A stretch of DNA of 50,833 nucleotides, taken from assembly GCA_016282315.1 (NCBI GenBank), contig JAEEKG010000014.1, forward strand, positions 1-50,833, read 5' to 3'. The notes under the pieces are model-generated. The model made no database searches. It had not been told where the DNA came from and was given only the letters and a program-made list of their open reading frames with translations. Numbering within the stretch: position 1 is the first letter of the stretch; each line of letters begins with the position of its first letter. Positions 1-50,833 of this stretch are shown here, piece by piece. This DNA comes from Clostridiales bacterium (GTDB lineage Bacteria > Bacillota > Clostridia > Oscillospirales > CAG-272). The translations under genes were made by a program, and so were the position numbers.

Positions 1-339
1 AAAGAGACCGATGACTGGTGTTTCAAAAAAATAAACGGCTATGTGAGCAATTACACTCGCGGTGGTGAAAACTGTTATCAGGCATACGGTATTTCGTATT
101 GGAACCAAGAGGATTCAGAAAGATTGAAAAAAGACTTGTTGAAAGTATATAACTCAAGAGCAGGGCATGAATATCTCTGGGAAGATGTGCCTCTCAAAGT
201 TTTGAAGAAAAACTACAAAATTGAGGTCAGAGAAATCAATAAGTCAGATATAGCTGAAATTGATACTTTCAATGAATTGATATCAGTTGATTCTTCATAT
301 GAAAAATATCCTGGATATGAAGGATTTATCGTTCACTGA
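1..339 (+). CDS. LicC-like NTP transferase (CTP:phosphocholine cytidylyltransferase-type), 3' part only
   Basis: Frame is open from base 1 (KETDDWCF...). The motifs GISYW, YLWEDVP and EIDTFNEL resemble the C-terminus of LicC-family nucleotidyltransferases. Confidence 0.65.
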   Translation, partial: KETDDWCFKKINGYVSNYTRGGENCYQAYGISYWNQEDSERLKKDLLKVYNSRAGHEYLWEDVPLKVLKKNYKIEVREINKSDIAEIDTFNELISVDSSYEKYPGYEGFIVH

Positions 340-364
340 AGATTATTAATATCACAAAAGCAAA

Positions 365-400
365 GGAGCTGTTTAAACCATTTTAGGTTTAAACAGCTCC
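365..400. terminator. Intrinsic terminator between convergent genes
   Basis: Perfect 15-bp inverted repeat GGAGCTGTTTAAACC / GGTTTAAACAGCTCC with a 6-nt loop. Confidence 0.8.
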
Positions 401-434
401 GCGTTTCTATTTCTGCAAGAAATGGTTATAAGGT

Positions 435-773
435 TCAATCCTGTTTTTCCGTTTCTTCTTTATTATCATTTTCTGTTTGATTTGTTGTTTCATCAACAGT
501 AGATTCTGTATTTACTGAATCATCAGTGATGACTACATCTTCTTCAACAGTTTTATTTTTGTTTTCATCTATGTTTAAAGTTTTCGATACTTTTTTTCTG
601 AACTTTCTCCACAAAACAATGAACACAGCGCCACCAGCTATTACAACACCTGCAATTGCTTGTACAAGATATGTAACAACTGAAGGATCAAGGTAAGCAA
701 ATGAAACTACCTGAAAAATGAGTGCTAAAGATATTGCACAGATAATAGAATAAATAACTTTTATTTTTTTCAT
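435..773 (-). CDS. Small membrane protein with YLDP motif (signal peptide, TM helix, basic patch, acidic tail)
   Basis: 112 aa. MKK plus hydrophobic stretch ending VSFA|YLDPS, second hydrophobic helix, WRKFRKK, then an E/D/T-rich tail. AGGA SD, 10 bp after the upstream stop. Confidence 0.8.
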   Translation of the reverse strand: MKKIKVIYSIICAISLALIFQVVSFAYLDPSVVTYLVQAIAGVVIAGGAVFIVLWRKFRKKVSKTLNIDENKNKTVEEDVVITDDSVNTESTVDETTNQTENDNKEETEKQD

Positions 774-783
774 ATGACAATCC

Positions 784-2847
784 TTACTGCTTTTTGGCTT
801 TTGATACTAAACTGTTCAAAATGTATTTTACACCATTTGCACCGCAGTTGTCAAAGTCATATACGGTTTCATTGAGTGCATTTGTAATCGATTGTCTGTA
901 TTCTTCTTGAGAATTAAGCAGTTTTTCAACGCTAGGAAGTATTCCTTCTTTATCATCTTTTTCAAGAACAATACCAACTTTGCTTCTCAAAGATATTTCA
1001 ACTGGAGTAAGTCCCAGTTTTTCCCAGTTCTGGTTCAACATCTTTAATTTAGTATTAAAGAACAAAACAGGTTTTTTAGTTGCGAAACTATATTCGTAAG
1101 CAATACCTGACCAATCGGTAATCAAAAGGTCGGATTGGTAAATAGAAGAGTTTTTCGAAAAGTCAGTTTCAAATGTTAATATTGAAGAATCAATGTTTGA
1201 ATACTTTTCAATCAAACGCTGCATCTTCTCGCCAAATCTTTTTACGTATTCAGGATGCGGTCTGACTATAACATGGAATTTTCCATTGCAAAGGGAAGAG
1301 AGCAGATTGTCTATGCAGCTGTCGAGCAGGTTGTCTTCCTGCCATGACGGAGCAATCAAAATCTCGGGGATTTCATGCTTTTCTTTATCCATTTGCTCGT
1401 ATGATTCGGTCAGTTTGTTCAAGAAAGGATAGCCGAATTCAACAATTGTTTTTTCTTTGGTGTTGTACATCTTTTCCATAGCTCTTAGTTCTGTATAAAG
1501 ATGTGGACCTGCAGCAAAGAATGTATCAAAGTTGTTGAATGCTCCTTCTCTGAAACCCATATGTGCGCTCATCATGTCATGAGGTACATAAATATATTCT
1601 ATGTCTTTTTTAACAAGGGATCTCTTTAAGAACAAATTGTCCAGATCAGGAGTGGTCATAACAACAATATCAGCTTCCATTTTCATCATCATAGGAATTA
1701 ATTTGTTTATTCCTATGTAATATGGCTGAATTTGTTTATTTGTTTTGGCAAGTTCAAAAATCTTATCATTCGGATCATTTGTGATGTAGTGAATGGTAAC
1801 ATTGGATTTTGAAATAATGCCGTTAATCAATGTGTCGTAATATTTGAAGAATCCGCTCTTTTCAGAGTAGAAAACAAGATGCTTGTTGATGACGCTGAAG
1901 AATCTCTTGTAATCAGCTCTTTCACGCTTTTTGTATTCTTTATTGTTGTCATCGGTTTTAGCAAAAGATTTTAAATCGCTTAATTTCTTTCTGCTCTTTT
2001 CGAGTTCTTCTTTATCCACCTTTTTCCATGGATTGATTATGAGGTTCAAAACTAATTGAACAACAACAGCCAATACGTTGCTGCAAACCCAATAGAGTGC
2101 AACACCTGTATAAACAAAGAATCCGAGGATGAGTGAAACGCCAACTGAAATAATTGTCACTCCGTATTTGTTCAAGGCAGATTGTTCTTTTTGAAGAACG
2201 TTGAGAGCGTTTTGTGCTAAGCACATCAAAAATGAGGAAACACCAGCTATTACGGGAACTAATATATAGATTCCCATTACTTCGCTTGGCACCACATTCA
2301 AGCTGAAACCAAGACATGTCAGATCAAATGCTTTGATGCTTTCAATTGCGGACAGAGCTCCGGAGGACAGGGCAGAAGTGGATATTTTTCCCTGCGCTAT
2401 AATGTCCATGATTGCCAATTGATCTTCTCTGAAATCAGAAACATTACAAGCACTTGCAAGTTCTCTTACAATTTCATCCGGCAATTTCAATGCATATGTG
2501 AGAGGTTCCTTGATGATATAAACCACTCCCATGAGCAATATTATTTGAATGATCAAAGGAATAACCGATGCGAAAGGATTGTATCCTGCTTTTTTATACA
2601 GCTTTGTTTGTTCTTCGGCAATTCTTTCCTTGTCGCCGTAAAATTCTGCTGTCGCATAGTTAATGCTTGGCTGAATCTTGACCATTTTTATTGAATTGAC
2701 ATGCACCCACAATGAAACGGGCATAAGAATTATCTTAGTAAGCAGAGTAAAGAATACAATTGCGAGAGCATAGTTTCCTACTACTGTCATAGATAATTGC
2801 ATTAACCAGCCAAGCGGAATGCATATATAGTGCATTATTGTTCCCAT
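784..2847 (-). CDS. YidC/Oxa1 insertase domain fused to CDP-glycerol glycerophosphotransferase (TagB/TagF-like) domain
   Basis: N-terminal YidC hallmarks (AIVFFTLLTKIILMP, KIQP, KLYKKAGYNPF, PLIIQ, ALYWVCSN). C-terminal TagB/F-like motifs (YVPHD, GYPFL, ILIAPSW, VRPHP, SDLLITDWSGIAYEY, KPVLF). Confidence 0.85.
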   Translation of the reverse strand: MGTIMHYICIPLGWLMQLSMTVVGNYALAIVFFTLLTKIILMPVSLWVHVNSIKMVKIQPSINYATAEFYGDKERIAEEQTKLYKKAGYNPFASVIPLIIQIILLMGVVYIIKEPLTYALKLPDEIVRELASACNVSDFREDQLAIMDIIAQGKISTSALSSGALSAIESIKAFDLTCLGFSLNVVPSEVMGIYILVPVIAGVSSFLMCLAQNALNVLQKEQSALNKYGVTIISVGVSLILGFFVYTGVALYWVCSNVLAVVVQLVLNLIINPWKKVDKEELEKSRKKLSDLKSFAKTDDNNKEYKKRERADYKRFFSVINKHLVFYSEKSGFFKYYDTLINGIISKSNVTIHYITNDPNDKIFELAKTNKQIQPYYIGINKLIPMMMKMEADIVVMTTPDLDNLFLKRSLVKKDIEYIYVPHDMMSAHMGFREGAFNNFDTFFAAGPHLYTELRAMEKMYNTKEKTIVEFGYPFLNKLTESYEQMDKEKHEIPEILIAPSWQEDNLLDSCIDNLLSSLCNGKFHVIVRPHPEYVKRFGEKMQRLIEKYSNIDSSILTFETDFSKNSSIYQSDLLITDWSGIAYEYSFATKKPVLFFNTKLKMLNQNWEKLGLTPVEISLRSKVGIVLEKDDKEGILPSVEKLLNSQEEYRQSITNALNETVYDFDNCGANGVKYILNSLVSKAKKQ

Positions 2848-2850
2848 ATA

Positions 2851-4563
2851 TTACTTGTACAGGCTCCCTATATTTGTGTCTTTTGTAATTGTCCAGTTGT
2901 CAAAATTTCTTCCATCACCATTGATTGTGTATTCAATGATATGAGTACCATCATCTAAAGTGCACTGGAATTTGTTAATTCTTACTGCATTTTCTCCATC
3001 ATGCATTTCCCAATATGCTTTTCCATAATCTTTTTCGGTTTTTAATCCCGTGGATTTAACTATAGAAGCAAGCAAGTTTGCTTGTGATACTGGTTCTGTA
3101 GATACTTTGAAAGCGGAATGCTCATTGGCCTGTTTTACAAACAGAGCTGTAATTCTAGGCTCAGCGGGCATCTTTGTATCGCTTCTAGCTCTTGGGTGAT
3201 CCCCTGTTATTATGATTGTTGAATTGTCATATACACCAAGGCGTTTCAGTTCACTGATATACTCGTAAATAGCTTTGAAGCAACCGAGAGTGTTAAGTCT
3301 TGAAGAGCCTTTTCCTTCTTCAACTTCCTGGCAGTTTTCGTCCATTGTAGATGGATCGTGACAGCCGTGTAAGTGAATGAATGTGTATGAGTTTTCTGCG
3401 TTGTCCAAAGTCAGTCCTTCATCCAGAACACTTTGACAAAATTCAACATTCGAATCATTCAAGTATACAGGGAAGACTTCATCGTAAGAGATGAACTTGC
3501 TGAAACTTGTGGTCGATACTTTTACCACATCTTTGAGTACGATTGGCAGGTATCTGTATATAGACAATTCTAACATTGTCCATGCAAGTCCCCAGGAGTC
3601 ATTTATTATCATGTCACCTGATTGCGGTTGAACATTATATGCTCTCTTCAAAGCAGCAGCTTCTCTGTATGAGTAGTAACTTCCTGTATATACTTTAACT
3701 CTGTAATTGTTTGCTTCCAAGTCATCAAGAAAGTCTGAATTGTTATAAGCATAATTGAAATATTCAGATGCTGTCTTTGAAAAGTCTGTGTCAACTCCCG
3801 TCACCATTGTTGCTATTGCAGGATAAGTTCTAGCATACAGTGCAACATTATCTAAGTATAGGGTGAAATCTTCGAGCTGATTGAAAAACTCTGGGTCTTT
3901 TTCAACTACGTCTTCATAGTATGAAATATCAAATCTATCAAGTACTAAGACTATAACATTTTTGTTCTTTGATACTTCGTACAATCCTTTTGTGGTCAGA
4001 ATGTATCCGGCATCATTTGTGATGTCCAACCCCACTTTTTCAAGTTTGTTTGAATAGTCAATTGACTCGGATACTAAAGCTGCACCTTGCATTCCTATTA
4101 GTAAGACGCAAAGGAAAATTGATATTGTTTTTATCAACTTAATCTTTTTCATCATTATGAATGCATAGATGATTCCGCCCAAAAGAAGAATCCATATTGC
4201 AGTGTCAAGTATTACAAACCAAACTTCAGGTGTTGACCCTACATCATCGGATTTAAGTGAATTAACACCTATGTTCAGGAAATTCCCTTGTATGTAACCA
4301 ACAACGGCTAGGCCAAAGAAAACACCATTCAGAATTCTACCAACTATTCCCGGAACAAATATCAATACCAGTGCAAGTACAGCAAATATTATTAACGAAA
4401 TAGCTATAAGAGGCCATATAAAGTGTGAAAGTCCGAAAACCAATTCTTCGCTATTTGAAATGTATATTTCATAAGTACCGAAGAACAAGGTGAAACTGAA
4501 TATAAAAGCCGTAAATATTGGTAAAACAATCGGTCGTTTTTCTTTCATGGATTTGCCTTTCAT
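2851..4563 (-). CDS. Membrane-anchored alkaline phosphatase/sulfatase-superfamily (LtaS/EptA-like) enzyme
   Basis: About 5 N-terminal TM helices, then NVIVLVLDRFD, YARTYPAIATMVTG (Thr nucleophile position), HLHGCHDP and IITGDH metal-ligand motifs. The start may be a few codons downstream. Confidence 0.8.
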   Translation of the reverse strand: MKGKSMKEKRPIVLPIFTAFIFSFTLFFGTYEIYISNSEELVFGLSHFIWPLIAISLIIFAVLALVLIFVPGIVGRILNGVFFGLAVVGYIQGNFLNIGVNSLKSDDVGSTPEVWFVILDTAIWILLLGGIIYAFIMMKKIKLIKTISIFLCVLLIGMQGAALVSESIDYSNKLEKVGLDITNDAGYILTTKGLYEVSKNKNVIVLVLDRFDISYYEDVVEKDPEFFNQLEDFTLYLDNVALYARTYPAIATMVTGVDTDFSKTASEYFNYAYNNSDFLDDLEANNYRVKVYTGSYYSYREAAALKRAYNVQPQSGDMIINDSWGLAWTMLELSIYRYLPIVLKDVVKVSTTSFSKFISYDEVFPVYLNDSNVEFCQSVLDEGLTLDNAENSYTFIHLHGCHDPSTMDENCQEVEEGKGSSRLNTLGCFKAIYEYISELKRLGVYDNSTIIITGDHPRARSDTKMPAEPRITALFVKQANEHSAFKVSTEPVSQANLLASIVKSTGLKTEKDYGKAYWEMHDGENAVRINKFQCTLDDGTHIIEYTINGDGRNFDNWTITKDTNIGSLYK

Positions 4564-4689
4564 TGTTTGAAATATATACTAATTAGACTTAACTACAAAT
4601 TTATAATCTCATACTTATTTAAATAATATGACGCGCACTCGTATATTATAACCAAAAAGAGTAAATTATCAATAGTTTTGCAAATAAGA

Positions 4690-6915
4690 CTAGATTACGA
4701 AAGTGTTGCTGGAAAATCTTGATTCTATTTCGTAGCCTCTCAATTTATCGAGTGCAAAGGCCTTCTTGAGAAGGGAAGGTTTTATATAAGGATCAAATTT
4801 ATCACTTCTAAGCAACTCGCTTTCTCCAACAAGTTCAAATGTATCTATAGGAGTGAGTCTCTTGATTAAACTGCAAATGCTGTTAAATAGAGTTGAACAT
4901 GATTCATCACTTTTGAATGTAATATAGAAACAACCATTGTGTTCAACGTCATAGATTTTCAGAGTTGATGCATACTTTTTCAAAATTCTGACAAGTGTTG
5001 CATTGCTTCTTGTACCAAGCCATGGGAACATGACTCTGTTCATGCCGCCAAGAGAAATAATCATGTTGTCCTTTATTCCTATATTCTGAGCAAGTATTCT
5101 GGCGGATTCAAGTCGTCTTTGTGCTTGTTCCTTCAGATAGGGAAGACTGATGTCAGAAGTTAGGATTTTATATATGTTCTCCATAATCTTCGTATCAACT
5201 TCGCCAAAATCACCGGGCCAGGATATTTCCATTTTTCCTTCTATTTGCTTTACAAATATCATTTTTCTAGCTAGATCCAGATCTGTAACTTCCCACACTC
5301 TGCCTGCCAAAGCGAACCTTTCGCCGATAGGATGTGGAGTTGAAATGGTGCCTATTTCCTGGCTCTCGCTTTTTACGGAAAAATCGTTTGAATCTTTGAA
5401 CACAGCATAGAATTTAAAGCTCTTTAATAATTTTTCTCCTTCGATTCCAATCAGGATTGATCCGTCGGGTTCAAGTTCCAAAAACTTTCTTTTACACATA
5501 TCAACAACAAGTTCTCTGTAATCTTCCTTGTCCACATGGCTGAAAGGAGATAGCGAAAGAACTCTTCCGGCTAGTTCAGAAGGTTTTAATTCACCCGAAG
5601 TAGCCAGTATTGACAGTGTTTGGTGGAACAATAAACTCAAAGGAAGTTTCTTTATGTATGGAGGTTCAATAAATCTTTCCTTTATGTAGACATCAATAAT
5701 TGATGCGCCTCTCAAAAGTTCCCATGGAATTAAATCCTGAATCGGAGTGTCCGGAAGAGGGTATTCTTCTCTGAATACCATGAACATCTCCGGAGCTCCA
5801 CCTCTTCTGCCGCTTCTGCCAAGTCTTTGCAGAAAACTTGATACTTTAGCCGGAGAATTAATGTGGACAATTCGATCAAGTCTTCCTATATCCACTCCGA
5901 GTTCAAGTGTAACGGTGGCACAAGTTGAAATCATTTCTTCATCGTTTTTTAGCTTTTGTTCAGATTCTTCTCTAATTGATGCTGAAAGATTACCATGGTG
6001 AATATAAAAAATGTCCTTATCATTTCTCAGAGATGCTATCTGGTGCATGGTTTCGCATACATATTCTGTTTCTTCACGCGAGTTTGAGAAAATAATGGTT
6101 TTTTTCTGAGTTGCACAATCGTAGATGTACTCGTATCCACTATCTATTGCCACATAGTCTTTATTGGGGTTTTGAACTTCGGGATTCGCGATGTTTTTGT
6201 CATCCTGAATATAAAAATGCTCTAATGCCAGATTCCAGGATGTCTGGGAATCTTTAAAAACAGGAGCAATTGTATTTCTTCCTGAATTGCCTTCTAGCCA
6301 TTTACAAGCTACTTCAACATTTCCGATAGTTGCAGATAAACCTATTCTGCGAGGTTGACGACCAATAAGTTTTGCGATTCTGTCGATTTGACATATAACT
6401 TGTGATCCGCGATCTACACCCATCAGTGTGTGTATTTCATCGATGACAATGTACTTTAGTCCGCCAAATAATCTCAAGATATCTGAGTATCTGTTAATCA
6501 AAAGACTTTCGACAGATTCCGGAGTTATTTGCAGAATTCCCTGAGGGTTCTCCAACAGTTTTGTTTTTCTTGATTGAGACACATCTCCGTGCCATCTGCA
6601 TACAGGTATGCCTGAATTATCCAATAATTCATCAAGCCTATAGAACTGGTCATTGATAAGGCTTTTTAATGGCGCAATATATAATACCTGTACAGAGTTG
6701 TCAGGGTGATCAATAATATCTGTTATTATGGGAAAGAATGCTGCCTCGGTTTTTCCTGATGCAGTGTTTGAACACAAAATCAAGTTGTCATCTGTGTTGA
6801 ACAAAACATCTGCGGCTGCAGTTTGAACAGGGCGGAGTTCTTCCCATCCCATTTTGTAAATGAATTCTCTGACAAGAGGGCAGTATTTTTCAAAAACAGT
6901 GTTTTCGTTTTCCAT
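4690..6915 (-). CDS. Lhr-like SF2 DEAD/DEAH helicase (resembles Shango SngC-type helicases)
   Basis: GWEELRPVQ, TASGKTEAAF, PLKSLINDQ, ITPES, DEIH, GLSAT, HHG, TLELGVDIG, QRLGRSGRR. ATG at 6915 follows an AAGGGA SD. Confidence 0.85.
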   Translation of the reverse strand: MENENTVFEKYCPLVREFIYKMGWEELRPVQTAAADVLFNTDDNLILCSNTASGKTEAAFFPIITDIIDHPDNSVQVLYIAPLKSLINDQFYRLDELLDNSGIPVCRWHGDVSQSRKTKLLENPQGILQITPESVESLLINRYSDILRLFGGLKYIVIDEIHTLMGVDRGSQVICQIDRIAKLIGRQPRRIGLSATIGNVEVACKWLEGNSGRNTIAPVFKDSQTSWNLALEHFYIQDDKNIANPEVQNPNKDYVAIDSGYEYIYDCATQKKTIIFSNSREETEYVCETMHQIASLRNDKDIFYIHHGNLSASIREESEQKLKNDEEMISTCATVTLELGVDIGRLDRIVHINSPAKVSSFLQRLGRSGRRGGAPEMFMVFREEYPLPDTPIQDLIPWELLRGASIIDVYIKERFIEPPYIKKLPLSLLFHQTLSILATSGELKPSELAGRVLSLSPFSHVDKEDYRELVVDMCKRKFLELEPDGSILIGIEGEKLLKSFKFYAVFKDSNDFSVKSESQEIGTISTPHPIGERFALAGRVWEVTDLDLARKMIFVKQIEGKMEISWPGDFGEVDTKIMENIYKILTSDISLPYLKEQAQRRLESARILAQNIGIKDNMIISLGGMNRVMFPWLGTRSNATLVRILKKYASTLKIYDVEHNGCFYITFKSDESCSTLFNSICSLIKRLTPIDTFELVGESELLRSDKFDPYIKPSLLKKAFALDKLRGYEIESRFSSNTFVI

Positions 6916-6936
6916 AGAGTGTCCCTTCATTAGATA

Positions 6937-6965
6937 AAAACTGCCCAAACTAGTTGGGCGGTTTT
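6937..6965 (-). terminator. Terminator-like hairpin between the carboxypeptidase and helicase genes
   Basis: AAAACTGCCCAA-actag-TTGGGCGGTTTT, with a U-tract on the minus strand. Confidence 0.6.
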
Positions 6966-6985
6966 CTTGTGTGTGTTTTAATGGA

Positions 6986-8098
6986 TTATTTTACTATTGT
7001 AATAATGAATCCGCTTACGTTATCACCTGAAACTGTGTACATGCCGGATGTCACACCACTTTGAGAAACAAATGAATTAACTTGTTTGCCATTTTCAGGA
7101 ACGCTTATATAAGTTCTTGTGCTTGTTGTGTCAGCAGGTACGTAGTAAACGTAGTATTCTTTTCCATCAACGGTGCATTCATAAGGTGTTTCAGTATGAG
7201 TCTTAATCATGTCAATATATTCTTCAAGACAAAGATCTTCTTTTGTCATGATATCTGCTGCAACAGAGTCAACGAATCTTACGTGTCCTGTTTCAGCTGC
7301 CAAACCGGTGATTTCTTTTTTATCTTTTGTGAATCTGACTACAAAGCCATATTTTGCTGAATTCTCTTCAAGCCATTCACTCTGAAGAGCAGGGAGATCA
7401 GCTGTCTTTCCATCTTTTGTGAATACTGCAAGGTATACAGACAAGCCTGTATGATAATCACTGCATCCAGCTGAACTAGCTGATGAGTCTGAAGTCTTGA
7501 TGTTTTGTTGGTTATCATATGTTCTGTATGCGTATTTGATCAGTATCTTGTTTGACTCATAATAATCAGAGAATTCTGATTTGAGACCAGAACAGAGTTC
7601 CTGAAGATTTGTAACAACAGTTTTGCTGAAATAGTATCCAACTGCGCCTGGAAGAACGAAATAAGAGCCTCTGCTTTCGTAAAGATCGGTAAGGGAACTG
7701 CCTTTAACCATGCTCTGAGGGAATGTGAATTCGTGATCTTCGTTTACAAGTACCTGGTAACCTTCAAATTGTTTGTTTGTTTCAACAGCAATTTGTGTAT
7801 AACCTTTTTGCCAAGCGGGAGCCGGCGTGGTTGTCTCGGTTGTTTCAGTGCCGCTTGTTGTAACAGTAGTACTGGATTCGGTTGTATTATCTTGTTTTGA
7901 AGAATTTCTTATTGCATGGACCACCATGACAATAATCAGTACTATGGCAAGTATGATAAGCACTACCTCAATTAGTGCAATCATTCCTTCTTTATTTGGT
8001 TTAAATCTTTTCTTGCCTTTTTTGGGTTTATTTGACTTTGTACTGGTCATCTCTGTATCTGTATCTTCATATTCGAAGTCATCTTTGTATTCAGACAT
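6986..8098 (-). CDS. Membrane-anchored M15B (VanY/LdcB-like) carboxypeptidase
   Basis: One TM helix, Thr-rich linker, then LVN, AYRTY, SDYHTGL, WLEENSAKYGFVVRF and ETGHVRFV motifs. Confidence 0.8.
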   Translation of the reverse strand: MSEYKDDFEYEDTDTEMTSTKSNKPKKGKKRFKPNKEGMIALIEVVLIILAIVLIIVMVVHAIRNSSKQDNTTESSTTVTTSGTETTETTTPAPAWQKGYTQIAVETNKQFEGYQVLVNEDHEFTFPQSMVKGSSLTDLYESRGSYFVLPGAVGYYFSKTVVTNLQELCSGLKSEFSDYYESNKILIKYAYRTYDNQQNIKTSDSSASSAGCSDYHTGLSVYLAVFTKDGKTADLPALQSEWLEENSAKYGFVVRFTKDKKEITGLAAETGHVRFVDSVAADIMTKEDLCLEEYIDMIKTHTETPYECTVDGKEYYVYYVPADTTSTRTYISVPENGKQVNSFVSQSGVTSGMYTVSGDNVSGFIITIVK

Positions 8099-8176
8099 AA
8101 TATCCCTCCGGATTATCGTAGTAGAATTATTATATCACTAGATATTAGTAAATACAACAACAAGTATTAAAAAGAC

Positions 8177-8212
8177 AAAAAACATCCCACGCGGTTAGAA
8201 CTTGCGTGGGAT
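8177..8212 (-). terminator. pnp terminator
   Basis: ATCCCACGC...GCGTGGGAT stem preceded on the plus strand by an A-run (U-tract on minus). Confidence 0.75.
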
Positions 8213-8269
8213 TAAAATCTAGTCAATAGCTATGTTTTTTGCGTTTTATACATTTAGATAAAATGCCTA

Positions 8270-10360
8270 TTATTGAAGTGCATCTTTTCTTGAAAGATTG
8301 ATTCTGCCTTTATCATCAATGCCAAGATACTTAACTGTAATCTTGTCACCTACATTAACAACATCTTCAACTTTTTCTACTCTTGATTTGTCAAGTTTTG
8401 AAATGTGTACAAGGCCTTCTTTTCCAGGTGCGATTTCAACAAATGCGCCTATTGGAATGATTCTTGTTACAGTTCCTGTGTAATTGCAACCTTCAACTGG
8501 TTCAAAGCAAATAGCATCAATAATGCCCTTTGCAGTGTAAGCATCGTCTCTGTTGACTGCCTGAATGAAGATTGAACCGTCTTCTTCAATATCAATCTTG
8601 GTGTTGGTTTCAGTTGTGATCTTCTGGATAACTTCGCCGCCTTTACCAATAACTTCTCTGATCTTGTCAGGATTGATTTTAAGAGTAACGACTTTAGGTG
8701 CATATTCGTTGACATCTGGACGTGGAGCATCAATTGCTTTAAGGATTATTTCATCAATGATGTAATCTCTTGCTTTGTGTGTCTTTGCCAATGCAGCTTT
8801 AATGATTTCCGGTGTAAGACCATCAATCTTAAGGTCCATCTGAATTGATGTTATACCTTTGTGTGTTCCTGCAACTTTAAAGTCCATATCGCCATAGAAG
8901 TCTTCAACACCCTGGATATCTACCATTGTGTCCCAAGAACCATCTTCAGCTGTAATAAGACCACATGAAATTCCTGCAACCGGAGCTTTGATCGGAACGC
9001 CTGCAGCCATAAGTGCAAGTGTGCTTCCGCATACAGAACCCTGTGAAGTAGATCCGTTAGAAGAGAGAACTTCAGATACAACTCTAATTGTGTATGGGAA
9101 TTCTTCTCTGGATGGAAGTACAGGAATCAATGAACGTTCAGCAAGTGCGCCATGTCCTATTTCACGTCTACCGGGTGAACGAACAGCTTTAGCTTCGCCT
9201 GTTGAGTAACCAGGCATATTGTACTGGTGAATGTAGTATTTTTCTTTTTCTTCATCAAGACCATCAAGAATCTGAGCGTCGCTGAATGAACCAAGTGTAA
9301 CAATTGACAATACCTGTGTCTGACCTCTTGTGAACAATCCTGAGCCGTGAACTCTTGGAAGAACATCAACTTCAGCAGCAAGTGGACGAATCTGGTCCAT
9401 AGCTCTTCCGTCAACTCTCTTCTTGTCTACGAGTAACCATCTACGAACAATCTTCTTCTGAATCTTGTAGATGAGTTCCGGAAGAATAACTTCGATGTCA
9501 GGATACTCTTCAGCATAATCAGCAACGATTCTGTCCTGGATAGGCTGCATTCTTGCATCACGTACATTCTTGTCGTCAGTATCAAGAGCGAATTCTACAT
9601 CTTTTTCAACTGCAGCAAAGATTTTGTCGAACATGTCGTGATCGAGTTCGCCTGATGGATACTCAAATTTCGGTTTGCCTATTTCATCAACGATGCTGTT
9701 TATGAACTTAAGAAGTTTGCCGATTTCTTCATGTGCAAGCATGATAGCATTGAACATTGTCTCATCATCAACTTCATTAGCGCCTGCTTCAACCATTACA
9801 ACTTTCTTTTCGCTGGATGCAACTGTGAGTTGGAGATCACTCTTAAGTCTCTGTTCAGCTGTTGGGTTAATAACGAGCTGTCCGTCAACCAAACCAACAT
9901 AAGCGCCGCCTATTGGGCCGTTCCACGGTATGTCAGAAATTGACAATGCAATTGAAGCACCGATCATAGCTGTGATTTCAGGTGAACAATCAGGATCAAC
10001 TGCCATTACTTCAAGAGTAAGAGCAACGTCGTTTCTCAGATCTTTCGGGAAAAGAGGACGAATTGGACGATCGATTACACGGCTTGTAAGAATTGCCTTG
10101 TCGCTTGGTTTTCCTTCTCTTCTTTGATAGCTGCCGGGAATTCTTCCGACTGCATACAGTTTTTCATCATAGTCAACTGAAAGAGGCAAGAAATCAATTC
10201 CTTCTCTTGGTTTGGCAGATGCTGTAGCACAACAGAGAATAACTGTGTCGCCATAGTGAATCATGACTGAACCATTTGCAAGTCCTGCAACTTTGCCTGT
10301 TTCAACCTTTAAAGGTCTTCCTGCGTATTCATATTCGAATACTCTGTAGTTTTCAAACAT
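8270..10360 (-). CDS. pnp: Polyribonucleotide nucleotidyltransferase (PNPase)
   Basis: Two RNase PH domains (FLPLSVDY, SRVIDRPIRPLFP, RREIGHGALAER, SNGSTSQ, GDMDFKVAGT) plus KH and S1 domains. ATG at 10360 follows AGGAGG. Confidence 0.98.
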   Translation of the reverse strand: MFENYRVFEYEYAGRPLKVETGKVAGLANGSVMIHYGDTVILCCATASAKPREGIDFLPLSVDYDEKLYAVGRIPGSYQRREGKPSDKAILTSRVIDRPIRPLFPKDLRNDVALTLEVMAVDPDCSPEITAMIGASIALSISDIPWNGPIGGAYVGLVDGQLVINPTAEQRLKSDLQLTVASSEKKVVMVEAGANEVDDETMFNAIMLAHEEIGKLLKFINSIVDEIGKPKFEYPSGELDHDMFDKIFAAVEKDVEFALDTDDKNVRDARMQPIQDRIVADYAEEYPDIEVILPELIYKIQKKIVRRWLLVDKKRVDGRAMDQIRPLAAEVDVLPRVHGSGLFTRGQTQVLSIVTLGSFSDAQILDGLDEEKEKYYIHQYNMPGYSTGEAKAVRSPGRREIGHGALAERSLIPVLPSREEFPYTIRVVSEVLSSNGSTSQGSVCGSTLALMAAGVPIKAPVAGISCGLITAEDGSWDTMVDIQGVEDFYGDMDFKVAGTHKGITSIQMDLKIDGLTPEIIKAALAKTHKARDYIIDEIILKAIDAPRPDVNEYAPKVVTLKINPDKIREVIGKGGEVIQKITTETNTKIDIEEDGSIFIQAVNRDDAYTAKGIIDAICFEPVEGCNYTGTVTRIIPIGAFVEIAPGKEGLVHISKLDKSRVEKVEDVVNVGDKITVKYLGIDDKGRINLSRKDALQ

Positions 10361-10395
10361 AATTTCCTCCTGTTTGATAAATATATTTCTCAACC

Positions 10396-10478
10396 CATGG
10401 AGGTTTTGTTTAGCACTTAATTAAAAGTCCAAATGTTTCAGGCTCTTAATTAATTGCTATACAACCCCTCTGCCCATG
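10396..10478 (-). promoter_or_regulatory. Long imperfect stem-loop in the pnp leader (candidate RNase III site)
   Basis: GAGG..TTGT-TAGCA-TTAATTAA pairs with TTAATTAA-TGCTA-ACAA..CCTC between rpsO and pnp. Confidence 0.55.
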
Positions 10479-10528
10479 AGTAAAAAGACAAAAAGTGAAA
10501 TGGGACGGAAAAAACCGCCCCTTACATA

Positions 10529-10792
10529 TTACTTTCTCAAACCAAGTTTTTCGATGATTGCACGATAACGTGTAATATCTTTCTTCTGGAGATATGCGAG
10601 AAGATTTCTTCTCTTACCGATCATTTTAAGCAAACCTCTACGGCTATGCTTATCCTGAGGGTTTACAGAAAGATGCTCATTAAGATGATTGATTCTTTCT
10701 GTCAAAAGAGCGATCTGAACTTCAGGAGAACCTGTATCGCCTTCGTGTTTTTGGTTTTCAGTAATAATTTGCTGCTTGAGTTCTTTTTCCAT
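10529..10792 (-). CDS. rpsO: 30S ribosomal protein S15
   Basis: [32 protein letters not shown] at 10792 follows GAGGTGA. Confidence 0.98.
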
Positions 10793-10794
10793 TT

Positions 10795-10897
10795 TTGTCA
10801 CCTCGTAGAATAATTATTTGCCTAAGAACGAAGTGTTGGAGGGTGACATTGTCTCTTTAAGACCATGGTTCCAAAACTGCGCTCCCGGTTAACAGCA
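10795..10897 (-). promoter_or_regulatory. Probable S15 autoregulatory leader
   Basis: About 100-nt 5' UTR with nested pairings (GGGAGCG/CGTTCTT, TTGGA/TCCAA) between the promoter and rpsO, where Firmicutes S15 leaders sit. Confidence 0.55.
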
Positions 10898-10903
10898 ATC
10901 GCT

Positions 10904-10932
10904 ATTATATCAATGTTTTTTTTTCTTGTCAA
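10904..10932 (-). promoter_or_regulatory. Sigma-A promoter of rpsO-pnp
   Basis: Consensus TTGACA-N17-TATAAT on the minus strand. Confidence 0.85.
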
Positions 10933-11056
10933 CATATAATTATTAAATATATAGCGTTTTTCTTTTATATGGAAAAGTGTTGAATTTGTATGGTCATAGT
11001 TGTAAAATTACATTGTTATAAATCCGTATTGCGGAAAAGAAAGAGGTAATAATATT

Positions 11057-11992
11057 ATGGCACTTGTTACAACAAAAGAAATGTTCAAAAAGGCATACGA
11101 TGGTCATTACGCTATAGGCGCTTTTAACGTAAACAACATGGAAATCGTTCAGGGAATAACAGAAGCAGCTAACGAGCTCAGAAGCCCTGTAATTCTTCAG
11201 GTAAGTAAAGGCGCAAGAGCATATGCAAATCATACATATCTTGTAAAATTGGTTGAGGCTGCAGTTCACGAGACAGACATCCCGATCGCACTGCACTTGG
11301 ATCATGGTCCGGATTTTGAAACATGTAAATCATGCATTGACGGTGGATTTACATCAGTTATGATAGATTTCTCAAGTCATCCATATGAGGAGAACATCAA
11401 AGAAACAAAGAGAGTAGTTGAGTATGCTCACGCTCACGGAGTTGTTGTTGAAGCTGAACTCGGAACACTTGCAGGTGTTGAAGATGAAGTTAAAGTTGAA
11501 GAGGGTATGAGTTCATACACTCGTCCGGAAGAAGTTCAGGACTTTGCTGAAAGAACAGGTTGTGACTCACTTGCAATTGCAATAGGAACAAGCCATGGCG
11601 CATACAAGTTTAAACCAGGCACAAAACCACAACTCAGATTCGACATTCTTGAAGAAGTATCAAAGAGATTGCCGGGATTCCCGATAGTTTTACACGGCGC
11701 ATCCAGCGTTCCACAGGAATTTGTAAAAATCATAAACAATTACGGCGGCAAAATGCCAGACGCAATTGGTGTTCCTGAAGAAATGTTGGCTCAGGCAGCT
11801 AAGATGGCTGTGTGTAAGATCAATATCGACTCAGACATTAGACTTGCTATGACAGCTTCAATCAGACAGTATCTGACAGAACATCCAGCAGACTTTGATC
11901 CACGTCAATATCTCAAACCGGCTCGCCAAGCTGTTAAAGATATGGTTAGCCACAAGATTGTTGATGTTTTGGGTTCAAACAACAAAGCTTAA
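11057..11992 (+). CDS. fba: Class II fructose-1,6-bisphosphate aldolase
   Basis: GAFNVNNME, ALHLDHG, GFTSVMID, VEAELG, GTSHGAYK, VLHGAS, KINIDSD, FDPR. Confidence 0.97.
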   Translation: MALVTTKEMFKKAYDGHYAIGAFNVNNMEIVQGITEAANELRSPVILQVSKGARAYANHTYLVKLVEAAVHETDIPIALHLDHGPDFETCKSCIDGGFTSVMIDFSSHPYEENIKETKRVVEYAHAHGVVVEAELGTLAGVEDEVKVEEGMSSYTRPEEVQDFAERTGCDSLAIAIGTSHGAYKFKPGTKPQLRFDILEEVSKRLPGFPIVLHGASSVPQEFVKIINNYGGKMPDAIGVPEEMLAQAAKMAVCKINIDSDIRLAMTASIRQYLTEHPADFDPRQYLKPARQAVKDMVSHKIVDVLGSNNKA

Positions 11993-12006
11993 GAAAAATC
12001 TTTTTT

Positions 12007-12045
12007 ACTGTGATAGGCACTCAAAGCTTATCACAGTTTTTTTTT
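12007..12045 (+). terminator. fba terminator
   Basis: ACTGTGATAGGC...GCTTATCACAGT stem followed by a T-run. Confidence 0.8.
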
Positions 12046-12116
12046 GCAACAATATTTATAAATATAAAAATATATGTTGCACAATTGCATATTTTGTGGT
12101 AAAAAGAAAGAACAAA

Positions 12117-12239
12117 GATAGAGGCGCGGCCGACAAGATTACTCAGTATGGGGAAAGGGGAAGCTGCCGAAGGTGATTATTGTCTCCTGGGCGTACGGAG
12201 AATATCCGTGCGACTGTCGCATTATTGCGGAGAGCTATC
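12117..12239 (+). ncRNA. Lysine riboswitch aptamer (compact variant)
   Basis: GATAG-AGGCGC...GAAAGG...GCCGAA...CTGGG, P4 CGTACGGA-GAATA-TCCGTGCG, ACTGTC, P5 CGCA-TTAT-TGCG, GGAGAG-CTATC. Located directly upstream of the lysine biosynthesis operon. Confidence 0.88.
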
Positions 12240-12273
12240 ATGTGATTATTAATACAATTATGTATTTTTGAAC

Positions 12274-12308
12274 ATGATGGCTGCATTTCTTGCAACCATT
12301 ATTTTTTT
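12274..12308 (+). terminator. Riboswitch expression-platform terminator
   Basis: ATGATGGCTGCA-tttct-TGCAACCATTAT followed by a T-run, just before the dapA SD. Confidence 0.7.
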
Positions 12309-12319
12309 GGAGAAAAACT

Positions 12320-13207
12320 ATGAAAAAAGAAACTATATTCAAAGGCGCAGCAACTGCAATTATCACTCCTTTAAACGAAAACGGAGTGGATTTTGACAGA
12401 TTCGGAAAACTACTTGATTGGCAAATTGAAGAAGGAATAGATGCTCTTGTAATATGCGGAACCACTGGCGAAGGCGCAACTATGAGTCAGTCTGAATATG
12501 AAGCGACAATAGACTATGCAGTTAAAAGAATAAACAAAAGAGTTCCTGTTATCGCCGGAGCTGGTTCAAATAACACATCTAGAGCTATTGAGATGACAAA
12601 GTATTGCTGCAGTGTAGGAGCAGATGCAATATTGTCTGTTACTCCTTTTTACAACAAGACAACTCAGTTGGGTCTTGTAAAGATGTACACGGAAATTGCA
12701 AAGGCTTCAACTAAACCGGTTGTACTGTACAATGTTCCGTCAAGAACGGGAATAAACATAGAACCTGAAACATATCTTGAACTATCCAAAGTTGACAACA
12801 TATCAGCTATAAAGGAAGCCAATGGAGACTTGTCAAAGATTATCAAGACAATGTCTTTAGTTGAAGATAAGCTTGATGTCTATTCTGGAAATGATGATCA
12901 GGCTTATTCCGTAATGTCTTTGGGTGGAAAAGGTGTCATTTCTGTTTTGTCTAATGTTGTTCCAAAAGAGACTGCTTTGATGTGCAAGAAGTTCTTTGAA
13001 GGCGATTACGAAGGGGCTAAACAATTGCAATTCAAATATCTTAACCTGATATCTGCATTGTTCTCTGAGACAAATCCGATTCCGGTCAAAGCTGCGATGG
13101 CAAAAATGGGATTTTGTGAGAACTATCTTAGACTTCCGCTTATTGAGATGAGTGAAGATAAGAAAGCTAAAATGTTCAGCATAATGAAAGAACTAGGATT
13201 GATTTGA
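12320..13207 (+). CDS. dapA: 4-hydroxy-tetrahydrodipicolinate synthase
   Basis: GTTGEG, PVIAGAGSN, TPFYNK, LYNVPSRTG, IKEA, YSGND, ETNPIPVK. ATG at 12320 follows GGAG. Confidence 0.97.
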   Translation: MKKETIFKGAATAIITPLNENGVDFDRFGKLLDWQIEEGIDALVICGTTGEGATMSQSEYEATIDYAVKRINKRVPVIAGAGSNNTSRAIEMTKYCCSVGADAILSVTPFYNKTTQLGLVKMYTEIAKASTKPVVLYNVPSRTGINIEPETYLELSKVDNISAIKEANGDLSKIIKTMSLVEDKLDVYSGNDDQAYSVMSLGGKGVISVLSNVVPKETALMCKKFFEGDYEGAKQLQFKYLNLISALFSETNPIPVKAAMAKMGFCENYLRLPLIEMSEDKKAKMFSIMKELGLI

Positions 13208-13215
13208 GGTACGTT

Positions 13216-13950
13216 ATGAAAGTAATTGTTCATGGTGCAAAAGGGCACATGGGTCAAATAACAACAGATCTTGTAAAAAAAGGATATGACGGAGCTATAT
13301 TTGCAGCTGCAGTTGACGCTTTTTCTGAAGACAAAGATGTATACAAAAGCTTAAATGACGTAACTGAAAAAGCAGATGTCGTAATAGATTTTTCTCATCA
13401 TTCTGCTACCAAGGCTGTGTGTGATTATTGCAAAGAAAAAAACATTCCTGTTGTAATAGCAACAACAGGACAGAACGAAGAAGAAAAAAAGATAATAGAA
13501 GAAACTTCAAAGACAATTCCTGTTTTCTTTTCAGCAAACATGTCAATAGGAATAGCAGTACTGGCTAGTTTTGCTAAACAGGCAGCTGCTATGATGAAAG
13601 ATGCAGATATAGAAATAGTTGAAGTTCATCACAACAGAAAACTTGATGCTCCAAGCGGAACAGCTTTGCTTTTAGCTGAAGAAATAAAAGAATCAAGACC
13701 CGAAGCCAGAATTGTTTGCGGCAGAAACGGACAGCAAAAAAGAGACCAGAATGATATAGGTATTAACTCTGTAAGAATGGGAAATGTTGTCGGGATACAT
13801 GAAGTTTACATATCTTCACCAACTCAGACAATAACTCTTAAACACGAGGCTCACGACAGAGCATTGTTCTCCGAAGGGGCTATCAAGGCAGCTGAGTTTG
13901 TGGTTACTAAGCCTGCCGGATTATACAACATGAAAGATTTGCTGGTGTAA
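13216..13950 (+). CDS. dapB: 4-hydroxy-tetrahydrodipicolinate reductase
   Basis: GAKGHMG, DVVIDFS, ATTG, SANMSIG, EVHHNRKLDAPSGTA. Confidence 0.96.
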   Translation: MKVIVHGAKGHMGQITTDLVKKGYDGAIFAAAVDAFSEDKDVYKSLNDVTEKADVVIDFSHHSATKAVCDYCKEKNIPVVIATTGQNEEEKKIIEETSKTIPVFFSANMSIGIAVLASFAKQAAAMMKDADIEIVEVHHNRKLDAPSGTALLLAEEIKESRPEARIVCGRNGQQKRDQNDIGINSVRMGNVVGIHEVYISSPTQTITLKHEAHDRALFSEGAIKAAEFVVTKPAGLYNMKDLLV

Positions 13951-13952
13951 TT

Positions 13953-15278
13953 ATGACTGATATAGGAATTAAAGTTTGTAAGTTCGGAGGCTCATCTTTA
14001 GCCACATCCGCTGACTTTAAGGTTGTTGCAGATATAATAAAGTCTGATGAAGAGAGAAGATACATAGTGGTATCAGCACCGGGAAAAAGCAACAACAATG
14101 AAGAAAAAGTCACAGACTTACTGATTAAATGCTATGATTTGGCTTCAAAAAAGCAAGATTATAGAGTTGTGCTTGACGAAATCAAGGCAAGGTTTAAAGA
14201 AATCATAGACGGACTTGAAATCAATTTCGATCTGGATACTGAATTTGAACTGATAGATGAAAAGTGTTCAGATGGTCCCGGTAAAGACTATTTGGTGAGC
14301 AGAGGTGAGTATTTGAACGCAAGAATACTTGCTTCATATTTAGCATGTTCATTTGTTGATTCTGAAGGAAGATTGATGTTCTTGAAAAAAGATGTTTTGG
14401 ATGATGAATTGACAGACAGCATTCTGTTCGAGGATTTGTCTGAACTAAAAAGGGCGGTTATCCCTGGTTTTTACGGAACAGGTCCAGATGGCAATGTCAT
14501 GACTTTCTCAAGGGGAGGGTCAGATATTACAGGCGCGATTGTATCTAGAGCTGTTCATGCAGATATGTATGAGAACTGGACCGATGTATCCGGAATGCTG
14601 ATGGTAGATCCCAAATGTGTTGAAAATCCAAAAACGATTTCTATGATTTCGTACAGCGAATTGCGCGAATTGACATATATGGGAGCTACTGTTCTTCACG
14701 AAGATGCAGTATTTCCGGCTAGACAGGCTAAGCTTCCAATAAATATCCGCAATACAAGATTTCCGGACGATCAGGGAACAGTAATCCTTCCCAAAGTACC
14801 AGCCGGGGTACCTAAACATATAATTACAGGAATAGCAGGAAAAAAAGGTTTTGCTTCAATTACAATTGAAAAAAACAGAATGAATGCAGAACTTGGTTTT
14901 GGAAGAAAAGTATTGAGTGTACTTGAAGAAATTAATCTCTCGTTTGAACATATTCCGACTGGTATAGACACGATGTCTGTGTTTGTAAATAAGTCGGCAA
15001 TTGTAGGAAAAGAAGACTATATCAAGGAAAGAATTCAAAAAGAGGTAGACCCTGACGAAATAGTCATTTACGAAAACATAGCTCTTATAGCAGTAGTGGG
15101 AAGAGGCATGGTTAACAGACCGGGTGTAGCTGGCAGAATCTTTACAGCTCTGGCTAATGAAAGAATAACCGTTAAGATGATTGACCAAGGCTCTTCATGT
15201 ATTAACATCATAATAGGCGTAGAAGAAGAGAATTATGAAAAAGCAGTAAGAGCTATATATAACGAATTTGTGAAATAG
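13953..15278 (+). CDS. lysC: Aspartate kinase with two ACT domains
   Basis: KFGGSS, VVSAPGK, SRGEY, TFSRGGSDITG, NWTDVSG, GATVLH. Confidence 0.93.
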   Translation: MTDIGIKVCKFGGSSLATSADFKVVADIIKSDEERRYIVVSAPGKSNNNEEKVTDLLIKCYDLASKKQDYRVVLDEIKARFKEIIDGLEINFDLDTEFELIDEKCSDGPGKDYLVSRGEYLNARILASYLACSFVDSEGRLMFLKKDVLDDELTDSILFEDLSELKRAVIPGFYGTGPDGNVMTFSRGGSDITGAIVSRAVHADMYENWTDVSGMLMVDPKCVENPKTISMISYSELRELTYMGATVLHEDAVFPARQAKLPINIRNTRFPDDQGTVILPKVPAGVPKHIITGIAGKKGFASITIEKNRMNAELGFGRKVLSVLEEINLSFEHIPTGIDTMSVFVNKSAIVGKEDYIKERIQKEVDPDEIVIYENIALIAVVGRGMVNRPGVAGRIFTALANERITVKMIDQGSSCINIIIGVEEENYEKAVRAIYNEFVK

Positions 15279-15287
15279 GTGTTATCT

Positions 15288-16580
15288 ATGATTTGCAATA
15301 ATTTGACAAACAAAGAAGGAACATTATATTTTAATGGCTATAATACATTGTATCTTGCAAAAAAATACGGGACTCCTTTGTATGTAATGGATGAAGACCG
15401 CATTCATCAAAATATCAGAGTGTATAAGGATGCAATGAACAAGTATTTCGGAGAAGGTTCTTTTCCTCTTTATGCAAGCAAGGCGGCCAGTTTCAAGCAG
15501 ATTTACAGAATAGCTAAAGAAGAAGATATTGGCATTGATGTTGTATCAATGGGTGAAATATTTACAGCAAAATCCGTAGGCTTTCCCATGCACAAAGCAT
15601 ATTTTCACTCTAACAACAAAACAGAAGAAGATATTAGGTTTGCTATGGATTCCGGAGTTGGCTATTTTGTAGTTGATTGCTTTGAAGAATTACAGGCAAT
15701 TGACAATATCTCAAAAGAAAAAGGCATTATTCAAAACGTATTGTTGAGACTTACTCCCGGAATTGATCCTCATACATATGAAGCAGTAGCAACAGGAAAA
15801 GTGGACTCAAAATTTGGTTCTGCCATTGAAACAGGTCAAGCTGAACAGATAACAGAATTTGCTTTGTCACTAAAGCATATATGTCTAAAAGGTTTTCATT
15901 GTCATATAGGTTCCCAGATATTCGATTCTTCAATATTTATTAAGGGTTCTGAAATAATGTTGCAATTCATTTGCGACATGAAGAAAAAGTATAATTATGT
16001 AACTGAACAATTGGATTTGGGCGGTGGATTCGGTGTCAGATACACTGACTCTGATCCTATCATAGATATTGAAAAAGAAATTGAAACAGTTTCCAAAACA
16101 ATTCTAGATAAGGCAAGCGAGCTGGGCATTTCTGTCCCTCAAATTAGAATGGAACCGGGCAGAAGTATAGTTGCTGATGCGGGATTAACACTTTACACTG
16201 TGGGTTCAGTTAAAAGAATACCGGGATACAAGAATTACGTCTCAATTGACGGAGGCATGACAGATAACCCAAGGTTTGCATTGTATAAATCTAAATACAC
16301 TGTTTTGAACGCCGGAAAGCTAAATGATACAAAAGTATTAAAAGCAGATTTAGTAGGCAGATGCTGCGAAAGCGGCGATATCATTCAAAAGGATGTCGAC
16401 TTTGCAAATACTCAAAAAGGCGATATAGTTGCAGTGTTGACAACAGGGGCATATAACTATTCAATGGCATCAAATTACAATAGAATATGCAGACCTGCCG
16501 TAGTAATGGTAGGACAAAAAGGTGATTACATTGCAGTTAAAAGAGAATCACTTGAATATTTGACTGAAAACGATTTATAG
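15288..16580 (+). CDS. lysA: Diaminopimelate decarboxylase
   Basis: YGTPLYV, YASKA, DSKFG, HCHIGSQ, LDLGGGFG, EPGRS, CCESGD, GAYNYSMASNYN. Confidence 0.97.
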   Translation: MICNNLTNKEGTLYFNGYNTLYLAKKYGTPLYVMDEDRIHQNIRVYKDAMNKYFGEGSFPLYASKAASFKQIYRIAKEEDIGIDVVSMGEIFTAKSVGFPMHKAYFHSNNKTEEDIRFAMDSGVGYFVVDCFEELQAIDNISKEKGIIQNVLLRLTPGIDPHTYEAVATGKVDSKFGSAIETGQAEQITEFALSLKHICLKGFHCHIGSQIFDSSIFIKGSEIMLQFICDMKKKYNYVTEQLDLGGGFGVRYTDSDPIIDIEKEIETVSKTILDKASELGISVPQIRMEPGRSIVADAGLTLYTVGSVKRIPGYKNYVSIDGGMTDNPRFALYKSKYTVLNAGKLNDTKVLKADLVGRCCESGDIIQKDVDFANTQKGDIVAVLTTGAYNYSMASNYNRICRPAVVMVGQKGDYIAVKRESLEYLTENDL

Positions 16581-16587
16581 GTGTTTT

Positions 16588-17664
16588 ATGAAAAAGCTTA
16601 GAACAGGAATTATAGGTGCAACAGGAATGGTTGGACAAAGGTTTTTAACCATCTTGCAAAACCATCCGTATTTTGAAGTCACTGAACTTATGGCGAGCAG
16701 CAGGTGTGCCGGACTGACATATGAAAAAGCCGTAGAAGGAAGATGGAAACTTGACGAGCGCATCCCTGAAAAGTACCAAACCATGATTGTCGGTGATGCA
16801 TCAAATGTTGATTATTACAAAGACAGAGTAGATATCGTTTTTTGTGCAGTCAATATGGAAAAAGATAAGATAGTTGAATTGGAAGAAAACTATGCCAGAC
16901 ACGAGATTGTAGTAGTGTCAAACAATTCAGCTAACAGATATAAAGATGATGTGCCTATGGTTATTCCGGAAATTAACCCAGACCATCTTAGCGTAATTGA
17001 TGAACAAAAAAAGAGACTGGGAACAAAGAGAGGTTTTATAGCAGTAAAACCGAATTGTTCAATTCAGACATTTGTTCCTATGATTACACCTTTGCTCAAA
17101 TTCAATCCTACAGAGATTCTGGTGACGACATACCAAGCAATTTCAGGTGCAGGAAAAACCTTTAAAGAATGGCCTGAAATGGTAGGCAATGTAATTCCGT
17201 TTATTTCAGGTGAAGAGGAAAAAACAGAAAAAGAACCATTGAAGATTTGGGGAAGTGTAAAAGACGGAAAGATAGTACCGGCAGTTTACCCTAATATAAC
17301 TTCGCAATGTGTAAGAATTCCCGTTTCCGATGGTCACACGGCAGCTGTTTTTGTAAAATTTGAGAATAAACCGTCTAAAGAAGAAATCATAAAAGAGTGG
17401 AAAGATTATAAAGGTTTGCCTCAGACTTTGCTCTTGCCAAGTGCTCCAAAGCAGTTTATAACATATTTTGAAGAGGATAACAGACCTCAGGTATCTCTTG
17501 ACAAAGATTTGTATAATGGTATGGGTATTTCAGCCGGAAGGTTAAGAGAAGACAGAATATTTGATTACAAATTCATAGGGCTGGCTCACAATACTTTAAG
17601 AGGTGCAGCAGGAGGCGCTGTATTAATAGCTGAATTGTTGTACAAAAAAGGATATTTGAGCTGA
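16588..17664 (+). CDS. asd: Aspartate-semialdehyde dehydrogenase
   Basis: GATGMVGQ, VPMVIPEINP, PNCS, TYQAISGAG, HNTLRGAAG. Confidence 0.97.
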   Translation: MKKLRTGIIGATGMVGQRFLTILQNHPYFEVTELMASSRCAGLTYEKAVEGRWKLDERIPEKYQTMIVGDASNVDYYKDRVDIVFCAVNMEKDKIVELEENYARHEIVVVSNNSANRYKDDVPMVIPEINPDHLSVIDEQKKRLGTKRGFIAVKPNCSIQTFVPMITPLLKFNPTEILVTTYQAISGAGKTFKEWPEMVGNVIPFISGEEEKTEKEPLKIWGSVKDGKIVPAVYPNITSQCVRIPVSDGHTAAVFVKFENKPSKEEIIKEWKDYKGLPQTLLLPSAPKQFITYFEEDNRPQVSLDKDLYNGMGISAGRLREDRIFDYKFIGLAHNTLRGAAGGAVLIAELLYKKGYLS

Positions 17665-17688
17665 TTACAAGTTTAGTTGAATAAAAAT

Positions 17689-17737
17689 GTGAGTGTATTT
17701 TGACAAAAACAATTGTTAATTGCACTCACCTTTTTTT
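17689..17737 (+). terminator. Lysine operon terminator
   Basis: GTGAGTGTA...TGCACTCAC stem followed by T7. Confidence 0.6.
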
Positions 17738-17803
17738 GTGTTATTGTGGAAAGATTTGACGAGATAATGTAAAATATATACTAGAAAAAAGTTGGAGGGG
17801 CAA

Positions 17804-20800
17804 ATGGCAGAAATCAATTGGACCGAGAATCAAAAAAGAGCAATACAAGCGCGTTCATGCAGTATTGCAGTTTCTGCTGCAGCCGGATCGGGAAAGACAG
17901 CAGTTCTCACAAATAGGATTATTGAGAGAATAAAAGCAGGCGGAGATATTAAAACAATGCTGGTCGTCACCTTTACAAATCCGGCAGCTCAACAGTTGAA
18001 AGATAAAATATCTGATGAATTGAATAATGCTCTCTTTGATAAACAACTGACTCCAAAAGAGAAGAAACACCTGCAAAGACAGCTTATAGCTCTTCCTAAC
18101 GCCACAATTTCAACAATTGATAGTTTTGTAATCGGATTAGTCAGAGATAACTTTTCTGAAGCCGGAATCCCCGTGGGGTCAGGAGTGATGGATGAAGCAG
18201 AAAAGAAACAACTTGAAACCGATGTTGCTGACATGCTTATCCAGGACTACTATGAAGAAAAAATAACAAGTGAAGACAGAAAAATAGATGATTTTGATTC
18301 TTTTGTCAATGTCTTTGGAGATCCGTTAAAACCTTCAGTTCTGGCAGAGAATATAATCAGTTTGAAAAACTATTATGATACACAGCCACACCCATATGAT
18401 AGTATTCTGGGAGAAAATGAAGATGGTGTTTTTGAAGAATCTTCTTTTGGAAAAATACTATTCAATTACACTAAATCCATGTTCGAATATTATTCTGAGC
18501 TGTTTAAGATTGCTTCAGAAGAATATGACATGGATGGTGAAACCAAAAACTCCGAATTGTTTGTTGGTATAAAAGACTTCTGCGACAAAGTTCTTGATGC
18601 TTTAAAGAATAAAGATGCATATAGTTCAGTCAAGGAGTTATTGTCTGATTATTCAAACAAAACAATCAGTAAATCAGGTTCGCTGTATCATGATTATTTC
18701 AAAAACAAAAAAAGTGATTTGAAATCTGACATTGATTCATTAAAAGAAAAATATTATTGCTATACTGAAGACGATATAAACACAATAAACGAAAAAATAG
18801 TAATTCAAAGAAACAATCTCGTTGCATTCTTAAAAGAATTTGACGAAAGATTAAGCAAACAAAAAGCACTGAAAAGAATGTACAGTTTCAATGACTACGA
18901 AAGACTGTGCTTAAAGATTCTGACTGAGTTTGATTTGAAGACACCATCAATTTTGAGTGCAAGACTCAGATCATACTATACCGAAATATATATAGATGAA
19001 TACCAGGACACAAATAGCTTACAAGACAAAATCTTTAGTTTGCTATCTAGAAAAGACAATCTTTTCACTGTAGGTGACATTAAGCAAAGTATATACAGAT
19101 TTAGAGGGGCTGAACCTTCAATATTTGATAAACAGATCAAAGAAAGAGTTGAATATGACCCTTCTAAACGCATTGAACAAACAAAGATTTATTTGTCAGA
19201 CAATTTCAGATCAACTCAGCAAATAGTTGACGCTGTCAACTGTGTTTTTGAAAACGTTTTGGCAAATGATCCGGTAATAAGCTATGGCGAACAGGATAAG
19301 CTCAGATGCGGGACTCACAAAGAAGGTCCTAAACCTGAAATGCATGTTTTTTGCGACAAAGACCTGGATGCCAGTGGTTTATATGAAAAGGAACTAGAAT
19401 ATATTGCAAAGCGCATAAAAAATGAGATGCGCAATGACAAAGCTCTGAAGTATTCTGATTTTGCAGTTCTTACAAGAAAGAATGATATTTCAAGTTTAGC
19501 TGTAAAAATACTGAATGGATTTGATATTCCGAGTGTAGATAAAAATGAGAAAGAGTTCTTCAATAACCCTGAAGTAATGCTGGTTATAGCTCTTTTGAAA
19601 TGCATAGATAACCCATATAGTGATTTGTATTTAACAGCGACAATGAAAAGTCCTCTGTATGGTTTTTCACTTGATGATCAAATAGGGTTCAGAATGAATC
19701 ACAAAGAAAAACCATTGTATGCCGCTGTGAAGAATTGTTCTGAGTCAGATGACAAATGGAATAAGAAATGCAAAAAATTGATAAGTGATTTGGATTATTA
19801 CAGACCTTTGAGCCGCATAATGTCTTGTTCGGATTTTATAAAGACAATCTTTGAGGGCATGATGCTGACTTCTATAGTGTCAAAATCCGAAGGCATAGAA
19901 AGAGAAGAAGCAGCAAGAGCAAATCTCCTTCAACTATATGATTATGCGCGCATGTTCGATAATAAGAACAGCAAGAGTCTCTATGATTTCTTGACATATG
20001 TAGATGAGCTTGTCAAAGATGATGCGAAAATTGACATGTCAAGATTCAATGCTTTGGATGATGCTGTAGAAATTACAACGATACACAAATCTAAAGGTTT
20101 GCAATACAAATATGTATTTTTGCCTTGTTTTGGTTCATCTTTGAATTCAAGCAATAACAGAAATGCAAATTTCATTAGTTCCAGAAACTTGCCGTTGGTA
20201 GTGATGCCGGTTGAAAATGACGAGAAAATCGATAACATTTTCTACAGGATATCTTCTCTCAATGACAGATTAATGGACAATGATGAAATAATCAGGGTTT
20301 TGTATGTTGCCATGACAAGACCTGAGACAAATTTGATTATTACATCCGCACTGAAAAAGAGCGTTGAAGAAGTAAAGCAATTGTATGATCTGAACTCAGA
20401 CAATTGTCTGGGATTATTTGAAAAAGATAAGGTGACCAATTATTCAAGGTCAAAGTTTAAATCATATTTTGATCTATTGATAAAAGGATTTTCATATAAT
20501 CCAAGTGTTGTGGATTTATATATTGAATCATTTGATGATATTTCATTTGAAGATAGCAATATCACAAAAGTTTCAAAAGAATCTGAAGAAGTTATAGATG
20601 AAGAAACAATCAAAAAGACAATAATAGACAGATTCAATTTTGTATATCCATATGAAGAATTGATTAAGCTGCCAAACAAATTATCTGTATCAAAGATTTA
20701 TCCGGGAATGCTAGATCAGCCCGAAGATGGTTATACACCTGAACAGCTGAAAATTGAAGAAAAAGAAGATATTAAACGAACTGAAATAGTTCCAAAATTC

Positions 20801-21391
20801 ATTTCAGATGAAGAAGAAATATCTCCCAGAGAACAGGGAATTGCTGTTCACTTGTTCATGCAGTTTTTTGATTTGGAAAATGTATTTGCAAATGGTATTG
20901 ATGCAGAAATGGATAGATTATTAAAAGAGAAATTCATTTATGAAGAGACGTACAGAATAATCAAATATCCGTGGAACAAGAAAAAAATAGAGAACTTTTT
21001 CAAGAGTTCTCTTGGCAAGGAAATGAGAAATGCAAAGACATTGGTAAGAGAGAGAAGATTCAATCTGAATTTCCCCGCAGAATTGTTCTCATCAGACAAA
21101 GAAAGAGTAGAACAAATAAAAGGAGTTCCGCTGCTCATTCAAGGTGTCATAGACTGTATGTACATCAACGAAAATGACGAATTAATTCTTGTTGATTACA
21201 AGACAGACCATTTCAAAAAGGATGTAGATAGAAAAACAATCGAAGATACTTTGAAGCAAAGATATTCTAACCAATTGATGTATTATACATATGCAGCTCG
21301 AAAACTGATGAACAAAGAAGAGGCTCATGTGAGGTTGTATTCTTTTGCAATTGATGATATTATAGAGCTCGATAGGAAGGAAGTGTTGTGA
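17804..21391 (+). CDS. addA: AddA-type UvrD helicase with C-terminal PD-(D/E)XK nuclease
   Basis: SAAAGSGKT, VTFTN, ISTIDSF, IDEYQD, VGDIKQSIYRFRGA, NFRS, TIHKSKGL, LYVAMTR and the nuclease motif QGVID...VDYKTD. Confidence 0.9.
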   Translation: MAEINWTENQKRAIQARSCSIAVSAAAGSGKTAVLTNRIIERIKAGGDIKTMLVVTFTNPAAQQLKDKISDELNNALFDKQLTPKEKKHLQRQLIALPNATISTIDSFVIGLVRDNFSEAGIPVGSGVMDEAEKKQLETDVADMLIQDYYEEKITSEDRKIDDFDSFVNVFGDPLKPSVLAENIISLKNYYDTQPHPYDSILGENEDGVFEESSFGKILFNYTKSMFEYYSELFKIASEEYDMDGETKNSELFVGIKDFCDKVLDALKNKDAYSSVKELLSDYSNKTISKSGSLYHDYFKNKKSDLKSDIDSLKEKYYCYTEDDINTINEKIVIQRNNLVAFLKEFDERLSKQKALKRMYSFNDYERLCLKILTEFDLKTPSILSARLRSYYTEIYIDEYQDTNSLQDKIFSLLSRKDNLFTVGDIKQSIYRFRGAEPSIFDKQIKERVEYDPSKRIEQTKIYLSDNFRSTQQIVDAVNCVFENVLANDPVISYGEQDKLRCGTHKEGPKPEMHVFCDKDLDASGLYEKELEYIAKRIKNEMRNDKALKYSDFAVLTRKNDISSLAVKILNGFDIPSVDKNEKEFFNNPEVMLVIALLKCIDNPYSDLYLTATMKSPLYGFSLDDQIGFRMNHKEKPLYAAVKNCSESDDKWNKKCKKLISDLDYYRPLSRIMSCSDFIKTIFEGMMLTSIVSKSEGIEREEAARANLLQLYDYARMFDNKNSKSLYDFLTYVDELVKDDAKIDMSRFNALDDAVEITTIHKSKGLQYKYVFLPCFGSSLNSSNNRNANFISSRNLPLVVMPVENDEKIDNIFYRISSLNDRLMDNDEIIRVLYVAMTRPETNLIITSALKKSVEEVKQLYDLNSDNCLGLFEKDKVTNYSRSKFKSYFDLLIKGFSYNPSVVDLYIESFDDISFEDSNITKVSKESEEVIDEETIKKTIIDRFNFVYPYEELIKLPNKLSVSKIYPGMLDQPEDGYTPEQLKIEEKEDIKRTEIVPKFISDEEEISPREQGIAVHLFMQFFDLENVFANGIDAEMDRLLKEKFIYEETYRIIKYPWNKKKIENFFKSSLGKEMRNAKTLVRERRFNLNFPAELFSSDKERVEQIKGVPLLIQGVIDCMYINENDELILVDYKTDHFKKDVDRKTIEDTLKQRYSNQLMYYTYAARKLMNKEEAHVRLYSFAIDDIIELDRKEVL

Positions 21392-21394
21392 TAT

Positions 21395-21949
21395 ATGGGT
21401 AAACAAAAAACAAAATATGGCTATACTCCTCAAAAAGTGGACTATAAAGTGTTCATTTTTGCATTGATCCCGTTGGCTTCTGCATTTTTATATGTATTGT
21501 CATTGGCTTTGATGTGGACGGTAGATTTTCCCGGAACAAAAATACCGCTTCTTTATCCTATGGATTTCTTTTCAATTGTAGGTCTTTTGGTATATTTAGG
21601 CTACATGTTCTTATGGGGCTGGATAGGAACAAGATGTGCAAAATCCGGAATAGTATTTTGGAAGTTGCTTATAGGAGTTAATATTGTTCCTATACTCGCC
21701 GCTTTGCTATATTACGTAGGATTGATAATACAAGGATCCGAAGGTATTAAAGACAGTATATTCGAAGTAATAGGTGCATCCAGTTGTGGTTTTGCTTCAT
21801 ATACGGGAACAATGCTTTACTACATAGTGAGTGTGGAATTCATAAACTACATCGAAGTTGGTTTGGATTTAGCATTTATGCTGGGCGTTTTTGCTATAGG
21901 ATACAGTATTGGAGTGTCCAAAAAGAAAACAACCAAAAACAGCAAATAA
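21395..21949 (+). CDS. Hypothetical integral membrane protein
   Basis: 184 aa with 4-5 hydrophobic segments. Starts 3 bp after the addA stop. Confidence 0.75.
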   Translation: MGKQKTKYGYTPQKVDYKVFIFALIPLASAFLYVLSLALMWTVDFPGTKIPLLYPMDFFSIVGLLVYLGYMFLWGWIGTRCAKSGIVFWKLLIGVNIVPILAALLYYVGLIIQGSEGIKDSIFEVIGASSCGFASYTGTMLYYIVSVEFINYIEVGLDLAFMLGVFAIGYSIGVSKKKTTKNSK

Positions 21950-21964
21950 CATTCAATAATATGG

Positions 21965-21995
21965 ACAGGGAATGCAACATTGCATTCCCTGTTTT
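21965..21995 (+). terminator. Terminator of the addA unit
   Basis: ACAGGGAATGCAA / TTGCATTCCCTGT inverted repeat followed by T's. Confidence 0.8.
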
Positions 21996-22003
21996 CGTAT
22001 AAG

Positions 22004-22036
22004 AAAAAATGGTGTAGCCCGGTTGGGCTACACCGT
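22004..22036 (-). terminator. nifJ terminator
   Basis: GGTGTAGCCC-ggtt-GGGCTACACC preceded by an A-run on the plus strand. Confidence 0.8.
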
Positions 22037-22065
22037 CATTTTAAATGCATCAAGAAATATTGGTA

Positions 22066-25000
22066 TTATTCATGTGCAGGCTCATATGTCTCTTTAAGTT
22101 TAAGGAGATGAGCATATTTTTCTTTAGCAGCTTTTGAAGCTTCATTGAAGAGTTTTTCAGCTCTTTCAGGGAATGAAGCAAGCAATCTGCTATATCTTGT
22201 TTCGCTCTCAATGAACTGGATGTAATCCTCTGATGGTTCTTTAGAATCGATTGTAAGAGGATTCTTTCCTTCAGCAGCAAGAGCAGGGTTGAATCTGAAT
22301 GTGTGCCAATAACCAGCGTTAACGGCTCTCTTCATTTCTGACTGGCAGTTAACCATTCCGCCCTTTAATCCGTGCATTTCACATGGAGCATAACCGATAA
22401 TCAATGATGGTCCATTGTAAGCTTCAGCTTCTGTGATAGCCTTAAGTGTCTGAGCCATGTCATAGCCCATAGCAACCTGTGCTACGTATACATAACCATA
22501 ACTCATAGCTATTTCAGCAAGATTCTTCTTCTTGATAGCCTTACCAGCTGCAGCAAACTGAGCAACCTGGCCAATCTGAGAAGCTTTAGAAGCTTGACCG
22601 CCTGTATTTGAATATACTTCAGTATCAAATACGAATACATTTACATTTTCGCCAGATGCGAGAACGTGGTCAAGTCCACCGAAACCGATGTCATAAGCCC
22701 AACCGTCTCCACCGAAGAGCCAAACTGTCTTTTTAGCGAGCATGTCTTTTTCAGCAACCAATTCTTTTGCAAGTTTAGCTGCTTCGCCTTTGAGTTCCTT
22801 GGATGTGCAAGCAGCAGCAAGTGCCTGTCCTGTTACATCAGATTCTTTAGCATCTTCTTTAGCAGCAAGCCATGCTTCAGCAGCAGCTTTAACTTCAGCT
22901 GTAACACCTTCAGCATCTTTCAATGCTTCAACTTTGTGTGCTATTGCATTTCTTCTTGTGCTGTAAGCAACTTTCATACCAAGACCATGTTCAGCGTTAT
23001 CTTCAAACAGTGAGTTGCCCCAAGCCGGACCTCTGCCTGATGTGATATTTACTGTGTATGGTGTAGAAGGAGCAGAGCCACCCCAAATTGAAGAACAACC
23101 TGTAGCGTTGGAAATATACATTCTTTCGCCTAACAATTGTGTTACAAGACGTGCATAAGAAGTTTCAGCACAACCTGCGCATGAGCCTGAGAACTCAAGT
23201 AGTGGTTGATTGAACTGGCTTCCTTTTACTGTATTGTCAGCAAATGGGAGGTCTTTCTTTGCAATATTCTGTACGCAATAATTGAATGGGAGTTGCTGAT
23301 CTTTCTGAGATTCCATAGCAACCATTTCAAGAGCTCTCTTTTCAGGCTTTGTAGGACAAGCTGAAACGCAGAGAGTACAACCCATACAGTCATATGGAGA
23401 AACAGCAATTGTGAATTTATAATCTTCACAACCTTTTCCTGTCATCTTAGCTGTAAACTTTGTATTTGCCGGAGCTGCAGCAGCTTCTTCAGCTGTAAGA
23501 GCAAATGGTCTGATTGCAGCGTGTGGACATACAAATGAACACTGGTTACACTGGATACAATTTTCTGGATGCCATACCGGAACAGAAACAGCTACGCCGC
23601 GTTTTTCATAAGCTGCAGCGCCCTGAGGATACTGTCCGTCTTCGAGTCCGAGGAATGCAGATACAGGAAGTGAATCGCCTTGCATCTTGCAAACAGGAGT
23701 TGCGATTTCATTAACGAATTTAACCAAATCTTTTCTTGGTCCTGTTGCTTTTTCACTCTTCTTCTTGTCAGATACGGTCTTCCAACTATCCGGAACTTTA
23801 ACTTTTACAAGTGCATCTACACCGGCATCGATAGCTTTGTAGTTCATTTCAACTACAGCGTCGCCCTTCTTGCCGTAAGATTTCTTAGCCATGTACTTCA
23901 TGTAGTTAACAGCATCTTCTGTAGGAATGATGTTAGCGAGTTTGAAGAATGCAGACTGAAGAATTGTGTTTGTACGTTTTCCAAGTCCGAGTTCGATAGC
24001 TTTGTCTATAGCATTAACTGTATAGAATTTAACTTTGTTGTTTGCGATGTAGTTCTTAACTGATGCTGGGAGATGTTTGTCAAGTTCTTTTTCATCCCAC
24101 TGGCAGTTGAGAAGGAATGTGCCGCCCGGTTTAACGTCTTCTACCATCTTATATCCTTTTTCAAGGTAAGCAGGGCAGTGGCAAGCAACGAAATCAGCTT
24201 TATTGATATAGTAGCATGATTTGATTGGTTTATCGCCGAATCTCAAGTGGGAAATTGTTACACCACCTGTTTTCTTTGAGTCATACTGGAAGTATGCCTG
24301 AATATATTTATCTGTGTGGTCACCGATAATTTTGATTGAACTCTTGTTGGCAGAAACTGTACCATCTGCGCCGAGTCCCCAGAATTTACAAGAAACAGTT
24401 CCTTTTGGTGAAGTATCCGGAGCTTCTTTTTCTGGAAGTGAGAGATTAGTTACATCATCTACGATGCCAACTGTAAAGTGATCCTTAGGAGCTTTGAGCT
24501 TTAAGTTTGCAAATATAGCAAAGATTGAAGCAGGAGTTGTGTCCTTTGAACCAAGACCATAACGACCGCCGACAACTTTAATCTGTCTGCCTGAATTTGC
24601 AACAGAAGCCATAACATCAAGATAAAGTGGTTCACCGAGTGAGCCAGGCTCTTTTGTTCTGTCAAGAACAGCAATCTTTTTACATGTTGCTGGGATAGCG
24701 GCAAGGAGTTTGTCTGCTCTGAAAGGTCTGTAAAGACGAACTTTAACCAAACCAACTTTTTCACCTTTTGCTGTGAGGTAGTCGATAACTTCTTCAGCAA
24801 CATCGTTAACTGAACCCATAGCTACAACTACGCGTTCTGCGTCGGGTGCACCATAGTAGTTGAACAACTGATAATTTGTTCCGATCTTCTTGTTGATTTT
24901 TTCCATATATTCTTCAACAATTTCCGGAAGTGCATCGTAATAACGGTTGCAAGCTTCTCTGTGCTGGAAGAATATGTCTCCGTTTTCAGCAGAACCACGG

Positions 25001-25644
25001 AGAGCTGGATGCTCAGGATTCAATGCATGAGCACGGAACTCAGCCAAAGCCTTTTTATCTACCATCTTAGCTAAGTCTTCATAATCCCATTCTTCAATTT
25101 TCTGAATTTCGTGGGATGTTCTGAAACCATCAAAGAAGTGAATAAATGGAACTCTTCCTTTAATTGCGCTCAAGTGAGCAACAGCACCAAGATCCATAAC
25201 TTCTTGTGGGTTAGTAGAAGCGAGCATAGCAAAACCTGTTTGACGGCATGCATAAACGTCAGAATGGTCTCCGAAAATGTTAAGTGCGTGTGAAGCAATT
25301 GTACGAGCTGACACATGAATTACACAAGGAAGCAATTCTCCGGCAATCTTGAAAAGATTCGGGATCATAAGGAGAAGACCCTGTGAAGCTGTGTAAGTTG
25401 TTGTTAGTGCGCCTGCAGCAAGTGAGCCGTGAACAGCACCTGCAGCGCCGCCTTCAGATTCCATTTCAACGATGTTAACTTTTTCGCCGAAAATGTTCTT
25501 TAATCCGCTTGCTGACCATGTATCTGTCTGTTCAGCCATTGGACTTGAAGGTGTGATTGGGTAGATGGCAGCAACTTCTGTAAAGGCGTAAGAGACCTTC
25601 GCAGCGGCAGTGTTACCATCCATAGAAAGTTTGTTTCTTGCCAT
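22066..25644 (-). CDS. nifJ: Pyruvate:ferredoxin (flavodoxin) oxidoreductase
   Basis: AIYPITPSS, FFDGFRTSHE, two CxxCxxCxxxCP ferredoxin motifs, EFSGSCAGC, TPP motif GGDGWAYDIG. ATG at 25644 follows GGAGG. Confidence 0.97.
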   Translation of the reverse strand: MARNKLSMDGNTAAAKVSYAFTEVAAIYPITPSSPMAEQTDTWSASGLKNIFGEKVNIVEMESEGGAAGAVHGSLAAGALTTTYTASQGLLLMIPNLFKIAGELLPCVIHVSARTIASHALNIFGDHSDVYACRQTGFAMLASTNPQEVMDLGAVAHLSAIKGRVPFIHFFDGFRTSHEIQKIEEWDYEDLAKMVDKKALAEFRAHALNPEHPALRGSAENGDIFFQHREACNRYYDALPEIVEEYMEKINKKIGTNYQLFNYYGAPDAERVVVAMGSVNDVAEEVIDYLTAKGEKVGLVKVRLYRPFRADKLLAAIPATCKKIAVLDRTKEPGSLGEPLYLDVMASVANSGRQIKVVGGRYGLGSKDTTPASIFAIFANLKLKAPKDHFTVGIVDDVTNLSLPEKEAPDTSPKGTVSCKFWGLGADGTVSANKSSIKIIGDHTDKYIQAYFQYDSKKTGGVTISHLRFGDKPIKSCYYINKADFVACHCPAYLEKGYKMVEDVKPGGTFLLNCQWDEKELDKHLPASVKNYIANNKVKFYTVNAIDKAIELGLGKRTNTILQSAFFKLANIIPTEDAVNYMKYMAKKSYGKKGDAVVEMNYKAIDAGVDALVKVKVPDSWKTVSDKKKSEKATGPRKDLVKFVNEIATPVCKMQGDSLPVSAFLGLEDGQYPQGAAAYEKRGVAVSVPVWHPENCIQCNQCSFVCPHAAIRPFALTAEEAAAAPANTKFTAKMTGKGCEDYKFTIAVSPYDCMGCTLCVSACPTKPEKRALEMVAMESQKDQQLPFNYCVQNIAKKDLPFADNTVKGSQFNQPLLEFSGSCAGCAETSYARLVTQLLGERMYISNATGCSSIWGGSAPSTPYTVNITSGRGPAWGNSLFEDNAEHGLGMKVAYSTRRNAIAHKVEALKDAEGVTAEVKAAAEAWLAAKEDAKESDVTGQALAAACTSKELKGEAAKLAKELVAEKDMLAKKTVWLFGGDGWAYDIGFGGLDHVLASGENVNVFVFDTEVYSNTGGQASKASQIGQVAQFAAAGKAIKKKNLAEIAMSYGYVYVAQVAMGYDMAQTLKAITEAEAYNGPSLIIGYAPCEMHGLKGGMVNCQSEMKRAVNAGYWHTFRFNPALAAEGKNPLTIDSKEPSEDYIQFIESETRYSRLLASFPERAEKLFNEASKAAKEKYAHLLKLKETYEPAHE

Positions 25645-25791
25645 GTAATTAACCTCCGAAAAAATATCACAATTTATGTGATTTCTCACTAATAATAAAT
25701 AATATCACAAATTCATATTTAAGTAAATATAAAAATAAGATTCAATAAGTTAATATTGCCTTTCTCAACAACAAGAAGTTATTTGTCGATG

Positions 25792-25830
25792 AAAAAACAA
25801 CAGCACCATGCTGATGTGCATGGTGCTGTT
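25792..25830 (-). terminator. rplA terminator
   Basis: AACAGCACCATGC...GCATGGTGCTGTT stem with an adjacent A-run on the plus strand. Confidence 0.8.
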
Positions 25831-25846
25831 ACAAAATATTCAGAAA

Positions 25847-26542
25847 TTAGTTGCCGAGTTTTGATGTATTGATTCTTACACCAGGACCCATTGTTGAAGC
25901 GACAACACAACTCTTGAGATATTGTCCCTTAAGAGCTGCCGGTCTAGCCTTAATGATAGCATCCAACAATGCTGTGAAGTTTTCTTGGAGTTTTTCAACG
26001 CCGAAAGAAACTTTACCGATTGGGCAGTGAATGATATTTGTTTTATCAAGTCTGTATTCAATTTTACCTGCTTTAGCTTCTGAAACTGCTTTAGCGATAT
26101 CCATTGTTACAGTTCCTGCCTTCGGGTTTGGCATAAGACCTTTAGGTCCGAGAACTTTACCGAGTCTACCGATAACACCCATCATATCAGGTGTAGCGAT
26201 AACTACGTCAAATTCAAACCAGTTTTCTTTAACTATCTTGTCAACATATTCAGCTCCGCCTGCGTAATCAGCGCCTGCGCCTGTAGCTTCGTCAACTTTT
26301 TCAGGTTTACAGAAAACCAATGTACGAACAGTTTTACCTGTTCCGTTAGGAAGAACAACTGCACCACGAACGATCTGGTCTGCATATCTTCCGTCGCATC
26401 CTGTACGGATGTGAACTTCTACTGTTTCATCAAATTTAGCTTTAGCTGTTTGAATTACATAATCGAGAGCCTGATTTGATTCATAGAGCTCAGCTTTATT
26501 GAACAGCTTTTCGCTGTCTTGATATTTCTTACCTTTTTTCAT
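25847..26542 (-). CDS. rplA: 50S ribosomal protein L1
   Basis: [41 protein letters not shown]. Confidence 0.98.
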
Positions 26543-26559
26543 GTTAGCGCGCTCCTTTC

Positions 26560-26991
26560 TCAATCAGATACTGTGATGCCCATGCTGCGGGCTGTGCCTG
26601 CGATCATGCTCATAGCTGCTTCGAGAGAAGCTGCGTTGAGGTCAGGCATCTTTGTTTCAGCTATTTCTTTAACCTGTGCTTTTGTTATAGAAGCAACTTT
26701 AACCTTATTAGGTGTAGCTGAAGCTGTTTCAATTCCTGCTGCTTTAAGAATAAGGACTGCTGCAGGAGGAGTCTTTGTGATAAATTCGAAAGATCTGTCT
26801 GCATATACTGTGATAACTACAGGTATGATCAAACCGATCTGATCCTTTGTACGGTCATTGAATTCTTTTGTGAATGCCGCAATGTTAACGCCGTGCTGAC
26901 CAAGAGCCGGTCCTATAGGTGGCTGGGGTGTAGCTTTTCCGGCGGGAATTTGCAGTTTAATATAAGCTGCTACTTTTTTTGCTGCTGCCAT
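26560..26991 (-). CDS. rplK: 50S ribosomal protein L11
   Basis: [34 protein letters not shown]. Confidence 0.98.
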
Positions 26992-27008
26992 TTTAAATAC
27001 CTCCGAAC

Positions 27009-27047
27009 GTGGTTTTCATCGGGAATTATAAGATTTTTCCCTCCCAC
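27009..27047 (-). promoter_or_regulatory. Probable L1-binding autoregulatory leader
   Basis: Minus strand reads GTGGGAG-GGAA...TTCC-CGATGAAA-ACCAC directly upstream of the rplK SD, resembling the GGGAG internal-loop L1 site. Confidence 0.6.
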
Positions 27048-27080
27048 TTTTGTGTACTGGCTAGTACACATTGCTCTGAT

Positions 27081-27611
27081 TTAGATTTTTAATAGTGATG
27101 TTGCTTCAAGTTCAACAGGAGTTTCACGGCCAAATACATTTGCATTGACTGTAACTGTCTTTCCATCTTCTGAGATGGAGAATACTGTTCCCTCAAAGCC
27201 TTGCATTGGTCCAGTTTGAATTTTGACATGATCTCCAACTGATATACCAGCTGATTCGACATGAACCTGAGCTCCGAGAGCTTCAACTTCAGCATCAGAA
27301 ATTGGTTCTGGCTTGTTATCTGCACCAACGAAGTTCAATGTGTTTTCTGTGTTGAAAACAACGTGCCATGTTTCATCTGTCATAATCATACGGACAAATA
27401 CATAGTTTGGAATAACTTTTTCTTCTTTGATTTTTACATTGCCTTTTGAGTCAGTTACTTCATATTGAGTTACAGGAACGAATACATCTGTAATTTTGTC
27501 TTGAAGACCAAGATTAGCAATCTTTTTCTCAAGTGTTTCTTTTACTCTGTTTTCGTATCCTGAGGAAGTAGCAATCACATACCACTTGTAATTTGATGAA
27601 TTACCTGCCAT
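27081..27611 (-). CDS. nusG: Transcription elongation factor NusG
   Basis: WYVI..SGYE, PNYVFVRM, FVG, KOW motif GPMQGFEG, FGRETPVEL. Confidence 0.96.
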   Translation of the reverse strand: MAGNSSNYKWYVIATSSGYENRVKETLEKKIANLGLQDKITDVFVPVTQYEVTDSKGNVKIKEEKVIPNYVFVRMIMTDETWHVVFNTENTLNFVGADNKPEPISDAEVEALGAQVHVESAGISVGDHVKIQTGPMQGFEGTVFSISEDGKTVTVNANVFGRETPVELEATSLLKI

Positions 27612-27627
27612 GTGCGTTTCTCCTCAA

Positions 27628-28278
27628 TTAACCGGCTGGACGGATAGTGTCGATGAGTTCTTTGAGTGCACGTAAGCCCTGTGTTATACCGTAATCAAGC
27701 AGTGCAAGAACTATAGCACCAACAACAACAGCAACAAGAACAACTGCTGAGTTTCTCCAGAACTGTTCTTTTGTAGGCCATACAAGTTTTTTGAACTCGG
27801 CTCTGTAATCTTTCCAGAATTTAGTCGTTTTTTCTCTGAATTTCTTGCTTATCAAACGTGCTACAAAATAAGCAATAACAAGTACAACTATAACACCGAG
27901 AGCAATTATAAGGTTGATGTGCTCTTCAAACCAATTCTTTGTTGCTGGGGTTGTTCCAGAATCTCCTGAATCTGCAGGAGCAGTGGTTTCTGTCGGTGTG
28001 GTTGTTTCTGTAGTATCGGCTGTGGTCTCAGCTGTAGTTTCAGTTTCTTCGACGGTTGTTTCTGTTGTATCGGCTGTGGTCTCAGCTGTAGTTTCAGTTT
28101 CTTCGACGGTTGTTTCTGTATTAGATTCAATTTCAGTAGCTTCTGCTGTTACGTCGTCGCCTGTTCCAAATACTACACTATTCTCCGTTGCTGCAAAAAC
28201 TGTCAAAGCAAATACGGAGAAAATCAAGCAGATTGCAACCAATAGAGAAATAATCTTAACGTTTTTTCTGCTAATCAT
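27628..28278 (-). CDS. secE: Preprotein translocase SecE with long N-terminal extension
   Basis: C-terminal FWKDYRAEFKKLVWPTK plus a TM ending LD. Syntenic between rpmG and nusG. 216 aa in total. Confidence 0.9.
   Translation of the reverse strand: MISRKNVKIISLLVAICLIFSVFALTVFAATENSVVFGTGDDVTAEATEIESNTETTVEETETTAETTADTTETTVEETETTAETTADTTETTTPTETTAPADSGDSGTTPATKNWFEEHINLIIALGVIVVLVIAYFVARLISKKFREKTTKFWKDYRAEFKKLVWPTKEQFWRNSAVVLVAVVVGAIVLALLDYGITQGLRALKELIDTIRPAG
28000..28120. repeat. 54-bp tandem repeat (about 2.2 copies) within secE
   Basis: 28000-28053 and 28054-28107 differ at one base, with a partial third copy. Encodes TETTVEETETTAETTADT twice. Confidence 0.95.
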
Positions 28279-28290
28279 TATAGTTTCTCC

Positions 28291-28440
28291 TTACTTTGTC
28301 TCTTTGTGAAGTGTGTGCTTCTTGCAGAACTTGCAATATTTCTTCATTTCGAGCCTGTCTGGGTCATTCTTTTTGTTTTTACTTGTGTCGTAGTTTCTCT
28401 GACCGCATTCTGAGCAGGCAAGAGTTATTTTAACTCTCAT
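28291..28440 (-). CDS. rpmG: 50S ribosomal protein L33 (Zn-ribbon type); not in the ORF track
   Basis: Hand translation [49 protein letters not shown] (49 aa), preceded by AGGAGG. Confidence 0.97.
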
Positions 28441-28626
28441 TAGGCACCTCCTGAATATTTAGTGAAGCCAAAAAAATAGGCTCCTGTTTATCTGAAAACA
28501 GAAGCGCGCAAATATACTTGCACGATACACACATATCATGCAATCATGTAATTTTTGCTGCGGCACTGTTTCCGTACCTCCCTCGTGTCAGGCTGAAAAA
28601 TAGCTTTTCCCTGAAGAGGTAGTGGT

Positions 28627-28655
28627 ATATTAGCATAAAAAATAAAGGATGTCAA
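28627..28655 (-). promoter_or_regulatory. Sigma-A promoter upstream of rpmG
   Basis: TTGACA-N17-TAATAT with an extended -10 TG. Confidence 0.7.
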
Positions 28656-28689
28656 CAAGCATCCTATTATTTTTTTATATTTTTATATC

Positions 28690-29970
28690 TTAATCGACAA
28701 AGTCAAATTGTAAACCGTAAATCGAAACAGTATCTCCATCCTGGATTCCGAGTTCTCTCATCTTGTTCATTACACCGTTTTCTCTGAGCATATGATCAAA
28801 ATAGCTTAGTGATTCCCAATCTGAGAAGTTTATTCCGGTCATAAGCCTCTTTAGCCAATTTCCTTCAACAAACCAAATATCACCGCGTTTTTCCAGTGTA
28901 ATATCTGTAGGAACAAGAGGTGCTTTTTGAGTTTCTTCCTGTTCACTCTCATATGTTTCAATTGGCGGCAGAGTTTTCAATCTGTTCCAAATTCCGTATG
29001 TCAACTCTTTGATACCTTCTTTTGTAGCTGCGCTTATGAAATATATTTCGTAACCATTGTCTTTGGCAAACTTTTTGTATTCATCCAGTTCCGAAGGATC
29101 TTCAACTGCATCAAGTTTATTGCCCACTATAATCTGTGGTCTGGACGCTAGGGCAGGACTGTATTTTTTCAATTCTTCGTTAATCGTTTTAAAATCATCC
29201 AAAGGATTTCTTCCTTCGGTTTTTGCTACGTCAATAACGTGAACCAAAAGTCTGCATCTGTCTACATGTCTGAGGAAATCAAAACCAAGACCCAAACCTT
29301 CTGAAGCGCCTTCAATGAGTCCCGGAATATCTGCAGCTATGAATCCTTCATCATCGCTGACTGATACAACACCGAGCATTGGGAAAAGTGTTGTAAAGTG
29401 ATATGCAGCTATCTTAGGGCGCGCAGCACTTATAACGGATAACAACGTGGATTTTCCTACACTTGGCATTCCCACAAATCCTACATCTGCCAGCATTTTA
29501 AGTTCAAGATAGAGGTCTTTTTCTTCGCCTTCAAGGCCTGTTTTGGCAAAATTGGGTGCTTGTCTAGTTGGTGTTGCAAAGTGTTTGTTTCCCCAACCGC
29601 CTTTTCCGCCTTTTGCGATGACAAATGGTTCACAACCACTCATATCTTTTATAACTTTGCCTGTCTCAACATCCTTTATGACAGTTCCTTCAGGAACAAG
29701 AATCACGCAATCTTCACCATTAGCTCCGTGGAATTTGTCGGTTCCTCCGTTTTTTCCATTCTCAGCTTTAAATATTCTTTTTTGCTTGAAAAAGAGTAGG
29801 GTATTGCTGTTTGGATCGATTTTGAAAACAACGTTTCCGCCGTTTCCTCCATCGCCGCCATCAGGCCCACCATGGGAAATATATTTTTCCCTGTGAAATC
29901 CAATGCAACCATCGCCGCCTTTGCCTGCTTTGACATGGATTTTTACATGGTCATAAAAGTCATAAGTCAT
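28690..29970 (-). CDS. obgE: GTPase Obg/CgtA
   Basis: Gly-rich Obg fold (GGPDGGDGG), GMPSVGKST, YHFTT, DIPG, NKLD, SA and a C-terminal OCT-type domain. Confidence 0.97.
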   Translation of the reverse strand: MTYDFYDHVKIHVKAGKGGDGCIGFHREKYISHGGPDGGDGGNGGNVVFKIDPNSNTLLFFKQKRIFKAENGKNGGTDKFHGANGEDCVILVPEGTVIKDVETGKVIKDMSGCEPFVIAKGGKGGWGNKHFATPTRQAPNFAKTGLEGEEKDLYLELKMLADVGFVGMPSVGKSTLLSVISAARPKIAAYHFTTLFPMLGVVSVSDDEGFIAADIPGLIEGASEGLGLGFDFLRHVDRCRLLVHVIDVAKTEGRNPLDDFKTINEELKKYSPALASRPQIIVGNKLDAVEDPSELDEYKKFAKDNGYEIYFISAATKEGIKELTYGIWNRLKTLPPIETYESEQEETQKAPLVPTDITLEKRGDIWFVEGNWLKRLMTGINFSDWESLSYFDHMLRENGVMNKMRELGIQDGDTVSIYGLQFDFVD

Positions 29971-29974
29971 AATA

Positions 29975-31984
<2,010 letters not shown>

Positions 31985-32161
31985 TTAGTATAGTATTATT
32001 ATACCATTTTCTTGCATGAATGAGTAGATGGTAAAAACAACAATTGCTTACGATACTTAAAGTTGAGAAAAAAACATATTTATCATTGTAAATCACAAAA
32101 ATAATAACTATAATAGTATGCGTTGATTATTCAACATTACTTTCTATTACAAGAGGGGAAT

Positions 32162-33766
32162 ATGAAAACATTTACAAAAATTTTAGCTCTGTTAATTGTT
32201 GGTATTATGATGGTGCTTGCTATTGCATCATGTAATGGAAATACTCAGCAAACAACTACAGAAAAAGATCAAACAGAACAAACTACAGAAGCTGTGACAA
32301 AAGCAACAGAAACAGCTGATGTAACAACAGAAGTAACTACAGAAGAAACCACAACTGAAGAAGTTACCACTCCGGAAGAAACAAAACAACAAGCCGTTCA
32401 AGAATTTGACATGAGCGATGTTGTCCTTACATTCGGATTGGTTTCTGATGTTCATATAGGTGATGAAAATAGAAATGCATCAAATAAGCTCAGAAGTGCG
32501 CTTATGCAGCTTCAAAACAAAGCTGATGAACTTGGAGTAACCCTTGATGCAATTGCTTCAACAGGTGATATTTCAAATAACGGAACTGTTGAGCAATACA
32601 CAAAGTTCAAGGATATATATGAGAGTGTTATGGGAACAGATGTTCCATTTGTATTTACACTCGGTAATCATGATGCTTATACTCCGCTCAGCACAGCATT
32701 CAACGTATTCACAACAGATACATACAGAAAATCCATGGTCGATTCATCATTAATGCAATTAGGTGATATCCATTATGTTGTAAACGGAGTACACTTCATT
32801 TCTGTTTGTGCATCAACATACTCAAGTTCAAATTTTAGCTGCGCATTCAGCTCGAAAACAAAGAACTGGCTTGATGAAACTCTTGAACAAATTACAACAG
32901 AAGATCCAAATGCTCCTGTATTTGTTCTTTTACACTGCATGATTTATGACACTGCTTACGGCAGCAATTTGGAAGTATATACAAGTTGTTGTTGGTATAC
33001 AAAGGAACTGACAGAAATTCTCAGTCAGTATCCTCAAGTTATCACACTCAGCGGACACCTTCACTTTACAGTTAATGATGAAAGAAGCATCATGCAAAAC
33101 ACTTTCACATCAATTGGATGCGGCTCTACATGTTACATGGCAGTTATGAATGGTGGATATCAAGGCATGTCAAGTGTTACAGTAATGGCAGATGCAAATG
33201 ATATCTCAAACGGATTGCTGTTTATGGTAGATTCAAAGGGTAATGTAAAAGTTGTAAGAATGGACTTTTCAAACAAATCTGAAACAAAAGAGCCTTGGGT
33301 TATACCAGCTCCTGTTGAAGACAAATCACATTTGAGCTTCTACACAGCAGACAGAAAAGAAAATGATAATGTTGCTCCTGTTTTCGGAAGCGGTGAGTTA
33401 ATTTACTTTGATGATATCATGACAAACAGCAAAGGTTACCTTCCTAAGATCTTCTGGAAAGCAGCAACTGATAATGATATGGTTTTCCTATATGAAGTAA
33501 CCATAAAAGATTCCACGGGCAAGCAACTTGAAAAGTGGAAATTCTTGTCAGATTATTACAGAGTAATTGATGCAAAAGATATGAAAAAAGAGTATTCAGT
33601 TCAGAATAGAATTGCTGGCGGAAGACTTAATTTCAACGAAGAGTATACAATTACAATTGTTGCTTATGACTGTTGGGAAAATGCAAGTGAACCTGTTTCA
33701 ATTACATTTACTGGCAATACAGATGGAGAGATTACAGTTGTTTCAGCAACTTTTGCTGACAAATAA
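32162..33766 (+). CDS. Lipoprotein, calcineurin-like metallophosphoesterase
   Basis: Lipobox LAIAS-C, Thr/Glu linker, then SDVHIG, TGDI, LGNHD, LLH and SGHLH motifs, with a beta-rich C-terminal domain. Confidence 0.85.
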   Translation: MKTFTKILALLIVGIMMVLAIASCNGNTQQTTTEKDQTEQTTEAVTKATETADVTTEVTTEETTTEEVTTPEETKQQAVQEFDMSDVVLTFGLVSDVHIGDENRNASNKLRSALMQLQNKADELGVTLDAIASTGDISNNGTVEQYTKFKDIYESVMGTDVPFVFTLGNHDAYTPLSTAFNVFTTDTYRKSMVDSSLMQLGDIHYVVNGVHFISVCASTYSSSNFSCAFSSKTKNWLDETLEQITTEDPNAPVFVLLHCMIYDTAYGSNLEVYTSCCWYTKELTEILSQYPQVITLSGHLHFTVNDERSIMQNTFTSIGCGSTCYMAVMNGGYQGMSSVTVMADANDISNGLLFMVDSKGNVKVVRMDFSNKSETKEPWVIPAPVEDKSHLSFYTADRKENDNVAPVFGSGELIYFDDIMTNSKGYLPKIFWKAATDNDMVFLYEVTIKDSTGKQLEKWKFLSDYYRVIDAKDMKKEYSVQNRIAGGRLNFNEEYTITIVAYDCWENASEPVSITFTGNTDGEITVVSATFADK

Positions 33767-33783
33767 TAATAGTAAAAAAGATT

Positions 33784-33809
33784 TGCCGAGTTCATCGCTG
33801 AACTCGGCA
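33784..33809. terminator. Bidirectional terminator
   Basis: TGCCGAGTTCA-tcgc-TGAACTCGGCA between convergent genes. Confidence 0.8.
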
Positions 33810-33818
33810 TTTTCAATA

Positions 33819-35729
33819 TTATTTTGCATTATGGCGTAACCTTGCACTGTTTATTAATACAACAAACGCACCTACGTTATGAAGTATTGCTGCAATCAGA
33901 GCACTGATTAAACCAAAAGCTGATAAACTAATCATTACAAAACTGACAACTATTGATACAACCAAATTCTGATAAATAATGCGTCTAGTACGTTTAGACA
34001 AATCAATTACAAAAGGAATATTGTCTATATTGTTATTCATGAGAGCTATATCTGATGATTCGACTGCTACATCAGAACCCATAGCACCCATAGCTATTCC
34101 GACATTTGATTCTTTGAGTGCCGGAGCATCATTAATGCCGTCGCCAACGGATAAAACGCAATTATCTTTTTTGAGGGATCTTATTATGGACAATTTGTCT
34201 TCAGGCAATAATTCAGAATGCACTTTGTCAATTCCTGCTTGTTTTCCTATTGTTTCAGCATTTGATTGTCTATCACCTGTCAAGAGATAAATATTGTCGA
34301 TTCCAAGCTGTCGTAATTGTTCTATGCTTTTCTGTGAATCATCTCTCAATTTGTCTTCAAACAACAATTTTCCAATGCATTCGTTATCTAAAGCTATGTA
34401 GCTTACAGAAACATTTTCATCATCGATATTATCATCAAAAACTATACCATTTGCCGACATTAGACGCTTATTGCCAAACAAACAAGTCTTGTTATCTTGT
34501 AAAAGTGCTTCTATGCCTTTTCCCGGTATTTCTTTAGTTGATGAAACGGACATACAATCCTGAAAACCATCTTTGCAATAATTGACAACTGCTCTTGACA
34601 CAGGGTGAGAAGAAGAGTTTGCAATTGAATAAGCAATTTTAATTAATTCTTCTTCAGTGTGTCCCGGACACGGGATAACATCTTTTACTGACAAATCGCC
34701 TTCTGTAATTGTTCCGGTTTTATCAAAAACAACTGTGTCAACTATTGACAATTCCTCAATGAATTTTGAGTTTTTTATCAATATTCCTCGTTTGGTTGCC
34801 ACAGATAGTGAAGCAATCATAGGAGCAGAACTTACAAGCATGTGGCCGCATGGACAGGAAGCTACAAGAACTGTGATAAATACATTTATATCTCTTGAGA
34901 AAAAACCTGATATTGCTGCAACTGAGAGTACAAAGGGAATGTAGTACCTCAGAAACTTATTCATTATTCCCGTTTCTTCTGAAGTGATGCTTTCTGATTT
35001 TTCCAGCATTGCCAGAATCTTACTGAATGAAGTGTCATTGTACTCCTTTGTCACTTCAACAGTTATTGTTCCATCTAAATTAATTGTGCTTGCGTACACA
35101 TTGCTTGAAGGGCTTGCGTGATAAGGTTTTGATTCACCTGTCAAAGATTTTTGATCGATGTCGCACTCGCCGCTTATTACAACGCCGTCAATCGGAATAA
35201 TCGCACCGGGTCGTACAATAATGTGTTGACCAGGCTTCAGACTTTTTGCTTCAACTATTGTTTCCTTGCCGCTGTCATCAATCATGGTGGCGGTACTTTG
35301 TTGCATCTTTTTCAATCCATCAATTATTTCTCGGCCGCCTATAATACTTCTTTCCTCCAATATATGCGCTATATTGAGAATCAGAGGTATGATACAAGCC
35401 AATAAAAGATTTCCGTTAAAGTAACAAGCAATAATTGCTATTGAAACCAATAATTCCATTTCTCCCGAGGCATTTTTCTTGAAAAGCCCCTTGATTCCTG
35501 TGAATAGAATGGGTATGCCTTCAACTAAAAATGCGATGGTGTACAAAATATGCGGAACAACGGGTTTGTCTTTTATTGCAAAGGTGTATATCAGTGCTAT
35601 ACAAATGCAGAAAACAGCAATTATTCCTGATACTAAATCAATTCGGAGCCTTTTTTTGGAGGCTTCAGACAAATTGTTTATCGCAAGATTGTCTATCTTG
35701 TTTTTAAAAGTATCATCTATATTTTTCAA
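33819..35729 (-). CDS. Heavy-metal-type (P1B) P-type ATPase lacking an N-terminal metal-binding domain
   Basis: LTGES, SCPC, DKTGT, SHP, LTGD, GDGINDAP and last-TM LHNVG. TTG start follows GGAG. Confidence 0.92.
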   Translation of the reverse strand: MKNIDDTFKNKIDNLAINNLSEASKKRLRIDLVSGIIAVFCICIALIYTFAIKDKPVVPHILYTIAFLVEGIPILFTGIKGLFKKNASGEMELLVSIAIIACYFNGNLLLACIIPLILNIAHILEERSIIGGREIIDGLKKMQQSTATMIDDSGKETIVEAKSLKPGQHIIVRPGAIIPIDGVVISGECDIDQKSLTGESKPYHASPSSNVYASTINLDGTITVEVTKEYNDTSFSKILAMLEKSESITSEETGIMNKFLRYYIPFVLSVAAISGFFSRDINVFITVLVASCPCGHMLVSSAPMIASLSVATKRGILIKNSKFIEELSIVDTVVFDKTGTITEGDLSVKDVIPCPGHTEEELIKIAYSIANSSSHPVSRAVVNYCKDGFQDCMSVSSTKEIPGKGIEALLQDNKTCLFGNKRLMSANGIVFDDNIDDENVSVSYIALDNECIGKLLFEDKLRDDSQKSIEQLRQLGIDNIYLLTGDRQSNAETIGKQAGIDKVHSELLPEDKLSIIRSLKKDNCVLSVGDGINDAPALKESNVGIAMGAMGSDVAVESSDIALMNNNIDNIPFVIDLSKRTRRIIYQNLVVSIVVSFVMISLSAFGLISALIAAILHNVGAFVVLINSARLRHNAK

Positions 35730-35731
35730 AT

Positions 35732-36682
35732 CTATTTCTCCGTATTAATGACTATTTTGCTCTCTCCATCATTTACTATTCTTACTTTTCCCATTTGAGA
35801 CATAATCTTTGTTATCTTATCATTGAACAATCTCAAGGTAACTACATCCTTGTTGTCTTCATACTCATCTAAAACACCATAGAATTCAGCCAGTTCTTCT
35901 TTCGCTGAAGCCAAAGAATTAGAATAAGAAATCTTAGCCCTTGACAACAAACTATCGTAAATAGAGTTGGCGTATGCTGTCATTTTTGATTCATACAATT
36001 CGGCATCTTCAACTATAGTTTTAGCTTGAACAGAAGCAGAATTAACATTGTCATAAGTTTCTTTGACTTCCATGGGCATAGACACTTTAGTTAATTCAAT
36101 TGTTGATATTGTTATGCCGCAACAAGCATTGTCCAATTTGTCCTGAGATATCTTGATAATACTTTTTGTAAATTGTTCCTGTTCGCTTGTCAGCAAAGAA
36201 TCTACAGACATGTTTGCCGATACATCCACCATGGCTGATCCAACGAAAGCATTTACCAATTCATCTATTTTTTTAACGTTAATCGTATAATCAACAGGGT
36301 TAGACACAGTATATTTCACAGATGCTGAAATCAATGCAATGTTTTGATCACCAGTTATAACATAACCTTTACCGCTTAACGTGCTGGTCTCGCTTTCCGT
36401 GTAATGCATTGTTACTGACTGTTCCATAACGGTATCCATGGGAACTATTACAACTTCGTCAATTAAAAACGGAAGTGCAACCAATAATCCAGGACCATGA
36501 ACTTTTTCATCAAAAGTATTGCCAACAATTTTTCCAAATCTCAAGATCAATGCAACATTTCCGCTTTGAACAATTTTAAATCCGCTGAATGATATAAGGA
36601 TAATTACAAGAACTATCAGCGCCACAAAGTATTTTGAGAGTTTGGAAAGAATGTCTGACAACAAATTCTTTTTGTTTTTCAT
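35732..36682 (-). CDS. HflK-like SPFH domain protein
   Basis: TM anchor, LRFGK, GPGL..LPF.ID, ITGDQN and an Ala-rich helical C-terminus. Confidence 0.85.
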   Translation of the reverse strand: MKNKKNLLSDILSKLSKYFVALIVLVIILISFSGFKIVQSGNVALILRFGKIVGNTFDEKVHGPGLLVALPFLIDEVVIVPMDTVMEQSVTMHYTESETSTLSGKGYVITGDQNIALISASVKYTVSNPVDYTINVKKIDELVNAFVGSAMVDVSANMSVDSLLTSEQEQFTKSIIKISQDKLDNACCGITISTIELTKVSMPMEVKETYDNVNSASVQAKTIVEDAELYESKMTAYANSIYDSLLSRAKISYSNSLASAKEELAEFYGVLDEYEDNKDVVTLRLFNDKITKIMSQMGKVRIVNDGESKIVINTEK

Positions 36683-36694
36683 ATAATATCTCCG

Positions 36695-37759
36695 TTAATC
36701 ATCAGACATTGAATTCTTGATTAATTCGTAAATTGCATTGGTTAATGCTGTTCTATCTTCTTCATTCAATTGAGTGAGAATGTAAGACAAATCTTTGATT
36801 ATTGTTTGATCATTTTCTGTGGTTATGTAATCAGAATACTTGCTCAAAATGTTGAAGGGGTATTCGTCAGCTTTAACCACAAGAATTGTATTTTCTCCCA
36901 CTGAAGTTGCAATTGTGTCAAGTTCTTTCAGGAATTTGAACAATTCAAGATTAGAGCTTTGAGCAGCAGCGTAGATTGATGCAACTTCGCTTTCAGCTTT
37001 TGCATATATTTCAGCCGCTTCAGTTGTTCCTTTTCCGATGATTTCAGCAGCCTTTGCATCAGCTTGAGTTGTTATTCTGTTTGCTTCAGTCTGTGCATTG
37101 GCCAGAATGGTGTCAATTTCTTTTTGTCTTTCTGCTGTCATCTGAGCAAATACACTTTCAAGGTTTGCATTAGGAAGAGACAGTCTTAAAAAGCTTACAT
37201 CCTGAATATTGATGCCATAATTGTTTTTGCATGCCTCAGCAACTCTCTTGAATATCTCATCTTGTATTTCGTTGATTTTTATTTCTTCATTGTTTAGTGA
37301 AACGAGAGAATTGAGATTGTAAGAACCCATTATGCTGTTTGTTGCGCTGAAAACTTGATTCTTAATAAAGGAATTTGCAGACCCCTGTGTTCCAACGCTA
37401 TTGTGGTACAACTTGATATCATCTATGTTCCAAATAACATATGACTGAATGATGATGTTTCTCTTGTCCTGAGTAATTGTTTCGAGGTTGTCTGACTCCA
37501 GATATTGAAGTCTTCCGTCGTATTTGGTAACTGTTTCAAAAGGCCAAGGCAATTTCAGATAAATGCCGGCATCGGTTATTTCCTGTCTTATTGCTCCAAA
37601 ACGAAGAACAACAGCTTTTTCTCCCTCTTTAACCTGACAAGTGAATCCAAAATAGAATAGTGCCAATACGACAACAACTGCAAGAAAAATCTTCAATATC
37701 AAGAAAGAAATGGACTTTTTGTTTTTGACATTGTTTTCATTTGTATTTGTATTATCCAT
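36695..37759 (-). CDS. HflC-like SPFH domain protein
   Basis: AVVLRFG, KLPWPFE, YDGR, ITQDKRN, NYGI, VFAQMTAER, AEIYA and LFKFLKEL resemble HflC. Confidence 0.87.
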   Translation of the reverse strand: MDNTNTNENNVKNKKSISFLILKIFLAVVVVLALFYFGFTCQVKEGEKAVVLRFGAIRQEITDAGIYLKLPWPFETVTKYDGRLQYLESDNLETITQDKRNIIIQSYVIWNIDDIKLYHNSVGTQGSANSFIKNQVFSATNSIMGSYNLNSLVSLNNEEIKINEIQDEIFKRVAEACKNNYGINIQDVSFLRLSLPNANLESVFAQMTAERQKEIDTILANAQTEANRITTQADAKAAEIIGKGTTEAAEIYAKAESEVASIYAAAQSSNLELFKFLKELDTIATSVGENTILVVKADEYPFNILSKYSDYITTENDQTIIKDLSYILTQLNEEDRTALTNAIYELIKNSMSDD

Positions 37760-37768
37760 GATTCACCT

Positions 37769-39436
37769 CTACTTATCTGACCAGATTGTTCCAAAGTATA
37801 TATTGGACTCATCTATGCCATTTCCGATAATAACCAGTGTTGATTGACCGTATGCTGTCTTTAAAGCATTCAAATACTTGTAGTATCTGTAAGCTGTGGA
37901 ATTGTCCATGTCTGCTTCTACAGAAGCCATAAAGACCGCGACATCTGCTTTTGCTTTTGCGATTTTGTCATATTGATCTGAAAGCGCCAGATTTACAGAT
38001 GCATCATACCTTCTGTTAGCATCCGCCAGAGTGACTTCAGCCAAGCCATGAGCTTCATGCAGGTATTTGGTTGCTGTTATTTCCGCACCAACAAGATTCT
38101 GAAATACTTCAGCTATCTCAAATGGCGGATGAATGCTTTCAAGAACCACACTGACTATTTCTATTCCTGTGTTGTAAGATTCTATGCCTGAACAGAGAGT
38201 TGTTGCAAAGTCTTCGGAAAAAGCCACGCGGTCAGTTGCAAGCAAGGAATCTATGTCGGTGTTTATTATTTTTTCTGTAATTGTGTTATATGCTGTTGCC
38301 TGAACAATTTCTTCAGGAGATGAGGATGAGAGGGCAAATGATTTTACATCATTGATTCTGTAACTAATTTTTAAGTTGAGAGAAACAAGCTCATTACCTC
38401 CACCCAACAACAATTTGTACTCATCTACCCCAGTTCTTACAGTCCATAAATTATCTGTATCACCGCTTGAGATATATCCAATAGTCATTTCCTGAACAAC
38501 ATCAGTATCATAAATTTCGACTTTGTCAAAAGGCCATGGGAGGGTGTAGTGCAGACCGGGATTTAATTCGGCTTTGTAAGCACCGCACCTATATAGGATT
38601 CCTTTTTGATAAGAATTTATAGTGGTAAAACCTGTACACAGCCAAAATACAACAACCACTGCAATTAATGCATAAGGAAGAATATTTTTTACAAAAGCTA
38701 TGCTCCACAATGATCTGACAGTCAGTCCTGTATTCTTTTCAAGATATGAAATTAACCCTAAGTCCTTTGATTTGCCTATTGCAACAGGCTTGGGTATACT
38801 CAGATCTGGTTTAGAAAACAGTTCTTTTTTCAGCGCTGCAAGAGCCAGTGATACTAGCATCATCAAGATTTCGTATGCGAAAATAATTGAGAGTATTACT
38901 TTAAGAACTACGTTGAAATTGTAAACATTGACCACAAGCAAAATGTTCTCAATTATAACAAATAGAGTCGCAAATCTAATCAGTGCCAGCGATGAACGCA
39001 GATTGTTCAATACGCTGTTGTAATATTCATCATCACTCAAGTTATATTGGCACCATTGCTCAATAACTATCAAAGCTATGACTATCAGCATTAGAATGAA
39101 TGGAAAAACGACTGATACAGATTTGTCATCAACTTTGCTTATGTTAAGAATGTAAAACAATACGGTTGATGCTATTACGAGTATTGTTAAAATGGTGACA
39201 AAAGGATTGACAGCCTTTTTTACAAACGATTTAAAATCTTTATCTGATTGTTCATTATCCGGTTTGTTTTCACCCTTGAGTGCCAATAAGAGGTTAGATA
39301 TTGCAGGTGCAAAGGCTATGAAAAAGCATAGATAATATGCTTTGAATTCACTAAACAGTGCCAAAGCAACAAAAGAGAAAGATATTAAAACAAGAAAAAT
39401 TGAAGATAAAAGAGCAGTTCTTTTCTCTTTGTTCAT
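37769..39436 (-). CDS. HflK-like SPFH protein with a multi-TM N-terminal domain
   Basis: About 6 TM helices precede the anchor, then PGLHYTLPWPFDKV, GIEIVSV.LESIHPP and an Ala-rich coil. ATG at 39436 follows AGGAGG. Confidence 0.85.
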   Translation of the reverse strand: MNKEKRTALLSSIFLVLISFSFVALALFSEFKAYYLCFFIAFAPAISNLLLALKGENKPDNEQSDKDFKSFVKKAVNPFVTILTILVIASTVLFYILNISKVDDKSVSVVFPFILMLIVIALIVIEQWCQYNLSDDEYYNSVLNNLRSSLALIRFATLFVIIENILLVVNVYNFNVVLKVILSIIFAYEILMMLVSLALAALKKELFSKPDLSIPKPVAIGKSKDLGLISYLEKNTGLTVRSLWSIAFVKNILPYALIAVVVVFWLCTGFTTINSYQKGILYRCGAYKAELNPGLHYTLPWPFDKVEIYDTDVVQEMTIGYISSGDTDNLWTVRTGVDEYKLLLGGGNELVSLNLKISYRINDVKSFALSSSSPEEIVQATAYNTITEKIINTDIDSLLATDRVAFSEDFATTLCSGIESYNTGIEIVSVVLESIHPPFEIAEVFQNLVGAEITATKYLHEAHGLAEVTLADANRRYDASVNLALSDQYDKIAKAKADVAVFMASVEADMDNSTAYRYYKYLNALKTAYGQSTLVIIGNGIDESNIYFGTIWSDK

Positions 39437-39465
39437 CCCACGCCCTCCTAATTTTTGATAAATCA

Positions 39466-39495
39466 ATTATATATTTTATTATAAGAAAAAGTCAA
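39466..39495 (-). promoter_or_regulatory. Putative sigma-A promoter of the SPFH-ATPase operon
   Basis: TTGACT-N18-TATAAT on the minus strand. Confidence 0.55.
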
Positions 39496-39505
39496 TCAAC
39501 ACGCG

Positions 39506-39535
39506 AAAAAAACAGGTCTTTTCAGACCTGCTTTT
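39506..39535 (-). terminator. Terminator after the NYN gene
   Basis: CAGGTCT-tttc-AGACCTG flanked by A7 on the plus strand. Confidence 0.7.
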
Positions 39536-39540
39536 CAAGG

Positions 39541-40287
39541 CTATTTTTTTAAACCATCTTCAACGATTTTTTTCCATCTAGCTTTGACAACTTGAACGCT
39601 CTTCTTTTTTGACAATTTGATATTTTCTTCATATAAGTATCCGTCTTTTATCATTTGTTCAAGTTCGTAACTAACACCTTTTTGACTGACTTTTCCGTAA
39701 TATGCTGATTTTTGAATGATTACGCTCTTCAAGGCATCCTCGGTGTAGTTTTTATGGACTTCGACATGATCAAGCCAGGTAATAATCGGTCCGCAGAACT
39801 CATTCTGTAATTCCTTAGCAGTAGGGATTTCAATACATTTTGTCGCACTTAGTTTCAGCATGCTGCTTGTGCAATTTATGACACCATATATACATACTTT
39901 CTTGTGGCACTTATTAATGATAAATCTAACAACTGAACTGAAGTGTCCATCGCCTGTAAAAATTATGTATGTGTCTATTTTTTTGTCCGATATTGTTTTC
40001 TGATAAATATAATCCAACATTATAAAATCAGTAAAGTCTTTTTTGATTCTCTCGCTAGGATTCTGAGTGTCAAATACAGATGCTGAAATGTTTCTTATTT
40101 TATCCAGCTCTGCACGAAGGGAAGGATTTGTGAAATCCGCAAAAAAAGCTATCTCTTTAACATCATATTGCTCGTGGATTTCGTCTGCCCATTTTTTAAT
40201 GTCGGGCTTTATTCCGAACTGATTATCACATGAAATGAACCAATGCTCAAAATCAACAACTGCAATAGCAGTCGGTTTTTTTCGCAT
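39541..40287 (-). CDS. NYN (LabA/DUF88, PIN-like) domain protein
   Basis: VVDFEH, KDFTDFIMLD, FTGDGHF and a possible C-terminal winged-helix-like region. Confidence 0.8.
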   Translation of the reverse strand: MRKKPTAIAVVDFEHWFISCDNQFGIKPDIKKWADEIHEQYDVKEIAFFADFTNPSLRAELDKIRNISASVFDTQNPSERIKKDFTDFIMLDYIYQKTISDKKIDTYIIFTGDGHFSSVVRFIINKCHKKVCIYGVINCTSSMLKLSATKCIEIPTAKELQNEFCGPIITWLDHVEVHKNYTEDALKSVIIQKSAYYGKVSQKGVSYELEQMIKDGYLYEENIKLSKKKSVQVVKARWKKIVEDGLKK

Positions 40288-40459
40288 AGTCCTAAGCAAC
40301 CTCCTTCTTTTAGAATTGTCTTTTACGACAAGACAATTTTAACACACGGAATGAAGTGTTGCAATGATTCGTTATATTTTTTTCCCTCTTTAATTGAAAG
40401 TACTACTAATTTATGATATCATGTCTATAATATTTATGGGTATCAGATGAGGTTGTACC

Positions 40460-40867
40460 ATGATCGCAATAATATGTCTGGATGACAAAAACGGTTATTT
40501 ATTCAACAAAAGAAGACAGAGCAAAGATTCTGTTTTGAGAGAAAGAATCCTCTCTCTTGCCTGCGAGTCAAAGTTGTGGATGAATGCATATACTCAAAAA
40601 CAATTTGAAGAACAGACAGGCTCATTTATCGAAGTGAGTGAAGACTTTGCCGATTCTGCTCAAAACGGAGAGTATTGTTTTTTTGAAAATGTTTCTCCGA
40701 CTGATTATGAGAATAAAATCGAAAAAGTCATCATTTTCAAATGGAACAAAGTATACCCGTCTGATGTTAAATTCAATATGGATCTTAGTGATTTTAAATT
40801 GGTCTCACAGGAAGATTTCAAGGGTTCTTCCCATGACAAGATAACGATGGAGGTTTATGTAAAATGA
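40460..40867 (+). CDS. Conserved hypothetical protein, possibly DHFR-like fold
   Basis: 135 aa with a GAGG SD; overlaps the next gene. IICLDDKNG..FN and YPSDVKF are reminiscent of DHFR termini. Confidence 0.7.
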   Translation: MIAIICLDDKNGYLFNKRRQSKDSVLRERILSLACESKLWMNAYTQKQFEEQTGSFIEVSEDFADSAQNGEYCFFENVSPTDYENKIEKVIIFKWNKVYPSDVKFNMDLSDFKLVSQEDFKGSSHDKITMEVYVK

Positions 40868-41700
40868 AAAAGAATTTCAAAGTTATTCTGTTAGCTGTTG
40901 TTATGGCTTTGTCTATAGTTGTGCTCACTGCATGCAACATAGACTTCAATAATCTTAAAGGCGAAATTGAAGGTTTTATCAGTGACATTTTCACTGATGA
41001 AAAAACCACAACAAGCACCCCTTCCAATGTTAATGTAGAGGGCAATTTTAAAGCTTCGGATATTCCTGCTTTTACAGGTGAAGCGTATGTGAGCATAAAT
41101 GGTTCAATACCGTTTTTTACAGATGATGAGAAAAACACAAAGGTGTTTGAAACATATTCACCTTTAGATAGTTTGGGCAGGTGCGGAGTTGCATATGCAA
41201 ACATATGCAAAGAATTAATGCCCACAGAAGAAAGAGGAGCAATAGGAAGTGTAAAGCCTTCCGGATGGAGTCAGGTAAAATACAGCTTCGTAGATGGACA
41301 ATATCTGTACAACAGATGTCATTTGATAGGATTCCAACTTGCTGGTGAAAATGCAAACCCACTAAACCTCATTACAGGAACCAGATATCTGAACATTGAA
41401 GGAATGTTACCTTTTGAAAACTTGGTTGATGACTATGTCGATGAGACAAAGAATCACGTTTTATACAGGGTTACTCCGATTTATGAAGGAAATGATCTTG
41501 TATGCAGAGGAGTATTGATGGAAGGCTTCTCAGTTGAAGATGACGGCGAAGGAGTATGCTTCTGCGTATTTGCTTACAACGTTCAGCCTGGAGTTAAAAT
41601 CAATTACGCAGACGGATCAAGTACACTAGATGGAACAAAAACCGAAATAACGGAAATAAGTTTTCTGTTTTTTGAAGTTACAAAAGAGTATATATATTGA
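40864..41700 (+). CDS. Lipoprotein DNA/RNA non-specific endonuclease (EndA-like, His-Me finger)
   Basis: Lipobox LTA-C, LDSLGRCG, YNRCHLIG, NLITGTRYLN..GM..FE, YRVTP, NVQPG. Confidence 0.9.
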   Translation: MKKNFKVILLAVVMALSIVVLTACNIDFNNLKGEIEGFISDIFTDEKTTTSTPSNVNVEGNFKASDIPAFTGEAYVSINGSIPFFTDDEKNTKVFETYSPLDSLGRCGVAYANICKELMPTEERGAIGSVKPSGWSQVKYSFVDGQYLYNRCHLIGFQLAGENANPLNLITGTRYLNIEGMLPFENLVDDYVDETKNHVLYRVTPIYEGNDLVCRGVLMEGFSVEDDGEGVCFCVFAYNVQPGVKINYADGSSTLDGTKTEITEISFLFFEVTKEYIY

Positions 41701-41741
41701 GACTGAAAGAATCAAAAATCGTCAAATAGTAGGTTAAACAT

Positions 41742-42476
41742 ATGTCAAAATGCGTTGTAATAACCGGAGGCTCAAGAGGCATAGGCAGAGAATGCGTTAT
41801 TAGGTTTGCCCAAAGCGGTTACGGTGTCATTTTCAGCTATTTAAAAGAAGAAGAAAAGGCGCAGGCGCTTCAGAACAGCTTGAATGAAGAAGGTTGCAAA
41901 GTTAAAGCCATTCAATCAGATGTTTCAAACAGTAAAGATTGCAGAATACTGATATCTAATGCAATTTGCGACTATGGCAAGATTGATGCATTGGTTTGCA
42001 ATGCGGGAATGTCTTTTTCCGAGTTATTGACTAAAACAAGTGATGAGCAACTTGATAAGATAATGAAGACAAATTTTAACGGAACATTCTATTGCTGCAG
42101 GGAAGCTGCAAAAGAGATGATTTCATCCGGAAAAGGTAGCATAGTTACTGTTTCTTCAATGTGGGGTGTTTCGGGTTCTTCATACGAATCAGCTTATTCT
42201 TCTTCAAAAGCAGCAATAATCGGTCTCAGCAAATCACTTGCCAAAGAGTTAGGACCTTCCGGAATTAGGGTCAATTGCGTTGCACCCGGAGTCATAGATA
42301 CAGACATGAACGCAATGTATTCAGACGAGGACATGAAGGTTTTGGCTGAAAAAACTCCTTTGGGCAGAATAGGTGATGCAAAAGAAGTAGCAGACCTTGT
42401 CTATTATTTAGCATCAGAAGAATCATCATTTGTTACAGGACAGGTGATTGGTTGTGATGGTGGGTTTAACATATAA
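41742..42476 (+). CDS. FabG-like SDR, probably YmfI/EfpI type
   Basis: TGGSRGIG, CNAG, SSMWG, YSSSK, LAKELGPSGIRVNCVAPG. Confidence 0.85.
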   Translation: MSKCVVITGGSRGIGRECVIRFAQSGYGVIFSYLKEEEKAQALQNSLNEEGCKVKAIQSDVSNSKDCRILISNAICDYGKIDALVCNAGMSFSELLTKTSDEQLDKIMKTNFNGTFYCCREAAKEMISSGKGSIVTVSSMWGVSGSSYESAYSSSKAAIIGLSKSLAKELGPSGIRVNCVAPGVIDTDMNAMYSDEDMKVLAEKTPLGRIGDAKEVADLVYYLASEESSFVTGQVIGCDGGFNI

Positions 42477-42492
42477 GTTTGGAGATAATTGA

Positions 42493-42819
42493 ATGGGGCT
42501 TTTCTCAAAGAAAAAACCGGAAGACAAGTTGCCGTTTAAGAGAAAGATGGCAGAAAGAGTTTGCAATGCTAAACTCAGATATGTGACGGAATGGATTGAT
42601 GGAAAAGAGAATGTCATTTGTCATGGAGGCATGGCTAATATCCGTGATGACATCTTGATTATTTCGTCTCAGGACAAAGATATATTCAGATGCAAAATAA
42701 GTGATATGAAGGCATCTAATTTAATGTCTTTGGACGGAACAATTATTGAAGCTTGTGACTTATCTCATGATAACAAATATAGAAAAATAACGGTGTTTTA
42801 CGTTTATTACAGAGATTGA
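42493..42819 (+). CDS. Hypothetical protein
   Basis: 108 aa with a GGAG SD and operon-like spacing on both sides. Confidence 0.7.
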   Translation: MGLFSKKKPEDKLPFKRKMAERVCNAKLRYVTEWIDGKENVICHGGMANIRDDILIISSQDKDIFRCKISDMKASNLMSLDGTIIEACDLSHDNKYRKITVFYVYYRD

Positions 42820-42831
42820 AAGGGTTTATTT

Positions 42832-45800
42832 ATGGACAATGTTTCAGAAGTTCAGAATAACGAACAAACAGAAGTGACAACTGAGCAGAGTGAAGTTGTG
42901 ACAGAAAAGAAAGAAAAGAAGAAAAGTTTGTGGAAGCGATTTTGCGAATGGGAATATTCGTACTTGATTCTGTGCTTTTTCCTTCCATTTTTAATTCTTT
43001 TTGCTGCTTATGCAGGACTTGGCACACATCCATTCGGTAACAATTCTGTTCTGACTTTGGATTTGCAGGGTCAATACATTTATTATTTCGAGGCTGTCAG
43101 GGACAACTTGCTCAAAGGCGGAAGTTGGCTTTATTCATGGCAGAGAACTCTCGGTGGCGAGTTCATGGGTATCGTCGACTACTACATGGGTAGTTTCTTT
43201 AACCTTGTTATAGTATTATTCCCAAAGAAGCTTATTGCAGATGCAGTAATGTTTATAGAATTGCTCAAGGTCGGTTCGATGGGCGTTACATTCGGTTATT
43301 ATCTGCATAAAACAAGAAGACCGGGATCATATAAAACAATAGCTTTCTCAATGATGTACGCTTTGTGCGCATATTCAATTGTCAACCTGATGAACCCCAT
43401 GTGGCTTGACGCTGTATTGCTTCTCCCTTTGGTAATCCTCGGTGTTGAAAGATTGATAAGATATAAAAAAGTCGGTCTGTACATAGGCTCACTCGCACTC
43501 GTATTCATAACAAACTACTATATAGGCTACATGGTAGGTATTTTTACATTCCTCTACTACGTTTATTACAGCTTTATAATTGATCCGGAATTGAGCGCAG
43601 GCAGAAAACGCAAAGAGAAATTCCTTGAAAACACACATGTTAAAAACTTTATAAGATTTGCTATAAGCACGGTAATTGCTCTTTTAATAGGTGCATTTTG
43701 GCTTTACTCAGCATACTATTCACTACAGTTTGGTAAGATAGGATTTTCAAATCCGACATTTGATTTCAGCCTGAAGTTTGATTTGATGGACTTCTTTATT
43801 AAAATGCTTCCTGGCAGTTATGACACAGTACATCCAAATGGTCTTCCGATGGTCTACAGTGGTATTCTTGCTCTTGTATGTCTACCGTTGTTCTTTATAT
43901 CCAAGAAGGTATCCAGAAGACATAAAGTCGCAGCAGGCGGCATGCTTGTAGTACTGTTCTTCAGTATGCTCGTTAATTCATTCGATTTGGTTTGGCATGG
44001 TTTCTCAGCTCCAAACTGGTTGAATGCAAGATATTCATTTGTTTTCTCATTCTTTGTAATTGTTATGGCTGTTGATGCATTCAACGGTTTAAAGGATATA
44101 AAGATTGGAACAGTTGCAGGTGTTACCGGAGCTTTGGTTCTAGCGGTAATGCTGATACAAAAACTCGACATCGTCTGGGATCAGGGTGATGACAAATTAC
44201 CTCTTGATGATGCGGGATGTATTCTTCTCTCGGTTGTTTTGCTGATTGTATACATACTCGTAATCGACTTTATGAGAAGAGACAAGACAAAGTCGACTGC
44301 AGGATTCATTTTAGTGGTTATAGTTGCTGCAGAAATGTTTGCTTCTTCAATTATCACAATCGGTTTTATACATGAAGACGTTGGTGTGACAAGATATAAC
44401 AACTATTTGTCTTCATCAGGAAAAACAGAATATTATTCATCATATAATGGCAGTATCCAGAGAATAGAAGGAGTTGTTAATTCAGTACTTGAATCCGACA
44501 AATCCCTGTACAGAATGGAAAGCACTGTATACAGAAGAGCCGGAGGTAACAATGAGCCGATGGCATTTGGCTTTAACGGTATCTCTCACTCTACATCAAC
44601 ATTGAATAAACCAATCATCACAATGATGGCTAAACTTGGTTATTCATCCACATCGCACTGGACAAAATACATAGGAGGAACTCCGGTATCCGATGCTTTG
44701 CTCGGAATCAAATATGTCATCACAAAGAATGACACGTTAGATAAGAACATATACACTGTTGCCGCTAAAGGCAAAGAGTCATCTCAGTTACTTGTTACAG
44801 ACAATACTATTTATGCAATGAAAAACAACAAAGCGTTGTCATTTGCATACGGCGTCAGCGATAATTTCATAGATGACCTTACAGAGTCAATCTATCCCCC
44901 ATACATAACAGCTTTGGAATATCAGAACAAATTGATTAACTCCATGCTATCCGAAACAGATTATTCTTCAGGAGATATATTTGTAGGAATAACTGCAGCC
45001 ATAGATACAGTTGACTGCTCAATGAGTACATTTACTCAAAAACACAAATACGTATATAACGGTGAAGAGAAAACTGCTTCAAACATGTATTACAGTTTCT
45101 CATCACCGCAAAACGAAGATGCAAAAGTGGTATTTGATTTCACATCACCTATTACAGGTAAGATTTATTATCACTTCCCATCTGCAAACTTCGGCATGCA
45201 AGCTGATGTATATGTAAATGGAAAGTATTTGGTTGAGTATTTTACAAACGAGAGTACATGTGTATTGGAACTCGGAAGTTTTGTAGAGGGTGAAGCTGTA
45301 TCAGTTGAACTCAAGTTTAAAAAGACAAATATATATATTTCCAAAGCATCAAAACATTACTTCTATTACATTGATTACAAAGCATTGAATGATGCATTCT
45401 CATATTTGGAATCAAACGAACTCTATGTTGAGAGTTTCGGAAATGACTTCATAAAAGGTAATATCAACCTGACTGAAGGACAAGATCTGATTTTCACAAC
45501 AATTCCATATGACAAAGGCTGGAATGCTTATGTTGATGGAGTAAAAGTTGATACCGTTCAAGTTATGGATTGTATGTTGGCTGTTCCATCTACACCCGGT
45601 TATCACACAGTTGAATTGAGATATATGCCGACAGGATATCTCATCACAATGATTGTTTCTATTGTAGCTATAATAGGCTTCTTGGTATTCCTTGTCTTAT
45701 CTTTGAATAAGAAGGCCAGAAAGTGGTTCATGACGAAGGTTATGAAGAAGGAATATACTGAACAAGAAAAAGTGTTTGAAGACCTTTCACCTATTGGTGA

Positions 45801-45966
45801 GTATGAAAAAGAGTTCGGAGAATCAAAATATAAAAGCATTTTGTTCCCGGATGAAACAGACGAACAACCAAAACAAGAACAAAAAGACGAAAAAGAAAAT
45901 GAAGTAGTAACTGAAGAAGAAACTTCAGAAGAAGCTTCAGAAGAAAACAAAGAAAACAAAGAGTAA
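42832..45966 (+). CDS. YfhO-family (GT-C fold) membrane protein
   Basis: LDLQGQY, YYMGS.FN, WLDAVLLLP, NYYIGYM, WHGF..PN..ARYSF, TIPYDKGW.AYVDG, about 13 TM helices. Confidence 0.9.
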   Translation: MDNVSEVQNNEQTEVTTEQSEVVTEKKEKKKSLWKRFCEWEYSYLILCFFLPFLILFAAYAGLGTHPFGNNSVLTLDLQGQYIYYFEAVRDNLLKGGSWLYSWQRTLGGEFMGIVDYYMGSFFNLVIVLFPKKLIADAVMFIELLKVGSMGVTFGYYLHKTRRPGSYKTIAFSMMYALCAYSIVNLMNPMWLDAVLLLPLVILGVERLIRYKKVGLYIGSLALVFITNYYIGYMVGIFTFLYYVYYSFIIDPELSAGRKRKEKFLENTHVKNFIRFAISTVIALLIGAFWLYSAYYSLQFGKIGFSNPTFDFSLKFDLMDFFIKMLPGSYDTVHPNGLPMVYSGILALVCLPLFFISKKVSRRHKVAAGGMLVVLFFSMLVNSFDLVWHGFSAPNWLNARYSFVFSFFVIVMAVDAFNGLKDIKIGTVAGVTGALVLAVMLIQKLDIVWDQGDDKLPLDDAGCILLSVVLLIVYILVIDFMRRDKTKSTAGFILVVIVAAEMFASSIITIGFIHEDVGVTRYNNYLSSSGKTEYYSSYNGSIQRIEGVVNSVLESDKSLYRMESTVYRRAGGNNEPMAFGFNGISHSTSTLNKPIITMMAKLGYSSTSHWTKYIGGTPVSDALLGIKYVITKNDTLDKNIYTVAAKGKESSQLLVTDNTIYAMKNNKALSFAYGVSDNFIDDLTESIYPPYITALEYQNKLINSMLSETDYSSGDIFVGITAAIDTVDCSMSTFTQKHKYVYNGEEKTASNMYYSFSSPQNEDAKVVFDFTSPITGKIYYHFPSANFGMQADVYVNGKYLVEYFTNESTCVLELGSFVEGEAVSVELKFKKTNIYISKASKHYFYYIDYKALNDAFSYLESNELYVESFGNDFIKGNINLTEGQDLIFTTIPYDKGWNAYVDGVKVDTVQVMDCMLAVPSTPGYHTVELRYMPTGYLITMIVSIVAIIGFLVFLVLSLNKKARKWFMTKVMKKEYTEQEKVFEDLSPIGEYEKEFGESKYKSILFPDETDEQPKQEQKDEKENEVVTEEETSEEASEENKENKE

Positions 45967-45974
45967 AAAAATCA

Positions 45975-46002
45975 TTTAAGGCGGACTTGTGTCCGCCTTA
46001 AA
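45975..46002. terminator. Hairpin between yfhO and rqcH
   Basis: Perfect 12-bp stem TTTAAGGCGGAC / GTCCGCCTTAAA. No plus-strand U-tract. Confidence 0.5.
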
Positions 46003-46015
46003 CACTAAGGTATAT

Positions 46016-47752
46016 ATGGCTTTTGATGTAATATTTGCAAAGGCTCTTTCAGTTGAACTGAACAGAGACTTGAAAAACGCTAAAATTGAAAAGATTAATC
46101 AGCCTTCTTCGGATATGCTGGTGTTATCCATAAGAACAAGTGCCGGCCAGAAAAGACTGGTTATTTCCGCATCCGCATCATCTGCCAGAATTTGTTTTAC
46201 TGAAGAAAAAAACGAAAATCCTCAAACTCCACCCAATTTTTGCATTCAATTGAGAAAGCATCTGACAGGTGCCATTATAGACAGTGTAGATATATTGGGA
46301 TTTGACAGAGTCATTGAGATAAAAATGACGTCAAGAGATGAACTAGGATTTGACTGCAAAAAGAGTATAGTTTGTGAAATAATGGGCAAATACAGCAATA
46401 TAATACTTTGTTCATGTGAAGAATCAAACAGAAAAGTATTGGGTGTATTAAAACCCATAGATTTCTCTACAAGCAGCATTAGACAACTATTGATTGGGAT
46501 GAGTTATGAGCTGCCACCGGCACAGAATAAAACAAATCCTCTTTTTGAGACAAGAGAAGGATTTGAAACTAAAATATATGACAGTGATCCAAATGCCGGT
46601 TACAAATTCTTTATAAACAACTATCTTGGTTTTTCACCGGTTGTGTCTAGAGAATTGCTGTATAGAGCATATGGAAATGAAGAATTGAATATCAATCAAA
46701 AAGAAAGACTGTGGAATGAGTTTTCATCACTGATGGATAAAATCAAAAATGAAGATTTTTTGCCGTGTTGTGTAATTGAAGATGACAATCCGCTTGAGTT
46801 TTCATATTTAAGACTTACACAATTCGGAAAACAGGAAAGAGTATTCGATTCATTTTCCGAGTTACTTGAATTCTTCTACTTACAAAAGGAAAAAAATACC
46901 TTATTGAAGAACAGAATCGGTGGAACACTGAGTGTAGTTAATAACGCAATAAAAAAGACTGAAAAGAAAATAGGCATTTTTGAAGCAGAAATTCAAGAAA
47001 GCGAAGATGCGGATAAATACAGGCATTACGGAGAATTGTTGACAGGTTCGCTTTACATGTTAAAGAACAAAGCAGAATATGCTGATGTACCTGATTATTC
47101 AGGAGAACAAATCAAAACTGTCAGAGTCCCTCTTGATTACAAATATACTCCATCTCAAAATGCATCCAGATACTTTAAAAAATACAACAAGTTAAAATCA
47201 GCAAAGAAAAATGCAACCATACAACTTGAAAAGGCCCGCTTGGATCTGGAGTATCTACTGAGCGTAGTTAACTCTTTGAACATGTGTGAAAATTCTGCTG
47301 ATGTGTTGCAAATAAGAACCGAATTGATATCTTCGGGATATTTAAAGGATAAGGATTCTTTTAAAAAGAAAAAGGAACACGTCAATTCAATCCCTTTGGT
47401 GTTAAAGCTTACGAGTGGAAGAGTGGTAAGATGCGGAAAAAATAATATCCAAAATGAAGAATTGACACTGAAGTTTTCTAAAAAATCTGATATATGGTTT
47501 CACGTAAAAAGCGGAGCCGGAGCTCACGTAGTAATGGAGTGTCTGCCAGACGAAGAACCATCATCGGAAGAGTACACGCAGGCAGCAATGATAGCAGCAT
47601 ACTATTCGGATTTAAAAATGTCAGATAATGTACCTGTTGACTATGCAAGAATAAAGTATGTAAAAAAGCAGCCCGATTCTGCTCCCGGAAAAGTTATATA
47701 TACTGATTACTATACAGCTTATGTAAAACCATCACTTCCTATAACGGAATAA
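46016..47752 (+). CDS. rqcH: Ribosome quality-control factor RqcH (Rqc2/FbpA, NFACT)
   Basis: MAFD, KIEKINQP, LRKHL, FDRV, EIMGKYSNII, NASRYFKKYNKLK, GKNNIQN, WFHVK..GAHV. Confidence 0.92.
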   Translation: MAFDVIFAKALSVELNRDLKNAKIEKINQPSSDMLVLSIRTSAGQKRLVISASASSARICFTEEKNENPQTPPNFCIQLRKHLTGAIIDSVDILGFDRVIEIKMTSRDELGFDCKKSIVCEIMGKYSNIILCSCEESNRKVLGVLKPIDFSTSSIRQLLIGMSYELPPAQNKTNPLFETREGFETKIYDSDPNAGYKFFINNYLGFSPVVSRELLYRAYGNEELNINQKERLWNEFSSLMDKIKNEDFLPCCVIEDDNPLEFSYLRLTQFGKQERVFDSFSELLEFFYLQKEKNTLLKNRIGGTLSVVNNAIKKTEKKIGIFEAEIQESEDADKYRHYGELLTGSLYMLKNKAEYADVPDYSGEQIKTVRVPLDYKYTPSQNASRYFKKYNKLKSAKKNATIQLEKARLDLEYLLSVVNSLNMCENSADVLQIRTELISSGYLKDKDSFKKKKEHVNSIPLVLKLTSGRVVRCGKNNIQNEELTLKFSKKSDIWFHVKSGAGAHVVMECLPDEEPSSEEYTQAAMIAAYYSDLKMSDNVPVDYARIKYVKKQPDSAPGKVIYTDYYTAYVKPSLPITE

Positions 47753-47758
47753 CAAAAT

Positions 47759-47783
47759 AATGGCGCGATTTTATCGCGCCATT
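47759..47783. terminator. Bidirectional terminator
   Basis: AATGGCGCGAT-ttt-ATCGCGCCATT between convergent stops. Confidence 0.75.
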
Positions 47784-47787
47784 GCTG

Positions 47788-48303
47788 TTATTTTAAAAAT
47801 CTGGATATTTTGTCTCTGACATTGAAAAAATACAATTTCATCAATCTTGTATACATTATGTCAGCTAAAACAAACACTAAATTGCCAAGCACTAAATACA
47901 GAATCTTTTGCCATAATACATCTGGCAACTGCAGTATGTATGCAAAAACCAAGTAGGATATCACAAACATGACATTGATGTATACCATCTTAACAACCCA
48001 TGACCACACTTTGCCCAGTTTTTCAAACAGGTATTTTAGAGCTGGCCACAGACCAGTAAAGAATGCAAAACAAAAAGCTGCAAAGCTTTCCGGTCCCACA
48101 ATTAAAATGGACAATATGGATATGACAAGATATACTCCGATGCTCCATCCGATTCCGAATTCAGCTAGGCAAAAAAGTGGTATCAATGCAACTATAAATG
48201 CAACGGAGACATCAATGAATTGAAGGAAAGTGCCCAACAATATTAGCGCTACTCCGATTGAAGATAGTATTGCGCAAATGACTAGTTTTTTTGTTTTTTT
48301 CAT
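47788..48303 (-). CDS. Hypothetical multi-pass membrane protein
   Basis: About 171 aa with 5-6 TM helices. ATG overlaps the upstream stop (TGATG). Confidence 0.8.
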   Translation of the reverse strand: MKKTKKLVICAILSSIGVALILLGTFLQFIDVSVAFIVALIPLFCLAEFGIGWSIGVYLVISILSILIVGPESFAAFCFAFFTGLWPALKYLFEKLGKVWSWVVKMVYINVMFVISYLVFAYILQLPDVLWQKILYLVLGNLVFVLADIMYTRLMKLYFFNVRDKISRFLK

Positions 48304-48935
48304 CAACAACACCTAATTAGGTCTCCGCCCATTGATTCACAGCAGCAATCTGCACACAAAAGGGAAGAACAGCAATTACAAGTGTTACAACTGGATACTC
48401 TATCACTTTCATTGTCAAAATTCTGTGATTGACTTCTCATAGAGTTTAAAGCATCTCTATATTCATCGTTGTTAGGATCCATTGAAACAGCAGTGTTGAA
48501 AGATTTTGATGCTTCGTAATACCATCCTCTTGAAAGATAAACTCTGCCATACAAGTAGTGCCATTCAGCGTTTCTTCTTGGTGTGGGTATATTATTCAGT
48601 GCATTTTCAGCTTGAATGAATTCACCATTATCCAGCATCCTTCTGATTTCGATATATTCACCGCGGTCCATGTCATCACTGTATGCTTCTCCGTAGAAAT
48701 TAGAACCGTAATCGTTTCTTCTTTGATTCTGCTTTTGTGCCTTTTCCCTAATCTCACAGATTTCGTCATAAGCAGCATTGATTTCTTTCATTTTTTCGCT
48801 CGCCAAATCTGCCAATGGTGAATTGGCATAGTTGTCCGGGTGATATTTTTTTGCTAGTTCTCTGTAAGCTGACTTAATCTCTTCGTCTGTGGCATTGGGA
48901 GATACTCCCAATACAGTGTAGGGGTTTTTAGTCAT
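48303..48935 (-). CDS. J-domain protein with TPR-like repeat and Cys-rich C-terminus
   Basis: NPYTVLGV, IKSAYRELAKKYHPD, INAAYD, AEWHYLYG...AVSMDPNN and tail CNTCNCCSSLLCADCCCESMGGDLIRCC. Confidence 0.9.
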   Translation of the reverse strand: MTKNPYTVLGVSPNATDEEIKSAYRELAKKYHPDNYANSPLADLASEKMKEINAAYDEICEIREKAQKQNQRRNDYGSNFYGEAYSDDMDRGEYIEIRRMLDNGEFIQAENALNNIPTPRRNAEWHYLYGRVYLSRGWYYEASKSFNTAVSMDPNNDEYRDALNSMRSQSQNFDNESDRVSSCNTCNCCSSLLCADCCCESMGGDLIRCC

Positions 48936-49792
48936 TTCTTTGATTCCTTTTCTAATTCGCGTTTCAATGTGTTCTTCATTCCGGCGAGAATAATGTTCTC
49001 GGCGCAGGCATATAATTCAGGATCCGCAGTTTTTTCTATGAGTGCAAAGTCATTTTTAATTCGATTAAGTTCCAAAGACATTATCATTTCAAAGTCTTCT
49101 TTGAAAAACTGTTCTGCTTTTTCTTGAGATTCAAAAGCATATATAAAGGGATTATACGAACTATTTTTTAAATCTTTGTAATAGTCACACCTTGCATCTG
49201 CCAAATACACCCATTTTCCTACATGAATACCAATATCTTTAGCAATGAGCGCATTCTTCTCATCAAGTTTGTATGAAAGCAAGTCGCCTATCATTTGTCC
49301 AAACGCATCGGCCGGCTCGTCTATAGAACTGCACTTGTTGTCTTCAAAGGAAGAAAAGTATTTCATTCCTTTTTCGATAGTTTCTTTTACATATTTTTCT
49401 TTAGAACGTTTTGCAAATATAGATGTAAAAGGAGAAACCAAGACACTTGCGGCTTTTTTGAAGAATTTTTCGTCATGGATATTATCTTTGACCTTCATGT
49501 GTGCTAATACAGCTGAACAATAAGCCGTATATTTCAATTCTTCATTATCAAAAGCCATAATGTGTCGTTTTATTGGGTGAGGAAGGCATCTTCGTTTTAT
49601 CATCTTAACATGAGTTCCGGTCAAAGCCATTCTGACGATGGCAAAGAAAGTCATGTCATAAGAAAGAATTATTGAAGAAAAGCCGCCCGTGTTTTTGGAC
49701 AACGAGCGGCATAGACCACAGTATATGCCACGATAATATTCGTCTTCTCTTACTTTGAGTTCAGAACATAACGGCTTGACATAACCAAACAT
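48932..49792 (-). CDS. DUF5685-like conserved protein
   Basis: MFGYV, YCGLC, LSYDMTF, RCLPHP, DNIHD, DARCDYYKD...YNPF. Family assignment is from recall. Confidence 0.75.
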   Translation of the reverse strand: MFGYVKPLCSELKVREDEYYRGIYCGLCRSLSKNTGGFSSIILSYDMTFFAIVRMALTGTHVKMIKRRCLPHPIKRHIMAFDNEELKYTAYCSAVLAHMKVKDNIHDEKFFKKAASVLVSPFTSIFAKRSKEKYVKETIEKGMKYFSSFEDNKCSSIDEPADAFGQMIGDLLSYKLDEKNALIAKDIGIHVGKWVYLADARCDYYKDLKNSSYNPFIYAFESQEKAEQFFKEDFEMIMSLELNRIKNDFALIEKTADPELYACAENIILAGMKNTLKRELEKESKK

Positions 49793-49798
49793 AATTTG

Positions 49799-50833
49799 TT
49801 ATGAGACTTGACGCAAATAACGATAATAGTAATCTACATACTCTGTCAAAAATGTTTTTGCCATTGACATTTTTGAAATAACAGAATCATTAACCTCAAT
49901 CAAAGTTGCATAATTCTTTAAGAAACTGTCATATTTTTCATATTTGACTGATTCAGCATATGAAGAGAACAAATCTTCATATTCTTCATCTTCATATATC
50001 TTATCGCGGAGAGGTATTCTCTTGATTATATATGTATATTTACCATCACTTACTGAAATAGGTTGTGTGTATTCTCCGATTTCAAGTTCTTTCAAAGCAG
50101 AAGAAACAGCAGAATCATTAACAAGTGAAGAACCTGTCAAAACAAACAAACCATTTGGATATTTGACGCTTAAATATGAGTCGGAATATTCCTTTGCTAT
50201 TTCTTCAAAGTCAGCATCATCTTCAAGTTTATAAATTAAGATTTGTGGAAGAAGAGCTTTTTCTTCTTTTTCATCATCTGTCAATTCTTCCATTTTATAT
50301 TCATCATTTTCTACTTCGTTGCCTTGACTGTCTTTTGTTGTTGTACGAACTCTATTGCCTTCATCATCAACCACTATTTTGTGAGTCATATCAAGCATAA
50401 TCATGTAATAGCCGCTGTAGTTGTCCTGATAATACTTATCGAGTTCTTCATCAGTTACCTTTTCTGTGCCGTTTTCACCATACAAGTATTCCTGGATTGC
50501 AGATGAACGCATAGTTGCCAATGTGTGTTCATAGAGCATCTGCCATCTATATCCCCAGTACTGTTTGTATGAGCCTGTACCACCCATGTTCTTGACATTC
50601 TGGTCAATTGTTTTCTTTTGAGAAGCTACTTCCTCTGCGTTCAAAGACAAATTGTATTTGTCAAACAGATATTGCTCAACAAGTACACCTTTGAGTTGGT
50701 TAACTACGAGTTGTTTGTAGTTGTCATCAGCCGTGAGTTTTGTTTCGGAATCTACTTCACGATTCCAAATAACATCCGGAAGATCATATGCTGATGGCCA
50801 GCCATTCTCCATGAAAACATTTGCCTTTGTATA
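49799..50833 (-). CDS. PrsA/SurA-like parvulin PPIase, 5' end outside the window
   Basis: VTDEELDKYY, DFEEIAKEYSD, LEIGEYTQPI...YIIKR. Confidence 0.7.
   Translation of the reverse strand, partial: YTKANVFMENGWPSAYDLPDVIWNREVDSETKLTADDNYKQLVVNQLKGVLVEQYLFDKYNLSLNAEEVASQKKTIDQNVKNMGGTGSYKQYWGYRWQMLYEHTLATMRSSAIQEYLYGENGTEKVTDEELDKYYQDNYSGYYMIMLDMTHKIVVDDEGNRVRTTTKDSQGNEVENDEYKMEELTDDEKEEKALLPQILIYKLEDDADFEEIAKEYSDSYLSVKYPNGLFVLTGSSLVNDSAVSSALKELEIGEYTQPISVSDGKYTYIIKRIPLRDKIYEDEEYEDLFSSYAESVKYEKYDSFLKNYATLIEVNDSVISKMSMAKTFLTEYVDYYYRYLRQVS

Follow-up and report, generated by a model that had tools for sequence, protein, structure and literature searches.

Three neighbouring genes of a Clostridiales bacterium encode membrane proteins, P0001, P0002 and P0003, that are conserved as a trio in gut bacteria and that probably decorate the cell surface with a phosphocholine-like group, through an uncharacterised route. 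They lie in a stretch of 50,833 nucleotides, here called the window. The functional link among the three is well supported, and it is very likely that they form one functional unit; that they work as one membrane machine, which would take a phospho-alcohol head group in CDP-activated form and couple it to an acceptor outside the cytoplasmic membrane, is a proposal to which, taken as a whole mechanism, we give a probability of about 0.5. The head group in this genome would most likely be phosphocholine, or else the phosphate or phosphonate of a related amino-alcohol. This reading draws on the domain identities of the proteins, their catalytic-type residues and compatible topologies, on near-obligate synteny and Rosetta-stone fusions, and on linkage to CDP-amino-alcohol supply.

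Layout of the locus and architecture of its products

In the ORF list the genes for P0001 (2851..4563, 570 aa), P0002 (784..2847, 687 aa) and P0003 (435..773, 112 aa) follow one another on the minus strand, and inspection of the junction sequences gives gaps of 3 bp (2848-2850) and 10 bp (774-783). A sigma-70-like promoter candidate (TTGATA, 16 nt, TATAAT; 4645..4672, minus strand) lies about 80 nt upstream of the P0001 gene and is the top site in positions 1-7200 with 11 of 12 consensus matches, the call being a consensus match only, as the scan total of 32 is not clearly higher than that of shuffles (25.4 ± 5.0). A bidirectional intrinsic-terminator-like stem-loop (365..400, both strands; 15 pairs, seven of them G-C, a loop of 6 and T-runs on both strands) separates the trio from a converging operon, of which the window holds the 3' end of an HTH-LicC-type cytidylyltransferase gene (1..339, plus strand, 112 codons). 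Terminator-like sites in the whole scan were not above shuffles (6 versus 4.4 ± 2.0), so this stem-loop counts by position alone. The initial annotation had described three co-oriented genes with these two gaps, a terminator and a converging LicC-like gene, all of which the ORFs, junctions and stem-loop confirm, and its naming of the products as an LtaS-like enzyme, a YidC::polyol-phosphate transferase fusion and a YLDP miniprotein is borne out by Pfam and by residue positions.

P0001 begins with five hydrophobic helices preceding a Sulfatase domain (PF00884, residues 201-506; Pfam, 31.7 bits, cut-off 25). Its AF2 model (pLDDT 89.1, pTM 0.85) matches PbgA (6XLP, 6.4e-11), LtaS (2W5R), MCR-1 (9NWW) and EptA (5FGN) in Foldseek, and the protein is accordingly modelled as five TM helices with an extracytoplasmic alkaline-phosphatase-superfamily domain of LtaS/EptA/PbgA-like type. 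Its nearest solved relative by sequence is LtaS (2W5Q, E 0.0014), in an alignment spanning the GDH motif. Residues D209, T246, H397, H402, D455 and H456 are invariant in 57 sequences, and D209, T246, D455 and H456 are of catalytic type, which suggests competence; T246, and the His residues, were mapped onto the catalytic residues of LtaS and TagF by motif position. LtaS takes its head group from phosphatidylglycerol and EptA from phosphatidylethanolamine. GacH is described in PMC8327497 as adding glycerol phosphate to a wall polysaccharide. P0001 is like LtaS, GacH, EptA/MCR-1 and PbgA in its 5-TM architecture, its fold, the LtaS-aligned GDH metal motif and a nucleophile position that is invariably Thr. 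It differs in requiring an additional N-terminal Y-x-D-P helix that carries a cytoplasmic motif, present as a separate partner or in the same chain, and in its constant pairing with a YidC::TagF gene; its Pfam score is weak and no NCBIfam model matched it.

P0002 is matched by Pfam to 60KD_IMP over residues 26-268 (97.6 bits, cut-off 35) and to Glyphos_transf over residues 388-601 (49.2 bits, cut-off 22.1); TIGR03592 scores 97.5 bits against a cut-off of 84.3, and the profile of the protein matches solved YidC structures at E 1e-15 to 6e-12. Together with an AF2 model (pLDDT 86.3), this predicts a YidC/Oxa1 insertase-fold membrane domain, a basic helical linker and then a cytoplasmic TagF-like GT-B phosphotransferase domain; the pTM of the model is only 0.60, too low to fix how the enzyme sits with respect to the groove. 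The YidC domain (2044..2772, minus strand, from Pfam and the AF2 model) runs in the order TM1, cytoplasmic hairpin, TM2, an outer insert of about 75 aa and TM3-5, and K38 in TM1 is Lys in 65 of 66 sequences and Arg in one. The TagF-like domain (residues 310-687; 787..1920, minus strand, from Pfam and Foldseek) has TagF (3L7I-M, 2.4e-10), Cps3D (8QOY), TarL (8VA1) and Bcs3 (8A0C) as its best Foldseek matches. Invariant in 66 sequences are H353, H423-D424, H449, P500-S501-W502, R529-P530-H531-P532, T577-D578-W579-S580 and E585, and the His, PSW, RPHP and TDWS motifs among these suggest catalytic competence. The domain is like TagF/TarF/TarL and the TagF-like capsule polymerases (PF04464) in its HMM match, GT-B fold, His-containing motifs and predicted cytoplasmic location, but it is covalently joined to a YidC membrane domain, it matches none of the solved chains at the level of sequence, those of TagF type included, and the gene context of the trio points to a CDP-amino-alcohol, not to CDP-glycerol or CDP-ribitol. 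A choline-type head group cannot be polymerised.

With YidC, SpoIIIJ and YqjG (PF02096, TIGR03592), P0002 shares the five-helix core, the cytoplasmic hairpin and the basic residue of TM1, but it is a second paralogue with an enzyme in place of the C-terminal tail, it does not lie beside jag, and its YidC domain is tied, by gene order or by fusion, to envelope phosphotransferases. The housekeeping yidC-jag pair lies separately on contig C21 of the same genome; the two YidC domains are 21% identical and colinear, and no feature distinguishing them was found, the TM1 Lys and the TM2-TM3 insert being common to both. That likeness favours a reading in which the YidC fold serves only to keep the TagF-like enzyme membrane-bound and to seed a complex. 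A lipid-linked precursor would then be decorated by the TagF-like domain on the cytoplasmic side and exported by an unlinked transporter of the Wzx/MurJ or TagGH type, and the LtaS-like enzyme would use another donor, such as phosphatidylglycerol. TagF-type enzymes are peripheral membrane proteins with cytoplasmic action, some loci have ABC-2 transporter and LCP genes (L152), and the polysaccharide locus of this genome has a MurJ-like flippase, all of which fit. In a pure anchor, however, one would not expect the entire YidC core, invariant polar groove residues included, to be kept as well as the enzyme is (conservation 0.75-0.77 in the core, 0.69-0.78 in the enzyme domain), nor the domain to be linked across two phyla and drawn into a four-module fusion, and in most loci no transporter gene is consistently linked to the core; we consider this reading rather unlikely.

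P0003 has no Pfam family above cut-off. A signal-like hydrophobic N-terminus leads to Y27-L-D29-P, directly ahead of the single membrane helix at its outer face, and past the helix come a basic cluster, the conserved cytoplasmic motif L-x-I-D-E-N-x-x-K-x-V-E and an acidic tail. Y27, D29 and K74 are invariant in 69 sequences, and R56, K59, L66, I68, D69, N71, V76 and E77 are kept in at least 90% of them.

Co-occurrence and fusion of the modules

Gene-neighbourhood analysis had been put forward in the initial annotation as the check on the trio, with a failure to co-occur in other genomes as the outcome that would speak against it, and strong co-occurrence was found. Among 80 species-genome loci, 71 could be tested with at least 2 kb of upstream sequence and 74 with at least 700 bp downstream; in 66 of the former a co-directional sulfatase-fold gene lies directly upstream of the fusion, and in 71 of the latter a miniprotein gene lies directly downstream, so the arrangement exceeds chance. 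The module was seen in three gene orders, with two kinds of fusion and in two phyla. Chance adjacency of unrelated envelope genes, in whose favour stands nothing but the weakness of the Pfam matches to P0001 and the TagF-like domain, is hardly credible in view of these synteny counts, gene orders and fusions and was rejected.

The miniprotein profile has 705 cluster representatives at E <= 0.001. The best 150 matches include 18 proteins of 674-744 aa, every one with a Sulfatase match at E <= 0.001 and 15 of them above the Sulfatase cut-off. P0254, in which the miniprotein module is N-terminal, is 27% identical to P0001 over 564 aa (E 2e-49), and a YidC::TagF gene lies directly upstream of 35 of the 42 mini-sulfatase fused genes that have at least 2.3 kb of upstream sequence. 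All four modules are joined in one uninterrupted metagenome ORF of 1387 aa (L120), in the order YidC, TagF-like, mini and sulfatase, where a hydrophobic segment ahead of Y-V-D-P keeps the topology consistent. These Rosetta-stone fusions, of which those joining miniprotein and sulfatase come from other lineages than the window's, indicate, beyond what the initial annotation had seen, that miniprotein and sulfatase-fold enzyme go together.

The fusions also bear on a reading, likewise raised at the outset, in which the YidC paralogue is a dedicated insertase that inserts or folds its own partners, the N-out/C-in miniprotein and the multi-span LtaS-like enzyme, and the other domains do the enzymology. 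Membrane insertion is the established function of YidC, and P0003, with its short translocated N-tail, one helix and basic C-flank, is a classic YidC-only type of substrate. Yet a catalytic insertase need not be stoichiometric, and here a single polypeptide (L120) and fixed 1:1 gene sets are seen; a housekeeping YidC is present in the genome, and with the miniprotein fused to a sulfatase or bearing a signal-like segment no special need for an insertase is evident. We regard this reading as distinctly improbable.

Cytidylyltransferases, importers and the supply of a head group

The product of the ORF at 1..339 has by itself no Pfam match, but related loci encode HTH-LicC proteins whose C-termini share 40-48% identity with it. 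The first 141 bases of the window exactly overlap the reverse-complement end of contig C94 of the same genome, so the gene continues on that contig, which carries an ABC importer and two LicC copies converging on the trio. There HTH-LicC is in frame with the ABC permease, with no stop between them (ORF 1..2388 of L085), and LicC1, a full-length paralogue, matches S. pneumoniae LicC (PDB 1JYK) over the whole catalytic domain at E 1.1e-27. Among solved proteins, the best relatives of the importer SBP are of the Fe3+/AfuA type or bind PLP; of the NCBIfam models, PhnS2/T2/U2 fit the importer best, though below cut-off.

HTH-LicC lies downstream in 19 of 35 fully flanked genome loci, 15 of which also have an ABC importer, all co-directional, and LicC linkage recurs in 7 of the 17 loci of a second well-flanked set; it is missing in 16 and 10 loci, respectively. 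In one sample of 201 genomes, a LicC1 relative (E <= 1e-20) occurs in 5 of 9 fusion-positive and 10 of 192 fusion-negative genomes, and one of the four fusion-positive genomes lacking it has a 639-aa LicC-like ORF 3.4 kb from the fusion. Metagenome loci hold LicC::choline/ethanolamine kinase, LicC::aminotransferase, EutH and a choline-binding-repeat protein. The recurrent neighbours (HTH-LicC, LicC fusions, organophosphate-type ABC importer) suggest that a CDP-activated amino-alcohol is made. The earlier association of the trio with LicC and phosphodiester decoration thus gains from the recurrence of LicC, its fusions and the importer, and falls short of being universal (19/35 and 7/17 loci, 5/9 genomes).

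About half of the loci have no LicC nearby, and P0001, whose nearest solved sequence relative is LtaS, is the only sulfatase-family match in the genome of the window. Both observations favour an LTA-type pathway, in which the TagF-like domain primes a glycolipid with polyol phosphate, P0001 polymerises glycerol phosphate from phosphatidylglycerol outside, and LicC and the importer serve other pathways. A TagD-type CDP-glycerol synthase was, however, not found in this genome, the module is patchy (of the 200 other genomes sampled from the order, 8 have it), unlike a core LTA pathway, and the genes for LicC, kinase and importer all point the same way and frequently belong to one gene string, so that such a pathway appears decidedly doubtful here.

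Related trio loci share with the Lic pathway (LicA/B/C/D) a LicC-type enzyme, LicC::choline/ethanolamine kinase fusions, to which the LicCA fusion of Treponema denticola may be likened, and the choline-binding-repeat protein. They differ in that LicD is outside the conserved core, the places of LicB and LicA are taken in the Clostridia by an organophosphate-type ABC importer, and the LicC near the trio has an N-terminal winged-helix domain. Among the loci examined, LicD was seen only at L160; the one LicD of the window's genome, in a separate polysaccharide locus, could consume CDP-choline.

A possible route to the cell surface

For the preferred reading, that of a single membrane machine, we infer the donor, the lipid intermediate, flipping by YidC, the acceptor at the end of the route and the way in which the tail docks as follows. 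The AfuA/PhnS2-like ABC importer and the HTH-LicC cytidylyltransferases would supply CDP-X, with choline/ethanolamine kinases in place of the importer in other lineages, and the cytoplasmic TagF-like domain of P0002 would use CDP-X to load a membrane lipid, the acceptor, with X-phosphate. Two points count against this: known TagF-family enzymes use CDP-glycerol or CDP-ribitol, not CDP-choline, and to our knowledge the known phosphocholine transferases are LicD enzymes. The hydrophilic groove of the fused YidC-fold domain, by thinning the bilayer, could then let the charged head group reach the outer leaflet; E. coli YidC scrambles glycerophospholipids in vitro, according to a preprint (bioRxiv 10.1101/2023.09.01.555937). 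P0001, with its Thr nucleophile and metal site, would take the phospho-head group from the lipid and pass it to a wall polymer, a lipid-anchored polymer or a protein, and P0003 may be a detachable sixth helix of P0001 whose conserved cytoplasmic tail ties P0001 to P0002. The build, translocate and transfer pathway first suggested for these genes is in part supported, its logic fitting the predicted topology, and our literature search likewise found no characterised example of such a system.

The closest parallels in logic are GtrA/B/C and CsbB/GtcA/YfhO, three-component systems that load, flip and transfer. For GacI/J/L and the lactococcal systems, PMC8327497 describes a lipid carrier that is loaded by a cytoplasmic enzyme and flipped by a small membrane protein, and an outward-facing enzyme that transfers the cargo. 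The trio would have in common with all of these a carrier loaded inside, flipped and used for transfer outside, but they move sugars on undecaprenyl phosphate with GT-A, GtrA-like and GT-C proteins, whereas the components of the trio are all of other families and the proposed cargo is a phospho-head group.

Architecture of the three-gene module

The window is the entire contig C35 of a 1.9-Mb genome bin (110 contigs, 38% G+C), and at its left end three minus-strand ORFs lie in a row. They encode an LtaS/EptA-like enzyme (P0001, 570 aa, 4563-2851), a fusion of YidC to a TagF-like domain (P0002, 687 aa, 2847-784) and a miniprotein with a Y-x-D-P motif (P0003, 112 aa, 773-435), with gaps of 3 bp between the first two and 10 bp between the last two. 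Two flanking signals are consensus matches only, namely the strongest promoter-like site in this region (TTGATA, 16 nt, TATAAT; 4672-4645, minus strand) and, at 365-400, a stem-loop of 15 bp that has T-runs on either strand. The upstream neighbours are housekeeping genes, encoding a DEAD-box helicase, VanY and PNPase. Elsewhere in the window, three tandem SPFH/Band_7 genes adjoin an NYN-domain gene (35732-40299), and a Band_7 gene is also found immediately downstream of the module in two related loci (L012, L020). The SecE ORF at 27628-28278 is 216 aa long with its SecE domain confined to residues 153-205, reflecting either an unusual N-terminal extension or an ORF call extended too far.

P0001 is the sole sulfatase-family gene found in its genome (PF00884, 31.7 bits against a cut-off of 25). 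Its AF2 model (pLDDT 89.1, pTM 0.85) predicts five N-terminal membrane helices (13-36, 49-69, 72-96, 114-137 and 141-181) followed by an α/β domain, the predicted extracytoplasmic domain of the alkaline phosphatase superfamily, and in Foldseek searches it matches full-length PbgA, MCR-1 and EptA as well as the LtaS and LtaP domains. The only solved relative found by sequence is LtaS (E 0.0014), with an alignment that spans the GDH metal motif. Residues D209, T246, H397, H402, D455 and H456 are invariant in 57 orthologues, a pattern characteristic in sequence of metallo-phosphotransferases with a threonine nucleophile, which from its place in the family motif would be T246. None of the NCBIfam models searched, including the curated LtaS and Ept equivalogs, matched P0001 at E ≤ 0.1, which argues for a distinct LtaS/EptA subfamily.

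The N-terminal part of P0002 is a YidC domain by both PF02096 (97.6 bits, cut-off 35) and TIGR03592 (97.5 bits, cut-off 84.3), and its profile matches solved YidC chains with E values of 1.3e-15 to 5.7e-12. Helices are predicted at 26-40, 42-68, 73-87, 95-113, 192-215, 224-244 and 247-270, and the model has the five-helix core, cytoplasmic TM1-TM2 hairpin and basic TM1 residue expected of the YidC/Oxa1 family. The usual basic groove residue of TM1 in this family is Arg; here it is K38, which is Lys in 65 and Arg in one of 66 sequences. A second, housekeeping yidC followed by jag is located on contig C21 of the same genome, and its product is colinear with the fused domain at 21% identity, sharing the TM2-TM3 insert and a TM1 Lys that aligns with K38.

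The second domain of P0002 is a Glyphos_transf domain (PF04464, 49.2 bits against 22.1, covering profile positions 75-296 of 367), for which a sequence search of the isolated domain against solved structures gave chance-level matches only. Its model has a GT-B fold, with TagF 3L7I-M taking Foldseek ranks 1-10 (E 2.4e-10 to 4.2e-9, TMt 0.52-0.55) and Cps3D, TarL and Bcs3 coming next. Four histidines (H353, H423, H449 and H531) are invariant in the 66 sequences and are candidates for the catalytic type of histidine named in PDB titles (H444 of TagF and H300 of TarL). Because the C-terminus of YidC is cytoplasmic, the TagF-like domain is assigned to the cytoplasm, the home of CDP donors. The arrangement of the two domains in the AF2 model (pLDDT 86.3, pTM 0.60) is uncertain.

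Behind the signal-like hydrophobic start of P0003 comes Y-L-D-P and then a single helix with a basic cluster after it; the rest of the protein consists of a conserved motif on the cytoplasmic side and an acidic tail.

Distribution of the module and its gene fusions

The fusion is widespread in public databases: both Pfam domains are present in all of the best 120 matches listed, and those that have a name are called 'membrane protein insertase YidC'. In the species-genome collection it has 432 matching stretches, and the 80 records fetched from this set have titles of Clostridia-type gut or rumen bins, with one exception labelled Sphaerochaetaceae. The initial annotation anticipated that sulfatase-fold and YLDP genes would accompany such fusions, and this was borne out: among those of the 80 loci with sufficient flank, 66 of 71 have a relative of P0001 as the next gene upstream, in the same orientation (the exceptions being L037, L059, L062, L063 and L078), and 71 of 74 have a relative of P0003 directly downstream (absent from L051, L073 and L081). 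The 668-aa 'mini' ORF of L081 was considered as a sulfatase fusion and rejected, as it reads through into a phosphoglucomutase-like gene (10053-12059); L075, a close relative, has miniprotein and phosphoglucomutase-like protein encoded separately. Distribution is patchy, the TagF-like part being present in eight of 200 other genomes of the order, each time inside ORFs of 628-740 aa. Near-identical DNA occurs in ruminant gut metagenome runs from several studies. Contigs of four metatranscriptome runs, each from a different study, match parts of each of the three genes, none spanning a gene junction by 31 letters on each side; these matches indicate presence in RNA libraries only, with DNA carry-over possible, and not an operon transcript.

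The components also occur joined in Rosetta-stone fusions. A profile of the miniprotein matched 705 cluster representatives (E ≤ 0.001) out of 1.84 billion proteins, mostly of 60-150 aa. Within the best 150 of these, 18 are 674-744 aa long with the miniprotein module at the N-terminus, and every one of them also matches Sulfatase (15 above the cut-off, three below); one example, P0254, is 27% identical to P0001 over 564 residues (E 2e-49). Three further members of the best 150 fall off this pattern, namely P0192 (HATPase_c), P0246 (AP_endonuc_2) and P0260 (6335 aa, 13 stretches). According to a language-model atlas, which gives leads and not alignments, the mini::sulfatase forms belong mainly to Actinomycetota, and YidC::TagF proteins occur in that phylum as well as in Bacillota.

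A metagenome scan with the fusion queries gave 80 loci, of which 40 hold YidC::TagF together with mini::sulfatase and 11 hold YidC::TagF with a separate miniprotein, often then followed by one to three sulfatase paralogues. YidC::TagF is directly upstream of 35 of the 42 fused mini::sulfatase genes with at least 2.3 kb upstream, the seven exceptions being an ORF-calling overlap (L093), a divergent arrangement (L098), a split gene (L135) and four loci with no fusion in view. In L120 all four modules form one unbroken 1387-aa ORF. A hydrophobic segment precedes its Y-V-D-P motif, so that an outward position of the motif is possible despite the cytoplasmic domain ahead of it; the basic/I-D-E-N segment that follows is then predicted to lie in the cytoplasm again, ahead of the sulfatase enzyme's first helix. 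We conclude that the three protein types work as one unit, in which the miniprotein serves the LtaS-like enzyme as an additional helix and cytoplasmic tail that can be detached. A translation-arrest function like that of MifM was set aside for the miniprotein, whose gene here comes after the YidC gene and before a terminator.

The four-module ORF of L120 is adjoined by genes for a 929-aa YidC-domain protein (9279-12065), of which the C-terminal ~700 aa gave no Pfam match at E ≤ 1e-5, and for a separate 421-aa Glyphos_transf protein (12081-13343), so that YidC fusions with other partners may exist. The module is also often amplified, a single locus having either two YidC::TagF genes or a tandem of two or three paralogues that encode the sulfatase-fold or mini::sulfatase protein (L025, L126, L129, L137, L143, L156, L169 and L170).

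A putative build-flip-transfer pathway

The best-supported reading of the module is a build-flip-transfer machine. The TagF-fold domain would act as a cytoplasmic CDP-amino-alcohol phosphotransferase forming a lipid intermediate, the YidC-fold domain would be the built-in lipid flippase or conduit, its groove passing this intermediate across the membrane, and the Y-x-D-P helper helix, perhaps by docking of its tail, would couple the TagF-fold step to the outward-facing LtaS-like transferase, which would modify an acceptor in the envelope. The domain identities, the conservation of catalytic-type residues, a compatible topology, the obligate association of the components and the donor-supply setting are observed; the donor, the lipid intermediate, its flipping by the YidC groove, the acceptor and the docking of the tail are inferred from them. 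We give recruitment of the YidC fold as the built-in flippase or conduit of such a machine roughly one chance in three. In liposomes, purified YidC of E. coli scrambles glycerophospholipids (bioRxiv 10.1101/2023.09.01.555937), and this makes flipping by a YidC fold biochemically plausible.

Against this reading, the fused YidC has no special feature and the pTM of the P0002 model is 0.60. The YidC domain might instead be a mere anchor for the TagF-like enzyme, an explanation to be set beside the conservation of its core, where column identity across 66 orthologues (0.75-0.77) equals that of the enzyme domain (0.69-0.78) and many polar residues are invariant. It might also be a dedicated insertase for its partners. 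A third rival is that the TagF-like domain and P0001 form a primase/synthase pair of the LTA type.

A full-text literature search, with most subscription journals and supplements lying outside it, found no paper on a YidC::TagF-like fusion or such a pathway, in agreement with the initial annotation, which knew of no characterised example. Each part comes from a known family, and in its logic the module resembles three-component glycosylation systems (PMC8327497). With the fusion named merely as an insertase in databases, a whole putative envelope pathway has been overlooked in many Clostridia and Actinomycetota of gut and rumen. If true, the build-flip-transfer reading would be the first physiological example of an insertase fold given over to the movement of a lipid-linked head group. 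It would offer a natural setting in which to test the lipid scrambling by insertases recently seen in vitro, and would define a new LtaS/EptA subfamily requiring a separate helper helix. It would also mean that gut Bacillota and Actinomycetota have a LicD-independent route to decoration with phosphocholine, phosphoethanolamine or phosphonate, and a new way of placing phosphocholine-like groups on Gram-positive surfaces, groups that are of importance to host recognition, choline-binding proteins and phage receptors. As the module comprises at most three genes and is suited to heterologous expression, the question is directly testable.

Putative donor-supply genes near the module

The suggestion that lic genes would accompany the fusion held in part: a winged-helix::LicC gene is downstream of the core in 19 of 35 fully flanked genome loci and a LicC-type match is present in only seven of 17 well-flanked metagenome loci, with none in the remainder. 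This linkage in about half of loci counts against the build-flip-transfer reading. In one sample of 201 genomes, a relative of LicC1, one of two winged-helix LicC copies in the window's genome, was found in five of nine fusion-positive and 10 of 192 fusion-negative genomes, a contrast inflated by relatedness; one of the four fusion-positive genomes lacking it has a 639-aa LicC-like ORF 3.4 kb from the fusion.

In 15 of the 19 loci there is also an ABC importer, in every case transcribed in the same direction. Its best models are those of the putative 2-aminoethylphosphonate transporter PhnS2/T2/U2, all scoring under the equivalog cut-offs (154.6 against 392.75, 307.2 against 457.7 and 339.1 against 593.25), and it is therefore regarded as a related transporter. 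The nearest solved relatives of its binding protein are Fe3+/AfuA-type and pyridoxal-phosphate-binding proteins, and AfuA binds sugar phosphates. That no kinase accompanies the importer suggests a substrate that is already phosphorylated, or a phosphonate.

The genome of the window has these genes too: C94 carries HTH-LicC1, the importer's binding protein and ATPase, and a permease that reads on in frame into HTH-LicC2. The end of this contig's reverse complement is identical to the first 141 bases of the window, so that by assembly-graph adjacency, the join itself being unproven, the importer/LicC operon converges on the module at the terminator. The PhnU2-like permease, in two halves (C94 1-2388, minus strand), runs stop-free into the winged-helix::LicC that continues over window 1-339, and the resulting permease::HTH::cytidylyltransferase ORF exceeds 796 aa; relatives such as L022 have permease and LicC genes that overlap but are read in separate frames. 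LicC1 resembles the whole catalytic domain of S. pneumoniae LicC (1JYK, residues 68-290 against 27-247, E 1.1e-27), its next solved match (E 1.9e-8) covering the N-terminal region only. The N-terminal winged-helix/MarR-like domain is seen on LicC-type enzymes at C94 4186-5073 and in L008, L042, L044, L111 and L149, and two such copies occur in this genome; the combination suggests an enzyme that doubles as a regulator.

Metagenome loci add fusions of HTH-LicC to a choline/ethanolamine kinase near the module (L101, L104, L119, L136, L149 and L157), LicC and kinase as separate genes (L141 and L148) and fusions of LicC to a class-I/II aminotransferase (L120, L158 and L160). Single loci contain EutH and a choline-binding-repeat protein (L101), LicD (L160), an ABC-2 transporter with LCP (L152) and a TPP enzyme of phosphonopyruvate-decarboxylase size (L149).

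Known TagF-family enzymes use CDP-glycerol or CDP-ribitol, which counts against the build-flip-transfer reading. A search over five genomes gave no match to a TagD-type model in the window's genome, and this, together with the LicC-type genes nearby, argues for a CDP donor other than these two, such as the amino-alcohol donor that the build-flip-transfer reading would use.

Also weighing against build-flip-transfer, LicD lies in an unlinked polysaccharide locus of the same genome (C13 9000-28000) that has its own MurJ-like flippase. This locus further encodes an initiating sugar transferase, GT1 enzymes, NeuB, two UDP-GlcNAc 2-epimerases, a CMP-sugar synthase, an IspD-like transferase, a HAD protein and a weak TagF-like gene, and from this content it is a possible second consumer of CDP-choline.

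Follow-up and report, generated by a model that had tools for sequence, protein, structure and literature searches.

The four-gene operon

Why should three consecutive genes for SPFH proteins related to HflK and HflC, whose E. coli namesakes are known in complex with the protease FtsH, be followed directly by the gene for a metal pump? The locus that raises this question lies in a 50,833-nucleotide stretch from a Clostridiales bacterium (contig JAEEKG010000014.1), the whole of which we refer to as the window. Three SPFH genes, here S1, S2 and S3, precede an ATPase gene on the same strand (Table 1), and the gaps between the four are 9, 12 and 2 bases in the list of open reading frames, as the first-pass annotation had reported. 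That annotation had also credited the unit with its own promoter and terminator, and candidates for both were found by sequence: a TTGACT-18-TATAAT site, assigned purely as a consensus match in which 11 of 12 positions agree, and a terminator-like hairpin shared with the convergent metallophosphoesterase gene. Because the -10 box ends on TTG at 39466, the listed frame of S1 (37769-39466) was corrected to start at the ATG at 39436; the resulting 555 aa is the length of database entry P0005. The upstream border of the unit is marked by the terminator-like hairpin of the preceding NYN-domain gene. An Rfam search of positions 33000-41000 gave zero matches, and no Zur box or regulator was recognised in the window.

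Table 1. Features of the SPFH-ATPase operon, all on the minus strand unless stated, in window coordinates.
Feature	Position	Strand	Description
S1	37769..39436	(-)	555 aa; HflK-like SPFH and coiled coil, with CDF-like domain, linker and seventh helix
S1 residues 1-204	38825..39436	(-)	six-helix bundle, predicted CDF membrane-domain fold
S1 residues 205-250	38687..38824	(-)	linker, predicted cytoplasmic; consensus YLEKNTGITMRSLWS
S1 residues 251-555	37772..38686	(-)	membrane anchor helix and SPFH/coiled-coil/C-terminal part
S2	36695..37759	(-)	354 aa; HflC-like SPFH, single N-terminal helix
S3	35732..36682	(-)	316 aa; HflK-like SPFH, single N-terminal helix
P1B-type ATPase	33819..35729	(-)	636 aa; TTG start, eight predicted helices
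Promoter-like site	39466..39495	(-)	TTGACT 39495-39490, 18-base spacer, TATAAT 39471-39466
Ribosome-binding site	39444..39449	(-)	AGGAGG, 7 bases upstream of the S1 ATG
Terminator-like hairpin and T-run	39506..39530 (about)	(-)	read from sequence; 3' end of the upstream NYN-domain gene
Bidirectional terminator-like hairpin	33784..33809	both	11 pairs; common to the ATPase gene and the convergent metallophosphoesterase gene

The fourth gene encodes a P1B ATPase

Judged by its sequence, the product of the fourth gene is a P1B ATPase with intact catalytic motifs. It has E1-E2_ATPase and HAD hydrolase domains and passes the P1B model TIGR01525 (517.2 vs 346.25 bits) as well as TIGR01512 (445 vs 313.5 bits); an HMA (N-terminal metal-binding) domain was not found in it. 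The motifs TGES, DKTGT, GDGINDA, S.HP, CPC and HN are kept in 69 and in 38 ATPase orthologues, and S291-C-P-C294 of helix M4 (SCPCG.ML.SSAPM) and H617-N618 of helix M6 (LHN.GAF) are invariant.

Two subclasses were considered, and neither fits in full. Pumps of the P1B-2 (ZntA/CadA) type use a Lys in M5 and an Asp in M6 as metal ligands in addition to CPC. Despite passing TIGR01512, the window's ATPase differs in M6, where HN is aligned with the AD of ZntA, and CadA-like pumps form a separate group in the ATPase tree (SH-aLRT 100). The P1B-6-like (CtpC) type is marked by N-X18-H-N-X-(S/T), which the excerpted text of an effluxosome review places between helices M5 and M6 (PMC13460109). The full hallmark is absent from the window's ATPase, which reads HNVGA and lacks the Asn 19 residues upstream; related proteobacterial pumps, described below, read HNVGT and HNMST.

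The SPFH trio and the ATPase are inherited together

The first-pass annotation had proposed a trio dedicated to this ATPase, and had suggested conservation of the neighbourhood and congruence of the phylogenies as checks. Genome comparison supports the proposal, and likewise that the trio is not genomically tied to FtsH. We found that: (i) of 80 related loci, all from uncultured gut Clostridia, 72 keep the complete gene order on one strand, the remaining 8 are truncated by a contig end within or directly after S1, S2 or S3, none contradicts the order, and the spacing is tight in every locus seen; (ii) S1 orthologues (E < 1e-100) are present in 8 genomes out of 401 from the taxonomic order of the window's source, and the same 8 hold ATPase orthologues (52-55% identity, >680 bits) adjacent on the same contig, neither clade occurring alone in the 401 (the next ATPase match is at 351 bits); (iii) the four genes have diverged in step, the distance matrices of their proteins correlating with r 0.76-0.87 over 64 loci, a level reached in 0 of 999 permutations; and (iv) the unit recurs on plasmids of Proteobacteria (see below). 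Gene order is kept even in a divergent copy from another family of the phylum (L102), the ATPase of which is 42% identical.

As a separate observation, 26 out of 71 related loci have genes for two cysteine-rich BspA-type LRR lipoproteins directly upstream.

S1 carries a domain with a transporter fold

The extra domain of about six transmembrane segments that had been noted on the first SPFH protein appears as six helices, followed by a linker, a seventh helix and the SPFH domain. What had been missed is its fold, which our analysis newly assigns: our model (pLDDT 85.7, pTM 0.80) predicts the fold of a CDF zinc exporter such as YiiP, devoid of the metal site. Residues 1-204 align with YiiP chain 8f6k_B over 189 residues (Z 16.9, rmsd 3.5), and a structure search with these residues returned CDF chains in rows 1-19, the next fold scoring Z 7.3. 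By structure comparison the nearest CDF states are inward-facing. With Pfam, on the other hand, the domain has no match, PF01545 (Cation_efflux) being absent up to E 10; at the HxxxD/DxxxD metal site on helices 2 and 5 S1 has no conserved His or Asp. It is the predicted fold alone that suggests homology with CDF proteins. Given that fold, the scaffold itself would be tied to metal transport.

Conservation in S1 is centred elsewhere. The six-helix domain is the fastest-evolving part of a protein that itself diverges more than its pump (mean distance 0.56 vs 0.35 for the ATPase), and an HMM of the domain matches the proteobacterial S1 proteins marginally only. The best-conserved stretch is the linker (205-250), in which E233, T236, G237, R241, L243 and S245 are invariant among 43 sequences; a related motif, GI.LRQSW, is present in the Burkholderia plasmid copy. 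The C-terminal half is predicted to fold like a cage subunit, with SPFH domain, coiled coil and C-terminal cap, its top structural matches being the HflK/C chains 7vhq_E (E 1.4e-13) and 9cz2; Band_7 spans residues 282-473 in the numbering of the 565-aa frame.

There is a parallel for a transporter domain on such a protein. A separate SPFH-trio cassette of Firmicutes, annotated as 'FtsH protease activity modulator HflK' in Sedimentibacter, Pygmaiobacter, Oliverpabstia, Desulfosporosinus and others, has an intact CDF domain fused to its HflK-like protein and no adjoining ATPase. As in the window, three SPFH genes stand in a row, the first encodes a six-helix domain, linker, seventh helix and SPFH domain, and the second genes are orthologous: S2 and the second genes of all cassette types form a single clade (SH-aLRT 95). 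Unlike that of S1, however, the fused domain is a true Cation_efflux domain by Pfam, with invariant HxxxD in helices 2 and 5, and is followed by a His-rich linker without the S1 motif. Alignment of S1 with these proteins by hhalign covers the SPFH part only, and the HMM of the S1 six-helix domain does not match them. Pairwise BLAST had pointed to a position-wise match of the SPFH genes of the two cassettes. The tree disagrees, placing the CDF-fused protein beside the third gene of the cassette to which it belongs (SH-aLRT 88) instead of with S1. For this reason the two six-helix fusions may be independent events.

A proposed scaffold for the pump, or possibly an adaptor for FtsH

All three SPFH proteins contain PF01145 (Band_7/SPFH; E 1e-14, 6e-29 and 4e-18 for S1, S2 and S3), and their top NCBIfam models are hflK, hflC and hflK. 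With E. coli HflK/HflC (FtsH complexes 7vhq, 7wi3 and 9cz2) they share the SPFH domain, an N-terminal anchor helix and a long coiled coil, as well as the side-by-side coding of K-like and C-like paralogues. They differ in being three paralogues instead of two, each below the HflK/HflC equivalog cut-offs (TIGR01933/TIGR01932: S1 104.2 vs 159.4, S2 133.2 vs 134.4, S3 131.4 vs 159.4 bits), in the CDF-like domain of S1, in lacking linkage to hflX or ftsH, and in having a metal pump as their invariable neighbour.

We favor, by somewhat better than even odds, the possibility that S1, S2 and S3 form a ring or dome of which the co-encoded P1B ATPase, rather than FtsH, is the dedicated client. The three paralogues would assemble one hetero-oligomeric structure of the HflK/HflC type on the outer side of the cytoplasmic membrane, with S1 as an adaptor whose degenerate CDF-like domain and near-invariant cytoplasmic linker keep the pump within the area of membrane that is enclosed. 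The role of the assembly would be to stabilise, cluster or gate the pump. The cargo would be a soft or borderline divalent metal, zinc being our first guess and copper our second. By homology to HflK/C, there may be a cage, a pump inside it and a closed extracytoplasmic compartment; we infer the assembly and its physical contact with the pump, as we do the metal and the direction of transport.

It is also conceivable, if improbable, that the trio works as a specialised HflK/HflC and brings in the housekeeping FtsH, with the pump as a proteolysis substrate of controlled turnover and not as a housed client. Besides the family models and the fold matches to HflK/C from FtsH complexes, this would fit a 1.9 Mb genome that encodes one FtsH and no HflK/HflC pair besides the trio, which accounts for three of its five Band_7 matches. 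Protection of other bacterial metal transporters from degradation also provides a precedent, according to excerpts of the effluxosome review (PMC13460109). Several points argue otherwise. The scores of the trio fall below the equivalog cut-offs, and ftsH, hflX and nfeD, which had been noted as missing from the neighbourhood, lie on contigs C18, C17 and C104, the window being C35. FtsH is near-universal in bacteria, while the trio occurs in only those 8 of the 401 genomes and always with this pump. Lastly, a CDF exporter fused to an HflK-like protein is easier to understand as part of a scaffold for transporters than as an adaptor for a protease.

Plasmid copies and the hmtA locus

On conjugative plasmids of Burkholderia ubonensis and Klebsiella aerogenes, genes for HflK (631 and 568 aa, respectively), HflC, SPFH and ATPase follow one another in the order seen in the window. 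Comparison and trees indicate that both cassettes are homologous to it gene by gene: across phyla the cassette S1, S2 and S3 proteins each group together (SH-aLRT 94, 95 and 96), as do the ATPases with moderate support (SH-aLRT 83). Helix M4 reads ACPCAL in the proteobacterial pumps vs SCPCG in the Clostridia clade. One four-gene unit is co-inherited both in gut Clostridia and on plasmids of Proteobacteria.

Among described systems the nearest is the hmtA locus of Pseudomonas aeruginosa (PA2439-PA2435; PaFlo5/6/7 and the P1B ATPase HmtA), a likeness drawn from published gene order and the plasmid copies rather than from comparison with PAO1 sequence. The published order is HflK-family, HflC, HflC-family and P-type ATPase, and PAO1 has an extra small gene, PA2436, relative to the window. 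From what is excerpted of the expression studies, a znuA mutant showed PA2435 (hmtA) and PA2437-PA2439 (HflC/HflK family) up 5.6- to 14.4-fold (PMC4542158), and the locus is co-induced under zinc limitation with Zur binding to the PA2439 promoter (PMC4542158, PMC11761036, PMC8531726); hmtA mRNA was not repressed by zinc (PMC8531726). The reported importer role of HmtA comes from overexpression phenotypes only, and one review asks for its confirmation (PMC10393844). The three SPFH genes have been described as one horizontally acquired operon in a paper from which the word ATPase is absent (PMC13086221). Our literature searches found the locus reported as co-induced but no treatment of HmtA and its SPFH neighbours as a single machine, nor a functional study of the trio-pump pairing, in agreement with the first-pass annotation, which mentioned annotated clusters lacking such a study.

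Joint selection can keep genes linked on mobile DNA even when their products form no complex, and the four genes might travel together simply because they are selected together. The trio would then remodel or protect the membrane under metal stress, or buffer surface metal, while the pump works alone, a scenario that we regard as just as unlikely as FtsH recruitment. It would account for the IS110, IS66 and Tn3 transposases bordering the plasmid cassettes, for a patchy distribution in which one genome of the same genus lacks the cassette, and for the mild phenotypes of the paFlo5-7 triple mutant (biofilm lower by approximately 20% and weakened virulence in Galleria; PMC13086221). It is harder to reconcile with the invariant order and tight spacing in every locus seen, with an S1 linker motif confined to pump-linked cassettes and with the transporter domain fused to SPFH in the other cassette, which argues for physical coupling.

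Possible metal chambers, and precedents

A more speculative idea, to which we give still less credence, is that the SPFH dome is a closed extracytoplasmic chamber, a private 'periplasm' at the surface of a single-membrane bacterium, which an exporter (the P1B pump here, the fused CDF in the other cassette) would fill with zinc or copper; the metal would be kept there for loading onto exported proteins, or for controlled release or recapture, and the upstream LRR lipoproteins would be candidate cargo. If true, SPFH cages would be reaction vessels for metal handling, beyond scaffolds. Least probable in our estimation is that the six-helix domain of S1 is itself a new kind of active transporter in series with the ATPase (a proton/counter-ion or metal return path), as its full CDF membrane-domain fold close to inward-facing states and the intact site of the CDF-fused cassette might suggest, since its helices have no conserved Asp, Glu or His in the 43 sequences, the invariant residues being mostly in the linker, and it evolves fastest and has no CDF match in Pfam.

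Returning to the trio as a scaffold for the pump, the cassette would give bacterial 'cages' a concrete and testable transporter partner. There is precedent for an SPFH cage around channels and transporters in human stomatin, which encloses AQP1 and UT-B (PMC12407830, in excerpt; PDB 9zd2). Unlike the trio, stomatin is a eukaryotic protein that forms a homo-oligomer at the cytoplasmic side, and it has no genetic linkage to its clients. Precedent for P1B pumps that depend on co-encoded membrane scaffolds comes from mycobacteria, where, in the excerpted review, pumps need PacL proteins for stability and clustering (PMC13460109). PacL proteins are small, DUF1490-containing scaffolds, and the excerpts do not mention SPFH proteins or flotillin; PacL binds the N-terminal metal-binding domain of its pump, a domain that the window's ATPase lacks. 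The same excerpts show one further likeness, in that CtpC, as does the window's ATPase, pairs CPC with an HN motif.

The best-supported reading of our data, towards which we lean with modest confidence, is that the three SPFH proteins encoded beside the P1B-type ATPase (S1, S2 and S3; HflK-, HflC- and HflK-like, respectively) form a dedicated HflK/C-type assembly that would house or scaffold the co-encoded pump, with S1 serving as the adaptor between assembly and pump. To our knowledge, what bacterial SPFH cages contain besides FtsH is an open question in the field; a trio hard-wired to a metal transporter would name a concrete client, and it is this partnership that we propose to be new.

Organization and genomic setting of the operon

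The first-pass annotation had described four genes spaced 9, 12 and 2 bases apart, in a unit with its own promoter and terminator, whose first SPFH protein carries an extra domain of about six transmembrane helices. This picture was borne out: our ORF listing gives the same gaps, a promoter-like site and a bidirectional terminator bound the unit, and the N-terminal part of S1 does consist of six helices. The TTG at 39466 coincides with the end of the -10 box, so that the start of S1 must be the ATG at 39436, which lies 7 bases downstream of an AGGAGG.

Features of the operon and its surroundings
Feature	Position	Strand	Description
S1	37769-39436	minus	Band_7/SPFH domain; 555 aa
S2	36695-37759	minus	Band_7/SPFH domain
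S3	35732-36682	minus	Band_7/SPFH domain
ATPase	33819-35729	minus	E1-E2_ATPase and HAD domains
Promoter-like site TTGACT-18-TATAAT	39495..39466	minus	Sequence match; follows the hairpin that terminates the upstream NYN gene
Bidirectional terminator	33784-33809		Closes the unit downstream
NYN-domain protein	39541-40299	minus	Neighbour
Calcineurin-like phosphoesterase	32123-33766	plus	Neighbour; 547 aa
DNA/RNA non-specific endonuclease	40864-41700	plus	Neighbour
YfhO membrane protein	42832-45966	plus	Neighbour; 1044 aa
NfeD-linked stomatin-type gene	G000:C104:9472-10276		SPFH gene on another contig of the window's genome
Single SPFH protein	G000:C51:9837-10358		SPFH gene on another contig of the window's genome; 360 aa

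No regulator gene adjoins the operon, and there was no Rfam match in 33000-41000, so that no riboswitch was seen. A short palindrome following the -10 box (TTGAT-TT-ATCAA) was considered and dropped, since by eye it is no match for the Fur/Zur 7-1-7 pattern; the upstream region of the closest relative differs here from that of the window. None of the neighbouring genes in the table is metal-related.

One alternative is that the trio mediates turnover of the pump by FtsH. The top NCBIfam models for S1, S2 and S3 are hflK, hflC and hflK, and beyond the operon the genome lacks a canonical hflK-hflC pair (its two other SPFH genes are listed in the table); these findings would be compatible with such a role. 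Against it, each of the three matches scores under its equivalog cut-off. As first described, no ftsH, hflX or nfeD lies nearby, and in the 1.9 Mb genome FtsH, NfeD and HflX are all encoded on contigs other than the window's. We consider FtsH-mediated turnover unlikely and prefer a dedicated assembly around the pump.

RNA-library contigs of 99-100% identity touch all four genes (three RNA-labelled runs and one run guessed to be RNA; the contigs are short), and one of these, X19 (223 bases), spans the S1/S2 junction at 37718-37940. These contigs are a weak hint of transcription that cannot prove it, as DNA carry-over is possible, and gene parts lacking coverage carry no meaning. Gut metagenome runs from cattle, goat and sheep hold DNA near-identical to 33750-39560 (15 runs with 28-65% of sampled words), which suggests that the window's organism lives in the gut of ruminants.

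Conservation of the linkage

Conservation of the neighbourhood and congruence of the SPFH and ATPase phylogenies had been put forward earlier as checks, and both came out in favour of a linked unit. A scan with the S1 alignment over one genome per prokaryotic species yielded 80 loci, every one of them from an uncultured gut member of the Clostridia. By tblastn, 72 of these loci keep the order S1-S2-S3-ATPase on one strand; in the remaining 8 the contig breaks off within S1, S2 or S3 or shortly after one of them, and thus no locus contradicts the order. In a sample of 401 genomes from the window's order, 8, the window's own among them, hold an S1 orthologue (E < 1e-100), and precisely these 8 also hold an ATPase orthologue (52-55% identity, > 680 bits), adjacent to S1 on the same contig. 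The best ATPase match beyond these in any of the 401 genomes reached 351 bits (34-36% identity), and a genome of the same genus has neither orthologue. A divergent S1 clade, reached by profile search, is represented in a sample of 401 genomes from the phylum by a single genome belonging to a different family; there the gene order is kept at identities to the window of 33% (S1), 46% (S2), 31% (S3) and 42% (ATPase). The distance matrices of the four proteins over 64 loci correlate with r 0.76-0.87, a level reached by 0 of 999 permutations and due in part to shared species history.

A second alternative is that trio and pump are selected together without contact. The transposases beside the plasmid copies and the patchy distribution of the cassette would suit this account; on the other side stand the fixed gene order and the direct fusion of an SPFH protein to a metal transporter described below. 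We give co-selection without contact little credence and retain the physical assembly as our working model. S2 and S3 have no conserved metal-binding motifs (the CC of the window's S3 is not kept in relatives).

Of 71 related loci, 26 encode a pair of BspA-type LRR_5 paralogues immediately upstream of S1 and on its strand, both rich in cysteine and both with a lipoprotein-like signal peptide (for example, L069:5657-8000 (+) and L009:1309-3756 (+)); besides this pair, no flank cluster was found in more than 9 of the 71. The window has no such pair at S1, and there are 35 LRR_5 matches elsewhere in its genome.

Spread of the cassette on mobile DNA

Searching plasmids with S2 by tblastn recovered the same cassette on conjugative plasmids of Burkholderia ubonensis (pMSMB2035, L103) and Klebsiella aerogenes (pYD-K10_1, L104). 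The gene order is 'HflK' (631 aa in Burkholderia, 568 aa in Klebsiella), 'HflC', SPFH protein and 'cation-translocating P-type ATPase', with identities to the window of 29-30% for S2 and 33-34% for the pump, and IS110/IS66 or Tn3 transposases lie on either side. The cassette behaves as a mobile unit, found from gut Clostridia to Proteobacteria, and its transposase-flanked plasmid copies point to spread as mobile cargo. In quick maximum-likelihood trees, S1, S2 and S3 of the cassettes each cluster across phyla (SH-aLRT 94, 95 and 96), from which it follows that the triplication is older than the spread of the cassette. The cassette pumps likewise form one group (SH-aLRT 83), separate from CadA-like pumps; its sister is a P1B family of stand-alone pumps, common in the order (L106-L115, ten genomes), which have FCPCAL in M4 and HNAGS in M6.

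The pump and the hmtA locus of P. aeruginosa

The ATPase scores 517 bits with the P1B model TIGR01525 (cut-off 346), its TGES, DKTGT, GDGINDA and S.HP motifs are intact, and a domain scan found no HMA domain. S-C-P-C in M4 and H-N in M6 are invariant across 38 orthologues, the divergent copy included; the plasmid pumps have ACPCAL in M4 and LHNVGT or LHNMST in M6. Among relatives of solved structure, the P1B-4 pump sCoaT (7qbz) and ZntA (4umv) come nearest; their HE and AD, respectively, align with the HN of the window's pump. Class P1B-2 was set aside because its ligand pattern is not matched, and P1B-6 because the full hallmark quoted in PMC13460109 is missing. As a first guess, by the CPC/HN parallel with the pump CtpC and by the literature on HmtA, the transported metal may be zinc.

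Our literature search found no SPFH proteins or trio forming one complex with a P1B or CDF (cation diffusion facilitator) transporter, nor does such a complex figure in the opening part of the Chem Rev review PMC11672702. Functional parallels to the trio and to the proposed housing of the pump are provided by the PacL scaffolds of mycobacterial P1B pumps (PMC13460109) and by eukaryotic stomatin, recent structures of which show cages round AQP1 and UT-B (PMC12407830). A closer likeness is offered by the hmtA locus of P. aeruginosa (PA2439-PA2435), as judged from published descriptions. The relevant papers report that PA2435 (HmtA), PA2437 and PA2438 (HflC family) and PA2439 (HflK family) are up 5.6- to 14.4-fold in a znuA mutant (PMC4542158) and that the proteins of the locus increase under zinc depletion (PMC11761036). 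The three SPFH proteins, PaFlo5-7, are described in PMC13086221, where the word ATPase does not occur, as the products of a three-gene operon of horizontal origin with mild mutant phenotypes. The role of HmtA as an importer, according to PMC10393844, comes from overexpression phenotypes only and needs confirmation; the cassette may explain this odd 'importer' behaviour, seen as it was without the three scaffold partners of HmtA. The zinc-regulated hmtA locus would be a tractable model.

The six-helix domain of S1

In S1 the six helices (residues 1-204) are followed by a linker (205-250), a seventh helix and the SPFH part. No other part of S1 is as well conserved as the linker, in which E233, T236, G237, R241, L243 and S245 are invariant in 43 sequences. 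By the positive-inside rule, applied by eye, the N-terminus and linker are predicted to be cytoplasmic and the SPFH part to lie outside, as in HflK/C.

Folded alone, the six-helix domain was modelled with confidence (pLDDT 85.7, pTM 0.80). A Foldseek search with this model returned CDF exporters as top but weak matches (YiiP, E 0.65, probability 0.97); a structure search independent of Foldseek placed ZnT3, also a CDF structure, first (Z 14.3). On re-alignment YiiP (8f6k_B) reached Z 16.9 and rmsd 3.5 over 189 residues across the whole membrane domain, rows 1-19 of the ranking were all CDF chains and the next fold scored Z 7.3. Pfam gave no match to the domain at E up to 10, and a protein atlas search with residues 1-250 gave a best score of 0.77, under any useful level. 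An HMM of the S1 N-terminal alignment did not match the CDF-fused proteins described below and matched two proteobacterial S1 proteins at E 0.004-0.03 (5-sequence database); hhalign of the S1 alignment against that of the CDF-fused proteins aligned the SPFH part only. Among 1.84 billion representatives, a profile search picked up 161 matches, and no CDF was present among the 12 long or divergent ones scanned with Pfam (10 SPFH fusions, one familyless, two spurious matches).

The structural resemblance could be taken to mean that S1 is itself an active transporter, and this we regard as very unlikely, there being no conserved His, Asp or Glu in its helices at the places where CDF proteins bind metal. 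We think instead that the domain is probably a degenerate, non-transporting CDF-like domain, which together with the invariant linker is the candidate for the adaptor. Complex prediction of the pump with S1 residues 1-272 scored 0.00 in two runs, which, run without controls, are uninformative either way.

An SPFH trio with a fused CDF exporter

The order-level S1 search also matched SPFH proteins of 510-545 aa in three genomes, and our description of a CDF-fused cassette rests on two of these loci, L088:7644-11231 (-) and L089:5312-8904 (-). The first gene there encodes a fusion of SPFH with a domain that matches Pfam Cation_efflux (E 1e-25); two further SPFH genes come after it, and an ATPase gene is absent. 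The CDF-SPFH family has at least 274 members, named 'FtsH protease activity modulator HflK' by NCBI in cultured Firmicutes; HxxxD in helices 2 and 5 is invariant in it, and there is a His-rich linker. HflK/C-type trios are tied to a metal transporter in two forms, one in which the pump shares their operon and one in which a CDF exporter is fused directly to an SPFH protein.

By pairwise BLAST the CDF-fused trio matches S1, S2 and S3 position by position, a match that the tree backs for the second gene only (SH-aLRT 95). In the tree the CDF-fused protein pairs with the third gene of its own cassette (SH-aLRT 88), and the two six-helix fusions may therefore be independent events. Whether or not they are, HflK-like proteins became linked to metal exporters on more than one occasion.

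The two loci share 82% DNA identity over 8.2 kb (L088:7660-15848 and L089:5322-13516) in genomes of two different families. The block comprises the CDF-SPFH cassette together with DUF1385, PpiC rotamase and M23 peptidase genes, and beside it lie a serine recombinase gene and one for a small protein with sigma-70 region 4.
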